A stretch of DNA of 64,000 bases from an uncultured Candidatus Saccharibacteria bacterium (lineage in GTDB: Bacteria > Patescibacteriota > WWE3 > 9FT-COMBO-53-11), in NCBI GenBank assembly GCA_964512075.1, contig CAZEID010000006.1:1024-65023 (forward strand), in the 5' to 3' direction. The number at the start of each line of letters is the position of its first letter. The first letter of the stretch is position 1. The translations under genes were made by a program, and so were the position numbers. Positions 1 to 64,000 of this stretch are shown one piece after another. Below the pieces are notes generated by a model. It did not search any database. It saw only the letters and a program-made list of their open reading frames with translations, and had not been told where the DNA came from.

Positions 1-356
1 AGATCTACCGCTCTCTTTCCGGATTAACCAAGGATGCCGAAACTTGGGCTGCAGATTCCTATCAAAAAGCCGTTGCCCTGGACCTATTCAATCCCCTCAC
101 CCGAATCGGCTTTGGAGGCTTCTATTACCAGATGGGGGATTTTGCCAAGGCGGCGGAGCAGTTCCGCGCCGCCGTGAATCTAAAGCCGGACTACGCCAAT
201 GCCCACTACAACCTCGGCCGGGCCTACAAAGAACTGGGGGAAAAGGATTTGGCGATTCAGGAACTGGAAACCGCCCTCCGGCTTTCCAATCCGGAAGTTT
301 CTGGGTACGAAGAGGCCCAACAGATCCTAGAAGAACTCAAGTCTTCAAAATAGCCC
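1..356 (+). CDS. TPR-repeat protein, C-terminal part (5' end lies before the window; frame open from nt 3)
   Basis: The frame containing ORF 132..353 stays open back to the window start. Translation shows TPR-like motifs (AxxAxxNLGxAY, KPDYANAHYNLGRAYKELGE). Confidence 0.5.
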
Positions 357-436
357 CGCGCAACTTTCCTCCCGATTTTCCCCCGGCGACTTGAAACCTT
401 TCGTACGAAAGGTGCTACAGGAATGGTGAGTTAGTA

Positions 437-724
437 CTAACCTTTCCCCAGAACAGTCTCAATGATTCTTCTGACCGGGGCGGAAAGTCTCGGATTTAAA
501 AAGTAGAAAGTTTCCCCCTTCCTTTCTTCTCGCTCAAGGATTCCGGCATTAAACATTCGCCACAAATGCTTCGAGGTCGACCTAAAAGCCAACTCGATCT
601 TTCGGGACAACTCTCCAACGCTCAGCTCTCCTTCAGACCGAAGAAGCGCCACAATCGTAAGCCGGCGCTTGTTGGCGAGCGCCTTCAGGATTTTCTCCCA
701 ATCGCTCTTAGACACCTCAACCAC
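437..724 (-). CDS. ArsR/SmtB-family HTH transcriptional regulator
   Basis: 95 aa. HTH segment LSVGELSRKIELAFRSTSKHLWRMFNAGIL and an ...ERKGETFYFLN tail are typical of ArsR-family winged helix proteins. Confidence 0.5.
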   Translation of the reverse strand: MVEVSKSDWEKILKALANKRRLTIVALLRSEGELSVGELSRKIELAFRSTSKHLWRMFNAGILEREERKGETFYFLNPRLSAPVRRIIETVLGKG

Positions 725-763
725 TGGACCATTCGTACGAATGGTACATCAACCAAATCGGTT

Positions 764-838
764 TGGTGGACCCGGGGGGAATCGAACCCCCGATCTCCGC
801 AATGCGAGTGCGGCGCTCTACCGCTGAGCTACGGGCCC
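764..838 (-). tRNA. tRNA-Ala (anticodon CGC)
   Basis: Reverse complement folds as a 75-nt cloverleaf: acceptor GGGCCCG/CGGGTCC with the G3:U70 Ala identity pair, anticodon loop CTCGCAT, T-loop TTCGATT, encoded CCA. Confidence 0.8.
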
Positions 839-843
839 CAGAG

Positions 844-919
844 TGGTGGAGCGTAGCGGAGTCGAACCGCTGACCTCCTGCATGCCATGCAGGCGCTCTA
901 CCGACTGAGCTAACGCCCC
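844..919 (-). tRNA. tRNA-Ala (anticodon GGC)
   Basis: Reverse complement folds as a 76-nt cloverleaf: acceptor GGGGCGT/ACGCTCC with G3:U70, anticodon loop ATGGCAT, T-loop TTCGACT, encoded CCA. Confidence 0.8.
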
Positions 920-923
920 CATT

Positions 924-984
924 TGGTGGAGCCGGGAAGAATTGCACTTCCCCATTAAAAGTTCCCGTCAAGCGGGACAGCCCC
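924..984 (-). other. degenerate tRNA-Ala-like element (acceptor stem with G3:U70, D-arm and T-arm, CCA end, but no anticodon arm)
   Basis: Reverse complement GGGGCTG-TC-CCCG-CTTGA-CGGG-(12 nt)-GGAAG-TGCAATT-CTTCC-CGGCTCC-A-CCA. The acceptor pairs 7/7 including G3:U70. Only 12 nt sit where a 17-nt anticodon arm is expected. Confidence 0.3.
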
Positions 985-1015
985 GTACGGTAATTATAGC
1001 AACCTTCTCTCTGTT

Positions 1016-2308
1016 CTAATCCTCCAAGTAGGGAAGGGGATTAACTCGCTGGTGAGCGCTGCCGCAGTAAATCTCAAAGTGGAGGTGCGGACCAAAAGTC
1101 ACTCCGGACTCCCCCGATTGGGCAACGACCTGGCCCCTAACTACGCGCTCTCCAATCCCCACCAACGGCCGGCTAATATGACCGTAGCGGGCTTGGAGAC
1201 CCGTCGGGTTGCCGTCCTTGTCCAAAAGATCAATGAAGACCAACCCGCCGTATCCGTAGTTGCACCCCGGACCAAAGCTCATGCACCGCTGGGAAAAATT
1301 CGCCACCGCGGACACAACCCCATCTCCGATAGCGTACAAGTCCTCGTAGTCCGCAGCTAGATCAATCCCTCGGTGAGAGTAGGTATAGTCACCAATCTTA
1401 ATCTTGGACTTGGTTGGCCAACCGAACTTCAGCCCCACATCGCAAGCCCCCACCGGGGCCAGAAAACTCCCGGCGAGGTAGGAACTTTCGACCGGAACCA
1501 AAATCTCCAACCCCGGCTTAAGGTCAGCGGAAGACATAATGTAGTTGAACTCCACAATCTGTTGAGCATTCGAGCCGAACTTGCGAGCAATTGAGTTTAG
1601 AGTGTCCCCTGCCCGAATCACGTAGTTAACCCCCTCAATTGGGGGAATTGTGATCTCTTCCCCCACCGCCACGTGATAAGACATCACGCCATTCTTACCG
1701 AACGACTCTTGAATCTGTTTAGGATTGGCCGAAACCAGGGCGTCCACGGTTCGGCGGAAGCGCTCGGCAATCTTATAGACATCGTCTCCTTCCCGCACGA
1801 CATAGGTGAAGGCCTCGGTCCTGGTCAGGTCGGACTTCTCCGTCGTGAGAGTAGTACTGCTATCCAAAATCAGGGTATTCGCCAAAGAGTCCGGCTTTGG
1901 CTTCTGGAAAATAATTCCGCTCAGCGCCGCGGTAGCCACCAGCAGGGTAACAGAAAAAGCCACTAAAGTAGCGTGGGCGAAAGGAAAGGCCAATTGCCCT
2001 TTTCGGCGAACAAACCTTCGGGAGAGCCAAAACTTGAACTGCTCGGCGAGAGCAAAACCCGAAAAAACAAACCGCACTAACCCGGCGAAAAACTGGGAAA
2101 AGCGGTGGTAAAGGTAAACGATCAAACCAACCCCGAAGGACAGGAGGTCCTCCCCGAGGGTTTCTTTTTTGCTTTCCTCCCGCAATCCCCACTTGAGCTG
2201 CCCGCTCGAAAGGGATAAGGGAGGTTGCGCTGCCCTATCCATAAGCTGCCCCCTGAAGCACCTGTCCGCTTCTAGCGGAACAAAAAAGGACGGGACCCAA
2301 GATCCCAT
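1016..2308 (-). CDS. LysM-domain M23-family peptidase, N-terminally membrane-anchored
   Basis: Two LysM-like segments (YVVREGDDVYKIAERF and YVIRAGDTLNSIARKFG). C-terminal M23 motifs HRGIDLAA ... GPHLHFEIY. True start may be an internal Met. Confidence 0.7.
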   Translation of the reverse strand: MGSWVPSFFVPLEADRCFRGQLMDRAAQPPLSLSSGQLKWGLREESKKETLGEDLLSFGVGLIVYLYHRFSQFFAGLVRFVFSGFALAEQFKFWLSRRFVRRKGQLAFPFAHATLVAFSVTLLVATAALSGIIFQKPKPDSLANTLILDSSTTLTTEKSDLTRTEAFTYVVREGDDVYKIAERFRRTVDALVSANPKQIQESFGKNGVMSYHVAVGEEITIPPIEGVNYVIRAGDTLNSIARKFGSNAQQIVEFNYIMSSADLKPGLEILVPVESSYLAGSFLAPVGACDVGLKFGWPTKSKIKIGDYTYSHRGIDLAADYEDLYAIGDGVVSAVANFSQRCMSFGPGCNYGYGGLVFIDLLDKDGNPTGLQARYGHISRPLVGIGERVVRGQVVAQSGESGVTFGPHLHFEIYCGSAHQRVNPLPYLED

Positions 2309-2418
2309 CCCCGAGCTTTTTGCGCCTAAAATAGGCGCAAAAAGTGGGCAGGGAGAATGCTTAGGGACAGAATTAGACTAGCAAAAATCGGCTTAAAAAG
2401 CAAGCCAACTCGCCAAAG

Positions 2419-2439
2419 GCTAAAAGCTAAACGCTAAGG
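2419..2439. repeat. tandem heptamer array GCTAAAA-GCTAAAC-GCTAAGG
   Basis: Read directly. Lies about 110 bp upstream of the peptidase start and downstream of the rho stop. Confidence 0.5.
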
Positions 2440-2479
2440 AAAAATACCTTTTGCCTTCCGCTTTTCGCGCCGGGCTGGT

Positions 2480-3673
2480 TTACTTAGCTTCCTTAAGGGT
2501 CGCCAAAAACTCCTTGTTGCTCTTAGTGCGCCGAACGCGGTCCACGACCAACTCGGTCGCCTCATCTCCCAGAGTATCGACCATCCGGCGCAGGGTGTAA
2601 ATCTGCTCCAGGGTGGCTTTGTCAAAAAGCAGTTCTTCGTGCCGGGTCCCCGACTTTACGATATTAATCGCCGGAAAGATTCGCCGCTCTGCCAAGCTAC
2701 GATCCAGGTGCAATTCCATATTGCCGGTCCCCTTGAACTCCTCATAGATTAGATCGTCCATCCGAGAACCCGTGTCGACCAAAGCCGTGGCGATAATCGT
2801 CAATGACCCGCCCTTCTCAAAGTTCCGGGCGGCCCCGAAGAAGTGCTTCGGGGGGTAAAGAGCGATCGGATCGAACCCCCCGGTAAGAGTCCTTCCAGAA
2901 GGCGGGACGACCAGGTTGTAAGCCCGAGCAGCCCGAGTAAGGGAATCCATCAGGATTAAAACATCCTCACCCATTTCAGCAGCGCGCTTCGCCTTCTCCA
3001 AGCACATTTCGGCGATTCGAACCTGATCTTCGGCCGGTTCGTCAAAGTTAGAGGAGAAAACTTCTCCCTTCACCGACCGGGAGATGTCCGTAACTTCCTC
3101 TGGTCGCTCTCCGATCAAAGCCACCATGATCTTGACTTTAGGATGGTTAGTAGTGACACCATGGGCAATATCTTTGAGCAGCCAGGTTTTTCCGGCCTTC
3201 GGAGGGGAAACAATCATTCCCCGCTGGCCTTTCCCAATCGGAGCGAACAAGTCAATTAGCCGGGTAGAAATGATGTCGGGCTTGGTCTCGAGCGGCAGCC
3301 ATTCGTTCGGAAAGATCGGCACCAACCGCTCAAATCGGGGGCGCTTTTGCGCCTCTTCGGGGGTAAGGCCAGCCACTTTGGTAACCTTCAGAAGCGAAAG
3401 GTAGCGCTCACCTTCTTTCGGCGGCCGCGCTACTCCTTCAATTAAATCTCCCATCCGCATATCCAGCCGGCGGATTTGGGAAAGGGAAACATAGACATCC
3501 GAGGGCAGATCACCTTCCTGGGCCACTTCCGAGCGAAGAACCCCGTAATCGGGGAGAATTTCCAAAGTCCCCGATACCGGGATGGTTTCACCTCGATAAG
3601 GACCTTCGTTGCGATTTTCTCCGTTGGACCGGTAAGGTCGGGGGGAGGAAGATCTCGTTGCTTCTTCAATCAT
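2480..3673 (-). CDS. rho: transcription termination factor Rho
   Basis: 397 aa. N-terminal RNA-binding region followed by a RecA-like ATPase with Walker [11 protein letters not shown], plus a conserved Rho C-terminal region. Confidence 0.9.
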
Positions 3674-3821
3674 TAGAAAATAGCAAACGGCTTGCAGCTT
3701 ACGACGAACAGCGAAAGACCAAATCGCTGTTAGCGGTTAGCTTTATGCTGTTAGCTAGGTGGAATCGGGTAGACGACCACTGCCCCTAGTCGCCTACCCA
3801 ACCAACAATATAGCATATCTT

Positions 3822-3857
3822 GCTAAGAGCTAAAAGCAAAATGCTAAAAGCTAAACG
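3822..3857. repeat. tandem heptamer array (5 units: GCTAAGA GCTAAAA GCAAAAT GCTAAAA GCTAAAC)
   Basis: Read directly. About 150-185 bp upstream of the rho start and overlapping the 3' end of the four-helix-bundle pseudogene. Confidence 0.5.
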
Positions 3858-4206
3858 TCGTTCAGAGACTTTTGGAACGAACGCATCTTTCGAATAAGCA
3901 CCTCATATTCAGCGTAGTATTTTCCTCTGTCAGATGCAGACAGAATATTTTGCCGAACTGTAATCTCAACCAGAGGAATACACTCGTAACAGGAACCAAC
4001 CGCGATACCGACGAATCTCGCAAACTCTTTCTTGTTTCTTCCGCTTCCTTCAGCTATATTCAAAGCCGCGGAAAGCGATGCCCTCTCCTTATTTGCGAGG
4101 TGAGATCCAACAAGTACTCTTTAGGCCAATCCTTGGTAAGAGTGTAAATTTCGTGAGCTAACCCGAGAGAATCTTTATAGATATCGAGGCTTTTAAAACT
4201 AAGCAC
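3851..4206 (-). pseudogene. four-helix-bundle protein (23S rRNA intervening-sequence protein family), disrupted by a single-base frameshift
   Basis: One frame gives (GTG)LSFKSLDIYKDSLGLAHEIYTLTKDWPKEYLLDLTSQIRRGHRFPRL-stop. The frame offset by 2 nt continues ASLSAALNIAEGSGRNKKEFARFVGIAVGSCYECIPLVEITVRQNIL... Joined, they give a full-length family member. The shift sits in a GGG/CCC run at about 4081-4083. Confidence 0.55.
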
Positions 4207-4209
4207 GGC

Positions 4210-4238
4210 TTTTCGCCTTTAGCTTTTAGCCTTTCGCC
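4210..4238. repeat. heptamer array in inverted orientation (revcomp GGCGAAA GGCTAAAA GCTAAAG GCGAAAA GCC)
   Basis: Read directly. Inverted relative to the 3822-3857 array, so the two bracket the four-helix-bundle gene. Confidence 0.45.
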
Positions 4239-4241
4239 AAA

Positions 4242-4850
4242 TTACCAATACTTGGTAATTTTGATTCGACGGACGAGGAACCCGAGGTAAGCCAGAAAGA
4301 GAGAAGTGGCAATCACATCGGCGGAGCCAGTTTCCGGCAAAACTTTTCCCAAAACCTCACCCTTAACCGTAGTCCGGGCTGCGCACTGGAACCACTCATT
4401 TCCTTCCTTCCAGGTTTTCTTAATCTGAAGTACCGACTCAATCAAGTCCCCCGCCGTTACTCCGGCCTTCACCCTCGCCTGGAAAGTCACTTTGACCCAC
4501 TCTCCCGGATTAAGAACTCCTAAATTAAGGCCGTCAGTTAGCCAAGCGTCGGTTACGGAAGCACCCCCGCCCAGACTATCCGACCAGGCGGTAGAACCCG
4601 CGACATAAGTCAGATAGGGAGAAAGGGTCTCGGAAATGAAAACCGGATCAATCTTGGTATCGCCCACATTGGTAATTTGAATCGTATAGGTGAGGGTATC
4701 GCCGACCGAAGCCGTCGCCTTATCAACGGTTTGCTTGGCATCGATTTGGTAAGTCTCCGCCATGGCATTAAAAAGCGGCGCTAACGAGAGCGCAAAGCCG
4801 ATTAAGACTGTTGCAACTAGAATCTTCAAACCACTCATGCTTTTAATCAT
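4242..4850 (-). CDS. LPXTG cell-wall-anchored surface protein with a DUF11-type conserved repeat domain
   Basis: Signal peptide MIKSMSGLKILVATVLIGFALS. DUF11-like motif VGDTLTYTIQITNVGDT. C-terminal sorting signal LPETG plus a hydrophobic stretch plus RRIKITKYW. Start taken at an internal Met; the longest ORF extends to 4952. Confidence 0.6.
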   Translation of the reverse strand: MIKSMSGLKILVATVLIGFALSLAPLFNAMAETYQIDAKQTVDKATASVGDTLTYTIQITNVGDTKIDPVFISETLSPYLTYVAGSTAWSDSLGGGASVTDAWLTDGLNLGVLNPGEWVKVTFQARVKAGVTAGDLIESVLQIKKTWKEGNEWFQCAARTTVKGEVLGKVLPETGSADVIATSLFLAYLGFLVRRIKITKYW

Positions 4851-4979
4851 AGCATCAGCCCTATAAAAGTCAAGTATAGGGCTAAACTCTCCCAAAGACT
4901 CCAGATACGAACTGAAGTTTTTAGGAAAGCCCCTCACCTTTTTGAATTGCAAAGGTGAGGGGTCGCACCACTCTCGCTC

Positions 4980-5966
4980 TTACCTCACTGGCGTCGGAGT
5001 CGGCACACTCGGCGGATATTCCGTCGGGGTGGCTACCGGCGTCAGGGGAGGCAAACAATCCGGCCCGCAACTTTCCGTCGGGGTTGGCGGCGGAGTGGTC
5101 GGGGTAGGAGGAGGCAAAGTTGGCGTGGGCGTCGCCCGGGGCGGCTCCGTGGGCGGAGTCGTCGAGGGGACTGCCGGCGTCGCGGTCGGCGAGACCGGCA
5201 GACCGCAGACGATCTGAAACTTCACGACCGTCGCGTTCAGACGGGGATAAGCGTCTAGCCGAACCGCTACCCAAGAGGGTTCGGAACCGAAGCGGATCCC
5301 GTCCTCCTCGTCCGTTTCGAGCCGAGGAATCCAGACCGCACACCCGGCCGGCAAAGCCTTCTCGTCTACGCCCACCCAATAGGTCCCCGGAGGAACCTCA
5401 AAGGTTGTTGCGGCGATGAGAAATTCGTCGATGGTAACCATTTCTTCGGTTACCTGCCGCAGCGTCTCCCGAAGCTCTCCGTCCTCCCCGAAGGGAGAGA
5501 GGAGAATTGGGACCCCCGGCATCCGGCGCCAGATCCCGTAAGCGGTATCTAACCGAAGCGTTTCTACCCGAAGGTAGACGCGCTCGCTCTCCGCCACTGA
5601 CTCGGTCGCCGCGACCGCAGGAGCGGTCGCCGCCACTGCCGTCGGGGGCATTGCGGTCGGAAAGCGGTCGGAAGCAACCTCGCGCTCTCCTTGCGAAGCG
5701 AGAAAAACGTAGGCCGCCGTCAGAGCGACCGCCGCAAAACCCAGGATGCCCAACAGAAACAGCAAAAACTCCAGCGTCCGCGTTCTAGACACCGAAGGCG
5801 GCGCTTTCGCCTTCTTGGGCTGGGCTCGCTTCTTGGCGCTCCGGGCGGGCTGGCGACGGCTCTTCCACCGCTTTCGCCATCCCTCGAACTTGGCCTTTGC
5901 CCTCGAAACCAAGGACAAAAACCGATTCACTACAGCCCGGCGGGCAGACTTGGCCTTTTTGGCCAT
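4980..5966 (-). CDS. membrane-anchored protein with a Lys/Arg-rich N-terminus, one TM helix and a Pro/Thr-rich C-terminal tail
   Basis: N-terminus MAKKAKSARR...KKAKAPP, TM FLLFLLGILGFAAVALTAAYVFLA, tail PTPTLPPPTPTTPPPTPT. Strong RBS AAAGGAGG before the ATG. GC about 63-75%, with many spurious antisense ORFs. Confidence 0.5.
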   Translation of the reverse strand: MAKKAKSARRAVVNRFLSLVSRAKAKFEGWRKRWKSRRQPARSAKKRAQPKKAKAPPSVSRTRTLEFLLFLLGILGFAAVALTAAYVFLASQGEREVASDRFPTAMPPTAVAATAPAVAATESVAESERVYLRVETLRLDTAYGIWRRMPGVPILLSPFGEDGELRETLRQVTEEMVTIDEFLIAATTFEVPPGTYWVGVDEKALPAGCAVWIPRLETDEEDGIRFGSEPSWVAVRLDAYPRLNATVVKFQIVCGLPVSPTATPAVPSTTPPTEPPRATPTPTLPPPTPTTPPPTPTESCGPDCLPPLTPVATPTEYPPSVPTPTPVR

Positions 5967-6078
5967 CGCAACCTCCTTTTAGATTTGGTTTTTAAGCGAG
6001 ACATCAATCCACCGGAAGTGGACTGATTTCCCTCCTAAAAAGTTGTAACCCTCCTGATCACGAGCTTTCTATCGCCAC

Positions 6079-6113
6079 AAAAAGAGAGCGAGCCCCTGCC
6101 CAAAGCTCGCTCT
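6079..6113 (-). terminator. rho-independent terminator downstream of radA
   Basis: Minus-strand reading gives AGAGCGAGC-11 nt loop-GCTCGCTCT followed by a T-run (9-bp stem). Confidence 0.5.
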
Positions 6114-6345
6114 GATTGACAATCTAGCAAGCTTAGAAGGCCTTGTCAAGTCTTATAGTTTTAAGGTCCGCTGACTGACAGTATACCTCATAGTTAATAG
6201 TTATGCAAGTGGAATTAGAGCTCATAGCATAATAGGGGAGATTGGATCGTAATTCCCGCGGAGGCGGGTCGGGCGCTTAATGGGTTAACGGAGTCAACGG
6301 GAAAGAAAGCCGTCTAATATCTCGATATCCAGTATCTTAATATCT

Positions 6346-7647
6346 TCAGCTGAAAAGCTTGGCCAAAAGTTCCGAGATCGTAGAAAACTCCCTTGCAGTA
6401 ATTACCTCAAGCCCCAATTTTTGGGCATGTTTTAAGCGCTCCTCTTCCCCCGCTACCGCGCGAATTTCCCCGTTCAGACCCACCTCTCCAAAGAAACAAA
6501 GTTTCGCCGGAATCGGCTTCTTAAGGCGCGCCGATGTTACCGCTACCGCAATTGCTAAGTCCGCGGCCGGCTCAAATACCCGCATCCCGAAAGAGCTTTT
6601 CACAAAAATGTCCGAGCGGGAAAGATTCACCTTCCCAAACTTCTCCACCACGGCCAAGATCAGGAGGGCCCGCTTGGAAGAGAGGCCTTGGGTAGTTCTT
6701 TTCGGGTACGGGTAGGCGGTCGCGGAGGTGAGGGCTTGAATCTCCAGCAGAAGGGGGCGGGCGCCCTCCAGTGCAATTGTCAGTGCTGATCCCGGAGAGG
6801 CGCGGTGCTTTTTGAGGAAAACCGCCGAAGGATCTTTAACTTCTTCCAGCCCCTTCTTTCCCATCTCAAAGATCCCCACCTCTGAAGTTGCTCCGAACCG
6901 ATTTTTCTGCGACCGCAGGACCCGCAGCGAGGAGAATTTATCTCCTTCGAAAGTCAAGACCACATCGACGATGTGCTCCAGAAACTTCGGCCCCCCGATC
7001 GCAAAGGTTTTGGTAACGTGCCCCGTCATCACTACCGGCACCCCTTTGGCCTTGGCAAAGCCGGTCAGCTGGGCGGCCGCGTATTTGAGCTGGGAAGGGG
7101 AACCGGCCGAGCCGGCTACATTATCGGAAGAAGTCGTCTGGAGGGAATCCACCACTACCAACCCCAGCTTATCCATCTCGGAAATTTCGGCGAGAATTAA
7201 ATCCAAATCGGTCTGGGAGAGAAAATAAAGATTGTCGGCAGCGATCCCTAGCCGCTCCGCCCGCCCCGCGATCTGCTCTTCCGACTCCTCGCCCGAAACG
7301 TAAATGACAGGGGTTTTTTGGCCAATTCTTTCCGCCGCCTGCAGGAGTAGGGTAGATTTCCCAATTCCGGGAGGGCCGGAGAGCAGGATGGCCGAGCCGG
7401 GAACAATCCCCTCACCCAGGACTCGGTCAAACTCGCCAATTCCTGTCTTGATTCGGGAGACAGACCTCTGGGAGATTTCGGACAGCTTTTTCGGTTTCCT
7501 TGCTTCCCCACCGCCGGCGCCGGACTTATGAGTACTGACTTCTTTTAAGGTATTCCACTCCCCGCAGAACTGGCACTTTCCCTGCCACTTCAGATGCTCG
7601 CCGCCGCACTCGCCGCAGATAAAAAGGACTTTTGACTTTGGCATCAA
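6346..7647 (-). CDS. radA: DNA repair protein RadA
   Basis: N-terminal C4 zinc finger CGECGGEH...CQFCGEW. RecA-like Walker A GPPGIGKSTLLLQ. C-terminal Lon-protease-like domain. Confidence 0.9.
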   Translation of the reverse strand: MMPKSKVLFICGECGGEHLKWQGKCQFCGEWNTLKEVSTHKSGAGGGEARKPKKLSEISQRSVSRIKTGIGEFDRVLGEGIVPGSAILLSGPPGIGKSTLLLQAAERIGQKTPVIYVSGEESEEQIAGRAERLGIAADNLYFLSQTDLDLILAEISEMDKLGLVVVDSLQTTSSDNVAGSAGSPSQLKYAAAQLTGFAKAKGVPVVMTGHVTKTFAIGGPKFLEHIVDVVLTFEGDKFSSLRVLRSQKNRFGATSEVGIFEMGKKGLEEVKDPSAVFLKKHRASPGSALTIALEGARPLLLEIQALTSATAYPYPKRTTQGLSSKRALLILAVVEKFGKVNLSRSDIFVKSSFGMRVFEPAADLAIAVAVTSARLKKPIPAKLCFFGEVGLNGEIRAVAGEEERLKHAQKLGLEVITAREFSTISELLAKLFS

Positions 7648-7674
7648 TTCAGTTTACAGCAACCGAACAAATTC

Positions 7675-7770
7675 GAAATCCTAAGCACGAAATCCTAAAC
7701 AAGCCCACTTCAACCTTCGAGGTTAACGGGATCAATTACCGCAAGTTTAGGATTTAGGTTAGGATTTGCG
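7675..7770. repeat. four copies of AAATCCTAA arranged as two direct plus two inverted copies, forming a long imperfect hairpin between rpsA and radA
   Basis: 7675-7700 GAAATCCTAAGCACGAAATCCTAAAC. 7745-7770 GTTTAGGATTTAGGTTAGGATTTGCG. The two are reverse-complementary over 11 + 9 bp. An adjacent 12-bp palindrome GCGCCTAGGCGC sits at 7767-7778. Confidence 0.45.
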
Positions 7771-7780
7771 CCTAGGCGCC

Positions 7781-8848
7781 TCAGCGCCAAGCGGCCCCGA
7801 CGGCTTTGAGGGAAAGGGCGATCTTTTGCTTGCTTGGATCCACTTCCAAAATTCGGGCTTCCACCTCATCCCCTTCCGCCAGGGGACCGGTGGTTTCGGT
7901 GACGTGAATCAGCCCCTCAATCCCCGGTTCCAGCTCCACGAACGCCCCGAAATCGGCGATTTTGGTCACTTTCCCTTTGACTTTAGCCCCGATCGGATAC
8001 TTTTCGGCGATTTTGCTCCAAGGGTTAGGAAGAGTTTGGCGGTGGGAGAGCACTACTCGCCCATCCTCCGGCGAGACCTCCACCACAGCGACCTTCAAAC
8101 TATCCCCGACCTTCACAACCTTAGTCGCATCGGCCACTTTCTCCCAGGAAAGCTCCGAAACGTGGACCATTCCCTCCAGGAAATCCTCGGTCTTAGCGGG
8201 ACGAAACTGGACGAAAGCGGCAAACGGCGTCACTGAAGTCACCACTCCCTCGTACTGCTCACCTTCCTTCACCTTGCTCAAAGCGTAAAGTTCCGCCGCT
8301 CTTTCTCCCTCGCTAAGAGCCTCCCGCTCAGAAAGGACTAAGCGATCCAAGTTTCGATCGAGCTCAATAATCTTAACCCTGACAATCTTTCCCCCCAGCT
8401 TTCCGGAGTTAGCCAGCATTTTATTCGCCAAAGAAAGGTGGGAAAAAGGGATAAATCCTCGGAGGGAACCCCAACGAGCGACCACTCCGCCCCGGTTCGG
8501 CCCCACAATCTCCACTTCCAGAACTCTCTCCTCGGCGTAGGCCTTCGCCGCTTCCCGCCAGTCCCGTTCCGCCTCCGCCTTCTTGAGAGAAAGCAACACT
8601 AACCCCCGGCTGTCTTCGGATTGGACCACGGTCGCCAACACTTTGTCCCCCATTTTCAATTTGGAGAAAGTTTCCGCTTCGTCCTCGAGCTCCCGCCCCA
8701 TCACAATTCCCTCGGACTTGGCCCCGATGTCTAAAATCAACTCCTCCCGGCTTTTGGCCAGAACGGTCCCTTCCACTACATCCCCGGGCCGAAGGCGTCT
8801 CACTTCGACCTTCGATTTCTCCAACAACTTACCCATATCTCCACTCAT
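7781..8848 (-). CDS. rpsA: 30S ribosomal protein S1 (short, about four S1 domains)
   Basis: 355 aa with repeated S1-domain signatures (G.V.G.V......G.FV.L..G..GL.H.S). Confidence 0.85.
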   Translation of the reverse strand: MSGDMGKLLEKSKVEVRRLRPGDVVEGTVLAKSREELILDIGAKSEGIVMGRELEDEAETFSKLKMGDKVLATVVQSEDSRGLVLLSLKKAEAERDWREAAKAYAEERVLEVEIVGPNRGGVVARWGSLRGFIPFSHLSLANKMLANSGKLGGKIVRVKIIELDRNLDRLVLSEREALSEGERAAELYALSKVKEGEQYEGVVTSVTPFAAFVQFRPAKTEDFLEGMVHVSELSWEKVADATKVVKVGDSLKVAVVEVSPEDGRVVLSHRQTLPNPWSKIAEKYPIGAKVKGKVTKIADFGAFVELEPGIEGLIHVTETTGPLAEGDEVEARILEVDPSKQKIALSLKAVGAAWR

Positions 8849-8904
8849 AACAGTAAATTAGCCGCGATTAATACGCTAATAGTTGCTCGCGTCTAACGCT
8901 CGTA

Positions 8905-8932
8905 ATTATAGCAGGCAAAGAAAGGGTGACTA
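8905..8932 (-). promoter_or_regulatory. candidate sigma70-type promoter for rpsA (TAGTCA-16-TATAAT)
   Basis: Perfect -10 TATAAT on the minus strand about 55 nt upstream of the rpsA start. The -35 is weak (4/6). Confidence 0.35.
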
Positions 8933-8957
8933 GCCCAAAGACTAGCCACCCTCAAAA

Positions 8958-9701
8958 TCAAACTAACTCCGAGTAGCGCTCCTGGATCTCCCCGAGTCGC
9001 TGGAGCCGAATGGTCCCCTCGGGAACCTCATTAACCAGCTGACCATGGTCCCAAACCGAAGGGTGGGGAACAAAAACCGGCCGGTAACCGGCCCGCGCGG
9101 CCGGAACCAAGTCCGAACCAATCGAGTCCCCCACCATCACGAGGGGTTGGTCACGGTGGACTTTCCGGATCCGCCGAAGGGTCGGAAACTTGTCCCACTT
9201 AACCACGCGATACTCCCGTTGGCCGGGAAAGAACCGACCCAGATTATAACCTCGCCATTTCATCCACTGCACCACCGGATCGCCGGCAGTCACGCAGTAA
9301 AGAACGTCCCCCCGTCCCTGAAGAAACCGGAGGGTTTCCTCCGCCCCTGGAATCATTCCGCGACTCCGGTAAGTTTCCTCAGAGATCGCGGACATCCCGA
9401 TCTCCCACGTCCGGCGCTCCATCTCCGAGTCAACTTCCATCCCAAAGTGTTGGCAGATGGCTCGGTAGGCCTCTACCATTGACCCTGGCCAACGCTCCCG
9501 GTGCGCCCGCATCGTTTTGAAGCGCTCTTTGTCAATATCCCGAAGAAATTCAATGAACTTCAACAGGAACACTTCGTAGTGGGGAGCCTGATGCTCGAAG
9601 GCCGCAATAAAGGCCAGCCCCCAGCGCAGAACGGCCCGAGCGTAATCAACTCCCGAAGTAATCAGCGTTCCGTCAAGGTCAAAGACCCAAACGGCGCCCA
9701 T
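8958..9701 (-). CDS. HAD-superfamily hydrolase
   Basis: N-terminal motif VFDLDGTL (HAD motif I) and an overall HAD-like pattern. Confidence 0.6.
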   Translation of the reverse strand: MGAVWVFDLDGTLITSGVDYARAVLRWGLAFIAAFEHQAPHYEVFLLKFIEFLRDIDKERFKTMRAHRERWPGSMVEAYRAICQHFGMEVDSEMERRTWEIGMSAISEETYRSRGMIPGAEETLRFLQGRGDVLYCVTAGDPVVQWMKWRGYNLGRFFPGQREYRVVKWDKFPTLRRIRKVHRDQPLVMVGDSIGSDLVPAARAGYRPVFVPHPSVWDHGQLVNEVPEGTIRLQRLGEIQERYSELV

Positions 9702-9788
9702 GCCTCCTCCTTCCGCGAATTTAGTTACCTAAATTCTAGTGGGAGCAGTGAAAAAAGCAAGAGCCGTGTTAAACTAAAACCAAGAGAA

Positions 9789-9865
9789 GGGCGAATAGCT
9801 CAGCCGGTTAGAGCGCTGTCCTGATAAGACAGAGGTCCGTGGTTCGAATCCACGTTCGCCCACCA
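9789..9865 (+). tRNA. tRNA-Ile (anticodon GAT)
   Basis: 77-nt cloverleaf. Acceptor GGGCGAA/TTCGCCC, anticodon loop CTGATAA, T-loop TTCGAAT, encoded CCA. Confidence 0.85.
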
Positions 9866-9872
9866 TAGCATC

Positions 9873-9902
9873 AAAAAAACCTCCGGGAACGGAGGCTTTT
9901 TT
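9873..9902. terminator. bidirectional rho-independent terminator
   Basis: AAAAAAA-CCTCCG-GGAA-CGGAGG-C-TTTTTT. The A-run and T-run flank a 6-bp GC-rich stem. It serves tRNA-Ile on + and the convergent 16S transcript on -. Confidence 0.6.
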
Positions 9903-10004
9903 GTTTTTCTTAAGCAAGAGCAAGGAAGGAACTGGCCGGTGGTTTTTCCGCCAAGGGCGGGTCAGCCAGAGCTGATATAGCAAACCACCAAACTTAACCA
10001 ATGG

Positions 10005-10028
10005 GGTTTTAGCGTGAGGGCTAAAACC
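10005..10028. other. 9-bp hairpin in the 16S trailer (GGTTTTAGC-GTGAGG-GCTAAAACC)
   Basis: Read directly. The stem sequence matches the GCTAAAA heptamer motif found in the 16S leader and elsewhere. Confidence 0.3.
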
Positions 10029-10130
10029 TAGCGTATCTTCCCTCATCTCCTTTTGGCCGGTTATGCCAAAAGGCCTTATCTTCCGCCAAAGAAAGGCGGA
10101 AGAACGGAAGCTACGAAGTAACTCCTTAGA

Positions 10131-11690
<1,560 letters not shown>

Positions 11691-11716
11691 ATAAACGCGA
11701 AGCGTTTATAGCTTGT

Positions 11717-11757
11717 GGCTAAAGGCAAAGCCTTTTGCTTTTCGCTTTTAGCTTCTT
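11717..11757. repeat. heptamer-type repeat and hairpin in the 16S leader (GCTAAAGGCAAAGCC / TTTTGCTTTTCGCTTTTAGC)
   Basis: Revcomp reads GCAAGAA GCTAAAA GCGAAAA GCAAAAG GC..., the same 7-nt periodic motif as at 2419, 3822 and 4210. It lies 30-70 nt upstream of the mature 16S 5' end. Confidence 0.4.
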
Positions 11758-12284
11758 GCTAGTGCTTTCGCGCTGTGTTCCTTCCTTGCTCTTGCTCTTT
11801 ACTGAATTGTTGTTTCTTGACAGAAACACCACAGTGCTCCTTACGTGTTGCACTATGGTCTGGAAAAAATTTACTTGTTAAAGTTCTCGCGATCGGGGTG
11901 GAAATTAAAAAACCCCCGTGCGGGGGCCCCAAGGGTCTACAGAAAATTGTGATTTCCTATTCCCGCATCGCTGGTGTTAATTTAACCGGTCTGAACACAA
12001 AAGTCAAGGGGGCCCCCAACTTCACCTCGGGAAGGACTAACGCCGATTAACTGGATCAAAAGCTCCCCAAACCGGCCTAAGGGCTGTCAAACAATAGTTC
12101 GGTTTTGCCAAAACAAAAGTTGACTAAACGCCAATCTCCTTTCTCCACGAAAAGGGATTAAAAATAAACAAGGTCGCAAAAACTACTCGCGGGGTAGCAA
12201 AGCTGGTAAGAAAACGCTTTTACTGGTTTGAAGATGTCTTAACAGTTGATACAGCAGCGTATAGTCCAGAATTAATTCTGGAAA

Positions 12285-13352
12285 CTACAGGACTGGCAAA
12301 CTTTTAATAATCGCCCCTCCCAAAACCTCATTCTGCTTGTAAAAAACGGCGGACTGACCAGGGGCAACCCCAAAAACAGGCTCTCGCAGAACCACCCTCC
12401 GACCCAAAAGCCGCGCTGGCAACAACTCCCCTAAATGCCGAATACGAACTTGCAAGCCGGGCAGTTTCGAGGTCCTATAGCTCCTGGAGATCCAATGCGG
12501 TTCACCAATCAAAAACTCTCGCACTTCCGCTTCTTTCCCCCGTCCCACAACCAAAGTGTTTGAGGGCACATCCTTGCCAACAACATAAAGCGGCAAACCA
12601 GTGGGATTAAAGATTTTAAAACCGTGGCGTTGACCCTCCGTGAAAAACCAAGCTCCGTCGTGTTCACCCACTACCTCACCCTTAGTATTGACCACGGCCC
12701 CCCGCCGAATTGGCAGATTCTGGCGCAGAAACTTGGCAATCGGAATCGGTCCAATGAAGCAAACCCCCATACTCTCCCTTCGGGAGTAATTTGGTAATCC
12801 GAACTTCCTTGCTAAGGAACGGACGGTCGCTTTTCGAAACTCTCCAACTGGAAACAAAATGTGTTCAAGCTGCCTCTCATTCAATCCGTAGAGGAAGTAG
12901 GACTGGTCCTTACTTTCATCGGCGCCGCGAAGAAGGTGAAAGCCATCTCTATCACGTCTAATCCGCGCATAATGACCCGTAGCAATGTAGTCAACGCGAA
13001 GATCCTTAAGCGCTTTTTTCATAAAAATCCCAAACTTAATTTCGCGATTGCAGACCACATCGGGGTTCGGCGTCCGGCCCGCCTGGTACTCCTCAAAAAA
13101 ATAACTTATAACTTTTTCTTGGTACTCCCGACGCAAGTCCCAAACTAGGAGGGGAATCTCCAGATGCTTAGCCACTCGCACCGCCGAAACCCGATCTTCC
13201 TTGGCCGTGCAGTAAGGACCCTCATCGTAGCAGTAGAGGTGGACCCCAATCACGTCGTAGCCCTGCTGCTTCAGCAAAGCGGCGGCCACCGCCGAATCCA
13301 CTCCTCCCGAAACTCCCACTGCCACCTTCGTTTCTCGGTTTTTTGCAGACAT
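12285..13352 (-). CDS. mnmA: tRNA 2-thiouridine(34) synthase MnmA
   Basis: PP-loop SGGVDS, CNREIKF, ATGHYAR, KDQSYFL motifs. Confidence 0.85.
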   Translation of the reverse strand: MSAKNRETKVAVGVSGGVDSAVAAALLKQQGYDVIGVHLYCYDEGPYCTAKEDRVSAVRVAKHLEIPLLVWDLRREYQEKVISYFFEEYQAGRTPNPDVVCNREIKFGIFMKKALKDLRVDYIATGHYARIRRDRDGFHLLRGADESKDQSYFLYGLNERQLEHILFPVGEFRKATVRSLARKFGLPNYSRRESMGVCFIGPIPIAKFLRQNLPIRRGAVVNTKGEVVGEHDGAWFFTEGQRHGFKIFNPTGLPLYVVGKDVPSNTLVVGRGKEAEVREFLIGEPHWISRSYRTSKLPGLQVRIRHLGELLPARLLGRRVVLREPVFGVAPGQSAVFYKQNEVLGGAIIKSLPVL

Positions 13353-13425
13353 ATTTTCAGAATATCACGCCCCCAAACCTGGAAAAAAGAAAAGGACTCC
13401 TGGAAAACCAAGAGTCCCAACCGGC

Positions 13426-13665
13426 CTATTCCGGCTCGGATTCAAACCCCCCGCCTCTAGGGAGAAAGGCCTCCTCTTCATCTTCGGAGAGATCAAAAAA
13501 AGAGAGGTTCAGAAGGACACCTGCGATTTGGGCGGCGGCCGCGGCCGCTCCTACCTTCAAATCATCCGCAAAGCTGTCCCGCGCAACCGCCGTCACATAG
13601 CGAAAAAGCCCTTCTAGGGTTGATCGGATCTCCCCCAAAGTCAACGGTCTCGGCTTCCTAGTCAT
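13426..13665 (-). CDS. hypothetical protein (79 aa), translationally coupled to the upstream ORF
   Basis: ATGA start/stop overlap with 13662..14084. No recognisable motif. Confidence 0.35.
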   Translation of the reverse strand: MTRKPRPLTLGEIRSTLEGLFRYVTAVARDSFADDLKVGAAAAAAQIAGVLLNLSFFDLSEDEEEAFLPRGGGFESEPE

Positions 13666-14084
13666 GGCTCCCCTCCTGTGGTAAGCTCCTCCACCAACCC
13701 GGCCAAGCGGAAGACCCGCAGATGCCGAAAGATCCCCGTCGGCAAACTGAAGAAGCTATTTCCCGAGAAACTGATAATCTCTCCGTTCTCGGGAATGCAG
13801 AGCAGATCCGCATCCTTCAATTCCTGGAGAGCACGTTTCAGCCAGGGAGTTTCCAAAAAGGAGGCGGAAGAACTATCCGATTGGAAACGGGCAGCGGAAT
13901 CAATCAACTGGCGGTTTTGAGCCACAAAAATCAGATTGTCCAAGAAGAAAGACTCCACCAACGCCTCCCGCCCCCGCTCCCGATTCTGCTGGGCGGCAAT
14001 CCAAACCAGACCGAGCAGAGTCTCCTGGTGGGGAGAGAGGTACCAAGGCCGGTAGATCACCGTGCGGCCTTTCTCAAGAAACAT
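13662..14084 (-). CDS. hypothetical protein (140 aa)
   Basis: ORF with coding-like composition between mnmA and trxB. No recognisable motif. Confidence 0.4.
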   Translation of the reverse strand: MFLEKGRTVIYRPWYLSPHQETLLGLVWIAAQQNRERGREALVESFFLDNLIFVAQNRQLIDSAARFQSDSSSASFLETPWLKRALQELKDADLLCIPENGEIISFSGNSFFSLPTGIFRHLRVFRLAGLVEELTTGGEP

Positions 14085-14151
14085 CGGCGTCTCTCCTTTC
14101 CGAAGTCAATGGTTGTTACCAACTATAAGGCAGGAGGAGAACCAAGTCAAA

Positions 14152-15108
14152 TTAGGAAACGGAAGGTTGCCGGCGTAAAAACTGGTAAACGCCTGTGGCC
14201 GCTCGAGCGCCGTCGGCCGCCGCGGTCACAATTTGCCGAAAGGGAATTGCCCCGGGAAGGCGAGCTAAGTCACCCGCTGCGAAAACCCCCGGAACGCTGG
14301 ATTGCATATTCGGATCAACCGTAACGTAACCGTTCGCATCTAGCTCCACCCCCAAGGAATCGGCGATGGCACTGGCCGGCACCAGGCCAATCTCAATAAA
14401 GATCCCTTGCACCTCGAGGGTATCGCTCCCCCGGTAGGGAGAAGAAAGTTTGACTCCGGAAACCGCTTCTTGGCCGATAATCCCCTCCACAGTGGTGTTC
14501 AAAATCTCTTCCACGTTCCCGAGAGAACGCATCTTGGCCAGTTCGTGGGGGGCCGCCCGGTACTGATCACTGCGGACAATGATGAAAACCTTTTCCGCAA
14601 AAGCGGCCAGATGGATCGCCGCCGTGACCGCCGAGTCTCCCCCGCCCACCACCGCCACGGTTTTATCCTTAAAGAACGGGGCGTCGCAGACGGCGCAGTA
14701 GGAGACGCCGCGTCCCACCAGCTCTTTCTCCCCTGGAACTTCCAGCTGGCGGTGGTGGGCCCCCAAGGCCAAAATCACGGTCCGGGTTCGGAACTCTTCA
14801 CCCCGATCGGTTTTTAGCGCAAAAACCCCCTCCTCCCGGCGCAACTCTTCCACGCGGCTAGGGAGAATCTGGACCCCGTAGGACTCCACGTGCTTTCTGA
14901 AGGCGGTGGCCAACTCCGGGCCCGAAACCGAAGGAAAACCGGGGTAATTCTCCACCGCGGAAGCATCCAAAAATTGTCCCCCTGGAACGATCCCGAAAAT
15001 TAGGTGGTTTAACTTATACCGGGAGAGATAGATCGAAGCCGCCATCCCGGCGGCGCCGGCTCCCACTACGATGCAATCGTAAACTATTCCTTTGGCGGAC
15101 TCCTTCAT
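14152..15108 (-). CDS. trxB: thioredoxin reductase
   Basis: FAD-binding motif GAGAAG, redox-active CAVC, second dinucleotide motif VVGGGDSA. Confidence 0.85.
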   Translation of the reverse strand: MKESAKGIVYDCIVVGAGAAGMAASIYLSRYKLNHLIFGIVPGGQFLDASAVENYPGFPSVSGPELATAFRKHVESYGVQILPSRVEELRREEGVFALKTDRGEEFRTRTVILALGAHHRQLEVPGEKELVGRGVSYCAVCDAPFFKDKTVAVVGGGDSAVTAAIHLAAFAEKVFIIVRSDQYRAAPHELAKMRSLGNVEEILNTTVEGIIGQEAVSGVKLSSPYRGSDTLEVQGIFIEIGLVPASAIADSLGVELDANGYVTVDPNMQSSVPGVFAAGDLARLPGAIPFRQIVTAAADGARAATGVYQFLRRQPSVS

Positions 15109-15179
15109 TGCTAACTAAACAGTAACAAAATTGACAATTCCCCCCACCCGGGAAGAACCGAATCTTGTAAAATGGCCCT

Positions 15180-15872
15180 GTGGAACAACCATTGCTAAAA
15201 GTTTCCCATCTCTCGGTAGGATTCGAACGGCATATCGTTCTGGAGGATATTAGTTTTGAGGTTCAGCCAGGAGAAACCCTCGCCGTCATTGGGCCCAATG
15301 GAGCTGGAAAGACCGTCCTCTTCCGCACCCTTTTGGGACTTCATCCCTATCAGGGGAAGATCGAGTGGCAACCGGGAGTCAAGATTGGTTACGTCCCTCA
15401 GCGGTTCTCATTAACCCCCGACCTTCCTCTCACGGTGAGAGAATTTCTCCAGCTCAAGAGCCGAAACCCTCGAGAAATTGAGGAAGAGTTGACTGGAGTG
15501 GGTTTCGAGAAAGGATTCCTGAAACATCCTCTCGGAGTTCTGTCAACGGGGCAGCAACAAAGGGTTCTGATCGCTTGGGCGCTACTGGGGAAGCCGAACT
15601 TGCTCCTTTTCGACGAGCCCACCTCCGGAGTGGACCCCGCCGGGGATGAAACGATCTACCATTTACTCCACAAACTCCAAACCCAGCGGGGATTGACAAT
15701 CATTCTTATCTCCCACGAGCTCCAGATTGTCTTCCAACACGCCACCAAAGTACTCTGTCTGAACAAGACTACGATGTGCTACGGCCCGCCGCGGCAAGCT
15801 CTCGATACTACCACTCTCGCGAAGTTATTCAGGGTAGAGACGAAACACCACCAAGGAGAGCACCGTGATTGA
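15180..15872 (+). CDS. ABC transporter ATP-binding protein (metal/zinc importer type, ZnuC-like)
   Basis: Walker A GPNGAGKT, signature LSTGQQQR, Walker B LLLFDEP. GTG start as listed. An alternative TTG start 12 nt downstream is possible. Confidence 0.75.
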   Translation: MEQPLLKVSHLSVGFERHIVLEDISFEVQPGETLAVIGPNGAGKTVLFRTLLGLHPYQGKIEWQPGVKIGYVPQRFSLTPDLPLTVREFLQLKSRNPREIEEELTGVGFEKGFLKHPLGVLSTGQQQRVLIAWALLGKPNLLLFDEPTSGVDPAGDETIYHLLHKLQTQRGLTIILISHELQIVFQHATKVLCLNKTTMCYGPPRQALDTTTLAKLFRVETKHHQGEHRD

Positions 15873-16647
15873 AACTAACCCTCTCTTTATTCTCTTGGTC
15901 GGAATCTTTGTGGGCGGGGCGGCCGGATTTATCGGCTCATTCATGGTATTAAAGCGGATGGCCCTCGTAGGGGACGCCTTCACCCACGTCGCTCTTCCCG
16001 GAATGGCGATCGCTCTGCTTCTGCAGCTCGACCCGATGACCGGGGCCTTCGCCGCCCTCACTCTCGCCGCCCTCGGAATCTGGTACCTTGAAGAAACCTC
16101 CCGCATTTACCCCGAGGCACTAGTGGGAATTTTCTTCGCGACAGCGCTCGCGATCGGAATTCTCATCACTCCCGAAACTGAATTACTGGAAACGCTGTTC
16201 GGAAGCATTGAGAAGATCAACCTTCTCGAGGGATTCTTAACCATCATTCTCGCCGTTCTTGTCTCCGCCAGCGGCTACCTAATCTCCAAGAAGTTGGTCC
16301 TGGGAATACTTTCGGAGGAGCTAGCGACCTCGGTGGGCATTTCCCGCAAAAAGATTAACCTAATCTACTTACTCTTAGTCGCGGTCACCGTAACCATTGG
16401 AATTCGCTTTGTGGGAACGCTATTGATGGGAGCCCTGGTAATTATCCCGGCCGCGAGCGCCAAGAACATTAGCACTAGCCTGGGCAGCTACTACCGACTC
16501 TCCATCCTATTTGGGATAGCCTCGGCTGCCGTAGGAGTCGGGATAGCTGCGACTTACGGCATCCTTTCGGGGCCGGCCGTAGTCCTAACCAGCACGTCCC
16601 TTTTCCTAGTCACCTTCGTCATCAAAAAACTGGTAGGAAGGGTTTAA
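15865..16647 (+). CDS. ABC transporter permease (ZnuB/MntB-like, 8-9 TM)
   Basis: Highly hydrophobic, overlaps the ATPase stop, typical metal ABC-3 permease pattern. Confidence 0.7.
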   Translation: MIETNPLFILLVGIFVGGAAGFIGSFMVLKRMALVGDAFTHVALPGMAIALLLQLDPMTGAFAALTLAALGIWYLEETSRIYPEALVGIFFATALAIGILITPETELLETLFGSIEKINLLEGFLTIILAVLVSASGYLISKKLVLGILSEELATSVGISRKKINLIYLLLVAVTVTIGIRFVGTLLMGALVIIPAASAKNISTSLGSYYRLSILFGIASAAVGVGIAATYGILSGPAVVLTSTSLFLVTFVIKKLVGRV

Positions 16648-16662
16648 GTACCGCCGCGGCTA

Positions 16663-18270
16663 TCAGTAGACCTCCTCCTTCTTCTCACGAGCAAAGCTAA
16701 TCCACTCTTCCAAAACCTCCAGTACTACTTGGAAGGGCGCTTCCACCAGTAGCGTAACAATCAAAGCTAGGACGTTGAAACGGGAAAGGCCGGCCGAGAT
16801 AATACTCCCCGCCCGGAGAAAAGGCAAGGCGAAAAAATCAAAAATCACGGTCCCAACCGTTTCTTTTCCTCCAACCATCACCAACTCCCGGGAGGACTCC
16901 CGCACCCGAAGCCCAAAATAGGTCACGATTGAAGTGTAGAAAAGAAAGAGCGCAACTGCGAAGGGAGTAAACCCCAGCCGAGTTAAATACAAGGAGACAA
17001 AACCAAAAATCGCAACAAAAGCGAGGAGATAAATTAGAAATAAAGTCAGGGCAATTCCCCCGCTCCGCCTTTTTACCTCCACCCGATTCTGCTCGGAAAA
17101 AACTCCCCGGCCGGCACCGTTGGGAGAAAAAATTGCCTCTTGAGCCGCGGCAACTACCCGCTCCTCGTTTTCCCGCTCCGGGGTACCTAGAGAAGAGGTC
17201 AGCAAGAAAAGCAGCAAGGGAGGAAAGAAGAAGTTAATCGCCAGGGGAACCAAGTGGACTTTTCCGTAAATAATTCGCTCCGCAGGAAGTTCCAGGGCAA
17301 AAGTTAAAAGAATTTTGGTTAGGAAGATATAAATCAAGGCGCGCGTCGTTGTAGTGGTTAACCGCTCCCGCTCGCGGGCCATTTTCCGCCGGTAGGAATC
17401 AGATACTTCTTGAGCCAATCGGGCACGGTTCTCCAAGATTCCAATCCCTGCGCGCTCCAAGGCATCTCGCAACATCACGAACGGGGAAGTGTAACGGCGT
17501 ACCAATGCCGAGAGCGCTCCGCCCAACCGGTAACTGGAGATCTTACTAATAGCCGCCTTAATCTGGGGCAAATTACTGATCACCTCCCCAATGTGAGCTT
17601 CTCCATTCGTCTTCCAATCCGGGTAGAAGAGTTCGAAGAGATTAAATTCCAACATCGCCCGATCCAGCTTAAGGAGATTGCGGTAAATCGCCACTTGGAG
17701 CTGAATCAAGGCATAGCGCTCATCCAGCTGAGGGTCGGAGAGAATGATGGCCTTCTTTAGATTTGCCAGCATCAAATCAGCCAGGGCATCCTCCCGAGTG
17801 GGCGGGGCAAAGAACTCTTCGATCTCCGAAGAAGCAAGCCGAATCACCAAAGCAAAATCGTCGTCAGTCGGGTTGAGCTCCCGCCCGTGCAAAACTTGGC
17901 GGTACTTCTCCAAAATTCGAACCACGTTCCCAACCACACTCTCCGGGTAGTAATCATTCTTGAGATAGCGGCCCCGGATTAACTCCTTCAGTAGTCCTTC
18001 CGCTACCAGCTGGGAATTAGATTCTGCCCGCAACCGGCGGGAGAGAATTCGCTCGATTGAAGCGCGGCGGAAAAGATGGGGCTCGGTATACTCCATTGCC
18101 CGCCGAACCCTTTCGTAGATGGAAGCTAAGGTAGCCACGGCATGCGGCACCTTAATCCGGGGACCCTCACCGAAAGTGGGTTCCAAATCTTGGGAGTAGG
18201 CCTGCGCTAAAGCTTGGACAGCGATCTGTCGCTCGGAACTGGAAGCGGCCGAATCTTCGCTACTGTGCAT
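16663..18270 (-). CDS. hypothetical protein with a ~300-aa soluble N-terminal domain and a C-terminal multi-TM region
   Basis: 535 aa. Hydrophobic helices after residue ~300. Immediately downstream of, and co-oriented with, the large ATPase. Confidence 0.5.
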   Translation of the reverse strand: MHSSEDSAASSSERQIAVQALAQAYSQDLEPTFGEGPRIKVPHAVATLASIYERVRRAMEYTEPHLFRRASIERILSRRLRAESNSQLVAEGLLKELIRGRYLKNDYYPESVVGNVVRILEKYRQVLHGRELNPTDDDFALVIRLASSEIEEFFAPPTREDALADLMLANLKKAIILSDPQLDERYALIQLQVAIYRNLLKLDRAMLEFNLFELFYPDWKTNGEAHIGEVISNLPQIKAAISKISSYRLGGALSALVRRYTSPFVMLRDALERAGIGILENRARLAQEVSDSYRRKMARERERLTTTTTRALIYIFLTKILLTFALELPAERIIYGKVHLVPLAINFFFPPLLLFLLTSSLGTPERENEERVVAAAQEAIFSPNGAGRGVFSEQNRVEVKRRSGGIALTLFLIYLLAFVAIFGFVSLYLTRLGFTPFAVALFLFYTSIVTYFGLRVRESSRELVMVGGKETVGTVIFDFFALPFLRAGSIISAGLSRFNVLALIVTLLVEAPFQVVLEVLEEWISFAREKKEEVY

Positions 18271-18308
18271 CGCTGTCTATGATAACACGGCCGATCGGAA
18301 GCGGGGAT

Positions 18309-20885
18309 TTACAATCTTGCCCGGAGCCGGATCTCCTCCTCCACCTCCGCGGCGGGGCGAGTGTATTTCATCCGAGACTCCTCTTTAATCTGGGCAGCCC
18401 GGCGGGGATCTCGCGCAATGGCTTGAATCTGGGACCAGTCCGTCCGCATCCTAAACGGGATCGAGGGAACCCCATTAATCAACAAGCGGACGTAGGCTTG
18501 CCCGATGGCCGCATTGAGCAAATCCATCCGAGAGAAATCGGGGGAAACCTCGCTCTCAAGAAACTCGGCATCTTCCGCCCCAACTCGGAAAAGAATCTTG
18601 GTTCCCACGTTCCCAAAAACTGCCCGCTTGATATCTTCAGTCAGCTGACCAATAAACTGATTCGCCACAATTAGATTCAGCCGGTATTTCCGGGCCTCGG
18701 ATAGGATTTGGACGAAGTCGGGCGTCGCAAAGTTTTGGAATTCATCCACGTAAAGGTAGAAGTCCGGCCGCTGCTCTTCGGGTATCTCTACCCGCCCCAT
18801 GGCTGCTGTCAAAATCCGCGGCACTAAAATCAGCCCCAAAAAGTTGGAATTTTCCTCCCCAATCCTCCCTTTGGAGAGGTTCACTAATAGAACCTTTCGC
18901 TGATCCATTACCTCCCGGAAGCTGAAGGAGGATTTCCCCTGGCCGATGATGTTGCGCATCAGCTTTTCCGTCACAAACCGGTCGAACTTGGAGACGAAGT
19001 AGCCCAAGGTTTCGCTTTTGTGAAAGTCGGAAGTTTGAGCAAGCTCGTCAGTCCAATATTTCTTCACAATCGGATCCGTAATTAACGGGACCTTGCTAGC
19101 GGCAAAAACCGGGTCGGTCAGCAGGCGGAAAACTTCCACCAAGGTATTTTCCTTCTCGCTCATCGCTGTGAGCATCACATTCCGCACCGCCCGCTCCAAG
19201 CGGGGGCCCAAAATTCCGGTTCGGTTTGGATCATAAAGCTTGTAAAGGAGAGAAATAAAGGAGTTAATTACGAGATGTTTTCCTTCTTCTGTCTCCGCTT
19301 CCAAGATGTTGAGAGCCGGCGGCCGTTCTAAATCACCGGGATCGAAGTAAATTACATCGGCCTGGCGTTCTTTCGGGATCATTTGGAGAAGATCCTCCAC
19401 CGCGTCGCCATGCGGATCTACGAAACAAAGCCCCTCACCGGCGACGATATCTTGATAAGCCATAAACTTGAGCAACTCGCTTTTACCGGTTCCGGTCTGA
19501 CCGATGATGTAAGTATGCCGCCGGCGATCGTTTCGCTGCAGATAGACCGGTACTTCTATCCCCCGCGAGGACGCTCGACCAAGGTAGAGACCCGCAGTCG
19601 GCAGATCTAAGGGAATCGCCCCGGTTTTGGCCCCCAACCACTTAATGTTCGGCGTTGCTACCCACTTGTTGGGCAGGTGGAAAAGCGTCGCCAGCTCCTC
19701 GCTCGAAAAGACCGTCCAGTGCATAAAGCGCGGAACATGCCGGTAGAGAAAATCCACCATAAAGGACTTTTTAAAGAGGGCTTTCTTAACAGCAAAACCC
19801 GCTAGCTGTGGCGCGGAGAATTGGCTCAAACTGGTCACAATGCTGGAGAGTTGGAGATCGGCCGAAGCTTTCGTCGGCGCGACGGTCACAATCCTGATCA
19901 GCGCATAAAATCCGGGTTTATTGACCTTCCGGGCAATCGCTTCCTCAGTTTCCTTTCCCAGAACAACCCGACTCTCTCCCTCCGGCTTTCTCTCCATTTC
20001 TTTCGCCTTTAAAATGAAGGCCTGGCCTTGGCGCTGCCAGCTGGCGTCAGCCGGAGAGACCACAATTTGGATCACCGCCGCCTCGCCTTGGGCCAGCTTG
20101 GTTAAAGCGGAGGTAATGGTGTTAAGGGAATCGGTCTCTTCGCCCAAATCTACGTACGTCCTAATTGGGTAATACTTTGGTCCAGTTGTTACAAGCTGAT
20201 TAAAAGAAACGTACCCTTCTTTTTGAAAAATGTCATACTCCTGAACTTCCTTAATCTCGGCACTGGGATAAGCCGCGTGCAGCTGTTTCTCCACTAAAGA
20301 ACAAACCTCGCGAGGAGAAACTACCACAAAATGGATATGCTCGTGGTCCGCTATAATTTCGAAACTTAAATTAATCTGGGGGACCCCCAAGGACAGCGGT
20401 CCTCCACCCCGGTGGAGCCCCGCAAGGGAAGTGAAAAATTGCTCGGCGGCACCCGCCCGAATCTCGCTGTCCCGCGGCACCAACACCTCCAAAAAGACTA
20501 AATCGGGTCCGCCTTTCCGAGAAGCAACGGGGCCCGCCAGTTTCTGCCACTGCCGCTTCCACCATTCCCCCAACCAGCGGAAGGCACTCGTAATCGGAAG
20601 CTTCTGAGATTCCTTTACCTCCTGAACAGTTAAGGGTGGGGCAACCAGCCCCGGCTCAATCGGGGAACCGGGAAGAGAAGGCGGAGTTGGCGAGACTGGG
20701 GACGGCGAAGCTGGAAGGGAGGGCGGAGGAACGGAAGAGGAAGGTAAGGCCGCGGGACTCTCAGGAGCGGTTTCGGCCTCCTTGCCTACCTCCGACGGGG
20801 AGGGCTTTTCGGGAGCAGGAAAACCGGGGATTTTTTCGGGAGTACCGGAGATTGGCTCTGTTTCCACACCTCTATCCTGCCACAA
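18309..20885 (-). CDS. FtsK/HerA/VirD4-superfamily P-loop ATPase (type IV coupling-protein-like) with a Pro/Ser-rich N-terminal region
   Basis: 858 aa. N-terminal ~90 aa is low-complexity PAPEKPSPSE...PPSLPGSP. Walker A IIGQTGTGKSE, Walker B LYVDEFQNF, then LNLIVANQ. No TM helices are evident. Confidence 0.6.
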   Translation of the reverse strand: MWQDRGVETEPISGTPEKIPGFPAPEKPSPSEVGKEAETAPESPAALPSSSVPPPSLPASPSPVSPTPPSLPGSPIEPGLVAPPLTVQEVKESQKLPITSAFRWLGEWWKRQWQKLAGPVASRKGGPDLVFLEVLVPRDSEIRAGAAEQFFTSLAGLHRGGGPLSLGVPQINLSFEIIADHEHIHFVVVSPREVCSLVEKQLHAAYPSAEIKEVQEYDIFQKEGYVSFNQLVTTGPKYYPIRTYVDLGEETDSLNTITSALTKLAQGEAAVIQIVVSPADASWQRQGQAFILKAKEMERKPEGESRVVLGKETEEAIARKVNKPGFYALIRIVTVAPTKASADLQLSSIVTSLSQFSAPQLAGFAVKKALFKKSFMVDFLYRHVPRFMHWTVFSSEELATLFHLPNKWVATPNIKWLGAKTGAIPLDLPTAGLYLGRASSRGIEVPVYLQRNDRRRHTYIIGQTGTGKSELLKFMAYQDIVAGEGLCFVDPHGDAVEDLLQMIPKERQADVIYFDPGDLERPPALNILEAETEEGKHLVINSFISLLYKLYDPNRTGILGPRLERAVRNVMLTAMSEKENTLVEVFRLLTDPVFAASKVPLITDPIVKKYWTDELAQTSDFHKSETLGYFVSKFDRFVTEKLMRNIIGQGKSSFSFREVMDQRKVLLVNLSKGRIGEENSNFLGLILVPRILTAAMGRVEIPEEQRPDFYLYVDEFQNFATPDFVQILSEARKYRLNLIVANQFIGQLTEDIKRAVFGNVGTKILFRVGAEDAEFLESEVSPDFSRMDLLNAAIGQAYVRLLINGVPSIPFRMRTDWSQIQAIARDPRRAAQIKEESRMKYTRPAAEVEEEIRLRARL

Positions 20886-20900
20886 AATTGACCCGGGAAG

Positions 20901-21710
20901 CTACTTGACTAAACCTCGAACCCAATCTAGGAACTTGCTAAGCCCGCTGCGGGCCGCGGCCTGCTCCTCTTCAATCACTTGCTGAAAGGATTCAAATGGC
21001 AGGGCACCTTGGACAACTTTGGCAGTAATGGTTCCGGAGGAGCGCGTTTGGCCAATAAAGAAGGTGGGCGTCCCAATCCCTTGAGAAAAAACACTTGAGT
21101 AATTCTGGGCGATTTCGGTAATGTAGGCCAAATCCGCAGCCACCTCGTCTCTGAATTCCTCGGTGGAGAGGCAGTGGTTAAACGCGGCCGCATCCAACCC
21201 GATCTTGGTGGCGGCGGCGGCGTAATCCGCCTCCTTCATCCCCTCCCCGTTGGAGGCGGTTCGGGCAAAGATTTCGTCGTGGTAAGAGAAATATCCCTCA
21301 TCTCCCTTTTGATCGCGGGCGCAATTGGCCGCCAAGGCCTCTTTGGTCGCGACTGGATCATGGAAAGACAAGGGAAGATCGCGGTAGACAAACCTAACCT
21401 TGCCGGTGTCGATGTACTGTTCCTTGATCTTGGGAAGAGTTTCCGCAAAGAAGCTCTTGCAGAACGGGCACTCGTAGTCAGAAAACTCAATTATCGTAAC
21501 TGGGGCATTAGGATCACCGAGACCGGGGTCGTCGTCCACCGAAATTTCCACCTCTCCCGCCACCGCGCCCGTGGGGAAACTGTCGGAAATTCTCCCCAAG
21601 CCACCGGTGGTAAGAATCGCGGCGGCCACTATCATCCCACTCAACAAGATCGCGGAAGGCAAAAAAAGGGGCCGGTAACGGGTGATCCAGTCGGAAGGCG
21701 CTTTAGCCAT
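20901..21710 (-). CDS. DsbA-like thiol:disulfide oxidoreductase (membrane-anchored, thioredoxin fold)
   Basis: N-terminal TM helix. Active site SDYECPFCKSF. Confidence 0.7.
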   Translation of the reverse strand: MAKAPSDWITRYRPLFLPSAILLSGMIVAAAILTTGGLGRISDSFPTGAVAGEVEISVDDDPGLGDPNAPVTIIEFSDYECPFCKSFFAETLPKIKEQYIDTGKVRFVYRDLPLSFHDPVATKEALAANCARDQKGDEGYFSYHDEIFARTASNGEGMKEADYAAAATKIGLDAAAFNHCLSTEEFRDEVAADLAYITEIAQNYSSVFSQGIGTPTFFIGQTRSSGTITAKVVQGALPFESFQQVIEEEQAAARSGLSKFLDWVRGLVK

Positions 21711-21732
21711 TGCGACAGTATAACAAAACTGG

Positions 21733-22764
21733 TCAGGCGGAAGGTGCTAACTCCTTGTTAACCAGATTCACCGGAGGTTTTCCTGCCAATACATCTAACA
21801 CCGCTTGGGCCGCCAGTACCGCCATTGCGCCCCGGGCCTCGATCGTCGCCGAAGCAGTGTGGGGCGTCAGCACGACATTGGGAAGCTCCGCTAATCCCGG
21901 CGCCAGGTTGGGCTCATTCTCGTAAACGTCCAGCGCGGCTCCTTTAATCGTGCCCGCCTTGAGGGCTCCCACCAACGCGGCTTCATCCACAATTGGCCCC
22001 CGCGAAGTATTGACAAGATAAGCCGTCGGTTTCATTAGTTTTAGCCGGTCAGCATTGATTAAGTGGCGGGTCTCTGGAAGGAGCGGAACATGGATTGAAA
22101 CGAAGTCCGCCTCCTTCAGCAGAGCGTCTAAGCCCCGAAACTCTGCCCCAAACTCCTGCTCAAACTCGGTGGAGGGTTGAATATCATAGTAGAGTACCTG
22201 CATCCCCATCCCTTTGGAAGCGATCTCGGCCACCCGGGAGCCGATTCGGCCCAGCCCGACTACTCCCAAAACCTTTCCCTGGAGCTCGGTTCCCAGCAGC
22301 AGCTCCGGCTCCCAGCCCCGATACTTCCCTTGGCGGGTGAACTGATCGGATTCCGGAATCCGGCGGGCAATTGCCAAAAGCAGGGCGAAGGTGTGCTCCG
22401 CCACCGCTTCGGTCAGTACCCCCGGAGTGTTAGAAACGTAGATCTTGCGCTGAGTCGCGGCCGGAACGTCAATGTTGTCGTAGCCGACGGCGTAGTTGGA
22501 GATCAGCTTGAGTTGGGGACCGGCGGCGTCCATCACTTCCCCATCGATCTTGTCGGTCAGGAGGGAGAGGATCGCTTCCGCTCCCTTAACCCGTTCCAGC
22601 AGCACCTCGCGAGGAATCACCCGATCCTCTTCCCAAACCGAAAAATCGGTCCCTTTTAGGAGATCCAAACCAGCCCGGGGAATTTTGCGAGTGACGAAAA
22701 CCTTGGGCATCAGAACTAGAATAACAGAATTACCAGAGCCAGAATAACAGAATTTGGTAGCCAA
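21733..22764 (-). CDS. D-isomer-specific 2-hydroxyacid dehydrogenase (glyoxylate/hydroxypyruvate reductase or glycerate dehydrogenase type)
   Basis: NAD-binding GVVGLGRIGSRVA. Catalytic R...E...H pattern (TPHTAS). Confidence 0.75.
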   Translation of the reverse strand: MATKFCYSGSGNSVILVLMPKVFVTRKIPRAGLDLLKGTDFSVWEEDRVIPREVLLERVKGAEAILSLLTDKIDGEVMDAAGPQLKLISNYAVGYDNIDVPAATQRKIYVSNTPGVLTEAVAEHTFALLLAIARRIPESDQFTRQGKYRGWEPELLLGTELQGKVLGVVGLGRIGSRVAEIASKGMGMQVLYYDIQPSTEFEQEFGAEFRGLDALLKEADFVSIHVPLLPETRHLINADRLKLMKPTAYLVNTSRGPIVDEAALVGALKAGTIKGAALDVYENEPNLAPGLAELPNVVLTPHTASATIEARGAMAVLAAQAVLDVLAGKPPVNLVNKELAPSA

Positions 22765-22800
22765 TCTCTATCGATACCCACATCAAGCCGCATTTTACTG

Positions 22801-22820
22801 TTTTACAGAAAACTGTAAAA
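22801..22820. promoter_or_regulatory. 20-bp palindrome TTTTACAG-AAAA-CTGTAAAA (copy 1), preceded by an extra half-site TTTTACTG
   Basis: Read directly. Downstream of the TrpR/YerC-like gene. Confidence 0.5.
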
Positions 22821-22887
22821 CGGTAGAAACTAACCGAATAATCGATTACAACCTAATAAATCGGGTTAAAATTGGGTTAAAACCAAG

Positions 22888-23298
22888 TCAACGGGAAACG
22901 TCTTTGCGGGTAAAACCGGTGTAGACTTTCTTTTTAAAAACTTTCATTGAGGAGCCGACTTGACGGTAAGTTTTTGATTTTGCCTCACTCTCAACCTTCT
23001 CCTCCCGTTTGTCAATCAACTCAAAACAACGGGGGTGCTGGTCCATACTCTTCTGGACAGAGGAAATTGTACTGTAGCCGACTTTAAGCTCCCGAGCTAG
23101 GTCACTTACTAACTTCCCTTGGGAAAGAAGTTGGGCGATCTTGATCCGGCGGCCAAGCCGCAAACGCTCGTCGGAAGTCAAAATCCCGTTCATAATTTCT
23201 TCCACGTCATAACCGTCCTTAGCCGCCAGAAGCGCCGCTCGAAGTTTATTGAGCGCGTCAAAGATTTCCTCCCTGGAGAGAAACTGATATCGCCGCAT
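22888..23298 (-). CDS. TrpR/YerC/YecD-family DNA-binding protein
   Basis: 136 aa. Trp-repressor-like helix-turn-helix region RLRLGRRIKIAQLLSQGKLVSDLARELKVGYSTISSVQ. Confidence 0.6.
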   Translation of the reverse strand: MRRYQFLSREEIFDALNKLRAALLAAKDGYDVEEIMNGILTSDERLRLGRRIKIAQLLSQGKLVSDLARELKVGYSTISSVQKSMDQHPRCFELIDKREEKVESEAKSKTYRQVGSSMKVFKKKVYTGFTRKDVSR

Positions 23299-23335
23299 TT
23301 GCGCTAATTTTACACCCCCATTTCCAAATTTCCAG

Positions 23336-23355
23336 TTTTACAGAAATCTGTAAAA
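23336..23355. promoter_or_regulatory. 20-bp palindrome TTTTACAG-AAAT-CTGTAAAA (copy 2), in the promoter region of the TrpR/YerC-like gene
   Basis: Read directly. 38 bp upstream of the start codon, in the divergent intergenic region. Confidence 0.5.
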
Positions 23356-23518
23356 CAGTAGAGAATTGCTAAGGAGAAGGGTTTAGAAACCGAAGTAGGT
23401 TAGAATCAAAATCCACCCGAGGGAATTTTGCGGGTCACGAAAACTCTCGCCATCAAGAGCAGAACATCGGATACGGGGTATCAGAGGCAAGCAGATTTCT
23501 AATTGACGAGAATCTTCC

Positions 23519-23546
23519 TTGACTTTACCAAACCTAAACCTATACT
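23519..23546 (+). promoter_or_regulatory. near-consensus sigma70-type promoter TTGACT-16-TATACT
   Basis: Read directly. About 85 nt upstream of the ATG at 23630. Confidence 0.5.
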
Positions 23547-23629
23547 TAGGGTAAGGGCTAATTCAGGAAACAGAAAGGAGAAGAGGATCGCCGCCAAGCC
23601 CAAATCCTCCTGTTCATACGGAGGGAGAG

Positions 23630-23821
23630 ATGCCTCCCAAAGAGTACTGGTACGATTCGCATGGGAACTACCACGAAGATTGGAAGCGGGCGGTCGAGGC
23701 CGAAAGAGCCAACGAAGAGGCGGCCGGCCGGTCAGACTGCCGCGCGGGCTTCGACGAACGCAGTGGCTCCAGTGAGAATGATTCTGACAAGAATGACTCC
23801 AGTAAGAGTAGTGGGAAATGA
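23630..23821 (+). CDS. small acidic Ser/Asp-rich protein (63 aa)
   Basis: Good RBS GGAGGGAGAG before the ATG and a consensus promoter upstream. Low-complexity C-terminus SENDSDKNDSSKSSGK. Confidence 0.4.
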   Translation: MPPKEYWYDSHGNYHEDWKRAVEAERANEEAAGRSDCRAGFDERSGSSENDSDKNDSSKSSGK

Positions 23822-23876
23822 CTCCAGCGTGGGTAAACCGAGTTTTGGTTTACCCTCTTTTATTGTAGTCTGAACA

Positions 23877-24896
23877 GTGGCAATAAAAATGGTCCCCACA
23901 ACTAAAGACCCAGAACTGGAGAGGCTAGGCAGGGCTTATGAAGCTTACTTCGACGTGGCTGATCCAAGGAAGATCGGAGAGATTCGCAGAGATATTTTCT
24001 TCTTCCGCAAACCGTTTTTGGAAAGGGAAAAAGCCTACCTCCAGCATAAAAAAACAATCGGGGAGCTAAAGCCGCTCTACAAAGACCTGGTCAAGGCAAG
24101 AAATAAATACGCCCAATCGAAAGGCCCCTATCGAAACTTCCTCCATTTTGCCCTCAATGATGATGGTGTACCAGAAAAAAGTTTTGAAAAATTCCTTGAA
24201 CAAATCGATTCACTGATAAATAGGATCAACAAAAACCTCCCCAAACCAAAAAACAGCGGACAGTTCTATTCTCCCCTCAACATGCCAGACTTTATCGACG
24301 AGATTAGTAGCAAAAAATACTCGCTACCAGAATATGTCATAAGAAGATTGGGCGAATACTCTCCCGAAATTGGGCAAATGCTCCCAAGGATAAGATTTGA
24401 GGATGCGGATAAAAATCACGGTTTTAACGAGGCTCTTTTCCGGCCCGTTACGGGAACTGTCGTAGTTCGAACTTGGCCAAGCTCCGATCTTCAACACGCA
24501 ATCTCCCTAGCTCACGAAGTAGGACACGCTGTAGCATACCTCCGATTAATAAAGGAAGGGATAGATCCCAAAGACAAACCAAAGTACTGGCACGAAAAGC
24601 AGGCTATCAGAATGGAGTTAACTTTTATTGGAACACTCCCCCAGGATCTGCGAAACGCTGCTATCGGAAACATCCTTTGGCAGTTTACTATTGCTTTGTT
24701 TGAAGTGGAAACATACGCCAAGCCCAATCTAAATTTCGATCGAGTGTTTGCCCAGTCTTTTAACCGCTGTTATAAAGAAGCTCAACAAAAAGAAAATCCA
24801 TTTTATGTAGTAATGGAACCGCTTCTCCGCCGCCCCTGCTCCGCCGTTACGCAAGGAATAGTTCACACCGGGGAACTTTCTCAAGTACTCAATTAA
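23877..24896 (+). CDS. putative zinc metallopeptidase-like protein (HEXXH motif)
   Basis: 339 aa. Contains LAHEVGHAVAY (HEXXH) and a downstream Glu-containing segment. Family is not assignable by eye. Confidence 0.45.
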   Translation: MAIKMVPTTKDPELERLGRAYEAYFDVADPRKIGEIRRDIFFFRKPFLEREKAYLQHKKTIGELKPLYKDLVKARNKYAQSKGPYRNFLHFALNDDGVPEKSFEKFLEQIDSLINRINKNLPKPKNSGQFYSPLNMPDFIDEISSKKYSLPEYVIRRLGEYSPEIGQMLPRIRFEDADKNHGFNEALFRPVTGTVVVRTWPSSDLQHAISLAHEVGHAVAYLRLIKEGIDPKDKPKYWHEKQAIRMELTFIGTLPQDLRNAAIGNILWQFTIALFEVETYAKPNLNFDRVFAQSFNRCYKEAQQKENPFYVVMEPLLRRPCSAVTQGIVHTGELSQVLN

Positions 24897-24940
24897 TCCA
24901 AAAATTTAGCAGACCTTGGGAATCTTGCGGGCCAACTCAA

Positions 24941-26281
24941 TTATTCCTCAGCTTCCGGCGTGGAGCGGATCTTGAACCCGACAAACCCTTGCCCGAAATC
25001 CTCGATCATTAAGGTCTCGAGAATCTTCTCCCCCTCTTCGGGAGAAAACCACTCGACAAAGAACCGGTTCCAGAGCGCTTCCCGAACGTGATAGGTGTAT
25101 TGTCCCCCTTCGCTGAAAGATCCGGAAGGGCTGGCCGCGAGGGAGAAGACATTGTCCTCGAAGTTGAAAGAGACCAATTCCCCAGAGAAAAAGCCACAAA
25201 GGTGGGTTTTGCCCCTCCAGAAGGACAGTCCCCCCTTCGCTAAAGCTCCGGAGGGCAGGCCCGGAGTGTTGTCGGCGAGGGCGGCAAGATTGGCGGAAGC
25301 CCGGGCCCAATGCAGCGCTTCCGGAGAAATGTGGGGGATCTGGAGGCGCGGGTCATTCGGATTCTCCTTCGCCAAATAGCGCTGCATAATTACCCAGGAA
25401 ACAATATTCTCCAGCTCCGGCGCCGATTCCCGCACGTCTCCCCGCAGGGCGGAAACAAACTTGCCGGAAAAGGTGCCCGGATCTTCCGCGATCATCCGAA
25501 AATATTTCGCGTAAAACATCACTTCGTTGAGGTAGTGGAACATCATCGAAAACATCCGGGTGAGCGCCCCTTCGGTGTATTCCACCGGAATGATGATCAC
25601 AACCCCCAGCTCCTTGAGGTGGGTAGCATTGTGGAACTTTTTCTTGGTAAAATTCCGGGCTTCCGGTCCCCACTTCTTGGGATCGAGCACCCGCATCACA
25701 ATCGGCCGCTCCTCGAAGTCGTCGGGGGTGAGCTGGGAGAACGGGGCGAAGAAGACTTCATTTTGCCACTTCCGGTCCTCTAAAAACCGGAGGGCCGAAA
25801 AAACCTCGAAAAGGTCCTCCTTCGCCAACAGCTCTTCGGCACTACTGTATTTAAGTTGGGCGAGGATGTTTTTCGGCGGGTTCTGGCGGAAAAGTTCCTT
25901 CGCTTTCTCTTCCTTCAGGAAAAAACCCTTCGCGGGCTGGAACCCCGTTTTTAGCGGGGTTGCGCCGGAGGCAGCAACAATCTCCGCCGCCCGAGCAAAG
26001 AGCTTCTTGATGTAGTTGTGGTCCAACATTGCCGGCTCGCCCAACGCCTTCTTCGCCTCCTCCTCCAAGAGAGCCACCCGCTCCGCCAAGGCCGCCAAGA
26101 TCTCCTTTCGAGGAGAACTTCCCGAAAGCCCCAGCTCGTCGAGGACCCGCGATCTCTCTTCCCTTATTTTCTCTACCAACTGCTCGGGAACCTCTCTCTT
26201 TCCCGTAAACTCCGCCATTTCGTCGGTTAATTCTTCAAGTTTCTTTTTAGTTGTACCAAGGAGTTGCGCCAGTTCTTCCAT
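24941..26281 (-). CDS. hypothetical protein (446 aa), convergent with the HEXXH gene
   Basis: Long ORF with coding-like composition and a coiled-coil-like N-terminus. No recognisable catalytic motif. Confidence 0.5.
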   Translation of the reverse strand: MEELAQLLGTTKKKLEELTDEMAEFTGKREVPEQLVEKIREERSRVLDELGLSGSSPRKEILAALAERVALLEEEAKKALGEPAMLDHNYIKKLFARAAEIVAASGATPLKTGFQPAKGFFLKEEKAKELFRQNPPKNILAQLKYSSAEELLAKEDLFEVFSALRFLEDRKWQNEVFFAPFSQLTPDDFEERPIVMRVLDPKKWGPEARNFTKKKFHNATHLKELGVVIIIPVEYTEGALTRMFSMMFHYLNEVMFYAKYFRMIAEDPGTFSGKFVSALRGDVRESAPELENIVSWVIMQRYLAKENPNDPRLQIPHISPEALHWARASANLAALADNTPGLPSGALAKGGLSFWRGKTHLCGFFSGELVSFNFEDNVFSLAASPSGSFSEGGQYTYHVREALWNRFFVEWFSPEEGEKILETLMIEDFGQGFVGFKIRSTPEAEE

Positions 26282-26366
26282 AGACTATCGTAAAATAAAA
26301 GCACCAACGGGACGGAAACTTAATTGGACTGACTTAACGGGCTTCACTGATTTAACCGCCTTTCCT

Positions 26367-27347
26367 TTACTTCAAGCGCTTGACTAACTCCTCTAATTTT
26401 CTGCGCTTAAGCAACCCGGCCTGCGCCCCAACCTTCTGAGTAACCGACTCGGCGTTGAGGGTCCCCCATTTCAAGGCTTCTCTCAAAGATTTGCCCAGGA
26501 CCAGCGCGCTAGTCAAACCACAGGAGAAGGCATCTCCTGCTCCCGTCCGTTCCTTCGCCTTGACCTTCGTCGCGGCCTGAAAGATAAACTCGTAGCCGTC
26601 AAAAGCATACGCCCCTTGCGGTCCATCCGTCACCACCACGATCCGCGGACCCAAATCGCGCAGGCGGAGGAGCATCTCTCGCTCGCTCTTAAAAGCGTGA
26701 TCCAGCCCCAACAACCTTCCCGCTTCCTCTCGGTTAAGAATCAACACCTCAGTAATCTTAAGGAGCTGCCCGTAAGCTGCTAGCCCCTCTTTGATCTGGT
26801 AAGAACCGGGGTTGAACGCCAGCTTCACCCGGTTCTCGTGGACGTAGTGGACGAAGGGGGCGTGGAAATAATCGTGGCCGGGAGCCAAAGAAGAAAAGTA
26901 GACCCAGGGAGCGTAGACTTCCGGAATTAGATAGTGGCGGGGCTGGTGAGCGGAAAGGATCGTCCGCTCGCCTCTTGAAGAAATAATCACATTAACATTG
27001 GTGGGCTGATCCCGATCTACCTCCACCAACTCGGTGCTGACTTTCTCCTTTTTAAAATTCTCCAGAACCTCTTTCCCAAAAAGATCATCTCCAACGTGAG
27101 TGTAGATACCGGTCTTGAGCCCCAACCGAGAAGCACCAACGGCGACATTGGCGGCATTGCCGCCGAAAGTTAGTTCCAACCCTTTACTGGAAACTTTGTC
27201 GGCCGCGGAAAGGCATAGCTCGCACTTCTCGTCGCCGTGCAATTGGCAGTGAATATCGGCTTTTTCGGGAAAAGTAAAAATATCGACCGTGCAGTCGCCG
27301 ATCGTCAAAAGATCAAACTTTGCCGTCACGCCTTCTGGGGAAGACAT
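26367..27347 (-). CDS. PfkB-family carbohydrate kinase (ribokinase-like)
   Basis: Signature TGAGDAFSCG (DTxGAGD anion hole) near the C-terminus. N-terminal GG dipeptide region. Confidence 0.75.
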   Translation of the reverse strand: MSSPEGVTAKFDLLTIGDCTVDIFTFPEKADIHCQLHGDEKCELCLSAADKVSSKGLELTFGGNAANVAVGASRLGLKTGIYTHVGDDLFGKEVLENFKKEKVSTELVEVDRDQPTNVNVIISSRGERTILSAHQPRHYLIPEVYAPWVYFSSLAPGHDYFHAPFVHYVHENRVKLAFNPGSYQIKEGLAAYGQLLKITEVLILNREEAGRLLGLDHAFKSEREMLLRLRDLGPRIVVVTDGPQGAYAFDGYEFIFQAATKVKAKERTGAGDAFSCGLTSALVLGKSLREALKWGTLNAESVTQKVGAQAGLLKRRKLEELVKRLK

Positions 27348-27378
27348 TGATTTAAAGATACCAGAAGCCCGTTATCAG

Positions 27379-29139
27379 TTACCAGCTTCCGCCCCCGCCG
27401 CCGCCGAATCCACCTCCCGAGAATCCGCCCCCACCGAAACCGCTTCCCCCTTGGGAAGCCGGCCGGGAAGGGAGGGTTGAAACCAAGGAGTTCTCCATCG
27501 CATGAATTGAGGAAGAGAAACCCCCAAGGTTGAACGGACCCGGCCCGACGTACCAAGTCGGCGGAGGCGGTTCAATCCCGAGCGCTTGGAAAGCTCTAAC
27601 CCATTTGTCCACCACCCCAAAAACCATTGCGTAGGGGAGAAACTCATCAAAGCGGTTGATGCGCTCGTTGAACTGCTGTTGATATTTTTGGGCCGTGGAA
27701 ATAAAGAGCTTGAACCCGCTCGCCCGCCGAACCGCTTCCGTCCCTTTCGCGGTCTTCCGCGGCATCAGCGGCGCCGCCAGCATTGTCAACCCCGCCAACA
27801 CCGCCAACGGCACCGGCACCCACCCGAGCCCCATGCCGCCAAAGAGATAGAACAACAACCCCGAAACAATCCCTACCGCTACACCCCGGATTAGGTGCTG
27901 CGAGAGCACTTGATTCGGCGGCTGAGGAAAGTACCCTTTCTTAGTGAGGTCGGTGTAAAGATGCTCCCGGATCTTCGCCAACCGAAGGTAGAACTTCTCC
28001 TGCAAATCTGCAAGCGCGACCCGCTCTTTACCCAACCCGTCCCGACCGAAAATTCCGCGCAGGATCTCCTTCTCCCATTCTCCCAACTTCGGATCGTCTA
28101 GGAACTCCTTCTTCCGTTCAAAGAAGTAAGCGGACCTCCGACCTTTCTTCTCTTCGACAATCTTTAAATATCCTCGAACTGCTAAATCGACGATTTGGGA
28201 GGAGATATCCTTGAGGCTGACGCGCTCGTCGATCAGCGTGCCAATTTCTCCCGGGCGGAGATTTTCGGGAGGGTCAAACTCCACCACCACGGTCTGACGG
28301 GCGAAAAGCGGTTTGGTTTCGGCTCCCGCTCTAGGATTCAGAATCACCTGATTGCGATACCAAAGATCCCGCCCATGTTTCCACCACTGTCGCACCACGT
28401 AAGCCACCGCCGCCAATGAGCCTAAAATCAACCAATAGGGCCGAATTAGGTCATCCCAATAAACTGGATCCCGCACTAATCCTTTGGGAAAAGAATTTAC
28501 AATTGTGAGTCCTTCGCCCGGACTAAGTGGGGCGGTGGTAGCGAACTCTCCCCGCGTAGCACGAACCCTCGCAGAACAAGCCTGCGCCTGGGACCCTAAG
28601 GCACCGGTAAAACAGAGCGTCTGCTGAATATCCCCATTCTCTAATGAAACCGCGGCCGTCGCTCGGCGAACCCCCACTTCCCAGTCGGCCCCGGTCACAT
28701 TCCAATAGAATTCGTCATGGTCGTCGAACCGAGTAATAACCTTACCCACTAAGTAGGAGATTTGGTAGGTATGTCGGCCCGTGACAGTTTGGTTCGGATC
28801 CCCAATCCTAACCGTGGTGAAACCATCGGACGAGGTAACTTTGGTCTTTACCCACCTTCCGTCCTGCCGAACTGTTTTAAGGTCAAATCTAATCCCGGCA
28901 GTTGGGATCGTCCGAAAGATCCCGTGCTTTTGCAAAGGGCCGAAATCCACCTCAATCGTCTCCGTCACCTGCACCTTGCCGCTTTGGGGAATAAAAACCT
29001 GGGAATCAAAACTCTCAATCACCCAACCCTCCTGAGCTAAGGCGGGGCGGGGAAGGGCCAGGAGCACCAGCGAAAGAAAAAGGAAAAAGAAGCGTTTCAC
29101 CGGACCCAGTCTAGCAAAAACAGGAGCAACCTGGTACAA
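27379..29139 (-). CDS. DUF2207-type membrane protein with a Gly-rich C-terminal tail
   Basis: Signal/TM at the N-terminus, a large extracytoplasmic domain, internal TM helices, and a C-terminus GGSGFGGGGFSGGGFGGGGGGSW. Confidence 0.5.
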   Translation of the reverse strand: MYQVAPVFARLGPVKRFFFLFLSLVLLALPRPALAQEGWVIESFDSQVFIPQSGKVQVTETIEVDFGPLQKHGIFRTIPTAGIRFDLKTVRQDGRWVKTKVTSSDGFTTVRIGDPNQTVTGRHTYQISYLVGKVITRFDDHDEFYWNVTGADWEVGVRRATAAVSLENGDIQQTLCFTGALGSQAQACSARVRATRGEFATTAPLSPGEGLTIVNSFPKGLVRDPVYWDDLIRPYWLILGSLAAVAYVVRQWWKHGRDLWYRNQVILNPRAGAETKPLFARQTVVVEFDPPENLRPGEIGTLIDERVSLKDISSQIVDLAVRGYLKIVEEKKGRRSAYFFERKKEFLDDPKLGEWEKEILRGIFGRDGLGKERVALADLQEKFYLRLAKIREHLYTDLTKKGYFPQPPNQVLSQHLIRGVAVGIVSGLLFYLFGGMGLGWVPVPLAVLAGLTMLAAPLMPRKTAKGTEAVRRASGFKLFISTAQKYQQQFNERINRFDEFLPYAMVFGVVDKWVRAFQALGIEPPPPTWYVGPGPFNLGGFSSSIHAMENSLVSTLPSRPASQGGSGFGGGGFSGGGFGGGGGGSW

Positions 29140-29149
29140 TTGCGCTATA

Positions 29150-29578
29150 ATGGGAGAAGGAATGGCCCCAGAAGAAATTCAAAAAGAGGCCGAAAGATTC
29201 AACGCGGAAAAGGCGGCGGCGCGGGAAGCCGTCCCGGAGCAAAAAATGGAAGCTCGATTGGAAGATGACAGCGTTGCCCAGATCGCTCCCGAGTTCGCGG
29301 GAACGGAAACCCCAGTCAAGCTGGAGTTTCGAAAAGAACCGGAGACGGGAACCCTGCTTTACCTGGAGAAGCCCGCCGAATTTACCTCCAAAGGAAGGAT
29401 TGGCTTCCGCAAATTCTTCCGCGCCCAAGAACCGCTGGGATTCGTTCAAAAGCGGGAAGGAACCGTTTACCTCCGAGCAGAACCAGTTGATCCGGAAGAA
29501 GTAGAAGCCCGAAAGACCGAAGCCGTCGACATGCGCGATTACCTCACCGCGGAAACCCGGGCGAAACTCGGAATTTAA
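29150..29578 (+). CDS. hypothetical protein (142 aa)
   Basis: ORF with a charged N-terminus. Overlaps the next ORF by 1 nt. Confidence 0.4.
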   Translation: MGEGMAPEEIQKEAERFNAEKAAAREAVPEQKMEARLEDDSVAQIAPEFAGTETPVKLEFRKEPETGTLLYLEKPAEFTSKGRIGFRKFFRAQEPLGFVQKREGTVYLRAEPVDPEEVEARKTEAVDMRDYLTAETRAKLGI

Positions 29579-29904
29579 TGTTGTTCGGTAAAGAAAAAAC
29601 CTCCCTGAAGCAAAAGGGGTTTCTCCAGGCGCTAGGAGTGGCTGTCTATTGCACCCTTGTCGGTTTGCTCTTGGGAAACGGCGACCTCCTCTTCGGTCAG
29701 GCGAACCTGATTCTCGGCTCGATTCTAATGCTGGTTCTTTTCAGTGTCTCGGTGCTGGTTTGCGGCTTGCTGGTTTTCTTCCAACCCTACCGGCTCTTCT
29801 CCGACGGAAAAAGAAAAGAAGCCGCCGATCTGGTAATCTTTACCGCGATTTGGCTAGCAGCCTTCTTATTCCTCTCGCTCATTCTGACCATTCTTATAAG
29901 ATAG
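29578..29904 (+). CDS. small membrane protein (3 TM)
   Basis: Hydrophobic 108-aa ORF coupled to the previous one. Confidence 0.4.
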   Translation: MLFGKEKTSLKQKGFLQALGVAVYCTLVGLLLGNGDLLFGQANLILGSILMLVLFSVSVLVCGLLVFFQPYRLFSDGKRKEAADLVIFTAIWLAAFLFLSLILTILIR

Positions 29905-29922
29905 AGTAAAGAAGTGGGAGAA

Positions 29923-30561
29923 TTAACGGGACGGGTGGCGAAACTCCAAATAGGAGTAAACCGTCAAATAAATTGCCGCGAGTAACACCGGAATAATGGC
30001 GAGGTAAAACGCCCAATCCTGAAAGAAAACCCCCAGAACGGCGATCGCTCCGGCAATCTTAAATAGTTTTCCGCCCAGCCGGTGGGTCTTATCCCAAACC
30101 GCATCGCTACTCAATGTCCAAGGAGTCCGAATCCCAATAAACCAATTCCGCTTAGCCTTCTCGATCAGAATTCCGCAGTAGTAAAAGAGGATTCCAATCG
30201 CGACCGGCAGGAAGATCCGAATGTCGAGTTGAACCCCCAAATTCCAAAGGAGACTGAAACTGTAGATCCCCAACAGGAACAGCGTAATCAGAACAATAAA
30301 CCAATCAAAGTACTTCCGAAATTTGGCGATATTGGCCTTGAGCGGATCAATTCGCGGAATCAAAAGGAAGAACAGAAACATCACCAGCGCAACCGCCGGC
30401 ATCAGGAAAACGCCCCAGAACCGGGAGACGAAACCATCCACCTCGCCTCGGATATTCCAATGACCGACCATCGGATCGGGTAGCTGGGGGTAAAAATAAA
30501 CTCCCACCGCCGTCGCCAGCAGAACCAAGAGCAAAATGACCCACTCGCTTTTCCGCATCAC
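29923..30561 (-). CDS. SdpI/YhfL-family membrane protein (DUF1648 + SdpI)
   Basis: Motifs HWNIRGEVDG and GIRTPWTLSSDAVWDKTH. Confidence 0.65.
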   Translation of the reverse strand: MMRKSEWVILLLVLLATAVGVYFYPQLPDPMVGHWNIRGEVDGFVSRFWGVFLMPAVALVMFLFFLLIPRIDPLKANIAKFRKYFDWFIVLITLFLLGIYSFSLLWNLGVQLDIRIFLPVAIGILFYYCGILIEKAKRNWFIGIRTPWTLSSDAVWDKTHRLGGKLFKIAGAIAVLGVFFQDWAFYLAIIPVLLAAIYLTVYSYLEFRHPSR

Positions 30562-30647
30562 AGCTTGAGTATACTCTATTTCTTCCGAAGGCGCGTTATA
30601 ATTGGGTCACAGCTCCCGAGAATCAAACTGGAGAGAAAGGAGACGAC

Positions 30648-30893
30648 GTGCCCCCAACGGACCCCCGCCTAAAAAGGGCTGCGGTTGAAAGCATTCAGAG
30701 CTCGATTCGACATTATCTGGACGAGGCCGCTCGCATCCAGCCCGATGTGGTGGATCCCAACGCCCGCCGGGCGCTGGTTTCACTCAAAGTGGCGGTAGAT
30801 CAGATGTTCACCCTTCTTCAACTCGCTCTGGCTAACTACCTTCGAGAAGCCAGCGAACGCTCCGACCAGGATTGCGGGGAGAGAAAAAGATGA
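30648..30893 (+). CDS. hypothetical protein (81 aa)
   Basis: ORF whose stop overlaps the next start (ATGA). Confidence 0.35.
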   Translation: MPPTDPRLKRAAVESIQSSIRHYLDEAARIQPDVVDPNARRALVSLKVAVDQMFTLLQLALANYLREASERSDQDCGERKR

Positions 30894-31192
30894 AGAAAAT
30901 TATGTCCATCCGGTTCCTGCGCACCGGAGTCTGGGTTGGAAGCTTAGGGGGAGGAATACTCCTCTCTCTCCTGCTCAATTACCTCTGGCCCGGCCGGGGA
31001 CTGACCTTCCTCGGAGCTACGTCCTACCTTGTCTCGGGCTACATTCTTGATCGAACGGTGCGAACCTACAGCGATTGGGACCGGCGGTTCTTCACTCGGG
31101 AATACGGCCGGAAGATGCCGTTTCTGCTGGGTCTCGGCGGACCGTTCTACCTGGCGGGAGAGTTCTTTCGCGACCTGTGGCGGTACCCCTGA
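30890..31192 (+). CDS. small membrane protein
   Basis: MKKIMSIRFLRTGVWVGSLGGGILLSLLLNYLW... Two hydrophobic helices. Confidence 0.4.
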   Translation: MKKIMSIRFLRTGVWVGSLGGGILLSLLLNYLWPGRGLTFLGATSYLVSGYILDRTVRTYSDWDRRFFTREYGRKMPFLLGLGGPFYLAGEFFRDLWRYP

Positions 31193-31209
31193 ATGAGACC
31201 GAAATCCTA

Positions 31210-31242
31210 AGCGGTGGGACACCCATCCCGCCGCTTTTTTTT
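31210..31242 (+). terminator. rho-independent terminator
   Basis: AGCGGTGGG-ACACCCAT-CCCGCCGCT followed by a TTTTTTTT run. Confidence 0.55.
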
Positions 31243-31250
31243 ACGACCAC

Positions 31251-31281
31251 AAAAAGGCGGTGCGCTTTGCGCAACACCGCT
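31251..31281 (-). terminator. rho-independent terminator for the convergent minus-strand gene
   Basis: Minus-strand reading gives GCGGTG-loop-CACCGCC followed by TTTTT. Confidence 0.5.
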
Positions 31282-31290
31282 TTTGTTCTA

Positions 31291-31809
31291 TCATCGGATT
31301 CGCTCCCCCAGATGTCCGAAGAACCGTCTCCACAAAACCCCGAATCGCTCGCGAGAGAAGAGCAGATGTAAAAACCCTAATAGCGCAATCCCGATGAGGT
31401 AGGTTGGATCTTGAAGAGTGGCAACCACGAAATAAAGGACAATCCAAGCGAAGGTGATAATCCCCTGAAAAATCAGGAAATCCACTCGGACCAGAATGAA
31501 GGCGCCGACCACTGCCAATGCGTAAACTCGGAAGTCTACGAATCCGGTCAGGGCCAGCAGGGTGAAGCTTCCCAGCCCGAGCAACAAGTCCACCCAGCCA
31601 TCATTTCTCCCGAAGAATCCCTCTCCGGCATGGCCGCTCCGGCGCGCCAATTGGCCGTCAAACAAGTCCGTTAACCAGAGCAGGAGCAACAGCCAACCGG
31701 CGGTCCCCGCCACCGCGGGAGCACCGCGGATTAAGCCGATTACCGGAATCAGCCCCGCTCCCAAAAGTCGGACTGCCGTCAGAATATCCGCCGCCCGTTT
31801 CAGCGTCAT
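31291..31809 (-). CDS. CDP-alcohol phosphatidyltransferase family protein
   Basis: Motif DLFDGQLARRSGHAGEGFFGRNDGWVDLL (D-x2-DG-x2-AR...G-x3-D-x3-D). Multi-TM. Confidence 0.7.
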   Translation of the reverse strand: MTLKRAADILTAVRLLGAGLIPVIGLIRGAPAVAGTAGWLLLLLWLTDLFDGQLARRSGHAGEGFFGRNDGWVDLLLGLGSFTLLALTGFVDFRVYALAVVGAFILVRVDFLIFQGIITFAWIVLYFVVATLQDPTYLIGIALLGFLHLLFSRERFGVLWRRFFGHLGERIR

Positions 31810-31925
31810 CTCCCTTCCCTCCGAGATTTTTTGATTTGCTTAGATTCTACCCCCGAATTCTATAACGTCAAGGGAAAAAAATCCTTGCTATTATTTGGGC
31901 GGAAAACGAAGAGAGGAGAAGAGAA

Positions 31926-32261
31926 ATGGCCGACCAGCATATCCGCGCTTGGAAAGCCTTTCGCTTGGACAAGCAAGGGCGTCTTCGGTTTCTGTTCCAT
32001 GGTCATGCTGGAACAACCCTGGTACCCGTAGGAACTTGGCTGGAAGCCAAAGCCCACTGGGTCCGAGACTCGGGAGATAGGAACCAAAAGGCCTACCGCG
32101 CCGGGTTCCACTGTTTTCCCCGCCGGGAAGATGCGGATAGGTTTGAGAAGCGGATCCGGGGGAAGTACTTTATCCTGCCGGTTCTGGTTTCGGCCGCGCG
32201 ACCCAAACCACGGACAAACGTCGGTTCTTGGCTCGCCCGGTACTTGCTTGTTCCCACCTAA
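31926..32261 (+). CDS. hypothetical protein (111 aa)
   Basis: RBS GAGGAGAAGAGAA before the ATG. A terminator follows. Confidence 0.45.
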   Translation: MADQHIRAWKAFRLDKQGRLRFLFHGHAGTTLVPVGTWLEAKAHWVRDSGDRNQKAYRAGFHCFPRREDADRFEKRIRGKYFILPVLVSAARPKPRTNVGSWLARYLLVPT

Positions 32262-32301
32262 CGCTAACCTCCGCCAGAGGCGGACAGGCGTTGGGTTTTT
32301 T
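32260..32301 (+). terminator. rho-independent terminator
   Basis: AACGC-TAACCT-CCGCC-AGA-GGCGG-ACAG-GCGTT-GGG-TTTTTT nested stem. Confidence 0.5.
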
Positions 32302-32411
32302 CTTTCGTGCTATACTGGGAAGTTCTGTTTCCTCGTTTGGTAAATAAGGTACCCCAAAGGCACTCTCTATTCACCCAGCAGAAACAGCAAAATAAAGGTG
32401 GTGATATAAGT

Positions 32412-32684
32412 ATGGCAAAAAGACTATTTGTCGGGGGACTCTCTTACAGTATCTCCGACCAGAAACTGGAGGAAATCTTCTCCGTGATTGGAAACGTCAG
32501 CTCCGCCAACGTAATCACTGACCGGGAAACCGGCCAGAGCAAGGGTTTTGGCTTTGTGGAGTTTGAGAAAGATGCGGACGCCGATGAGGCGATCGCAAAA
32601 CTCAACGGTACCGAAGCAGAAGGAAGAAAAATCTCCGTCAGCGTCGCCCGACCGCGGGAAGAACGCTCCCGAAGAAGCTGGTAG
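32412..32684 (+). CDS. RRM-type RNA-binding protein (glycine-poor, Arg-rich tail)
   Basis: RNP-2 LFVGGL and RNP-1 KGFGFVEF. RBS AAGGTGGTG upstream. Confidence 0.75.
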   Translation: MAKRLFVGGLSYSISDQKLEEIFSVIGNVSSANVITDRETGQSKGFGFVEFEKDADADEAIAKLNGTEAEGRKISVSVARPREERSRRSW

Positions 32685-32788
32685 CTCGCTTCTCCTGCCG
32701 GAAGGAATAACCTGGTTCTCGTGCCGACCCCGGGTGGAATTCCGCCCGCGGCATTGAATTACCCCAGTCAAAGAAAGATAATGGAGGC

Positions 32789-35323
32789 GTGCGATCCTTC
32801 CCAAAGATCGAAAAGCCGTTCCAGACTTCCCCCGCGACTCTGTTCGAGGTCCTGCAAACCAGTCCGCAGGGGCTGACGGAAGCGGAAGCGCGGTCCCGTT
32901 GGGAAGAGCTTGGCCCCAACCAAATCGAACTCAAAAAGCGGCGGACCGCCGTTGCGATTCTGTTTTCCCAACTTCAAAACTGGCTAATGCTGGTACTGAT
33001 CGCCGCCGCGTTGGTTTCGTTTTCACTGGGCGAAAGGGTAGACTCCTTGGTAATCCTGGGAATTGTCCTTCTGAGTATCCTTTTCGGTTTCTTCCAAGAA
33101 TATCGGGCCGAAAGAACTCTCGAAAGTTTAAAGAAATTCATCTCCCATCAGGCCCGAGTCCTCCGGGACGGGCAGGTAAAGAAGATTAATGCCGCTCTTC
33201 TTACCGTCGGGGATATCGTTCTCGTACGGTTAGGTGACCGCATCCCGGCCGATCTCCGGCTGCTGGAAGCGCATAATCTTACGACCGACGAGATGCTTAT
33301 CACAGGAGAATCGCTCCCGGCGGTAAAAGCGCCGGGGCCGCTACGGCTCACCGATCCCGCCGTGGCCGAGCAGAAGAACATGCTTTTCGCCGGCAGCACG
33401 GTCTCCTCCGGGGAGGGCCGGGGAGTCGTAGTCGCGGTCGGAGCCGCCACTTACCTGGGCCAAACCGCAAAACGCCTAGAACAACCGGAACCCCCTACCG
33501 AGTTTCAGAAACAACTCCGGGCCTTCAGCCGCTTTCTCCTAGGGATAATCCTGGCTCTAACGGTCTTTGTCTTTCTCGCTAACGCCCTTCTCGGAAAAGG
33601 CTATCTCAATTCCTTCCTGTTCGCGGTCGCCTTGGCAGTGGGGGTTACTCCGGAACTGCTCCCAATGATTATCACCGTCACCCTTTCTCAAGGAGCTCTT
33701 CAAATGGCCCGCCTCAAAGTCGTGGTAAAGAAGCTGGTTTCCGTGGAAGACCTCGGCAATATCGACACTCTCTGCACCGACAAAACCGGAACTCTAACTA
33801 TCGGAAAGTTCACTCTTAAGAACTATTTGGACGATCACTTCGCAACCAGTGAGAAGGTTCTTCTCGATGCACTAGCGTGCGTTAACGCGGGGCGGGCGGG
33901 GGCGTTGCCCCCCAGTGACTTAGACCGGGCAATCTGGGAAGCACCGGTCAGCAAACGCCTCCGTCCGCAGTTGGAGAAAACAGAGATTTTGGGCGAAAAC
34001 GAATTTGATTTTGACCGTCGGAGGGAAAGCGTTCTCCTTCAAGTTGGGGAAAGCCGCCGCCTAATTGTAATGGGAGCACCCGAATCGGTCTTCGCCCAAT
34101 GCCAATTTTCTTCCTCTGCCGAGAAAAGAAAGGCCTGGAATTGGATTGAGAAAGCCGAGAATCAAGGGAATCGGATAATCGCCTTGGCTACCAAGGAAAC
34201 TACCAAAACCCGAGTTACCTCCCGCGATGAGACGAATCTCTCTTGGGAGGGTTTATTGGTCTTCACGGACCCGATTAAAGGGACCGCGCAGAAGTCTTTG
34301 GACCTTTTCCGCCAGCTGGGGGTCAACATTAAAATCATCAGCGGCGACAGTCCGCGAGTAGTTAAGCGGGTGGCGATGGCGGTCGGATTGGCCCGAGAGA
34401 ACACCCCGGTCGCGCTCGGCAGCGAACTGGAGAAGCTTAACCCCGCCCAATTTGAAGAATGGGCGCGGAAGTACACCCTCTTTGCCCGAACCACTCCGAC
34501 CCAAAAGGAACGGCTGATCGCCAGTCTAAATCGGGAGGGACATATCGTCGGTTTCCTCGGCGACGGGTTTAACGATGCTCCCGCGCTGAAATCTGCCGAT
34601 GTCGGAATCGCAGTCGACAACGGCTCGGAGACTGCCAAAGAAGCAGCGGATATCGTTTTACTAGAGAAGGATCTTGCCGTTCTGGCACAAGGAATTGAAG
34701 CGGGGCGAAAAATTTTCGGCAATATCAACAAATACATCTTCAACACTATTAGTGCCAACTATGGAAACATGTTCACGGTCGCAATCTCCTCACTGTTCCT
34801 AAAATTTATTCCTCTCCTCCCAACCCAGATTCTGCTGAACAACTTCATCAGCGACATTCCCTTGCTGGCGATTGCAACCGACAACGTGGATGAGGATTTT
34901 GTAAAAAAGCCGAAGCGTTGGAATATCCCGCTGATCGGGCGCTTCATGGTCTACTTTGGTTCTCTTAGCTCAATCTTTGACTTCGCCACCATTCTCCCCC
35001 TGCTCTACGTAAGCCAACTAAGCCCCGGACCCTTCCGAACCGCCTGGTTCATCGAGTCCGCTATCTCCGAAATCATCATCACTTTTGCCATCCGCACCCG
35101 AAAACCGTTCCAGAAGAGCCGCCCGAGCGGGTGGTTGCTGGGATTAAGCCTCGGCTCCCTTGCAGCGGTTTTAGCCCTTCCCTACACCCGGGCGGGAAAA
35201 GTGCTCTTCAACTTCTCCTCCCTCTCTCTACCGGTTCTCGGGTGGATCGCTCTCGTCCTGCTGACTTACTTTACTGCGGCCGAAATTGGCAAAAAGCGGT
35301 TCTTCCGCAAGTTTGAGATATAG
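32789..35323 (+). CDS. mgtA: magnesium-transporting P-type ATPase (MgtA type)
   Basis: DKTGTLT phosphorylation site, LGDGFNDAPALK hinge, TGES actuator motif, 10 TM. GTG start is uncertain. Confidence 0.8.
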   Translation: MRSFPKIEKPFQTSPATLFEVLQTSPQGLTEAEARSRWEELGPNQIELKKRRTAVAILFSQLQNWLMLVLIAAALVSFSLGERVDSLVILGIVLLSILFGFFQEYRAERTLESLKKFISHQARVLRDGQVKKINAALLTVGDIVLVRLGDRIPADLRLLEAHNLTTDEMLITGESLPAVKAPGPLRLTDPAVAEQKNMLFAGSTVSSGEGRGVVVAVGAATYLGQTAKRLEQPEPPTEFQKQLRAFSRFLLGIILALTVFVFLANALLGKGYLNSFLFAVALAVGVTPELLPMIITVTLSQGALQMARLKVVVKKLVSVEDLGNIDTLCTDKTGTLTIGKFTLKNYLDDHFATSEKVLLDALACVNAGRAGALPPSDLDRAIWEAPVSKRLRPQLEKTEILGENEFDFDRRRESVLLQVGESRRLIVMGAPESVFAQCQFSSSAEKRKAWNWIEKAENQGNRIIALATKETTKTRVTSRDETNLSWEGLLVFTDPIKGTAQKSLDLFRQLGVNIKIISGDSPRVVKRVAMAVGLARENTPVALGSELEKLNPAQFEEWARKYTLFARTTPTQKERLIASLNREGHIVGFLGDGFNDAPALKSADVGIAVDNGSETAKEAADIVLLEKDLAVLAQGIEAGRKIFGNINKYIFNTISANYGNMFTVAISSLFLKFIPLLPTQILLNNFISDIPLLAIATDNVDEDFVKKPKRWNIPLIGRFMVYFGSLSSIFDFATILPLLYVSQLSPGPFRTAWFIESAISEIIITFAIRTRKPFQKSRPSGWLLGLSLGSLAAVLALPYTRAGKVLFNFSSLSLPVLGWIALVLLTYFTAAEIGKKRFFRKFEI

Positions 35324-35409
35324 GTTGGAAAAGGAAGGCAACCCCTCAGAACTGCGGTGACTGAAGAAGTCAGAGCCAACCGCTATTGATCTCGCCGCTT
35401 CCTAACCCC

Positions 35410-35442
35410 TTGACAATATCTCATTATGAATATATATTCATA
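35410..35442 (+). promoter_or_regulatory. near-consensus promoter TTGACA-17-TATATT overlapped by an 18-bp perfect palindrome TATGAATATATATTCATA (35425-35442)
   Basis: Read directly. Followed by RBS GGAAGGAGGTG and the ATG at 35471. Confidence 0.55.
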
Positions 35443-35470
35443 TTAATGGGGCTGGAAGGAGGTGAAAATA

Positions 35471-35719
35471 ATGCCAGGATTAGATAGAACTGGACCGTTC
35501 GGAGCGGGTCCGGGGACCGGAAGAAGGTTTGGACCTTGTTTTGGCTTTGGCCTGGGTTATTTCCCGCACCATACCCGCGGGCTAGGCCGCTACTTCCGCT
35601 GGAACTGGCCGCAGGCAAAGGAGGACCAGAAGAAAGCCCTCCAAGAGTACCGAAAGGCACTCGAGGAAGAGCTGGAGGACGTTAAAAAAGCGGAAGAGGA
35701 TCTGGAAAAGAAGGAATAA
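35471..35719 (+). CDS. DUF5320-like small protein
   Basis: N-terminus MPGLDRTGPFGAGPGTGRRFGPCFGFGLGY, C-terminal coiled-coil/acidic tail. The family typically precedes DUF134. Confidence 0.55.
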   Translation: MPGLDRTGPFGAGPGTGRRFGPCFGFGLGYFPHHTRGLGRYFRWNWPQAKEDQKKALQEYRKALEEELEDVKKAEEDLEKKE

Positions 35720-35736
35720 ATCCTCTCCAAGACCTT

Positions 35737-36015
35737 ATGCCGCGCCCCCGAATTCCCCGGTGCTTGCGACTGCGACCCAGCGTTCACTACTTTAAGCCCC
35801 GAGGGACCCCTTTGCGGTCCCTGGAAGAAGTAGTTCTCCTCCCTGACGAGCTGGAGGCCCTCAACCTCTACGAGGTGGAGAAGCTGAAACAAACCGCCGC
35901 GGCCCAGAAAATGGGCATCTCTCAACCCACTTTCGCCCGCACCCTGGACCGCGCCCACAAAAAGATTGCGGAAGCCATTATCGGGGGGAAAGCGATTCGA
36001 ATTGAGAAAACTTGA
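35737..36015 (+). CDS. DUF134/UPF0251-family predicted DNA-binding protein
   Basis: MPRPRIPRCLRLRPSVHYFKPRGTPL...LNLYEVEKLKQTAAAQKMGISQPTFARTLDRAHKKIAEAIIGGKAIRIE matches the DUF134 pattern with a sigma-70-region-4-like HTH. Confidence 0.65.
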   Translation: MPRPRIPRCLRLRPSVHYFKPRGTPLRSLEEVVLLPDELEALNLYEVEKLKQTAAAQKMGISQPTFARTLDRAHKKIAEAIIGGKAIRIEKT

Positions 36016-36022
36016 GGACAAG

Positions 36023-36895
36023 TTAAGCTTTACCCTCGGAACCGAATAGTTTAATCTTGCGCTCAATCACCTCCTGGACAGCCGCAATCACGGGAGGCAT
36101 GATCTTGTAGATGGCAACTTCGTCGGTTGCCTTCAGGGTTTCCTCCAGTGTTTTTCGATAAGCCATCCGTAGCTCCGTATTGACGTTGACTTTAACGATC
36201 TTCCCAACCCGGATCGCATTCCGCACCTGCTCCTCGGAAATCGTACTCCCGCCGTGGAGACTGAAGAAGCAGGAAAGGCGTTCCCGCAGCTTCGCTAGCA
36301 AACCTAGGTCGAGACGCTTCTCGCTGGAGTAAATCCCGTGGACGTTCCCAATCGAAACCGCAAGGGTGTCAATCTCCGTTCTTTTCACGAAATCCTCGGC
36401 CTGATCCGGATCAGTCAACTCTTCCTTCGCTACTGCTTCTTCCGCTTTTTCGGCGTGGGGCGCACTAGTCCCGCCGATCGGCGTCAACTCCGCCTCAACC
36501 AAAAGCCCTCGCGCATGAGCTTCTTTGACAACTTCAGCTGTAGCCGCGACGTTCTCCTCATAGGGAAGCTTAGAGGCGTTAATGTGAATCAAATCGTAAC
36601 CGGCGGCAATTCCTGCCTTAGCCGCCTCCACGGACGGAGAATGGTCCAAATTAATCAAGATTGGGACACCAAATTCCTGACTAAGGTTGCGGACTACCGC
36701 CACTAGATTCCTTGCCCCAATGAATTTGGTCTCGCCGTGAGAACTTTCGGCAATCACAGGCGCCCTTAAGGACCCGGCCGCTTGCGCAATCGCCTTTAAA
36801 GTCTCCAAATTGGCAGCGTTGAAAGCCCCAATTGCATAACCCTCATTTTGCGCTTTTTCAAATATTTCCCTTGAATTTATCACCGATTGCTTCAC
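36023..36895 (-). CDS. class II fructose-bisphosphate aldolase family protein
   Basis: ILINLDHSPS and SLHGGS motifs of class II (metal-dependent) aldolases. Confidence 0.75.
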   Translation of the reverse strand: MKQSVINSREIFEKAQNEGYAIGAFNAANLETLKAIAQAAGSLRAPVIAESSHGETKFIGARNLVAVVRNLSQEFGVPILINLDHSPSVEAAKAGIAAGYDLIHINASKLPYEENVAATAEVVKEAHARGLLVEAELTPIGGTSAPHAEKAEEAVAKEELTDPDQAEDFVKRTEIDTLAVSIGNVHGIYSSEKRLDLGLLAKLRERLSCFFSLHGGSTISEEQVRNAIRVGKIVKVNVNTELRMAYRKTLEETLKATDEVAIYKIMPPVIAAVQEVIERKIKLFGSEGKA

Positions 36896-36983
36896 CTTAC
36901 TATAGTATATTAGTATACTATAATAGAGTAACTAAAGTACCCATTAGCAGAGAGCTATTCAGTGCCCGCTGCTAATCCCTGCC

Positions 36984-37991
36984 TTATTTACTCTTTAAAG
37001 ACTTCGCCTTCTTGGCCGCCTCCACCACGTTCTTGGCAACCAAGCCGAACTCCACCATCAGCTCCTCCGGCTTACCGGATTCTCCGAAACGGTCCCTTAC
37101 CCCCACTTTAACTACGGGAACCGGATAGTTTTCACTTAGGAACTCCGCGATGGCTCCCCCCAATCCTCCTGCCACTTGGTGCTCCTCCGCCGTCACAATT
37201 GCTCCCGCCTTTTTCGCGGCGGCCAAAACCATCTTCTCATCCAGCGGCTTAACCGACGGACTATTGTAAACCTCGACTCCCCAACCCGCCTTTTCGAGCT
37301 CCGCCGCCGCCAAAATCGATTCGTAAACTAAGGGACCGCAAGCAAAAATGGCAACATCCCGTTTCTCCTTGGCCGAATTCCAAAACAGCGGGGCTTGACC
37401 AATTGCAAAAGGTGTCTCCTCCGTCGTAAAAACGGGCGTTTTCTCGCGAGCGAAGCGCATGTAACATGGACCGTAAACCCTGGCGATCTCCATCACGATC
37501 TTTTTCGCCTCCCAAACATCGCAAGGGGCAAAAACCTTCATGTTGGGAATCACTCGCATAATTGTCATGTCTTCCAGTGCCTGGTGAGTCGCCCCATCCG
37601 GCCCCACCGATACTCCCGCGTGGGCTCCCATAATCTTGACATTGGTGTTCTGCAAAGCCGCGGTAGTTCGAATCTGTTCATTGTTTCGACCCGGGGAAAA
37701 AGCAGCGTAAGAGGCGATGAAAGGAACCTTTCCAGCCAAGGCCATTCCAGCTGCCAAGGCAGCCATGCTCTGCTCGGCAATTCCCGTCTCAATAAACCGC
37801 TCGGGGAAAGCTTTCCGAAACATCTCCGCCTGCGTAGAGACCGAAAGATCCGCGCAAAGGACGACTACGTTGGGATCGCTCTTCCCCGCCTCCACTACTC
37901 CCAAGCCAAAGCCATCCCGGGTAGGCCGTTGCTCCAGCTTGGCCTTGTCTAGAATGCTCGAAACCAATTTTGCCGAACTCGCAATAGGCAT
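36984..37991 (-). CDS. transketolase, C-terminal (pyrimidine-binding/transketolase-C) subunit
   Basis: Split-transketolase architecture. Pyr-binding domain plus C-terminal domain. Confidence 0.8.
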   Translation of the reverse strand: MPIASSAKLVSSILDKAKLEQRPTRDGFGLGVVEAGKSDPNVVVLCADLSVSTQAEMFRKAFPERFIETGIAEQSMAALAAGMALAGKVPFIASYAAFSPGRNNEQIRTTAALQNTNVKIMGAHAGVSVGPDGATHQALEDMTIMRVIPNMKVFAPCDVWEAKKIVMEIARVYGPCYMRFAREKTPVFTTEETPFAIGQAPLFWNSAKEKRDVAIFACGPLVYESILAAAELEKAGWGVEVYNSPSVKPLDEKMVLAAAKKAGAIVTAEEHQVAGGLGGAIAEFLSENYPVPVVKVGVRDRFGESGKPEELMVEFGLVAKNVVEAAKKAKSLKSK

Positions 37992-38051
37992 CGGATAGAC
38001 TACTTGCCGACAGCAGGACCGGACGCTGTCCGCCGTTTACCGTGGATAAAG

Positions 38052-38918
38052 CTACTCATAGTCATTTCTAATCTTCCCCCCCAATGTTCGAATGTCATAA
38101 AGGGCTTTTTTAGCCTCTTCGGGATTGGGGGGTTTCCCGTGCCACTCAAACTTGCGCTCCATAAATCCCACTCCCTTGCCGGGGATCGTGCAGGCAATGA
38201 TCACTGTAGGCTTGCTAAAAACCGCTTTAGCGTGGTTGACCGCGTCAATCAGCTCTTCAATGTTGTGGCCATCGATGTCAATCACATTCCAACCAAAGGA
38301 CCGGTACTTATCCGCTAATGGTTCTAAAGGCATCACATCCTCGGTAAACCCGTCGATTTGGATTTGGTTACGATCAACAATGCCGATTAGATTCCCTAAC
38401 TTGTTTTTGCCGGCGAACATCGCCGCTTCCCAAATAATTCCGCAATTTTGCTCCCCATCCCCCATCAGGCAATAGGTCCACCAATTTTTCCCGTCCATTT
38501 TCGCCGCCAGCGCCATTCCCACCGCTTGGGGAAGCCCGTCGCCGAGAGGACCGGAAGTGGTTTCCAATCCCGGTAGGCGCTCCCGCTCGGGATGCCCCTG
38601 CAAGCGGGAACCAAACTGCCGCAGAGTCCAAAGCTCTTCGTGAGGAAAATATCCGGCGTGGGCCATCACTACGTAGCGGGCCGGACAGTAGTGGCCGCAG
38701 GAAAGGATAAACCGATCCCGCTCCGGCCAGTCGGGCTCCTTCGGCCGGTGGTTGAGGATCCGGAAGTAAAAAGCGGTCCAAAGCTCCATCGTACCTAAAG
38801 GTGCTGCCGAATGGCCGCTCCCCGCCTTGACGAGCATCTTAATCAGGTCCGTCCGCATCTCATTCGCCATCTTATAGAGCTCGTCGATGGTGTAGTGTTT
38901 TTTCCTAGGAAAGATCAT
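38052..38918 (-). CDS. transketolase, N-terminal (TPP-binding) subunit
   Basis: SGHSAAPLG... and GDG...N TPP-binding motifs. 288 aa. Confidence 0.8.
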   Translation of the reverse strand: MIFPRKKHYTIDELYKMANEMRTDLIKMLVKAGSGHSAAPLGTMELWTAFYFRILNHRPKEPDWPERDRFILSCGHYCPARYVVMAHAGYFPHEELWTLRQFGSRLQGHPERERLPGLETTSGPLGDGLPQAVGMALAAKMDGKNWWTYCLMGDGEQNCGIIWEAAMFAGKNKLGNLIGIVDRNQIQIDGFTEDVMPLEPLADKYRSFGWNVIDIDGHNIEELIDAVNHAKAVFSKPTVIIACTIPGKGVGFMERKFEWHGKPPNPEEAKKALYDIRTLGGKIRNDYE

Positions 38919-38920
38919 TT

Positions 38921-39496
38921 TTAATAAACGGCCTGCTCGCCGATCTCCCCATCCAGCTTCCGCAGCTGCTCCAGCACCCCCTCGGGAGTGTTGGCAATCC
39001 GGTAAACCCTTAACTCCTCCCCTCTAATATACATATTTCTTTCGAAGGCTGCCAGCAGATCCCGCCAAAAATCACCGAAAAGGATGAAGGGCTTGTGATG
39101 GCCAAAATACAGCCGGGCCAGACCCCAAGCCATTCCAAACTCCGAAAGCGTTCCGGTCCCACCCTTGAAAGTGACATAAGCGTCTCCCATATCCAACAGC
39201 TTCAGCGTCCGTTCCAAGTAGTGCTGGGTGATGATCTCCTCATCCACCTCATTAGTCTTATCCCGCCCCTCAAAGAGTGGGGCGTTCTTGGGATAAAAGC
39301 TAACCCCGATTACTCGGCCGCCGCCGGCGTGGGCGCCCAAAGTTGCGGCTTTCATCACTCCCGGCCCCCCGCCGTTGACAATCGTGTAACCATTCTCCGC
39401 CAAAAGCTTGGCAGTGGCGAACGCATCTTTCCAAACTTGGTCCTCCTCCTTGGCATCCGCGAAGCCGAAGATAGTAATTCTCTTAAACTTGGCCAT
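38921..39496 (-). CDS. LOG-family protein (TIGR00730; putative cytokinin riboside 5'-monophosphate phosphoribohydrolase / lysine-decarboxylase-like)
   Basis: GGGPGVM and PGGTGTLSEF motifs. Confidence 0.75.
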   Translation of the reverse strand: MAKFKRITIFGFADAKEEDQVWKDAFATAKLLAENGYTIVNGGGPGVMKAATLGAHAGGGRVIGVSFYPKNAPLFEGRDKTNEVDEEIITQHYLERTLKLLDMGDAYVTFKGGTGTLSEFGMAWGLARLYFGHHKPFILFGDFWRDLLAAFERNMYIRGEELRVYRIANTPEGVLEQLRKLDGEIGEQAVY

Positions 39497-39521
39497 AATT
39501 CAGTTGCTAAAAATTGTAACG

Positions 39522-40208
39522 CTAAAGTCCCTCGGCCGCATTTTGCTTTCCACCTTTCGCTCTCCGTAAGGATTCAATCGCCTCAACCGGATCCTCGGCA
39601 CCGTAGATCGCCGATCCAGCCACCAAGATTCCCGCCCCTGCCGCCACCATCGCCGGGGCGGTTTTCGAATTAACGCCAATATCAACCGAGATTGGTAGTT
39701 TGGGAAATTTGGCCCGCACCACCTTAACCGTTTCCAAAACTCGGGGATTAAACTCTTGTCCTCCAAAACCGCTCTTCCCCCCCATCGCCTGGAAACGGTC
39801 CACTTGGTTTAGGAGAAACTCATACTTAGCCAAAGGAGTGGTTGGCTCCACCGCCAGCCCTACCGCCAGCCCCGCCGCGTGGGTTTGAGCAAAAATTGCC
39901 TTCCAATCTGAAGCGGATTCAAAGTGAAAAATCAGCTGGTCCACCCCCGGGTGGTTCAGCCGACTAATCCAATTCGCGGGATCGGCAACCATCAAATCGG
40001 CTTCAATTTTAGGAGGGGGATTAAAACCTAAGGTATCAATCTCGTCCAAGATGGAGGGATCGGAAAATGTAACATTGTCGACAAAGATCCCGTCCATAAT
40101 GTCCCATTGAACCCGAGCCACATGGGGCGCAACTAACTCGAATCGCCGCAGAAACTCTTTCGAATCTTGAACCAAGAGTGCCGGAACAATTTCGGGCATT
40201 GCTCCCAT
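39522..40208 (-). CDS. rpe: ribulose-phosphate 3-epimerase
   Basis: TIM-barrel metal-site motifs (WDIMDG ... VD ... H). Confidence 0.85.
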   Translation of the reverse strand: MGAMPEIVPALLVQDSKEFLRRFELVAPHVARVQWDIMDGIFVDNVTFSDPSILDEIDTLGFNPPPKIEADLMVADPANWISRLNHPGVDQLIFHFESASDWKAIFAQTHAAGLAVGLAVEPTTPLAKYEFLLNQVDRFQAMGGKSGFGGQEFNPRVLETVKVVRAKFPKLPISVDIGVNSKTAPAMVAAGAGILVAGSAIYGAEDPVEAIESLRRAKGGKQNAAEGL

Positions 40209-40283
40209 TTTACCAACGTTAACAGAGCTAAAGGAACGGCCGGTGGTAGAATCAAATCAACCTATTCAGAAAGGAGGAGAATT

Positions 40284-40559
40284 ATGGGGGCGAACAAGGC
40301 AATGATGTCGGCCTGGCGCCACCACCGCAGAAGTGTTATCACCCTAGAAGAGGCCGTCATCTTTAAGTACTTTGGGCACCGTAAACTCTGCCGGAAATGC
40401 GGCGAGGAGTTCCTGCGGCGGAAAGCCGAGGAAGCACGAGGAAAAAGTGAACCTGTGGAAAGCCGTCCGGAGATGGCTGAGACTCCCCGAGAAGCCGCCG
40501 CCGAAAAGGCCGCGGCGCCCGAAGTATATGTGGAAGATCTTGAATATGATCCTTCCTGA
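40284..40559 (+). CDS. hypothetical small protein (91 aa)
   Basis: Strong RBS AAAGGAGGAGAATT before the ATG. A terminator lies downstream. Confidence 0.45.
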   Translation: MGANKAMMSAWRHHRRSVITLEEAVIFKYFGHRKLCRKCGEEFLRRKAEEARGKSEPVESRPEMAETPREAAAEKAAAPEVYVEDLEYDPS

Positions 40560-40660
40560 GGATCCCCCGCGGAAACGATGGCGAAATGATGATCCGTACA
40601 ACCAGATCGCCAACAAACGGTGGGCAAAGTCTTTCCCCCGGAGTAGCAGTCTGTCAACCA

Positions 40661-40685
40661 GCGAGGATTAAACCCCTCGCTTTTT
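40661..40685 (+). terminator. rho-independent terminator
   Basis: GCGAGG-ATTAAACC-CCTCGC-TTTTT. Confidence 0.5.
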
Positions 40686-40809
40686 GTGAAGCAAAACTAA
40701 CCCCGCATTCGGAGGTATTCTGGTGCGGGGCGTATTTTTGATCCCCAGAGTAATCTAGGAAGTCAGGCTGAAGCCAAGTTATCAGACACTGCGGAAGCCA
40801 AAATTACGG

Positions 40810-40829
40810 TTTTACAGAAAACTGTAAAA
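40810..40829. promoter_or_regulatory. 20-bp palindrome TTTTACAG-AAAA-CTGTAAAA (copy 3), followed by an extra half-site CTGTAAC
   Basis: Read directly. About 17.5 kb from the TrpR/YerC-like gene, between a small ORF and rpiB. Confidence 0.5.
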
Positions 40830-40911
40830 CTGTAACTTCCACTGTCGAAATTTGAAATGAAATTAGGGAGGGCAACCCAAAAGAAGTGGAAGGAAGGAGC
40901 AGAAGGAAAAG

Positions 40912-41367
40912 TTAGAGCTGAACTTCCAGATCGGCGATCTTTTGGAGGCGGCGGAGATGGCGCTCCTCGGAGGGGCCGGGGGTTTCGAGCCAGAGTTTAA
41001 TAATCCTTTGGGCCTGCTCTTCCCGGAGATGATCGGCGGGAAGGGAAAGGACGTTGGCCCCGTCGTGCTGGCGGGACTGTCGCACCAACCCCTCGTCATC
41101 AACCCAGATCACCGCCGAACGCACCCCCCGAAACTTATTGGCGACAATATCTACCCCCACCGCCGAACCGCAAAGCAGAATTCCCCGATTCTCGGCCGGA
41201 TTTTCTGCCACCCGCCGGGCCACCTGGGCCGCAAAATCGGGGTAATCATCGGTCGGGTCGTAAACAGCGTTGCCTAGATCCTCGCAGGGCTTCCCCCACT
41301 CCTCCAGCCACTGCTTAATCTTTTCCTTGAGCTCGAAACCCCGATGGTCGGTTCCCAAATAGATCAT
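40912..41367 (-). CDS. rpiB: ribose-5-phosphate isomerase B
   Basis: N-terminus MIYLGTDHRGFELK, RpiB/LacAB fold. Confidence 0.8.
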   Translation of the reverse strand: MIYLGTDHRGFELKEKIKQWLEEWGKPCEDLGNAVYDPTDDYPDFAAQVARRVAENPAENRGILLCGSAVGVDIVANKFRGVRSAVIWVDDEGLVRQSRQHDGANVLSLPADHLREEQAQRIIKLWLETPGPSEERHLRRLQKIADLEVQL

Positions 41368-41401
41368 CTTTCTTCCAGCTTAGCAAAGAACGGGCAATAA
41401 A

Positions 41402-42046
41402 CTACCTGAACGTAAACCCGTGCTCCCCAACCAGCGGGACGAAACGAAAGCCGGGATAGACCTTTTTTTCCAAGCCTGCGGGAGTTTTGACGGCTCTCAC
41501 CATCTCCTGCACCCCCACCCCCAGCGGAATCACTAACCGCCCGCCCACCTTCAATTGCTCAATCAACGGCGGGGGAATCTGAGGGGCCGCCGCGGTAACG
41601 ATAATCCCGTCAAACGGCGCTCTCTCGGGTAAACCCCGGCTTCCATCCCCGATAATCACCTCCACATTTTCATAACCCAGTCGCCTAAGCACCTCTTCCG
41701 CCTTACTGCCTAGCTCTTTGAACCGCTCAACCGTATAGACCTTTCGGACCAGCCGCGAGAGGATTGCGGCTTGGTAACCGGACCCCGTCCCCACTTCAAG
41801 AACCGTGTCCGCGGGTTGGGGATCCAGCAGTTGGGTCATGAAAGCGACGGTGTAAGGCTGGGAGATAGTTTGGCCACTCCCGATCCCAATCGGCGTATCA
41901 TCATAAGCTAGTTCACGGAAACTAGGTGGAACAAACTCTTCGCGAGGAACGGTGCGAAAGGCAGCCAGAACCCTACTATCAGAAATCCCCCGCGCGGCGA
42001 GGTGCTCCCGGAGCATAATTTCTTTTGCTCTTACCAAATCGGTCAT
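41402..42046 (-). CDS. pcm: protein-L-isoaspartate O-methyltransferase
   Basis: SAM-binding VLEVGTGSGYQAA motif. Confidence 0.8.
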   Translation of the reverse strand: MTDLVRAKEIMLREHLAARGISDSRVLAAFRTVPREEFVPPSFRELAYDDTPIGIGSGQTISQPYTVAFMTQLLDPQPADTVLEVGTGSGYQAAILSRLVRKVYTVERFKELGSKAEEVLRRLGYENVEVIIGDGSRGLPERAPFDGIIVTAAAPQIPPPLIEQLKVGGRLVIPLGVGVQEMVRAVKTPAGLEKKVYPGFRFVPLVGEHGFTFR

Positions 42047-42146
42047 CTTGAAGGGAGGAATTCAGAAAAGAAAGCGTCCCTTACCAACCCTCCCACCTCA
42101 ACCATTAAGCGGCGTACTTCTAACTCCCTTCGGAATTCCGCTCAAG

Positions 42147-42494
42147 TTAGACTTTAAGCTTTCCCAGCTGCTTGGCGGCAAATTCTCCCACCACGGGAAG
42201 CTTGTACTCCACCCCCTGGTAGGCTTGGTACATCAGGTAAAGCCAAACAATCAAAAGCCCGATTCCTAGCGGAATGGAGATAATAAACCAAAGCACATTG
42301 ATCACTGGAATGTAACCCAGTATCCAACTCAAAACGAAAGCTCCACCAAAAAGGATCGTGGACTGCATCGCATGAAAGCGCACAAACCGGTTCTCTTTTT
42401 CAATCAGAAGAAAAAGAATTCCCGTGATAAACCCTAGAAAGTAAGTTAGCGCCCCCGCGACATTTTGAGGTAAACTGCTGCTGCTCTTTTCCAA
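42147..42494 (-). CDS. DUF4870-family small membrane protein
   Basis: FHAMQS motif, 3 TM. TTG start preceded by GGGGGTGAGG chosen to avoid a 74-nt overlap with the ligase gene. Confidence 0.5.
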   Translation of the reverse strand: MEKSSSSLPQNVAGALTYFLGFITGILFLLIEKENRFVRFHAMQSTILFGGAFVLSWILGYIPVINVLWFIISIPLGIGLLIVWLYLMYQAYQGVEYKLPVVGEFAAKQLGKLKV

Positions 42495-42531
42495 AGTCCT
42501 CACCCCCGATCTTAATTTCAGTCTAGCAACT

Positions 42532-44319
42532 TTAGGGCTTCCGTTGCTGTTCGAAAAGCCGCCGAATCTCTGCCACCGTAGTGGCCTGCTCCGGGGTCTT
42601 GTCATCCCGAAAAGCCATCAAGCGGGGGAAGCGCAGGGCTAGCCCCCCCGCAGTGTGTAATGGTGATCGGGTGATCTCGTCCGCCCGAATCGCCACCACG
42701 ATCTGGGGCTCTGCCCAAACATCGGGAGTGTGCTCCTTGGCTACCGCGACATTCTTAGGCTTGGTCCCAACCTTTAGGGCATCCACTCGGCGCTTCAGCT
42801 CCCGCCACTCCTCATCCGTCAACCCCGAGCCGACCCGGGAAATCGTCTTGAAAGTATCGGTCTGATCATCGTAAAGCCCCACCAAAAAACCCCCAATTCC
42901 GAACTGGGTCCGCTTGCCGCGTCCCCGGTAGTAGCCAAGAATTACCCCGTCAATCGTATCTTCCAACTGGCCTCTCTCTACCCGCTTAAGCTTAACCCAG
43001 TTGAAGTTCCGCACTCCGGCTTGGTAAACCCCGTCCAAGCGCTTGGCCATAATCCCCTCTAACCCATGCTCCACCTGTTCCAGAAAGAACTTCTCTAATT
43101 CCCCGGCATCAGTGAAAACTCTTTCCTCCGCAACCAAAATCGTATCGGGCTCCCGCACCAGCTTCTCCAGCGCCCGGCGGCGAGCTTCGTAAGGTTCACG
43201 CGTTAAGTCCCGACCGTTTAGGTAAAGCAGATCGAAGGCAAAGACCTTCAGCGGCAGATCCGTCAACTTCTCCCTAATCCCGTATTTCCGCTTGCGCTTA
43301 GCAGTTTCCTGAAATGGTTCAAACTCTTCGGTCTCGGGGTTATAGGCGATTGCTTCCCCCTCAAAGATTGCCGATTCGGCGGACAGCTGTTGGGTCGCCC
43401 CTACGATCTCGGGGAACATTGAAGTGGTATCCTCCAAATTGCGGGAAAAAATCTTCACCCAAGGACCGGAGATTTTTTCACCCCCAATTAGGTCGAGCTG
43501 CTCATAATCCTCCTCCTTAAACCGGCGGGACTTATCCAGGTGGACCTGAACCCGAAAACCGTCATACTTCGGCTCGGCCGCTAATTTCCCGCCCATTTTC
43601 TCCAGAATCTCAACCGGAGTCGGCAGGCGCTCGGCTGAGGCCATTCGTACCGGCACCCCCACCTCCACCTGAATCCCTTGCAGCCCCCGCACCCCTTTCG
43701 TTCTCACCAGCCGGGCGATCCGACCAATATCGGCGGAAATGTTGTAGGCCCGTTCCAACACCGGACGGAGGGACTTGTCCCCGGCTTCCACCACCGAAAG
43801 AGCGTCGAGAATCGTCTTATCCGAAAACCCCAAGCGCAAGCGTGCCACAGGGATTCGAGCGACATATTTTGCAGAGAGCGAATCCAGGGATCGGAAGAGC
43901 TCGGCCATTCCCCGAACTTTCCGCTCCTGCGAACCCGGGCCGGAGGTCTCGGCGATCTCCCGAAGCTTCCTGTAAACCTCCGAGGTTGAAGGAGAAACCT
44001 CGGAGGTTTTGGCTCTGCTTTTTGCCAGCTCCTCCGCTGCATCTCCCAGATCCCCCTTTTCCTGGACGATTTTCTCGACTTCTGCGCTCGGAGCCCCGTA
44101 GGCCTCCGCCATCACCCGAATTAGCGTTTTGCTGGCAAGATTGAACTCAACACCTTCGTAAAGCGGAGCCAACTGGCCCAGGACGAGGTAGCAGATCTTA
44201 TCGATTTCCTCCGGAGAAGACTCTTTCAGGAGCTCCGCGAGAACGGCGGTAATCTCCAACCGCTTGGAAGTAGCTTCAATCCGCGAAAAGTACTGCGCCA
44301 GCTTAGAAAAAAGCATCAC
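42532..44319 (-). CDS. ATP-dependent DNA ligase
   Basis: Motif I KYDGFRVQVH with downstream adenylation/OB motifs. 595 aa. Confidence 0.8.
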   Translation of the reverse strand: MMLFSKLAQYFSRIEATSKRLEITAVLAELLKESSPEEIDKICYLVLGQLAPLYEGVEFNLASKTLIRVMAEAYGAPSAEVEKIVQEKGDLGDAAEELAKSRAKTSEVSPSTSEVYRKLREIAETSGPGSQERKVRGMAELFRSLDSLSAKYVARIPVARLRLGFSDKTILDALSVVEAGDKSLRPVLERAYNISADIGRIARLVRTKGVRGLQGIQVEVGVPVRMASAERLPTPVEILEKMGGKLAAEPKYDGFRVQVHLDKSRRFKEEDYEQLDLIGGEKISGPWVKIFSRNLEDTTSMFPEIVGATQQLSAESAIFEGEAIAYNPETEEFEPFQETAKRKRKYGIREKLTDLPLKVFAFDLLYLNGRDLTREPYEARRRALEKLVREPDTILVAEERVFTDAGELEKFFLEQVEHGLEGIMAKRLDGVYQAGVRNFNWVKLKRVERGQLEDTIDGVILGYYRGRGKRTQFGIGGFLVGLYDDQTDTFKTISRVGSGLTDEEWRELKRRVDALKVGTKPKNVAVAKEHTPDVWAEPQIVVAIRADEITRSPLHTAGGLALRFPRLMAFRDDKTPEQATTVAEIRRLFEQQRKP

Positions 44320-44356
44320 CTCTATGTTAACTTAAATCAAACGGAAAGGAGGAGGG

Positions 44357-44782
44357 ATGTTCAAGCGGCTCCTATCCGATTGCGAGGTAGAGAGACGCTA
44401 CCTTCGGGCCGGCCGAATTTCCGGCGCGGTCGTAAGCCTCATTTATCTGGGGGAACCCGTCGGTTTTGAGGAAATGCTCCGCGAATGGGAGAAATGGGAA
44501 GCGGAATATGCCCGCCGAGGGTACCGCACCATTTCGCTGGACGGGTTTATTGAAGCCGGCGGATACGGGAGACCACTTCTCAATATCGGCATCAAACGTG
44601 ACCAAGCCGAAGAACCGATCCTTCACGACCGAATCTATCGCGAGGATTACCTCCACAAAATTCGGCCAGTGATTAATCCCTTCGCCGGAGAGATCCAGAC
44701 GGGAACCTACGCCCAACCCTCCACTGAAGGGAAGAAGAACCGGAAAACGGCGAAGAGAAAGCCCAAAGCTCGGAAGCATTAG
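44357..44782 (+). CDS. hypothetical protein (141 aa) with a basic C-terminal tail
   Basis: RBS AAAGGAGGAGGG before the ATG. A terminator follows. Confidence 0.45.
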   Translation: MFKRLLSDCEVERRYLRAGRISGAVVSLIYLGEPVGFEEMLREWEKWEAEYARRGYRTISLDGFIEAGGYGRPLLNIGIKRDQAEEPILHDRIYREDYLHKIRPVINPFAGEIQTGTYAQPSTEGKKNRKTAKRKPKARKH

Positions 44783-44796
44783 CTCCGAGCTTTTTT
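44767..44796 (+). terminator. rho-independent terminator
   Basis: AGCTCGGA-9 nt loop-TCCGAGCT followed by TTTTTT. Confidence 0.55.
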
Positions 44797-44869
44797 ACTA
44801 CAACACTCTCCATGAGCACCTTACCACTGTAACAGCCAAAACTAACCCCATCCCTCTTGATGCTTAACC

Positions 44870-45901
44870 TCACAATTCGATGATCTGAAGGCCGCTTTGA
44901 AGTTCCGGAGGAATATGGTGTAAGTCGGTCGTGGTAATGATCGTTTGCCCCTCGCCGATCAGGTCGAAAACCTTCGCCCGATTCTCCTCATCCAGTTCCG
45001 AAAAGATGTCGTCCAAAAGCAGGACTGGGCGGGAGCCGATTCGCTGTTGAACATACGCCAGCTCGGCCGCTTTGAGCGCCAAAACCGCCCGGCGCTGCTC
45101 TCCCCGGGAACCGTAAGCAACTAAATCTCTCCCGTCCTGCTGGAAGACAAAATCGTCCCGGTGGGGACCAATCAAGGAAGTCTCGGCAACAATCTCCCGC
45201 GGCCGGTATTCCCGCAGGCGTTCGGCAGTCAGACCGGAAGGTAAGTAAACGAGGAGCAAACGGCTTGGAGCAAGCCGCGAGTTGATTTCATCGAAAAACT
45301 CTTTGCGCCGATCTTGAATCGCTACCCCGTACTCCAACAGTTTGGCATCCCAAAACTCCAATCCCCAACCTTCGAGGTTATCGGGATGGAATTGGGGATT
45401 TTTGTTTATTTCGCTTAGCAGACGGTTGCGGCGGCGGCGAACTTTATCGTACTCCGCCGAGATCCGGGCATAGACCGGTTCGACGCTCCCCAGCGCAAAG
45501 TCCAAAAACCGCCGCCGAAGATCGGGACTGCCAATCACCAGGTTTAAATCTTCGGGAGAGAAAAGCACGACGTGAAAATGTTGGGAGAAATCGGAAAGAC
45601 GCCGACCAACCCCGTTAACCCGAAACTTTTTTCCCGTTTCCGTCACGATCACTTCTAGGTCCCGCGGATCGCTGCCGTAAGCAGTCGCTCGAACAAAAGC
45701 CAACTTCTCCCCTTCCCGCAGCATTTCCCGATCTAGTTGCGCTCGGGGAGAACGACCAAAAGCCAGCAGAAAGATGGCCTCTAGAAGATTGCTTTTGCCA
45801 GCGGTATTCGGCCCCACCACCGCAGTGATGCCGGGAGAGAAACCGAAACTCTTCTTGGCGTAGCTCCGAAAATTCTCCAGAGATATCGTCTTTATCTGCA
45901 T
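44870..45901 (-). CDS. recF: DNA replication and repair protein RecF
   Basis: Walker A GPNTAGKSNLLEAI, SMC-like signature, Walker B. Confidence 0.85.
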   Translation of the reverse strand: MQIKTISLENFRSYAKKSFGFSPGITAVVGPNTAGKSNLLEAIFLLAFGRSPRAQLDREMLREGEKLAFVRATAYGSDPRDLEVIVTETGKKFRVNGVGRRLSDFSQHFHVVLFSPEDLNLVIGSPDLRRRFLDFALGSVEPVYARISAEYDKVRRRRNRLLSEINKNPQFHPDNLEGWGLEFWDAKLLEYGVAIQDRRKEFFDEINSRLAPSRLLLVYLPSGLTAERLREYRPREIVAETSLIGPHRDDFVFQQDGRDLVAYGSRGEQRRAVLALKAAELAYVQQRIGSRPVLLLDDIFSELDEENRAKVFDLIGEGQTIITTTDLHHIPPELQSGLQIIEL

Positions 45902-45909
45902 AAACTAGA

Positions 45910-46734
45910 CTATAGCTTCTGCTCCTTTGGACAGATAAAAGTCCCGCGTTGGCCCACTCTTAAATAGGCGATTGGGGCGCCACAGCGCGGACAGGGCTTT
46001 CCCGCCCGTTGGTAAACCCGTACTACCCTTTCGTAGTTTCCGCGCTCCCCATAGAGGTTGCGGTATTTCTCATCAGCAATCGTTGCTCCCCCCAACCGCA
46101 ACCCATCCTTCAACACCTTTAAGATAGCCTGGTACAGCTCTTGGACTTGCGGACTGGAAAGGGAAGAGGCTCTCGCCTTCGGGTGGATTTTCGCCAACCA
46201 AAGCGCCTCATTAGCGTAAATGTTACCTACCCCCGAGATCACTCTCTGATCAAGCAGGAGTTCCTTAATCCTCCGGCTCGAACCAGAAAGACTCGCTTTG
46301 AACTTCTCCAGAGTTAGATCGGTAAAAGGCTCGGGACCATAACCGGCAACAATCTCCTTAAGCTTGGCATCCGACGCCACCAAACTAACGTAGCCGAATT
46401 TGCGCTGGTCATTAAAACGTAGCTCTCTTCCGTCGGAGAGCTCGAGAATCACATGCAGAAACGGGTCCCGGGGATCGTTTGGCTTGCAGAGAAATAACTG
46501 CCCAGAGAGCCGAAGGTGGAGAACAATATTCTCCGTCCCCGCTAAGCGAATAATCAAAAGTTTCCCTCGGCGCTCCACTGCGACAATCCTCTGCCCCTTG
46601 ATTTGCTTCAGGAACTCGGTTGGGGAGGGCTGAACCATCTTCGGTGTATCCGTCCAAATATCCTGAATCGAGAGGCCGACAACTTCCTTTTGGAGCTGTT
46701 TTCTAATTGTTTCGACTTCCGGTAATTCAGGCAT
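45910..46734 (-). CDS. mutM: formamidopyrimidine-DNA glycosylase
   Basis: N-terminal MPELPEVE. C-terminal zinc finger CPRCG...C. Confidence 0.85.
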   Translation of the reverse strand: MPELPEVETIRKQLQKEVVGLSIQDIWTDTPKMVQPSPTEFLKQIKGQRIVAVERRGKLLIIRLAGTENIVLHLRLSGQLFLCKPNDPRDPFLHVILELSDGRELRFNDQRKFGYVSLVASDAKLKEIVAGYGPEPFTDLTLEKFKASLSGSSRRIKELLLDQRVISGVGNIYANEALWLAKIHPKARASSLSSPQVQELYQAILKVLKDGLRLGGATIADEKYRNLYGERGNYERVVRVYQRAGKPCPRCGAPIAYLRVGQRGTFICPKEQKL

Positions 46735-47827
46735 TCTTCGATAACTTTGATTCTACGAAATTTCGAAACTCTTTGAGGAAACGGTCTTTGGAGAACCTCT
46801 GCGCCTGAGCAATGCAATCCTTCGCTTTGTACTTGGAAGGATCAAAATTCCGCCACACCTCTGCCAACGATTCCGCCGTAGGCTCCCTGAAAAACTCGCC
46901 CGTTTTTCCTGCCAAAACCGTCTCCAGTGCACCCCCCTTCGCAAGCGCGAGGACTGGTTTGCCAAAGTACATCGCTTCCACCGGTACTATTCCAAAGTCC
47001 TCATTGGTGGGAAAAATTAGCGCCTGGCAACCACTATACAAGTCTGATAATTTCTGGTCGCTTACAAATCCTAAGAACTCTACGGTTGGCCCAGCCATTC
47101 TCTTTAGCCGAATTTCCTCCTTCCCCGTCCCCACAATCTTAAGGGGCACCTTGAGCAAATTGGCCGCTTGAATCGCCAGATCGATTCGCTTGTACGATAA
47201 GAGCCGAGAAACAACGAGGTAGTAAAACTGACGGTGGGAAGGTACAATCGCGGAGTAACTGGACTTTGGCAACTCCACCGGCGGATAGATCACCGTTGCC
47301 TCCCGAGCATAGAATTTTCTCACCCGCCGAGCCACCTCGTTTGAGTTGACTACTAGAAAATCGGGGCGCTGGGCCGCCTGGTAATCCCAAATCCGAAAGA
47401 AATTATCAAGCACCGCCAAGATTGGCCGGTAGAAGAAGAGCTCCCGCTTCCCCGTTTCGGCGGGGTAATGGTAAAGAAAGCGGGGTGGGGTGTGCACATA
47501 GGAGATGTGGATCGCCCCCGGCCGCACTTGAACCCCCTTAGCAAAAAAAGCCGTCGAAGAAATCACCAAGTCGTACCCGCGCAGATCGAGGTTCTCAAAA
47601 AGCAGGGGGTAGAAGGCGGTGTAGTACTTCAGAAAATGGGCTAGCGGTAGTTTCGGCAGCCGGAAAGAGCGGATATCCCAGTTGCGCATCCGCAAGGGTA
47701 GCTTAGTAGAATCGTAGAGGCTGGTATAGACGTGGGAGTAGGGAAAAACCTCATGAATCGCTTCCAGCACCCGCTCCGCTCCCCCGTACTGATTAAGAAA
47801 ATCGTGCACCAGCGCGACCTGCATCAC
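46727..47827 (-). CDS. glycosyltransferase family 1 (GT-B)
   Basis: C-terminal E-x7-E-type motif region (PTNEDFGIVPVEAM). Confidence 0.7.
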   Translation of the reverse strand: MMQVALVHDFLNQYGGAERVLEAIHEVFPYSHVYTSLYDSTKLPLRMRNWDIRSFRLPKLPLAHFLKYYTAFYPLLFENLDLRGYDLVISSTAFFAKGVQVRPGAIHISYVHTPPRFLYHYPAETGKRELFFYRPILAVLDNFFRIWDYQAAQRPDFLVVNSNEVARRVRKFYAREATVIYPPVELPKSSYSAIVPSHRQFYYLVVSRLLSYKRIDLAIQAANLLKVPLKIVGTGKEEIRLKRMAGPTVEFLGFVSDQKLSDLYSGCQALIFPTNEDFGIVPVEAMYFGKPVLALAKGGALETVLAGKTGEFFREPTAESLAEVWRNFDPSKYKAKDCIAQAQRFSKDRFLKEFRNFVESKLSKNA

Positions 47828-47855
47828 CTCCAGTTTAGCAGGGTAGTTGTGGTTA

Positions 47856-48803
47856 TCAGAACAACTTTAGTTGACTTTGGTCTTCTTGGGCTTCCGCGGG
47901 CGATCCTTCAATCTTTGCGATCAGCGACTTGAAATTCCACTTTCGGAAGAGCTCGCGAACCGCTGGCTGGTTAAACCCGCTAAACCTCAGATCACCGAGG
48001 TCAACCTGGAGCGGAACGGCAGTGACGATCTTGGCTAACTGACAGCTTAATTGGGCCTGTTCTTTCCCATCCGTCAGCCTCCGGGCGATCGCCGGCTTAA
48101 GATCCGGCAAATGCCGGTAGATCTCTTTCACCGTTCCGTACTTTCGCACCAACTCGCTGGCAGTTCTCTCCCCAATTCCGCGCACGCCCGGAATATTATC
48201 GGAAGGGTCCCCCCGCAGAGACTTATACTCCACCAACTGGGGAGGCCGAAACCCATATTCCTCTAAAAACTCCTTTTCGCTGTAGAGTTTAGCCTTCTGC
48301 TTTCCTACTGCGGGCAAGTAAAAGCGGACCGAACCGCCAATCAACTGCATTAAGTCTCGATCATTTGAGGCGACAATCACTTCCGCTTTCCTAGAGAGCT
48401 TTTCCGCAAGAGTCCCAATCACATCATCCGCCTCAAACCCTTCGGCAACCAGCCGGGGAATTCCGGCGGCGGTCAGGAACTCGCTCAACTTGGGTAGCTG
48501 AGCATCAAAAAGGGCCTGCTCTTCGGGAGTTTTCGGGACCCGCGTCCCTTTGTATTCGGCAAATTCGATCTGGCGGAAAACCACTTCCTTCTCGGATTCA
48601 TCGGCGGCGGCCAGATGAGTTGGTTGAAGATCCTGGGCTAAGGAGACCAACATCGAAGCAAAACCGTACACGGCGTTAATGGGTTCCCCCTCGGAAGTGG
48701 TTAATTCCATCGGATAAGCGTAAAAAGCCCGGTGGAAGAAGTTTTGAGTATCGACAAGGATGAGGCGATTCATGGCAAAAATAATAAAAACTCGGTAGCT
48801 CAA
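47856..48803 (-). CDS. stand-alone 5'-3' exonuclease (Pol I N-terminal/FEN-like domain only)
   Basis: 315 aa. Conserved acidic clusters of the 5' nuclease family. No polymerase domain. Confidence 0.75.
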   Translation of the reverse strand: MSYRVFIIFAMNRLILVDTQNFFHRAFYAYPMELTTSEGEPINAVYGFASMLVSLAQDLQPTHLAAADESEKEVVFRQIEFAEYKGTRVPKTPEEQALFDAQLPKLSEFLTAAGIPRLVAEGFEADDVIGTLAEKLSRKAEVIVASNDRDLMQLIGGSVRFYLPAVGKQKAKLYSEKEFLEEYGFRPPQLVEYKSLRGDPSDNIPGVRGIGERTASELVRKYGTVKEIYRHLPDLKPAIARRLTDGKEQAQLSCQLAKIVTAVPLQVDLGDLRFSGFNQPAVRELFRKWNFKSLIAKIEGSPAEAQEDQSQLKLF

Positions 48804-48843
48804 ACGGTCCGCCCCGACCCCAACCCGTTAGATATTACCAACG

Positions 48844-50709
48844 CTATGACCTAGTATTGCGGGCATCTTTGCCCGCGGCGATCAGCCGCTGAAACTCTTC
48901 CTCCTCCAGAGTTTCCTTCTCCAGGAGAGCGGCGGCAACCCGATCCAGCTTAACCCGATTCTTGCTCAAGAGCTTCTTTGCTTGAGCATAGGCGGCATTC
49001 AAAATCCGCATTACTTCTCGATCAACGCGGTTAGAAGTTTCCTCCGAAAGGTAGTTGCCCGGCTCCCGCAGAACTCCATACCACTCCATCTCACCAAAAG
49101 TGAGCGAAACTGGCCCCAAACTGGACATCCCAAGCTCGGAAACCATTCTCCGCGCGATCGCGGTTGCCTGGGCCAAATCGGAGGAGGCACCCGCACTAAA
49201 CTCGTTGAAGATTAGCTCTTCAGCCGCCCGACCCCCCAACAACCCCGTGATCCGCTCTAACAGCTCGGTCTGGGTGTGCTGATAACGATCGGCCGCGGGA
49301 GGGATCTCGGTATAACCCAATGCCAGCCCCCGAGAGACAATCGAAACGCGGTGGACTGGATCCATGTGGGGAAGAACCGAAGCCACGATCGCGTGTCCGG
49401 CTTCGTGATAAGCCGTCAACCGGCGCTCCTGGGGAGACTGCAGGCGCTTCTTCTCCGGCCCCAGCTTGACCTTAGTGGCGGCCTCCTCCAAATCCGGCAT
49501 TCCAATCGCCTTCTTGTTAAGCCGGGCAGCCAGAATCGCGGCCTCGTTAAGCATATTTTCAATGTCCGCCCCCGAGAAGCCAACCGTTCGTTTCGCCACT
49601 TTCTCGAGATCCACATCCGGCCCCATCGGCTTACCCCGCATGTGGATCTTGACAATGTCTTTGCGCCCCTCAATGTCCGGAAGGTCCAGCACCACCCGCC
49701 GGTCGAACCGGCCCGGGCGAGTCAAGGCGGGGTCCAAAAGCTCCGGGCGATTCGTTGCCGCTAACACGATTACGTTGTCAGAGGGGGTAAATCCATCCAT
49801 CTCGGTGAGAATTTGATTAAGAGTTTGCTCTCTCTCCTCGTGCCCGCCGGTAATCCCCATCCCCCGCTGGCGACCGATCGATTCAATTTCATCAATGAAG
49901 ATAATCGAAGGCGCGCTCCGCTTGGCGGTGTCAAAAAGGTCCCGTACTCGGGCCGCTCCCACTCCGACTAGCATCTCCATAAACTCTGAGCCCGACATCG
50001 AGTAGAACGGAACATGGGCCTCCCCCGCTACCGCCCGCGCTAAAAGGGTCTTCCCGGTTCCGGCCGGACCAACCAGCAACACTCCCTTCGGAATCCGCGC
50101 CCCCAAGGCACGGTACTTGCCCGGATTTTTGAGAAAATCCACCACCTCCAGCAGCTCTTGCTTAGCCTCGTCCACGCCAGCCACATCGTTGAAAGTCACC
50201 CCCGGCTTCCGCCCCCGCTCAAAAAGAACTGCCCGAGAGCGGCCGAAAGAAAGAATATCCGCCGTCCCGCCGCGGGCTTGCCGAATGAAATAGAAAAAGA
50301 TTAAAGCAATCAGAAAGACCGGAAGCAGACTTAACAGAATATCTCCCCAAGGCAACCCCTCGGCCACAACCACGCCGTCGGGGATGGAAGCGGGATCCGC
50401 CCCCGCCTGACTAAGAGTGGCGAGGAAGTCGGTCGCAACCTCCCGGCGGGAAACAATTTCTTCCCCCGAATTGAGCGTCACCGTTAGTTGGTTTCCGTTG
50501 ACCACGACTTGCCGAACCTCGCCGTTCTTGATTTTCGTAATCACTTGGGAGATCGGCAATTCGGTTGGTCGAGAAATAGGAACCAGAAAAGACCAAGCCA
50601 CTAAACCAATGAGCGCTAAAACTAGCAGAGTTTGCCAAAAATTGAATCGAGGCGGGGGCGGAGACATCGGGGCCGGCCGCATTTTTTGGGGGAACCGGTA
50701 TCGTTCCAT
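48844..50709 (-). CDS. ftsH: ATP-dependent zinc metalloprotease FtsH
   Basis: AAA Walker [18 protein letters not shown] zinc site. Start trimmed to an internal Met to avoid overlap with trpS. Confidence 0.85.
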
Positions 50710-50713
50710 AAAT

Positions 50714-51727
50714 TTACTCAATCCCAATTGCCTCCCTAACTTGGGACAATGTTTTTTGGGCAATTGGCAAAACTTTTCTCCTGCCTTCCTCCAGAATCTT
50801 ATCTAAGTTAGCATCTTTGGCAAGCTTTTGTCGCCGATCCCGAATCGGATCCAAGAAGTCGTTCAAAACCTGGGCGAGATATTCCTTCACTTCCACATCT
50901 CCAATCGCTCCCCTTTGGTAGCGCTCTTTTAGCTCTTCTACCCGAGGGTGATTGGGATCGAACGCGTCTAGGTAGGCAAAAACCGGATTCCCCTCCAGGT
51001 GCCCAGGATCGGTTGAGCGAATTCGGGAGGGATCGGTATACATTCGCCGGACCTTCTCCCGAACTTCTCCCTCGCTATCGGAGAGCATAATCGCGTTGCC
51101 GAGAGACTTGCTCATTTTGGCCTTCCCATCGATCCCGGGCAAAACTTCGCCTCGGATCAAAGCCTCCGGCACCGGAAAAACCGCACCAAAGTTCCGATTG
51201 AAATCCCGAATAATTTCCCGAGTTACCTCCAAGTGGGAAGCCTGATCCCTCCCCACCGGCACTAACTCTCCCTTAACCAACGCGATATCCGCCGCTTGAA
51301 GAACCGGGTAGCCCAAAAGTCCAAAGGAGGGCTGGGCAATCTTCTCATCGCGCATTACTTCTTTAAGAGTCGGAACCCGCCCGAGGCGGGGAACGGTCAC
51401 TAACATCCCGAAGAGGAGAGCGAGCTCGGCGACTTGGGGCACGTCGGATTGGCGGTAGAAAGTGGCCTTTTCGGGGTCGAGACCGACGGACAGGTAATCG
51501 AGCAGCAGCGCGCGGGTGTACTCTTTGATTCGGGCGGTTTTCTCCCGGCTGATTCCCCGAGTCAGGGTGTGGTAATCGGCAATTAGAATGAAAACCTCGG
51601 CCTGTCCCTGTAATTCCAAGCGGGCTTTCAGACTCCCAACATAGTGGCCCAAATGAAGGGGCCCGGTCGGTCGGTCGCCGGTCAAAACTCTTTTACCTAT
51701 CCCGAGAAAAGCCGAGGGATTAGCCAT
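50714..51727 (-). CDS. trpS: tryptophan--tRNA ligase
   Basis: HIGH-type motif PTGPLHLGH and KMSKS. Start at MANPSAF. Confidence 0.85.
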   Translation of the reverse strand: MANPSAFLGIGKRVLTGDRPTGPLHLGHYVGSLKARLELQGQAEVFILIADYHTLTRGISREKTARIKEYTRALLLDYLSVGLDPEKATFYRQSDVPQVAELALLFGMLVTVPRLGRVPTLKEVMRDEKIAQPSFGLLGYPVLQAADIALVKGELVPVGRDQASHLEVTREIIRDFNRNFGAVFPVPEALIRGEVLPGIDGKAKMSKSLGNAIMLSDSEGEVREKVRRMYTDPSRIRSTDPGHLEGNPVFAYLDAFDPNHPRVEELKERYQRGAIGDVEVKEYLAQVLNDFLDPIRDRRQKLAKDANLDKILEEGRRKVLPIAQKTLSQVREAIGIE

Positions 51728-51857
51728 AACAGAGAAATGATAACACTCATTTAATAGGCGGGAGAAGCGAACCGAGTGAGAAAAATAAAACAACGGGTGG
51801 TTTGCCGTCCGAAGCCCTGGCGAAGGGTGCTCACAAACGGAGCGATCGATCGGCGCT

Positions 51858-51932
51858 TGGTGGCGACGGGAGGATTCGAACCTCCGACCTAAGCTTTATG
51901 AGGGCTCCGCTCTACCCCTGAGCTACGTCGCC
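51858..51932 (-). tRNA. tRNA-Met (anticodon CAT), elongator-like with a G1:C72 pair
   Basis: 75-nt cloverleaf. Acceptor GGCGACG/CGTCGCC, anticodon loop CTCATAA, T-loop TTCGAAT, CCA encoded. Confidence 0.8.
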
Positions 51933-51990
51933 GACAGCCGGGTACCAGATCTACGAAGGCCGATCCTTCCGAAGCTTTGGCGAAGGAGAG

Positions 51991-52065
51991 TGGTTGCGGG
52001 CCCTGGAATTGAACCAGGTCCTCGTGGTTATGGGCCACGCGTGGTAACCGTTCCACCAGCCCGCT
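51991..52065 (-). tRNA. tRNA with anticodon CAT and a mismatched 1:72 position (candidate initiator tRNA; Ile2/lysidine type not excluded)
   Basis: 75-nt cloverleaf. Acceptor AGCGGGC/GCCCGCA with A1xA72, anticodon stem CGTGG/CCACG, loop CCCATAA, T-loop TTCAATT, CCA encoded. Confidence 0.7.
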
Positions 52066-52145
52066 ACGGCAACTTTATTATACCCCAGGTGGAAAAACCC
52101 GCTCCGAAGAGAGGGATCCAAGCCAAGAAAAAAGAATCCAATTTC

Positions 52146-52532
52146 TTAGTTTTCAAAGAAAAGCTGGCGCCACTGCTTCCAGTAAGGAGAAGGTTCCTCG
52201 GAGGCTGCTGCCGCTGGAGGAGCCGTTCCCTCCGAGCGAGATCCCTCGGCCGAAGTCTTCTCCTTCTCTACCCAGTCGGGCAAGACGGCGATAACCTCGC
52301 CCGGCCTAGTCAAACCCAACTGCTCCAGCGCCACTTTGTAAATAAAGTCGGCAGATTTGCGATAGGCCAGCTCCTCTTGCTTGTCTTTTAGTTTTTCCTC
52401 CAACTCGGCGACCTGCTCTCGGAGGAACCCCAGCTCATTGCTCCGCAAACGAATTTTCGAGTAGCTTAGAACGGATTGATAGAGAAAGAAACCCGATAGC
52501 AGTAGGAGGAAAAGAAAGGCAAGTTTTGTCAT
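52146..52532 (-). CDS. FtsB/DivIC-like septum formation initiator
   Basis: N-terminal TM followed by a coiled coil (EQVAELEEKLKDKQEELA). Confidence 0.55.
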   Translation of the reverse strand: MTKLAFLFLLLLSGFFLYQSVLSYSKIRLRSNELGFLREQVAELEEKLKDKQEELAYRKSADFIYKVALEQLGLTRPGEVIAVLPDWVEKEKTSAEGSRSEGTAPPAAAASEEPSPYWKQWRQLFFEN

Positions 52533-52727
52533 GGGCGGAAAAGAGCGCTGGAAAGCACTCGGTTGCTCGTTTGAACTAAATAAGGGCAGGGCATTGAAAT
52601 CATTTTAGCAGAGACCTCCGCGAACGCGGCCGCCTCCAATCGGGATGAGCTCCCCGCTAAAATCCGAGGCGCAGGGCTAGTTAGGATACTTGACTTCCCT
52701 ATGGGCCAGTGGTAATCTTCTTCTGAA

Positions 52728-53603
52728 ATGATTCCGCTGCGAGAAGCGCATCAAAAATTCATCGAGCATCTAAGAGAGAAAAATCGTTCCCAGTCCACAG
52801 TTCTAGCCTACGGCAAAGATATTGATCAGCTCATAGAGTTCCTTGAGGAGCTCGAAAAAGCGCACATCGCCGAGATCACTAAAGACGACCTGGAAGCCTT
52901 TCTGGCCAAGCTACTCAAAAATGGCTACACCCCCAAGTCGGTTTCCCGGAAAACGAACGCCGTCAAAACCTTCTTTCGCTTCCTAAAAGTCAACGAGTAC
53001 ATCACCGACGATCCCGCTCTCCTCGTCGCACATCCCAAATTTGAGAGCAAGCCTCCCCGAATCCTTTCAGAGACCGAGTACCGGGCCCTCCGAGATGCGG
53101 TCCAAAACGATACGCGGACCTACGCTATCGTGGAAGTTCTTCTCCAAACTGGTATCCGAATTGGAGAACTATCTCGACTGAAGATGAATGATATCAAGTT
53201 CGGCAGCGGCACTCGCGCTGGGGAAATTCGCATCGCTCCTTTTAACCGCCATCCCGAAAGAAGCGTACCCCTCAACCCCCGCGCCCAAAAAGCTCTCAAG
53301 GCCTACTTAGAGGAACGGCCCGAAGTAAAGAGTGAGAACGTCTTCGTCACCCGGACCGGCAAGCCCCTTCTGGTCCGGAACATCCGGGCTACCATCAAGC
53401 GCTACTTAGAATTGGTTGGGATTGAGGACGCCACCGTCAACGACCTCCGCCACACCTTCATCGCTCACCACCTCAAGCGAGGGGCTTCGCTAGTGTTAGT
53501 CAGCAAAATTGCTGGTCACCGCCGCCTGTCGACGACTGAGAAGTACTTAGAACACATTGATATTACTGCTCCCCAGGAGAAGATGGAGATAGCGGAGCTC
53601 TAA
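52728..53603 (+). CDS. tyrosine-type site-specific recombinase (XerC/XerD-like)
   Basis: N-terminal SAM-like domain. Catalytic R...HxxR...Y (RHTFIAHHLKRG...TEKYLEH). Confidence 0.8.
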   Translation: MIPLREAHQKFIEHLREKNRSQSTVLAYGKDIDQLIEFLEELEKAHIAEITKDDLEAFLAKLLKNGYTPKSVSRKTNAVKTFFRFLKVNEYITDDPALLVAHPKFESKPPRILSETEYRALRDAVQNDTRTYAIVEVLLQTGIRIGELSRLKMNDIKFGSGTRAGEIRIAPFNRHPERSVPLNPRAQKALKAYLEERPEVKSENVFVTRTGKPLLVRNIRATIKRYLELVGIEDATVNDLRHTFIAHHLKRGASLVLVSKIAGHRRLSTTEKYLEHIDITAPQEKMEIAEL

Positions 53604-53633
53604 AATCCTAAACTATCGCATGGAAAGGAGCTG

Positions 53634-53653
53634 GCCGCGAAAGCGGCTTTTTT
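53634..53653 (+). terminator. rho-independent terminator
   Basis: GCCGC-GAAA-GCGGC followed by TTTTTT. Confidence 0.5.
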
Positions 53654-53951
53654 AATTAATAAAGGGTTGGCTGGGTCAAAGTCGCCTAATGTGGGTGGAG
53701 AGAATCAGTATCCAGATCGAGACCAACAACCACTGCGTGGAGGCCAGCCAAATGTCACCGAAAAAAGCACCGTAGGTCGCTAATCCTAGTGCCACTAGAG
53801 AAAAAATGTCTAGGGCAACGTGAAGTTGGGAGCGATACGGATCAAGAATTTTCAATTGTTTTCACCACCTTTCTAATTTGGTAGACAGGAGAGGATTCGG
53901 GCCGCCGCCTTAAACGGCTATTCGCCTCCGGCGAATTCTCCCGCCCACCAA

Positions 53952-54027
53952 TGGTGGGCACCCCTGGATTCGAACCAGGAACCCCCAAGGTATAAGCTTG
54001 GTGCTCTAACCATTAAGCTAGGTGCCC
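53952..54027 (-). tRNA. tRNA-Ile (anticodon TAT)
   Basis: 76-nt cloverleaf. Acceptor GGGCACC/GGTGCCC, anticodon stem CCAAG/CTTGG with loop CTTATAC (UAU), T-loop TTCGAAT, CCA encoded. Confidence 0.75.
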
Positions 54028-54049
54028 TCTTCCTATATTCTACCAGCGG

Positions 54050-54376
54050 TCATCTAACCGTAGCTCCTGGCTTAACCTCTTCCTCGGGAACAATCAGGAT
54101 CGGGCGGCCATTCTCCTCCGCGGCCAGAAGCATTCCTTCGGAAGAGATTCCCCGAACCTCTTTCGGCTCCAGATTTGCCACCACGACCACGCTTTTTCCC
54201 AAGAGCTCGTAGGGCTGAAAAAACTCCTTTACCCCGGCCAGGATTGTCCGCGCTCTGCTCTCCCCCAGATCGACCTCCAATTTATAGAGCTTGTCGAGAC
54301 CTTCGACCTCTTCCACGTTCCTGACCTTCCCAACGCGCAATTCAATTCTCTTAAACTCCTCAAAAGAGACGCTCAT
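54050..54376 (-). CDS. tRNA-binding protein (CsaA/Myf-domain OB-fold)
   Basis: 108 aa resembling the MetRS C-terminal/EMAP domain (KLYKLEVDLGE...RTILAGV). Confidence 0.7.
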   Translation of the reverse strand: MSVSFEEFKRIELRVGKVRNVEEVEGLDKLYKLEVDLGESRARTILAGVKEFFQPYELLGKSVVVVANLEPKEVRGISSEGMLLAAEENGRPILIVPEEEVKPGATVR

Positions 54377-54405
54377 CTTTCATTACCGGCCGCAAACCAC
54401 CGCGC

Positions 54406-54615
54406 TTACCAGTCCCCCTGCTTTATGTGGTCGGCGATGTGATTCTTCAAGTTGCGAATGTCTTCCTCGTGGCGCTTGTGAAGGTCCTCCCAGAGAGCTG
54501 CACACTGCGGACAATCTTTGGAATCCTCCTTGTAGTACTTGTCGTAGCGCCAAACGGAGTCCATCAGCTCCGAAAGCTGCTGGATCAAGTTGTGGTGATG
54601 ATTAGGAGTTGTCAC
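54406..54615 (-). CDS. hypothetical small protein (69 aa)
   Basis: Strong RBS GAAGGGGGTGG before the ATG. His-rich, with one CPQC motif. Confidence 0.4.
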   Translation of the reverse strand: MTTPNHHHNLIQQLSELMDSVWRYDKYYKEDSKDCPQCAALWEDLHKRHEEDIRNLKNHIADHIKQGDW

Positions 54616-54688
54616 TATGGGAATCCACCCCCTTCCTATCTCTAGGATAACAAAAGGACGGCTTTTAATGACCGTCCTTAGGAAGAAG

Positions 54689-55219
54689 CTAGATTCCTAA
54701 CCAGCGCTCCAATCCCATCCGGATCAAGGAAAACACCCCTCCGTACAAAGGGAGAAACCAGGTTAGAACTTCCACCGCGCACCCGACCCAAACCAGCAAC
54801 AGGGCTCTCCCCCAGTATTTTCGGGAGTAAGCGAAGCGAATCACCAGTACTCCCGTAAGCACGCCCCCGACGACGAAGGTAACCAGCGTCCAAAGCGGGG
54901 AGACTTGGAGCAGATCCTCGTACCGCGAGAGCTTACTCTTGATCCAGTTGAGGACCCGGTACTCCTTCTGAGGCCGCAGGTGTGCCAGCCTCTCCCGCGC
55001 CCGATCGAACACCCTCCCCCGCAGGATCAGGAGGTAAAAGACCGTCCCCCAAACGCCATAGACTAGAAAGGCCGCCAACGCCGACCACCAGATTCCTCGG
55101 ATAGCAACGAGAGGAACGAAAACAAATGCCCAAAAGCCGCGGAAACCGATGAGGTAGATCGCCAGCCAAATCGGCAGCAGGATTCGCCCCAGTCCGATCC
55201 AGAATCGGAAGGTCTTCAC
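54689..55219 (-). CDS. hypothetical membrane protein (4-5 TM)
   Basis: Hydrophobic 176-aa ORF. Confidence 0.45.
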   Translation of the reverse strand: MKTFRFWIGLGRILLPIWLAIYLIGFRGFWAFVFVPLVAIRGIWWSALAAFLVYGVWGTVFYLLILRGRVFDRARERLAHLRPQKEYRVLNWIKSKLSRYEDLLQVSPLWTLVTFVVGGVLTGVLVIRFAYSRKYWGRALLLVWVGCAVEVLTWFLPLYGGVFSLIRMGLERWLGI

Positions 55220-55377
55220 CGATCTTCTCCTTCCTTTTTGGTTTTGAAGAGAATTATATGGTAACCGGGGGAAAGGAGCAACAGAACCGCCCCAGTGAGC
55301 GAACAGAGATCTGCGCGCTCAACGGGGCGGTCCATCAACCGCTCCCACCCGGACCGGATGGGGAACGGTAAGTGCGA

Positions 55378-55581
55378 TTACCCTCTCTTAAGATAAGGAA
55401 GACCGGTGCGAGGGTTCTCCTCAACCTTCATTCCGGCGGGAACCGCATCCAACGATCCGGAGCGAACATCCGGAGCGAAGTAGTAGATCGTCTGCTGCTT
55501 GCCGGTGTTCTTAAGAGTAACGGTCTTGCCGTGCAAGTAGTAGGTCCGACCGCTCTTCTTTGAAACGTGACTGTAGGCCAT
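55378..55581 (-). CDS. hypothetical small protein (67 aa)
   Basis: ORF with GRTYYLHGKTV...TIYYF. The RBS-like sequence lies inside the proposed 5' region. Uncertain. Confidence 0.35.
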   Translation of the reverse strand: MAYSHVSKKSGRTYYLHGKTVTLKNTGKQQTIYYFAPDVRSGSLDAVPAGMKVEENPRTGLPYLKRG

Positions 55582-55851
55582 TAATTTTCACCCCCTCTCA
55601 AAGAAATAAAAATGCCCCCAAGGACCCGAACCCTCCTCTGGAAGGGCAGCAATTGCAATTTACAGGAAAGATATCCTGATTGTCAAGTAAGCACCCGCAA
55701 TCCGCCTTGGGCGGGTGAGGCACTTACTTGCCCCCTCTCGCAAAACGAGGGCGAAACAAGAGTGCAGACGCAGGCGTTAGCCGAGGAGCACTCTCGTGGG
55801 GGCGAGCCACAAGCGGGGCCACAACAATAGCGCACTCGTAGAACTCGCCCA

Positions 55852-56763
55852 TTACTTAAACTTTAGCGGAACGGAAACCAGGTCCAGAATCGATCCATCC
55901 CTGGGAGAGGTGTGGTAAACCTCCAGTGTCCCAAGCGAACTGGAAGTGGAAAAAGTGATCGGAATATCAAAATACCCCAGTTCCCCTGGTTCAGAAGCAT
56001 TGTAGACAACGGAATCCTGGAAGAGGACCGTCCCTTCAGCCGTAACCAGCCGCACCACCAAAGTATTTTCAAAAGCGCCCCGCGCCGCACCCGCCAAACG
56101 GAAGGAGGCCTCCACCGCGTCCCCCGGCCAGGGGGTATCAAGGTAGATGTCTTTACCCCAAGGAGCCGCCGCCGTTCCTTCTATAAACTTCCAACTGGAG
56201 AGCAGCGCTTCGTAAAGGGAGAGATTTGTCGAATAGCCGTCCGGTGAGGAAAGCATCGTCACGCTGTAGGTTCGACCAAACTTCTCCAAGACCACGACCG
56301 CTTTCCGATAGTTAGGAAAAAAATTGTCATCGACTGGAAGAATCCCATCGATTCGTACGGCCGGGGAAGAATCGACCGTGGCAGTCGCGGTCACGGGATT
56401 CTTTAAGGACTGAAGCTGCTGAGCAATTACCGTCGCACTATCTTGCCGCGAAACCAAAATGGTAAAAACCCCGCCATACTCGCCTGCCTCGGGAATGGGG
56501 AAGGCATCAAACCCCACTTGGAGCTGGGAGTAGCCGAACTCCCGGTAATGCCAACCGGAGGGGTAGCAAACTTGATACCCTTGCCGAGAGTTCATATAGG
56601 TTTGACCAACACAGGTCTCTCCCTCTCCAGCCCCCTCTTTCGCTGGCCCGCCAGTAAGGGAACCCATCCACTTGGTAATCGAAGAGCGGAAATAGAAGAC
56701 GGCACCGACCCCCAGCGCCACCACTAAAACAATCAGAAGGAAAAGAAGAGCTCGCTTGGGCAC
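55852..56763 (-). CDS. secreted/membrane-anchored hypothetical protein
   Basis: N-terminal TM LLFLLIVLVVALGVGAVFYF followed by a beta-rich extracytoplasmic domain. Confidence 0.5.
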   Translation of the reverse strand: MPKRALLFLLIVLVVALGVGAVFYFRSSITKWMGSLTGGPAKEGAGEGETCVGQTYMNSRQGYQVCYPSGWHYREFGYSQLQVGFDAFPIPEAGEYGGVFTILVSRQDSATVIAQQLQSLKNPVTATATVDSSPAVRIDGILPVDDNFFPNYRKAVVVLEKFGRTYSVTMLSSPDGYSTNLSLYEALLSSWKFIEGTAAAPWGKDIYLDTPWPGDAVEASFRLAGAARGAFENTLVVRLVTAEGTVLFQDSVVYNASEPGELGYFDIPITFSTSSSLGTLEVYHTSPRDGSILDLVSVPLKFK

Positions 56764-56882
56764 GCCACTATTGTCCCAAAAAAGATCTTGGGGAGCAAGG
56801 GCTTAACCAGAGCGCCGAGCTATCCCTTAACCAATTCAAACCACGCGTTCCGCGCCCTCTCGGGTTGCTCTCGCAAAGAAGG

Positions 56883-59519
56883 CTACCTAGTAATTTTCGC
56901 AAGCAGGACGCGTTTTAAATTGCTGTATGCTTTGAGAGCGTCAAAGATGACAAGGATAAGGAGGCCCGCCAAGCCCGCTTCCAGCCAATGCCGATAATCA
57001 ATGGCAGCGGTCTCAAAGACACTTCTAGCCCCATCCCAATAGACGATAATGAGAGTCGCCGCTAAGGAAACCGCCGAAGCTCCGGCGAGATATGGATTTA
57101 CAAACGGCGACCTTGTCAGCGTCGGATACCTAAAAGACCTAAAGTTGAAAGCACTCGCAATCTCGATAACGATGAGGGTTACTAAAGCGGTAGTTCGGAC
57201 CTCCGAAACGCCGTAGCCCAGCAGATTAAACGAAATGTAGTAAACCGCCAGCGTAATCACCCCCATTAAAAGCCCGTTGAAAATCATCAGCTTAAAAAGG
57301 GGCCGGCTCAAGATGTGGGTGTCTTTTCTCGGCGGCTCGTCCATTACATCTTTCGAATAGGGGTTCAACCCCAGAGTAATGGCAGGAAGGTTGTCTGTGA
57401 TTAAGTTCATGAAGAGGATGTGCAGGGGAAGAAGGAGAGGCGTTGCCCAACCAAAAACGGGGGCGAGAGCCGCCCCAGTGAAGATAATCAACAACTCAGA
57501 GAAATTACAGGAGAGCTGGTAACTGGCAAACTTCCGAATGTTATTGAATATCGTTCTCCCCTCCTTAACTGCGGAAACGATGGTGGCGAAATTGTCATCT
57601 TTCAAAATAAGGTCGGATACCGAACGGGTCACATCCGTTCCGCTTTTCCCCATCGCCACACCGATATGGGCTTCTTTTAGAGCGGGGGCATCATTAACCC
57701 CGTCCCCCGTCATCGTCACCACCTCCCCAAGCTCCTTAAGCGCTCGAACAATCCTCAACTTATGCTCGGGACGGACGCGAGCGAAAATAACGGTATTTTT
57801 GATCACCTGAACCAACTCCTGGTCGCTCAACTCGTCGATCTGTGAACCTACCAACGCCGCGCCTTCCAGCCCGATCTGCTTGCCAATTGAGATCGCAGTC
57901 TCTTTGCTGTCCCCAGTTATCATCTTCACCGCGATCCCTGCCGACCGGCAATCCTCCAGAGCTTCCGCCACTTCCTCCCGAGGGGCATCTTCCATTCCCA
58001 CAATACCCAAGAGGACGAGATTATTCTCCGGGTACTCCTTAGTAGAGCCACTGGCGGGTTTGTAGGCTAGCATCAACGTCCTTAAAGTTTGAGAGTTCAA
58101 TTTTTGGTTGACGGCGATTATTTCATCTTTTCGCCCTTTGGTGAGCTTCTTCTCCTCTCCACCAACCTTTTCTTTAGCGCACCTTTCAAGCAAAATCTCC
58201 GGCGCCCCCGCGGCAAACACCAACCTCCGACCGTCAATTTCGACCAAGCAAGACATCATCTTCCTCTCAGAGCTGAAAGGAACCTCGTGCAACCTTTTAA
58301 CGTTTAGACCTTCCGGAAACACTCCCGCCTTTGCAGCGACGATCAAGAGCGCCCCCTCCGTAGGAGTTCCCAGAATTCTATACTCAGCATCCTGGCCAGT
58401 CCGCTGGATATGGGCGTTATTAGCGATTGCCGCCGCCTTTAGCAAAAAACTAAGATTTTCATCGCGGTGAGGGTCCACCTCCTCTCCCCGGTGAATAAAG
58501 CTCCCCCGTCCCACGTAACCAGAGCCAGTAACCTTATAAAACTTGTTGTTGGAAAAAATAGTCTTAACAGTCATTTCCCCTTTTGTTACTGTTCCGGTCT
58601 TATCAGCGCAGATAACGGTCGTTTCTCCTAAAGTTTCAATGATCGACATGCGGTTGACGATCGCGTTTTTTCGGGCCATTCTAACCATTCCGGTTGCCAA
58701 AGTCGTGGTCAGTACTACGGGAAAACCTTCGGGGAAAGCCGAAACAGAAAGAGCGATCGCCAAAACCATTACTTCGGTTAGCAATTGATAATTAACAATT
58801 TCGGCCCTAAAAATCATCAAACCGGCAGTCAAAAGAGAGACCGTTACCGCTACTGTCGCCATATATTTGGCAATTTGATTAACCTTTTTCTGCAAAGGCA
58901 TCTCTTTTTCGGCCCGGGAAATCATCGCAGCGATCTCTCCAAAACGAGCACTCATCCCGATGTGCTGCACCCGAGCCACACATCTTCCTCGAACAATAAA
59001 AGTACCCATAAATAGCTTATTGGCGTCCTCCTTTTCCGCCTCGGAAGACTTCTTAACCTCGACGGACTCTCCGGTCAACACCGACTCGTCTACCCTAAGC
59101 TCGTTCGCTTCAAGAACCACACAATCGGCGGGTACTCTTTCGCCGCTTCCTAGAATGACAATGTCCCCTGGTACCAAATCTCTTGAAAGGATATCTTTTT
59201 CTTTTCCGTCTCTAATAACAGTGGAGAAAGGCATCATCATTCCCCGCAGGGTTTCGATGGCTTTCTCGGCCTTATATTCTTGGATAAATCCCGAAAGCAC
59301 TACGGCCGCAACGACCGCAAGAATCGTACACGCAGTAACATCCTTACCGACAATAAAAGACAGGGCCGCGGCTACCAAAAGCAAATAAATAATGAAGTTC
59401 TTCCTTATTTGCCTTACCAAGATCGTGAAGGGGGTAGCCTTCCCGACCTCCTTGATTTCGTTATCGCCGTACTGCTCTTTAAGTTTTTGGGCTTCTTTCT
59501 CGGTCAAGCCTCGGATCAT
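56883..59519 (-). CDS. cation-transporting P-type ATPase (type II, Ca2+-ATPase-like)
   Basis: DKTGTVT, TGDGVNDAPALK and TGES motifs, 10 TM, 878 aa. Confidence 0.8.
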   Translation of the reverse strand: MIRGLTEKEAQKLKEQYGDNEIKEVGKATPFTILVRQIRKNFIIYLLLVAAALSFIVGKDVTACTILAVVAAVVLSGFIQEYKAEKAIETLRGMMMPFSTVIRDGKEKDILSRDLVPGDIVILGSGERVPADCVVLEANELRVDESVLTGESVEVKKSSEAEKEDANKLFMGTFIVRGRCVARVQHIGMSARFGEIAAMISRAEKEMPLQKKVNQIAKYMATVAVTVSLLTAGLMIFRAEIVNYQLLTEVMVLAIALSVSAFPEGFPVVLTTTLATGMVRMARKNAIVNRMSIIETLGETTVICADKTGTVTKGEMTVKTIFSNNKFYKVTGSGYVGRGSFIHRGEEVDPHRDENLSFLLKAAAIANNAHIQRTGQDAEYRILGTPTEGALLIVAAKAGVFPEGLNVKRLHEVPFSSERKMMSCLVEIDGRRLVFAAGAPEILLERCAKEKVGGEEKKLTKGRKDEIIAVNQKLNSQTLRTLMLAYKPASGSTKEYPENNLVLLGIVGMEDAPREEVAEALEDCRSAGIAVKMITGDSKETAISIGKQIGLEGAALVGSQIDELSDQELVQVIKNTVIFARVRPEHKLRIVRALKELGEVVTMTGDGVNDAPALKEAHIGVAMGKSGTDVTRSVSDLILKDDNFATIVSAVKEGRTIFNNIRKFASYQLSCNFSELLIIFTGAALAPVFGWATPLLLPLHILFMNLITDNLPAITLGLNPYSKDVMDEPPRKDTHILSRPLFKLMIFNGLLMGVITLAVYYISFNLLGYGVSEVRTTALVTLIVIEIASAFNFRSFRYPTLTRSPFVNPYLAGASAVSLAATLIIVYWDGARSVFETAAIDYRHWLEAGLAGLLILVIFDALKAYSNLKRVLLAKITR

Positions 59520-59581
59520 TAAAACAGTTTAGCAACAAAGACCGTTGGAAGGAACTGCTACCCATAATCCTATAGTGCCTA

Positions 59582-59610
59582 TTGACAGAAGGGAACCTCA
59601 CTGGTATACT
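59582..59610 (+). promoter_or_regulatory. near-consensus promoter TTGACA-17-TATACT
   Basis: Read directly. About 190 nt upstream of the GTG start at 59801. Confidence 0.5.
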
Positions 59611-59800
59611 TTCCTGCTGAACCTTAATAACCGAATCGGTTTGACCTCTAAGGTGGGAAGAGTTGGGCGCGGATTTCGCCGTACTCAACTCAACCCCTGA
59701 TTAGGGGAACCAAAACCAAAAAAAGAAGGGAGGATGGAAGAGGGTATTACTAGGCTTGCCCAGCCCGCGCCGTAACCGAGCATCTACCAAGGAGAAAGCT

Positions 59801-61423
59801 GTGAAAACGAAAGGACTGCGTTTCTTTCTGGTTTTGGGTGTGCTGGCGGCCCTGTTCGCCTTCGGCGCTACGAGCGCCGGAGCCACGGGGGGAGGCGGCT
59901 ACGACCTGAATGTGGACGTCGACGCCGAGTGTGAGACCTATACGGTCTCAGCCAACCCCGCGAACTGGGACGAAGACAACACCGGACAGAGCCGGATCCA
60001 GTGGCGGCCAGTTCCGGGAACGCTGACTGGAACCGGCACGTTCGCTTTCGGCGAATTCGATTCCTCCGCAAGTTGGGAGGTTTCGGTCCAATATCGCAAA
60101 TACACCAGCTCGAACTGGGGCTTCACCTGGACCGCTACCAGCGTCTACCACACCGAGACGGATAGCGGCAGTGTGAGCCGAAAAGGGCACTGCGACGTGG
60201 TGATTTGCCACGCTACCGGTAGCCAGAGCAATCCCTACATCCAGATCACGGTGGATGACCGCGCCGTGGATGGAGTTGGGAGCTCGGACCACAACCGGGA
60301 CGGGCACCAGAACGGTGAGGACATCATCCCGCCGGGCTTCTGGGATGCGGACGGCCGGAACTGGACGGCGGAAGGTATCGCCATCTGGGAGAACGGCTGC
60401 GAAATCCCCGAGCCTCCGCCGCCTCCGGTCGAGGGATGCACTGATCCGTTGGCGCTCAACTACAACCCTGAGGCCACGGTTGACGATGGCAGTTGCGAGT
60501 ACCCACCTCCGGTGCAGGTCTGCGAGGATCCCGCCGCGCTGAATTATGGCGAGGAGGGCGAGTGCCAATACCCGCCGCCAACCTACACCATCGAGGACCT
60601 TTCAGACTGTGATGGCTTCGCCTTCTTGTTTTACCAAGATGGCGAGCCGATCGGCGGTGGGAGCGGTCCCTGGAACGGGCGGACACTCCTGTACGTCGTG
60701 CTCCCGCCGGACAGTCTGGAGTTCTTCGCCACTGCAGCACCGCCGGACGATCATACGGTCGTGGGACAGGTGGTCAGGCCTGACTACTGCGAACCGGGCG
60801 AACCGCCGTGCCCGCAGTGCGTTTGCCCAACCTGCGGCCCACCCGTCCAGGAAACGATGGGTGAATCGATGGGCATCGCCTGGTTTTCGGACGTCCCCTG
60901 CGACGCCGGGACCTGTCCGCTCTTCGCGGGCCAGGACCACAACCCCTGGGTGAAGCTGTGGACAATGATCCCAAGCTTCTTCACCCACGAAGGTGTGACT
61001 GCCCCGCTAACGGCCGTCACGACTGCCAACGGGGAGGTCTGCTACGAAGCGTTCTTCCGGGATGGAGACTCCATTGGGGACTTCATCCTCTGGGGTCCGA
61101 ACGGGGAGGGCGATCGCATCCGGGGTCACTTCCCGGCCAGCGATCCGCAACCGCACAAGTACAGCGCCTGCTCGATCTTCCCGAGCTGGTGTGATACCCG
61201 CCTCGGGGAAGACGGCCAAGGCTACGCGCTCTGGCTGCCCGGACACACCGTGTGGGACTGGGCCCAGTTTCTGCTCCAGAACGGGTTCTTCCCGGGCGAG
61301 GAGAATCGGGCCACGCTGGCGCTGGGGTGGGCAATGGCCCTGCGCGAGAACGGCAACGCCGCCCTGCTCACTTGGAACGGCGACCTGAGGAACCTTCCGC
61401 CGTTTCCGCTTCCGCCCCGGTAA
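59801..61423 (+). CDS. secreted cysteine-rich protein with two tandem ~25-aa Cys-containing repeats
   Basis: GTG start with RBS AAGGAG 6 nt upstream. Signal peptide MKTKGLRFFLVLGVLAALFAFGATSAGA. Repeats CTDPLALNYNPEATVDDGSCEYPPP and CEDPAALNYGEEGECQYPPP (60437-60580). About 20 Cys in total. GC about 62-68% against a ~53% background. Confidence 0.6.
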   Translation: MKTKGLRFFLVLGVLAALFAFGATSAGATGGGGYDLNVDVDAECETYTVSANPANWDEDNTGQSRIQWRPVPGTLTGTGTFAFGEFDSSASWEVSVQYRKYTSSNWGFTWTATSVYHTETDSGSVSRKGHCDVVICHATGSQSNPYIQITVDDRAVDGVGSSDHNRDGHQNGEDIIPPGFWDADGRNWTAEGIAIWENGCEIPEPPPPPVEGCTDPLALNYNPEATVDDGSCEYPPPVQVCEDPAALNYGEEGECQYPPPTYTIEDLSDCDGFAFLFYQDGEPIGGGSGPWNGRTLLYVVLPPDSLEFFATAAPPDDHTVVGQVVRPDYCEPGEPPCPQCVCPTCGPPVQETMGESMGIAWFSDVPCDAGTCPLFAGQDHNPWVKLWTMIPSFFTHEGVTAPLTAVTTANGEVCYEAFFRDGDSIGDFILWGPNGEGDRIRGHFPASDPQPHKYSACSIFPSWCDTRLGEDGQGYALWLPGHTVWDWAQFLLQNGFFPGEENRATLALGWAMALRENGNAALLTWNGDLRNLPPFPLPPR

Positions 61424-61492
61424 GTAAAGGAGCTTGAGACCCAAGGTGCTTTTGAGCAATCAAAAGCACCTTTTTCATTTTCGGCGGAAATT

Positions 61493-62587
61493 TCAAACCA
61501 AACGAAGGGTAACAATAACACCAAGAACGGACAGGACGATACCGGCAATCAGGTGCAAGAGCCGAATATTTCGCTCCTTCCATTCGGCGGCTTTCTCGAC
61601 CGTGGAGTAACCCCAGAAAATCAGCCCCAAGATTAGCAAGAGCGGGAGGACGAAAAAGACGTTGTAGAGCAGGAGATATGGCACTGCCGCCATTAGCGTC
61701 AAACTTTTCGCCAATAGACCCAGAACAAAGAAGTAAGGACCACCGGTGCAGGGAAGCTCAAAAAGTATCACCACAAAACCCACCAGAAACGCCCCTAGCG
61801 GGGAGGTAGCTTTGTAGATGATGTCCTTAAGAGGGTGCCGCCAGCTCCGCGGAATCTCCATCGCAAATCCCCCGCCCCCGTACCAAAAGTAATCTTTGAT
61901 GTTCAAAAGCCCCAAGACAATCGCCAGAATTCCCACCAGCCGAGAAACGATGTCCGCCAGGCCCGATACCTGAATCGCCGAGAAGAGCCCCAAGCCGAAG
62001 AGGAAATAAGCCAAATAGATCGAAGCCGTAAAGGCCAACCCTGCCGCCAGCGCCCGCTTCCGGCTACCGGCACCGAGGAGAAACGCGGAAAGCAGAATCA
62101 GAAGCACGGCGATCGCACAGGGGTTGATTGAATCCACTAGCGCGGCCCCAATCACGGTTAAGAGAGTGGGAGCACCTAAAGTCTTCTCCGGAGGTGCCTC
62201 CCCCAACGGGCAGGCCACTTGAGGATGGGCGAGAACTTCACCTTCAAGTTCGGCAAGAATCGAAATATCACCAGTCAGATAACGGTCGCCGATAAAAACA
62301 GTTGGCACTCCCCAGGGCTGGGGAACATTATAGGCGGTTAAAACTTCTTGGAACTTCGCGGCGTTTTTTTGGTCATGCCAAACCTCAAAACGCCGGATTT
62401 TGAGACCCGGGTACCTTTGCTCCAGCTCTTCCAAAAAGGGTTTAACATTGGCACAGTGCGGGCACTCTTCACCATAGAAGTAGTAGACGCAAGCCGTCGG
62501 CTCTTGGGCCGAAACGGCACGCGCTCCCCGACCCAGGAAAACCGCGAGAAAAAGAAATAAAAGCAAACCCAACTTCCTTCGCATCAA
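61493..62587 (-). CDS. thioredoxin-like domain fused to a CcdA/DsbD-type transmembrane thiol-disulfide transporter
   Basis: Signal peptide, CPHC thioredoxin motif, then a multi-TM region with conserved Cys (CAIAVLL ... LPCTGGPYF). Confidence 0.65.
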   Translation of the reverse strand: MMRRKLGLLLFLFLAVFLGRGARAVSAQEPTACVYYFYGEECPHCANVKPFLEELEQRYPGLKIRRFEVWHDQKNAAKFQEVLTAYNVPQPWGVPTVFIGDRYLTGDISILAELEGEVLAHPQVACPLGEAPPEKTLGAPTLLTVIGAALVDSINPCAIAVLLILLSAFLLGAGSRKRALAAGLAFTASIYLAYFLFGLGLFSAIQVSGLADIVSRLVGILAIVLGLLNIKDYFWYGGGGFAMEIPRSWRHPLKDIIYKATSPLGAFLVGFVVILFELPCTGGPYFFVLGLLAKSLTLMAAVPYLLLYNVFFVLPLLLILGLIFWGYSTVEKAAEWKERNIRLLHLIAGIVLSVLGVIVTLRLV

Positions 62588-62606
62588 CTTATATTACCCT
62601 AAGGAG

Positions 62607-63488
62607 TCAAAGCCGCTTGAACCGTTTGAGGAGGTACCAAATGAAGGCGAGAATCGGAACCGTCACCACAGCATAAACTCCCACCCAGATCAACCCACCG
62701 GCGACACCGTAGACAAATGAGAGCAACGACCGTACCGCCTGTTTGAAAATTACCCCCGGCCGAAATCCTTCCGGCGGCTGGTAAGGAAGGGCAAACTCGT
62801 CAGTTGCTAGAGAAACCGTGATTCGGGAAAAGGCGGCTGAATCAGCAATGAATTTCTTCCGCCCCTTAAGGGCGTCGATTTGCTCCCGCAAAGTAATGAT
62901 CTGCTGGGTAATCGAAACCAGATCGGCAATTTTAGTGGCCCTGGACTTGATCGCCTCAAATTGAGCAACGGTCTCCTCCAGCGCTTTAATCCGAGAATCC
63001 AAATCCTGGAATTCCTCCGTTACGTCGGTCCCGACGATGTTTTCCTCCACCACTTTAACCGCTAGGGTTCGGTAATATTCAACCGCCGGGCGAAGCTTGG
63101 TGTTAGGAACTCGAACTACCACTGTCGCCACCGGTGATTCCTCCGGCGAAGTGATTTCGGAAGAAACTAGAAAACCGCCCTCTTTCTCGGCGTAGCGCAC
63201 CACTTCCTCCGCCGCCGCCGAAACGTCATTCACGACCAGCGAAAGGTTGGATTCCTCAATCACCACCCGCTCTTCGCTGGTTTCAGTTCCGGCAGCGCCT
63301 TTCTCTTCGTTCCCTCCTCCGACGAATTCGGGGACAGAACCACTCACGCCAGAAGACGAGGATCGGGACACCCACAACAGCTCGAACCAGCCAAGCAACC
63401 AAACCAAGACGAGAAGGAAGAAAATTGCAATCAAAACCGAGGCGAATTTGTGAGCTTTTACCCAGTTGAGAAAGGGCCTAAGAGCCAT
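62607..63488 (-). CDS. DUF4349-like membrane-anchored protein
   Basis: N-terminal TM, central coiled-coil region, C-terminal TM. The pattern resembles DUF4349. Confidence 0.45.
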   Translation of the reverse strand: MALRPFLNWVKAHKFASVLIAIFFLLVLVWLLGWFELLWVSRSSSSGVSGSVPEFVGGGNEEKGAAGTETSEERVVIEESNLSLVVNDVSAAAEEVVRYAEKEGGFLVSSEITSPEESPVATVVVRVPNTKLRPAVEYYRTLAVKVVEENIVGTDVTEEFQDLDSRIKALEETVAQFEAIKSRATKIADLVSITQQIITLREQIDALKGRKKFIADSAAFSRITVSLATDEFALPYQPPEGFRPGVIFKQAVRSLLSFVYGVAGGLIWVGVYAVVTVPILAFIWYLLKRFKRL

Positions 63489-63531
63489 TGGCTTAGTGTA
63501 GCAAACTAGCTCCCCGGGATGGTATCCTACG

Positions 63532-63849
63532 TCAGAGCTTTTTTAATAGCGAGAGATTACCGGCTATCAAAGCTTCTTTCTTTGCGCGAGTCCAACCTTT
63601 GAGCTGTCTTTCCCGTTTCATAGCCGCAGAACGGGATTCAAATTCCTCGGTGTAGACAAGCTTAAAATCACCAAAGTCTTTGATAAACTTTGCTCCGTGA
63701 CTAGTTTGATGATCAGACAACCGTTGCTCCAAGTTCTGAGTGTGCCCAACATAAAGTCGATTATGGATGTTACGAAGGATGTAAAGGTAAAACACGTATT
63801 GGCTATAGTCCTTCGACTGACGCTCAGGACATTCGACTCTGGAACTCAA
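63532..63849 (-). CDS. GIY-YIG nuclease family protein (small, stand-alone)
   Basis: YVFYLYILRNIHNRLYVGHTQNLEQRLSDH carries the GIY...YIG motif, with R and E further on. Confidence 0.65.
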   Translation of the reverse strand: MSSRVECPERQSKDYSQYVFYLYILRNIHNRLYVGHTQNLEQRLSDHQTSHGAKFIKDFGDFKLVYTEEFESRSAAMKRERQLKGWTRAKKEALIAGNLSLLKKL

Positions 63850-64000
63850 TGGCCTGCGGCCATGAGCGAACGAAGTGAGTCGAATGGTTCGCCATTGCGG
63901 ACGATGTTAGAACCTCTTGGAGAACTGCAGGACAGCCTGTTTATATCCCAAACTTTGCTTAAGTCAAGAAAGAAGTGGGAGGAAGCCCCTCCAATCGACG

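What the first reader, a model, noticed from the sequence alone, without database searches (positions are those of the whole stretch)
59582..61423. Compositionally foreign gene for a secreted, cysteine-rich tandem-repeat protein with its own consensus promoter
The gene runs about 62-68% GC against a ~53% background, which produces many spurious antisense ORFs. It has a TTGACA-17-TATACT promoter, a long leader, a signal peptide, about 20 cysteines and two tandem C-x-D-P-x-A-L-N-Y...D-D-G-S/E-C-x-Y-P-P-P repeats. This points to horizontal acquisition of an extracellular disulfide-bonded protein, possibly an adhesin or a toxin-like effector. It lies head-to-tail with a Trx-CcdA/DsbD-type disulfide transporter gene, and a DsbA-like gene is also present at 20901-21710. 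That is consistent with a need for extracytoplasmic disulfide formation.
Basis: partly seen in the sequence, partly recalled or inferred. Interest (0 to 1): 0.5.

Follow-up and report, generated by a model that had tools for sequence, protein, structure and literature searches.

The report
Mosaic secreted cysteine-rich surface protein gene
This is a real gene for a secreted, cysteine-rich, modular protein that keeps the same chromosomal slot in related uncultured bacteria (closest named relative: candidate division WWE3), so its high GC is a long-standing property of the gene rather than a sign of recent foreign origin; its conserved C-terminal domain matches no described family or solved structure.

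Summary
The sequence features are real. There is a 540-aa ORF (GTG 59801 to stop 61423) with a signal peptide and 19 Cys. Its TTGACA-17-TATACT promoter has an extended -10 TG and is the best sigma-70 match in the 64 kb. It has a 183-nt leader, a terminator hairpin, and GC 0.636 / GC3 0.776 against 0.541 / 0.619 for the other ORFs (z about 3).

Recent horizontal acquisition is not supported. Two related metagenome contigs carry a gene with the same C-terminal domain in the same slot (P-type ATPase | gene | Trx-CcdA | DUF4349). Promoter, RBS and GTG start are conserved there, and the GC3 excess is equal or larger (0.81-0.85). The C-terminal domain diverges about as much as the flanking orthologues (65-75% against 60-84%).

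The protein is a mosaic: beta-rich N-terminal module, His-rich "ICH" module, two CxDPxALNY...C mini-repeats, an unmatched linker, and a ~195-210-aa C-terminal domain. That domain has only 32 cluster representatives among 1.84 billion. It has no Pfam, NCBIfam, PHROG or PDB relative, although its model is confident.

Only the N-terminal part differs between orthologues. The Trx-CcdA neighbour is convergent, not head-to-tail, but redox-gene adjacency recurs in 4 of 7 lineages. Most likely this is a strongly expressed surface or adhesion protein; that function is inferred, not shown.

The parts
59582..59610 (+). Sigma-70-type promoter TTGACA-17 nt-TATACT with extended -10 TG
   Evidence: 11 of 12 matches, TG present. 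It is the best match in the whole 64 kb. The same TTGACA-17-TAT(A/C)CT with TG is conserved in the syntenic loci L003 and L004.
59617..59800 (+). Predicted 5' leader of about 183 nt, including RBS AAGGAG at 59789-59794
   Evidence: Length is inferred from the promoter and the conserved GTG start. Orthologue leaders are 161 and 189 nt. No Rfam family matches. Folding energy is no better than shuffles, z = -0.16. Only local hairpins are partly conserved.
59801..61423 (+). CDS of 540 aa (GTG start) with 19 Cys; GC 0.636, GC3 0.776
   Evidence: An identical protein, P0001, is present in a JGI metagenome contig.
59801..59884 (+). Signal peptide (res 1-28, MKTKGLRFFLVLGVLAALFAFGATSAGA)
   Evidence: Read from the sequence: basic n-region, hydrophobic core, and an A-x-A-like SAGA site. 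No predictor was run.
59885..60181 (+). N-terminal beta-rich module A (res 29-127)
60182..60415 (+). 'ICH' module (res 128-205): ICHATGS..NPY..DHNRDGHQNGEDIIPPG..DGRNW..G.AIW.NGC
   Evidence: It is 60-77% identical to the core of small secreted or anchored proteins, including ones labelled Roizmanbacteria and Acidimicrobiales. Alignment A6. No Pfam or PDB sequence match.
60437..60580 (+). Two Cys-flanked mini-repeats with Pro-rich spacers (res 213-260)
   Evidence: Read from the sequence. The same repeat occurs in more than 100 proteins, including Bacteroidota T9SS cargo and archaeal proteins. Multi-repeat relatives give only partial PsaN (PF05479) hits to profile positions 74-102. The target gives none.
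60581..60787 (+). Middle segment (res 261-329) with no detectable homologue and a low-confidence model
   Evidence: pLDDT is below 50. No relatives cover it.
60788..61420 (+). Conserved C-terminal domain (res 330-540): CPxCG .. C-x(2-11)-C .. R.R .. KYSxCS .. SDW .. WA..L..G.L.LP
   Evidence: Alignments A1 and A4. There are 32 representatives in 1.84 billion proteins, and the domain is nearly always at the extreme C-terminus. AF2 pLDDT is mostly above 90 for res 351-540. No Pfam, NCBIfam, PHROG or PDB relative.
61443..61482 (+). Intrinsic terminator hairpin (13 bp stem) with a T-tract, lying between the convergent genes
   Evidence: The T-tract follows the hairpin only on the + strand.
61493..62587 (-). 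Convergent neighbour: thioredoxin-like domain (CPHC) fused to a CcdA/DsbD-type membrane domain
   Evidence: Pfam hits to SfLAP, DsbD_TM, DsbD_2, Glutaredoxin and Thioredoxin are all below their curated cut-offs but mutually consistent. CPHC and two membrane 'PC' motifs are read from the sequence. The adjacency is conserved in L003, L004 and L011. L002 and L007 have a DsbD-like gene plus VKOR instead.

Best explanation
The gene is a vertically inherited, probably strongly expressed gene of an uncultured small-genome bacterium. The only named genome carrying the C-terminal domain is a candidate division WWE3 MAG. It encodes a Sec-exported, disulfide-stabilised, modular cell-surface or secreted protein.

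Shown:
- The slot between the P-type ATPase gene and the Trx-CcdA/DUF4349 genes is kept in relatives, together with the promoter, RBS, GTG start and C-terminal ~200-aa domain.
- The N-terminal two thirds differ completely between orthologues. Here they are a beta-rich module, an ICH module and Cys mini-repeats. In relatives they are a different N-terminal domain plus Ig-like repeats. This indicates cassette replacement.
- The GC and GC3 excess is shared by the orthologues.

Inferred:
- The conserved C-terminal domain is the constant part that holds the protein at the cell envelope or carries its core function.
- The swappable N-terminal modules are displayed outward for binding, for example attachment to a partner cell or substrate.
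- The conserved cysteines form structural disulfides, whose formation or isomerisation is served by the neighbouring Trx-CcdA (or DsbD-like plus VKOR) proteins.
- The raised GC3 reflects a maintained gene-specific bias (expression-linked codon choice and/or recombination-associated GC bias, plus strand asymmetry), not recent foreign origin.
For: Synteny and conserved regulatory signals:
-.

Divergence:
- Flanking orthologues are 60-84% identical and the C-terminal domain 65-75%. The N-terminal part has no hit in the syntenic orthologue loci.

Composition:
- Orthologue GC3 is 0.854 (z 3.0) and 0.807 (z 2.9), against 0.776 (z 3.1) here.
- A protein that shares module A, in a 44% GC genome, is also GC3-elevated.

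Expression signals:
- The promoter is the best sigma-70 match in the window.
- There is an AAGGAG RBS, a 161-189-nt leader in all three loci, and a strong terminator.

Surface-protein logic:
- Proteins carrying the same N-terminal modules (P0009, P0017, P0033) end in a PATG/hydrophobic/basic anchor at the position where this protein has the C-terminal domain.
- The C-terminal domain lies at the extreme C-terminus in nearly all 32 family representatives, behind varied Ig-like repeats.

Redox neighbours:
- They recur in 4 of 7 lineages.

Background:
- WWE3 genomes are reported to encode sortases and many large surface proteins (PMC3812714).
Against: - No expression, localisation or binding data exist.
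- The window holds only one ribosomal-protein gene (S1) to calibrate codon adaptation. S1 is not C-biased (C/(C+T) 0.54).
- Part of the C-ending excess comes from strand asymmetry.
- Anchoring by the C-terminal domain is argued only from position and conservation. Its strongly conserved polar motifs (R.R, KYSxCS, SDW) would fit a catalytic or ligand-binding site equally well.
- Redox-gene adjacency is missing in 3 of 7 lineages. The genes are convergent, so they are not co-transcribed.
- The taxonomic assignment rests on one named MAG.
Confidence: 0.45

Rival explanations
1. The conserved C-terminal domain is an enzyme or effector, for example a hydrolase acting on a partner's or the cell's own envelope. 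The variable N-terminal modules are targeting or binding domains that deliver it.
For: - Columns conserved across 27-75% identity include E, R.R(D), K-Y-S-x-C-S, D, S-D-W and an invariant Cys. This pattern is typical of a pocket.
- The model is a compact, confident alpha/beta domain.
- Variable binding modules attached to a constant catalytic module are common in secreted enzymes.
Against: - The His of the 'PGH' motif is replaced by Gln or other residues in many members, so a Cys-His dyad is unlikely.
- The conserved Cys count (six, including the variably spaced one) allows all of them to be paired in disulfides.
Confidence: 0.25
2. One reading: the whole gene was recently acquired by horizontal transfer from a higher-GC donor and encodes an adhesin or toxin-like effector.
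For: - GC, GC2 and GC3 are all about 3 sd above the other ORFs.
- Individual modules are unusually similar to proteins labelled as other phyla. The ICH module is 60-77% identical to Roizmanbacteria and Acidimicrobiales proteins.
- The N-terminal region is unrelated to that of the syntenic orthologues. Module-level exchange therefore did occur.
Against: - The same slot, promoter, RBS, start codon and C-terminal domain are present in relatives whose flanking genes are 60-84% identical.
- The GC3 excess is present in those orthologues too, and is larger there.
- The nearest recombinase gene is a conserved XerC/D-type gene, also present in the relatives.
- No homologue was found in viral contigs.
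Confidence: 0.07
3. The C-terminal CPxCG ... C-x(n)-C cluster is a metal-binding (zinc-ribbon-like) or redox-active site kept reduced by the adjacent Trx-CcdA. The protein is then an extracytoplasmic metal or redox protein, not a structural surface protein. The His-rich ICH module would add further metal ligands.
For: - CPxCG is invariant, and a second Cys pair follows 20-25 residues later.
- Single family members give sub-threshold hits to several zinc-ribbon Pfam families.
- CcdA-type proteins export reducing power (established knowledge). The adjacency recurs.
- The ICH module has the conserved DHNRDGH motif.
Against: - Spacing of the second Cys pair varies from 2 to 11 residues, which is atypical for a zinc knuckle.
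- All Pfam hits are far below threshold and inconsistent between members.
- The neighbouring Trx domain has CPHC, a DsbA-like oxidising motif (read from the sequence).
- Other lineages pair the gene with VKOR, an oxidant.
Confidence: 0.1

Closest known systems
Gram-positive S-layer and major surface protein genes, such as Lactobacillus SlpA-type (comparison from my own knowledge, not tested here)
   Same: - A single gene with a near-consensus promoter, a long 5' leader, a strong RBS, a strong terminator and biased codon use.
- A conserved C-terminal part with a variable N-terminal exposed part.
   Different: - No SLH, CWB2 or other known anchoring domain.
- 19 cysteines, whereas S-layer proteins usually have few or none.
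- Lattice formation and abundance are untested.
Sortase-type anchored modular surface proteins of CPR/Patescibacteria
   Same: The same N-terminal module A, an ICH-like module, Pro-rich spacers and CxDPxAxNY...DDGSC repeats in the same order.
   Different: Those proteins end in PATG plus a hydrophobic segment and a basic tail. The target ends in a 200-aa globular domain, ...FPLPPR, with no hydrophobic tail.
Bacteroidota T9SS cargo proteins carrying the same Cys mini-repeat (PF18962 or PF13585 C-terminal domains)
   Same: They share the CxDPxAxNY...DDGSCxY mini-repeat, used between larger extracellular domains, and a constant C-terminal domain behind varied passenger domains.
   Different: - The C-terminal domain here is unrelated to the T9SS CTD: no PF18962 or PF13585 hit, and about 200 aa of alpha/beta rather than an ~80-aa beta-sandwich.
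- The lineage is different and no T9SS genes were seen.
PsaN, photosystem I subunit N (Pfam PF05479)
   Same: Multi-repeat relatives get partial matches to profile positions 74-102, a short Cys-containing motif.
   Different: The target has no hit at E up to 1. The matches cover under a quarter of the profile and come from summed repeats. There is no photosynthetic context.

Membership tests
   The target scores 394 bits, E 1.4e-113, over profile positions 2-207. The motif columns are seen.
PsaN (PF05479) | Match to the Pfam model at or above its gathering score, over most of the 132-position profile | tested here: not met
   No hit at E up to 1 in the target. Relatives match only positions 74-102 through summed repeats.
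Sortase (LPXTG-type) substrates | C-terminal sorting motif followed by a hydrophobic segment and a basic tail | tested here: not met
   The target ends ...NLPPFPLPPR with no hydrophobic stretch. P0009, P0017 and P0033 do have PATG plus a hydrophobic segment and a basic tail.
T9SS cargo | C-terminal Por/T9SS sorting domain (PF18962 or PF13585) | tested here: not met
   No Pfam or NCBIfam hit in the target.
S-layer proteins with known anchors (SLH, CWB2) | Presence of SLH, CWB2 or another recognised wall-binding repeat | tested here: not met
   No Pfam hit.
S-layer proteins with known anchors (SLH, CWB2) | High abundance and lattice formation on the cell surface | not testable with these tools
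   Only indirect signals are available: the best promoter in the window, a long leader, the RBS, the terminator and GC3 bias.
Polymorphic toxin systems | Conserved N-terminal delivery region, variable C-terminal toxin tip and an adjacent immunity gene | tested here: not met
   The polarity is opposite: the C-terminus is conserved and the N-terminus is variable. No toxin family hit.
Recently acquired genomic island gene | Atypical composition | tested here: met
   GC z = 3.0 and GC3 z = 3.1 against 45 ORFs.
Recently acquired genomic island gene | Absent from the same site in related genomes, with island-specific mobility genes at the borders | tested here: not met
   Present in the same slot in L003, L004 and L011, and in a partly rearranged version of it in L009 (Trx-CcdA missing). 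Flanks and promoter are conserved in L003 and L004. The nearby XerC/D-type gene is itself conserved at 84% in the relatives.
Diversity-generating retroelement target | Template/variable repeat pair and a reverse transcriptase nearby | tested here: not met
   No repeat of any part of the gene elsewhere in the window. No reverse transcriptase was seen among the 41 larger ORFs scanned against Pfam. The C-terminus is conserved, not variable.
Zinc-ribbon or treble-clef Cys4 site | Two CxxC-type knuckles with fixed short spacing, and a match to a zinc-ribbon model | tested here: inconclusive
   CPxCG is invariant. The second pair is spaced 2-11 residues apart. Only scattered sub-threshold zinc-ribbon hits occur in single members. 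Metal binding is not testable here.
CcdA/DsbD family (the neighbour gene 61493-62587) | Match to DsbD_TM or DsbD_2 above the curated score, and two membrane-embedded Cys | tested here: inconclusive
   DsbD_TM scores 21.5 bits (cut-off 27.1), DsbD_2 20.6 (24.9) and SfLAP 28 (35). The orthologue in L004 reaches DsbD_2 26.2, above its cut-off of 24.9. NPC and LPC motifs and an N-terminal CPHC thioredoxin-like domain are read from the sequence.

The most novel reading that the evidence does not exclude
The ~200-aa C-terminal domain is a new protein fold. It is found in a narrow set of uncultured bacteria whose only named member is a candidate division WWE3 MAG. It would act as the constant 'base' of a single-copy, strongly expressed surface protein whose outward-facing modules are exchanged between lineages, and whose folding or function depends on a dedicated neighbouring thiol-disulfide system (Trx-CcdA, or DsbD-like plus VKOR). 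That would make it a candidate attachment organelle component for an episymbiotic lifestyle.
Probability: 0.25. Interest if true: 0.55.

Novelty: new member of a known kind. Interest (0 to 1): 0.35.

Why it matters
The window's closest named relative belongs to candidate division WWE3, within the Candidate Phyla Radiation / Patescibacteria. These ultra-small bacteria are thought to live attached to other cells, yet their surface proteins are almost entirely uncharacterised.

This locus offers three things:
- A concrete, syntenic, probably highly expressed surface-protein gene with a constant, unannotated C-terminal domain and exchangeable display modules.
- A recurrent thiol-disulfide partner gene next to it.
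- A worked example showing that a 3-sd GC/GC3 anomaly can be a stable, lineage-wide property of one gene rather than a mark of recent transfer.

None of this overturns current ideas. It is a useful lead for anyone studying these bacteria's envelopes, and a candidate for a new domain entry in family databases.

Tried and rejected
- Pfam, NCBIfam, PHROGs and PDB sequence searches of the whole protein found nothing above noise.
- Pfam scans of 20 C-terminal domain members gave no shared family.
- PDB profile searches with the C-terminal (A4) and ICH (A6) alignments found nothing.
- afdb50 was not available.
- A first C-terminal-only structure prediction from 8 sequences was poor (pLDDT 66). The 39-row composite alignment fixed this.
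- Riboswitch or leader RNA: no Rfam hit, folding z = -0.16, and only weak conservation of local hairpins in 3 sequences.
- A short upstream ORF in the leader is not conserved in orthologues (read).
- DGR-type hypervariation: no template/variable repeats.
- Phage origin: no relative in viral contigs and no PHROG hit.
- An intragenomic donor for the N-terminal modules: no paralogous module elsewhere in the window.
- A genomic island bounded by tRNA and an integrase was rejected, because the XerC/D-type gene and the whole gene order are conserved in relatives.
- The literature search for the DDGSC motif, and for surface proteins of these bacteria, gave nothing specific.
- The third homologue search, with the broad profile, returned only 3 proteins and no taxon names.
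- Codon adaptation against highly expressed genes could not be judged. The window has only S1 as a ribosomal-protein gene, and strand asymmetry confounds C-ending codon use.
Full report
**Observation check**

The region holds one long + strand ORF ending at 61423.
- The first in-frame start is TTG 59756. However, an AAGGAG box at 59789-59794 sits 6 nt before GTG 59801, and both are conserved in orthologous loci. I therefore take 59801-61423 as the CDS (540 aa).
- The promoter TTGACA-17-TATACT at 59582-59610 is real, matches 11 of 12 positions and has an extended -10 TG. A scan of both strands of the whole window ranks it first.
- From a predicted start near 59617 the leader is 183 nt.
- A 13-bp hairpin with a T-tract follows the stop codon at 61443-61482.
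- The product begins with a typical Sec signal (MKTKGLRFFLVLGVLAALFAFGATSAGA) and has 19 Cys.

**Composition**

- Gene GC is 0.636 against 0.541 +/- 0.032 for 45 other ORFs.
- GC3 is 0.776 against 0.619 +/- 0.051 (z 3.1), and GC2 is 0.514 against 0.412 (z 2.7).
- By position, about 55% of the GC excess comes from third positions, 36% from second positions (a Gly/Pro/Ala/Thr-rich protein) and 9% from first positions.
- The gene is the most extreme in the window but not unique. ORF 4980-5966(-) has GC 0.639.

**Orientation error**

The Trx-CcdA-like gene at 61493-62587 is on the minus strand. The two genes converge on the hairpin and are not head-to-tail.

**Synteny argues against recent transfer**

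Two homologues were traced to long metagenome contigs: P0004 (84 kb, locus L003) and P0124 (52 kb, locus L004). Both lie in the same gene order as the window: TrpRS/TyrRS, XerC/D-type recombinase, tRNA_bind protein, small ORFs, Gmad2 protein, P-type ATPase(-), the gene(+), Trx-CcdA-like(-), DUF4349(-).

The intergenic region aligns. The following are kept:
- the -35 box, the 17-nt spacer with TG, and TAT(A/C)CT;
- AAGGAG and the GTG start;
- a leader of 161-189 nt.

Protein identities between the window and these loci:

| Protein | Identity |
|---|---|
| XerC/D | 84% |
| tRNA_bind | 72-76% |
| Gmad2 | 60-62% |
| Trx-CcdA | 71-81% |
| DUF4349 | 67-78% |
| Target C-terminal domain | 65-75% |
| Target N-terminal 329 residues | no hit |

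The orthologous genes are compositionally anomalous in the same way, and more strongly. GC3 is 0.854 (z 3.0) in L003 and 0.807 (z 2.9) in L004, uniformly along the gene. The anomaly is an old, maintained property of this gene in the lineage, not a trace of recent import.

**What drives the bias**

- Relative to the other ORFs, the target prefers C over T at two-fold sites (0.78 against 0.50). It shifts specific codons: GGC up and GGG down, AGC up and TCC down, CCG up and CCC down. This is not a uniform GC rise.
- The + strand of this window is C-rich, and most of the few other + strand genes also show raised C/(C+T), four of five at 0.60-0.71. Strand asymmetry therefore explains part of the effect.
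- The window has no set of highly expressed reference genes. S1 is unremarkable at C/(C+T) 0.54.
- I cannot separate expression-linked selection from recombination-associated GC bias.

**Architecture**

The protein is a mosaic.
1. Signal peptide, res 1-28.
2. Module A, res 29-127.
   - It is beta-rich with 7 predicted strands at pLDDT about 64-86.
   - It is shared at 31-40% identity with P0009, P0017 and P0033.
3. 'ICH' module, res 128-205.
   - Motif: ICHATGS..NPY..DHNRDGHQNGEDIIPPG..DGRNW..G.AIW.NGC.
   - It is 60-77% identical to the core of small secreted or anchored proteins, including ones labelled Roizmanbacteria and Acidimicrobiales.
   - It has no Pfam or PDB relative.
4. A PEPPPPP spacer and two Cys-flanked mini-repeats, res 213-260.
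   - This repeat type is widespread as a spacer module in Bacteroidota T9SS cargo and in proteins labelled archaeal.
   - It gives only partial, summed PsaN (PF05479) hits in multi-repeat proteins, and none in the target.
5. An unmatched, low-confidence segment, res 261-329.
6. A C-terminal domain, res 330-540.

**The C-terminal domain**

A profile of 8 close sequences was searched against 1.84 billion cluster representatives. It found only 32 proteins at E up to 1e-3, with the domain at the extreme C-terminus in nearly all. The regions ahead of it are varied, often Ig-like repeats bounded by Cys.

Conserved features:
- CPxCG;
- a Cys followed by a second Cys 2-11 residues later;
- R.R(D), KYSxCS, a D, SDW, and WA..L..G.L.LP at the end.

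With a 39-row composite alignment, AlphaFold2 models res 351-540 mostly above pLDDT 90, as an antiparallel beta-rich core followed by two helices.

Searches for relatives of this domain:
- No Pfam, NCBIfam or PHROG family matches.
- Only one species-representative genome encodes it, a candidate division WWE3 MAG.
- No viral contig encodes it.
- Only five JGI metagenome contigs encode it.

**Neighbourhood**

Seven distinct lineages could be examined.
- In three, the gene is followed (convergently) by a Trx-CcdA-like gene and DUF4349: the window with L001 and L010; L003; L004 with L011.
- In one (L002, L007 and L012, which includes the WWE3 MAG), it is followed by a DsbD-like membrane protein plus VKOR. 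The DsbD-like protein is 40% identical to the window's CcdA membrane part.
- In one (L009 with L014), it is followed by DUF4349 without CcdA.
- In two (L008 with L013, and the distant L006), there is no redox gene.

The Pfam scores of the window's neighbour are below the curated cut-offs. They are mutually consistent, however, and the protein has CPHC and two membrane 'PC' motifs. The association with extracytoplasmic thiol-disulfide proteins is thus recurrent but not universal.

The DsbA-like gene at 20901-21710 is real but lies 38 kb away.

**Interpretation**

Proteins with the same N-terminal module set (P0009, P0017, P0033) end in a PATG/hydrophobic/basic anchor where this protein has the globular C-terminal domain. 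Syntenic orthologues keep the C-terminal domain and replace everything in front of it.

Several signals point to a strongly expressed cell-surface protein with a constant base and exchangeable display modules:
- the strongest promoter in the window, a good RBS, a conserved long leader and a strong terminator;
- persistent codon bias;
- no second copy of the C-terminal domain in the window or in the stretches fetched around homologues.

This is functionally comparable to Gram-positive S-layer or major adhesin genes, but it belongs to no known anchor family. That reading is inference.

The main rival is that the C-terminal domain is an enzyme or effector. The partly conserved His is replaced in many members, which argues against a Cys-His hydrolase. 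A smaller rival is a metal or redox site at the Cys cluster. Its variable spacing, the CPHC motif and VKOR neighbours argue instead for structural disulfides.

Other negative results:
- The leader shows no riboswitch or exceptional structure.
- There is no DGR signature.

**Verdict**

- The central interpretation, horizontal acquisition, is not supported for the gene as a whole. Only N-terminal module exchange is evident.
- What is present is a new member of the known kind 'modular secreted surface protein'.
- It carries an unannotated, rare C-terminal domain that may be a new fold.
- Interest is moderate to low for a general specialist and higher for researchers working on the envelopes of these bacteria.

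Noticed in passing
window 4980-5966 (-), next to 4242-4952 (-): A second gene is as GC-rich as the target (GC 0.639, GC2 0.578, GC3 0.708). It encodes a basic N-terminus, one hydrophobic segment and a Pro/Thr/Ala-rich tail, and has no Pfam hit. The gene downstream of it encodes a DUF11-domain protein with the lowest C/(C+T) in the window.
   Followed up: partly
window 56883-59519 (-): The P-type cation ATPase upstream of the target is only 37-42% identical to the ATPase at the same position in L003, L004 and L009, although the other flanking genes are 60-84% identical. It also has GC 0.494, among the lowest of the ORFs compared. This gene, rather than the target, may have been replaced. A second P-type ATPase lies at 32789-35323 (+).
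   Followed up: partly
L003 9552-9716, L004 9577-9741, L009 1562-1726 (absent from window 59520-59580): A conserved 54-aa ORF with two CxxC pairs (zinc-ribbon-like) lies between the ATPase gene and the promoter in the related loci. It is missing from the window, where the intergenic region is about 200 nt shorter.
   Followed up: partly
window 10130-11694 (-): A complete 16S rRNA gene with no 23S or 5S gene within the 64 kb (an unlinked rRNA gene). A tRNA gene lies at 9789-9862 on the opposite strand.
   Followed up: no
window 22789-22825, 23324-23360, 40798-40834; also 22667-22728 and 23410-23471: A palindromic motif, TTTTACAGAAA(A/T)CTGTAAAAC, recurs three times in intergenic DNA. A 62-nt direct repeat (73% identity) flanks the 22.7-23.5 kb intergenic region. 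These may be operators or terminators.
   Followed up: no
window 18309-20885 (-) and 20901-21710 (-); L005 7587-12874: A VirD4/TraG-like coupling-protein homologue sits directly next to the DsbA-like gene in the window. In L005 a homologue (33.5% identity) sits directly upstream of P0033, the anchored protein that shares module A and the Cys repeats. An M23 peptidase gene lies two genes downstream of P0033. This hints at a type IV secretion or conjugation-like surface cluster.
   Followed up: no
P0173, P0180, P0190 (small Acidimicrobiales-type ICH proteins) versus target res 531-540: The small ICH-domain proteins end in ...FLPDVLPPSR, which resembles the target family's terminal ...LPLFPLPPR. 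It is unexplained whether this is a shared C-terminal processing or recognition motif or a coincidence.
   Followed up: no
window 35410 (+): The only other 11-of-12 sigma-70 promoter match in the window (TTGACA-17-TATATT). It lies just downstream of the second ATPase gene and faces a region with no large + strand ORF.
   Followed up: no
L008 2595-3116 (-): In one lineage a LAGLIDADG homing-endonuclease gene lies immediately downstream of the C-terminal-domain gene, in place of the redox gene.
   Followed up: no
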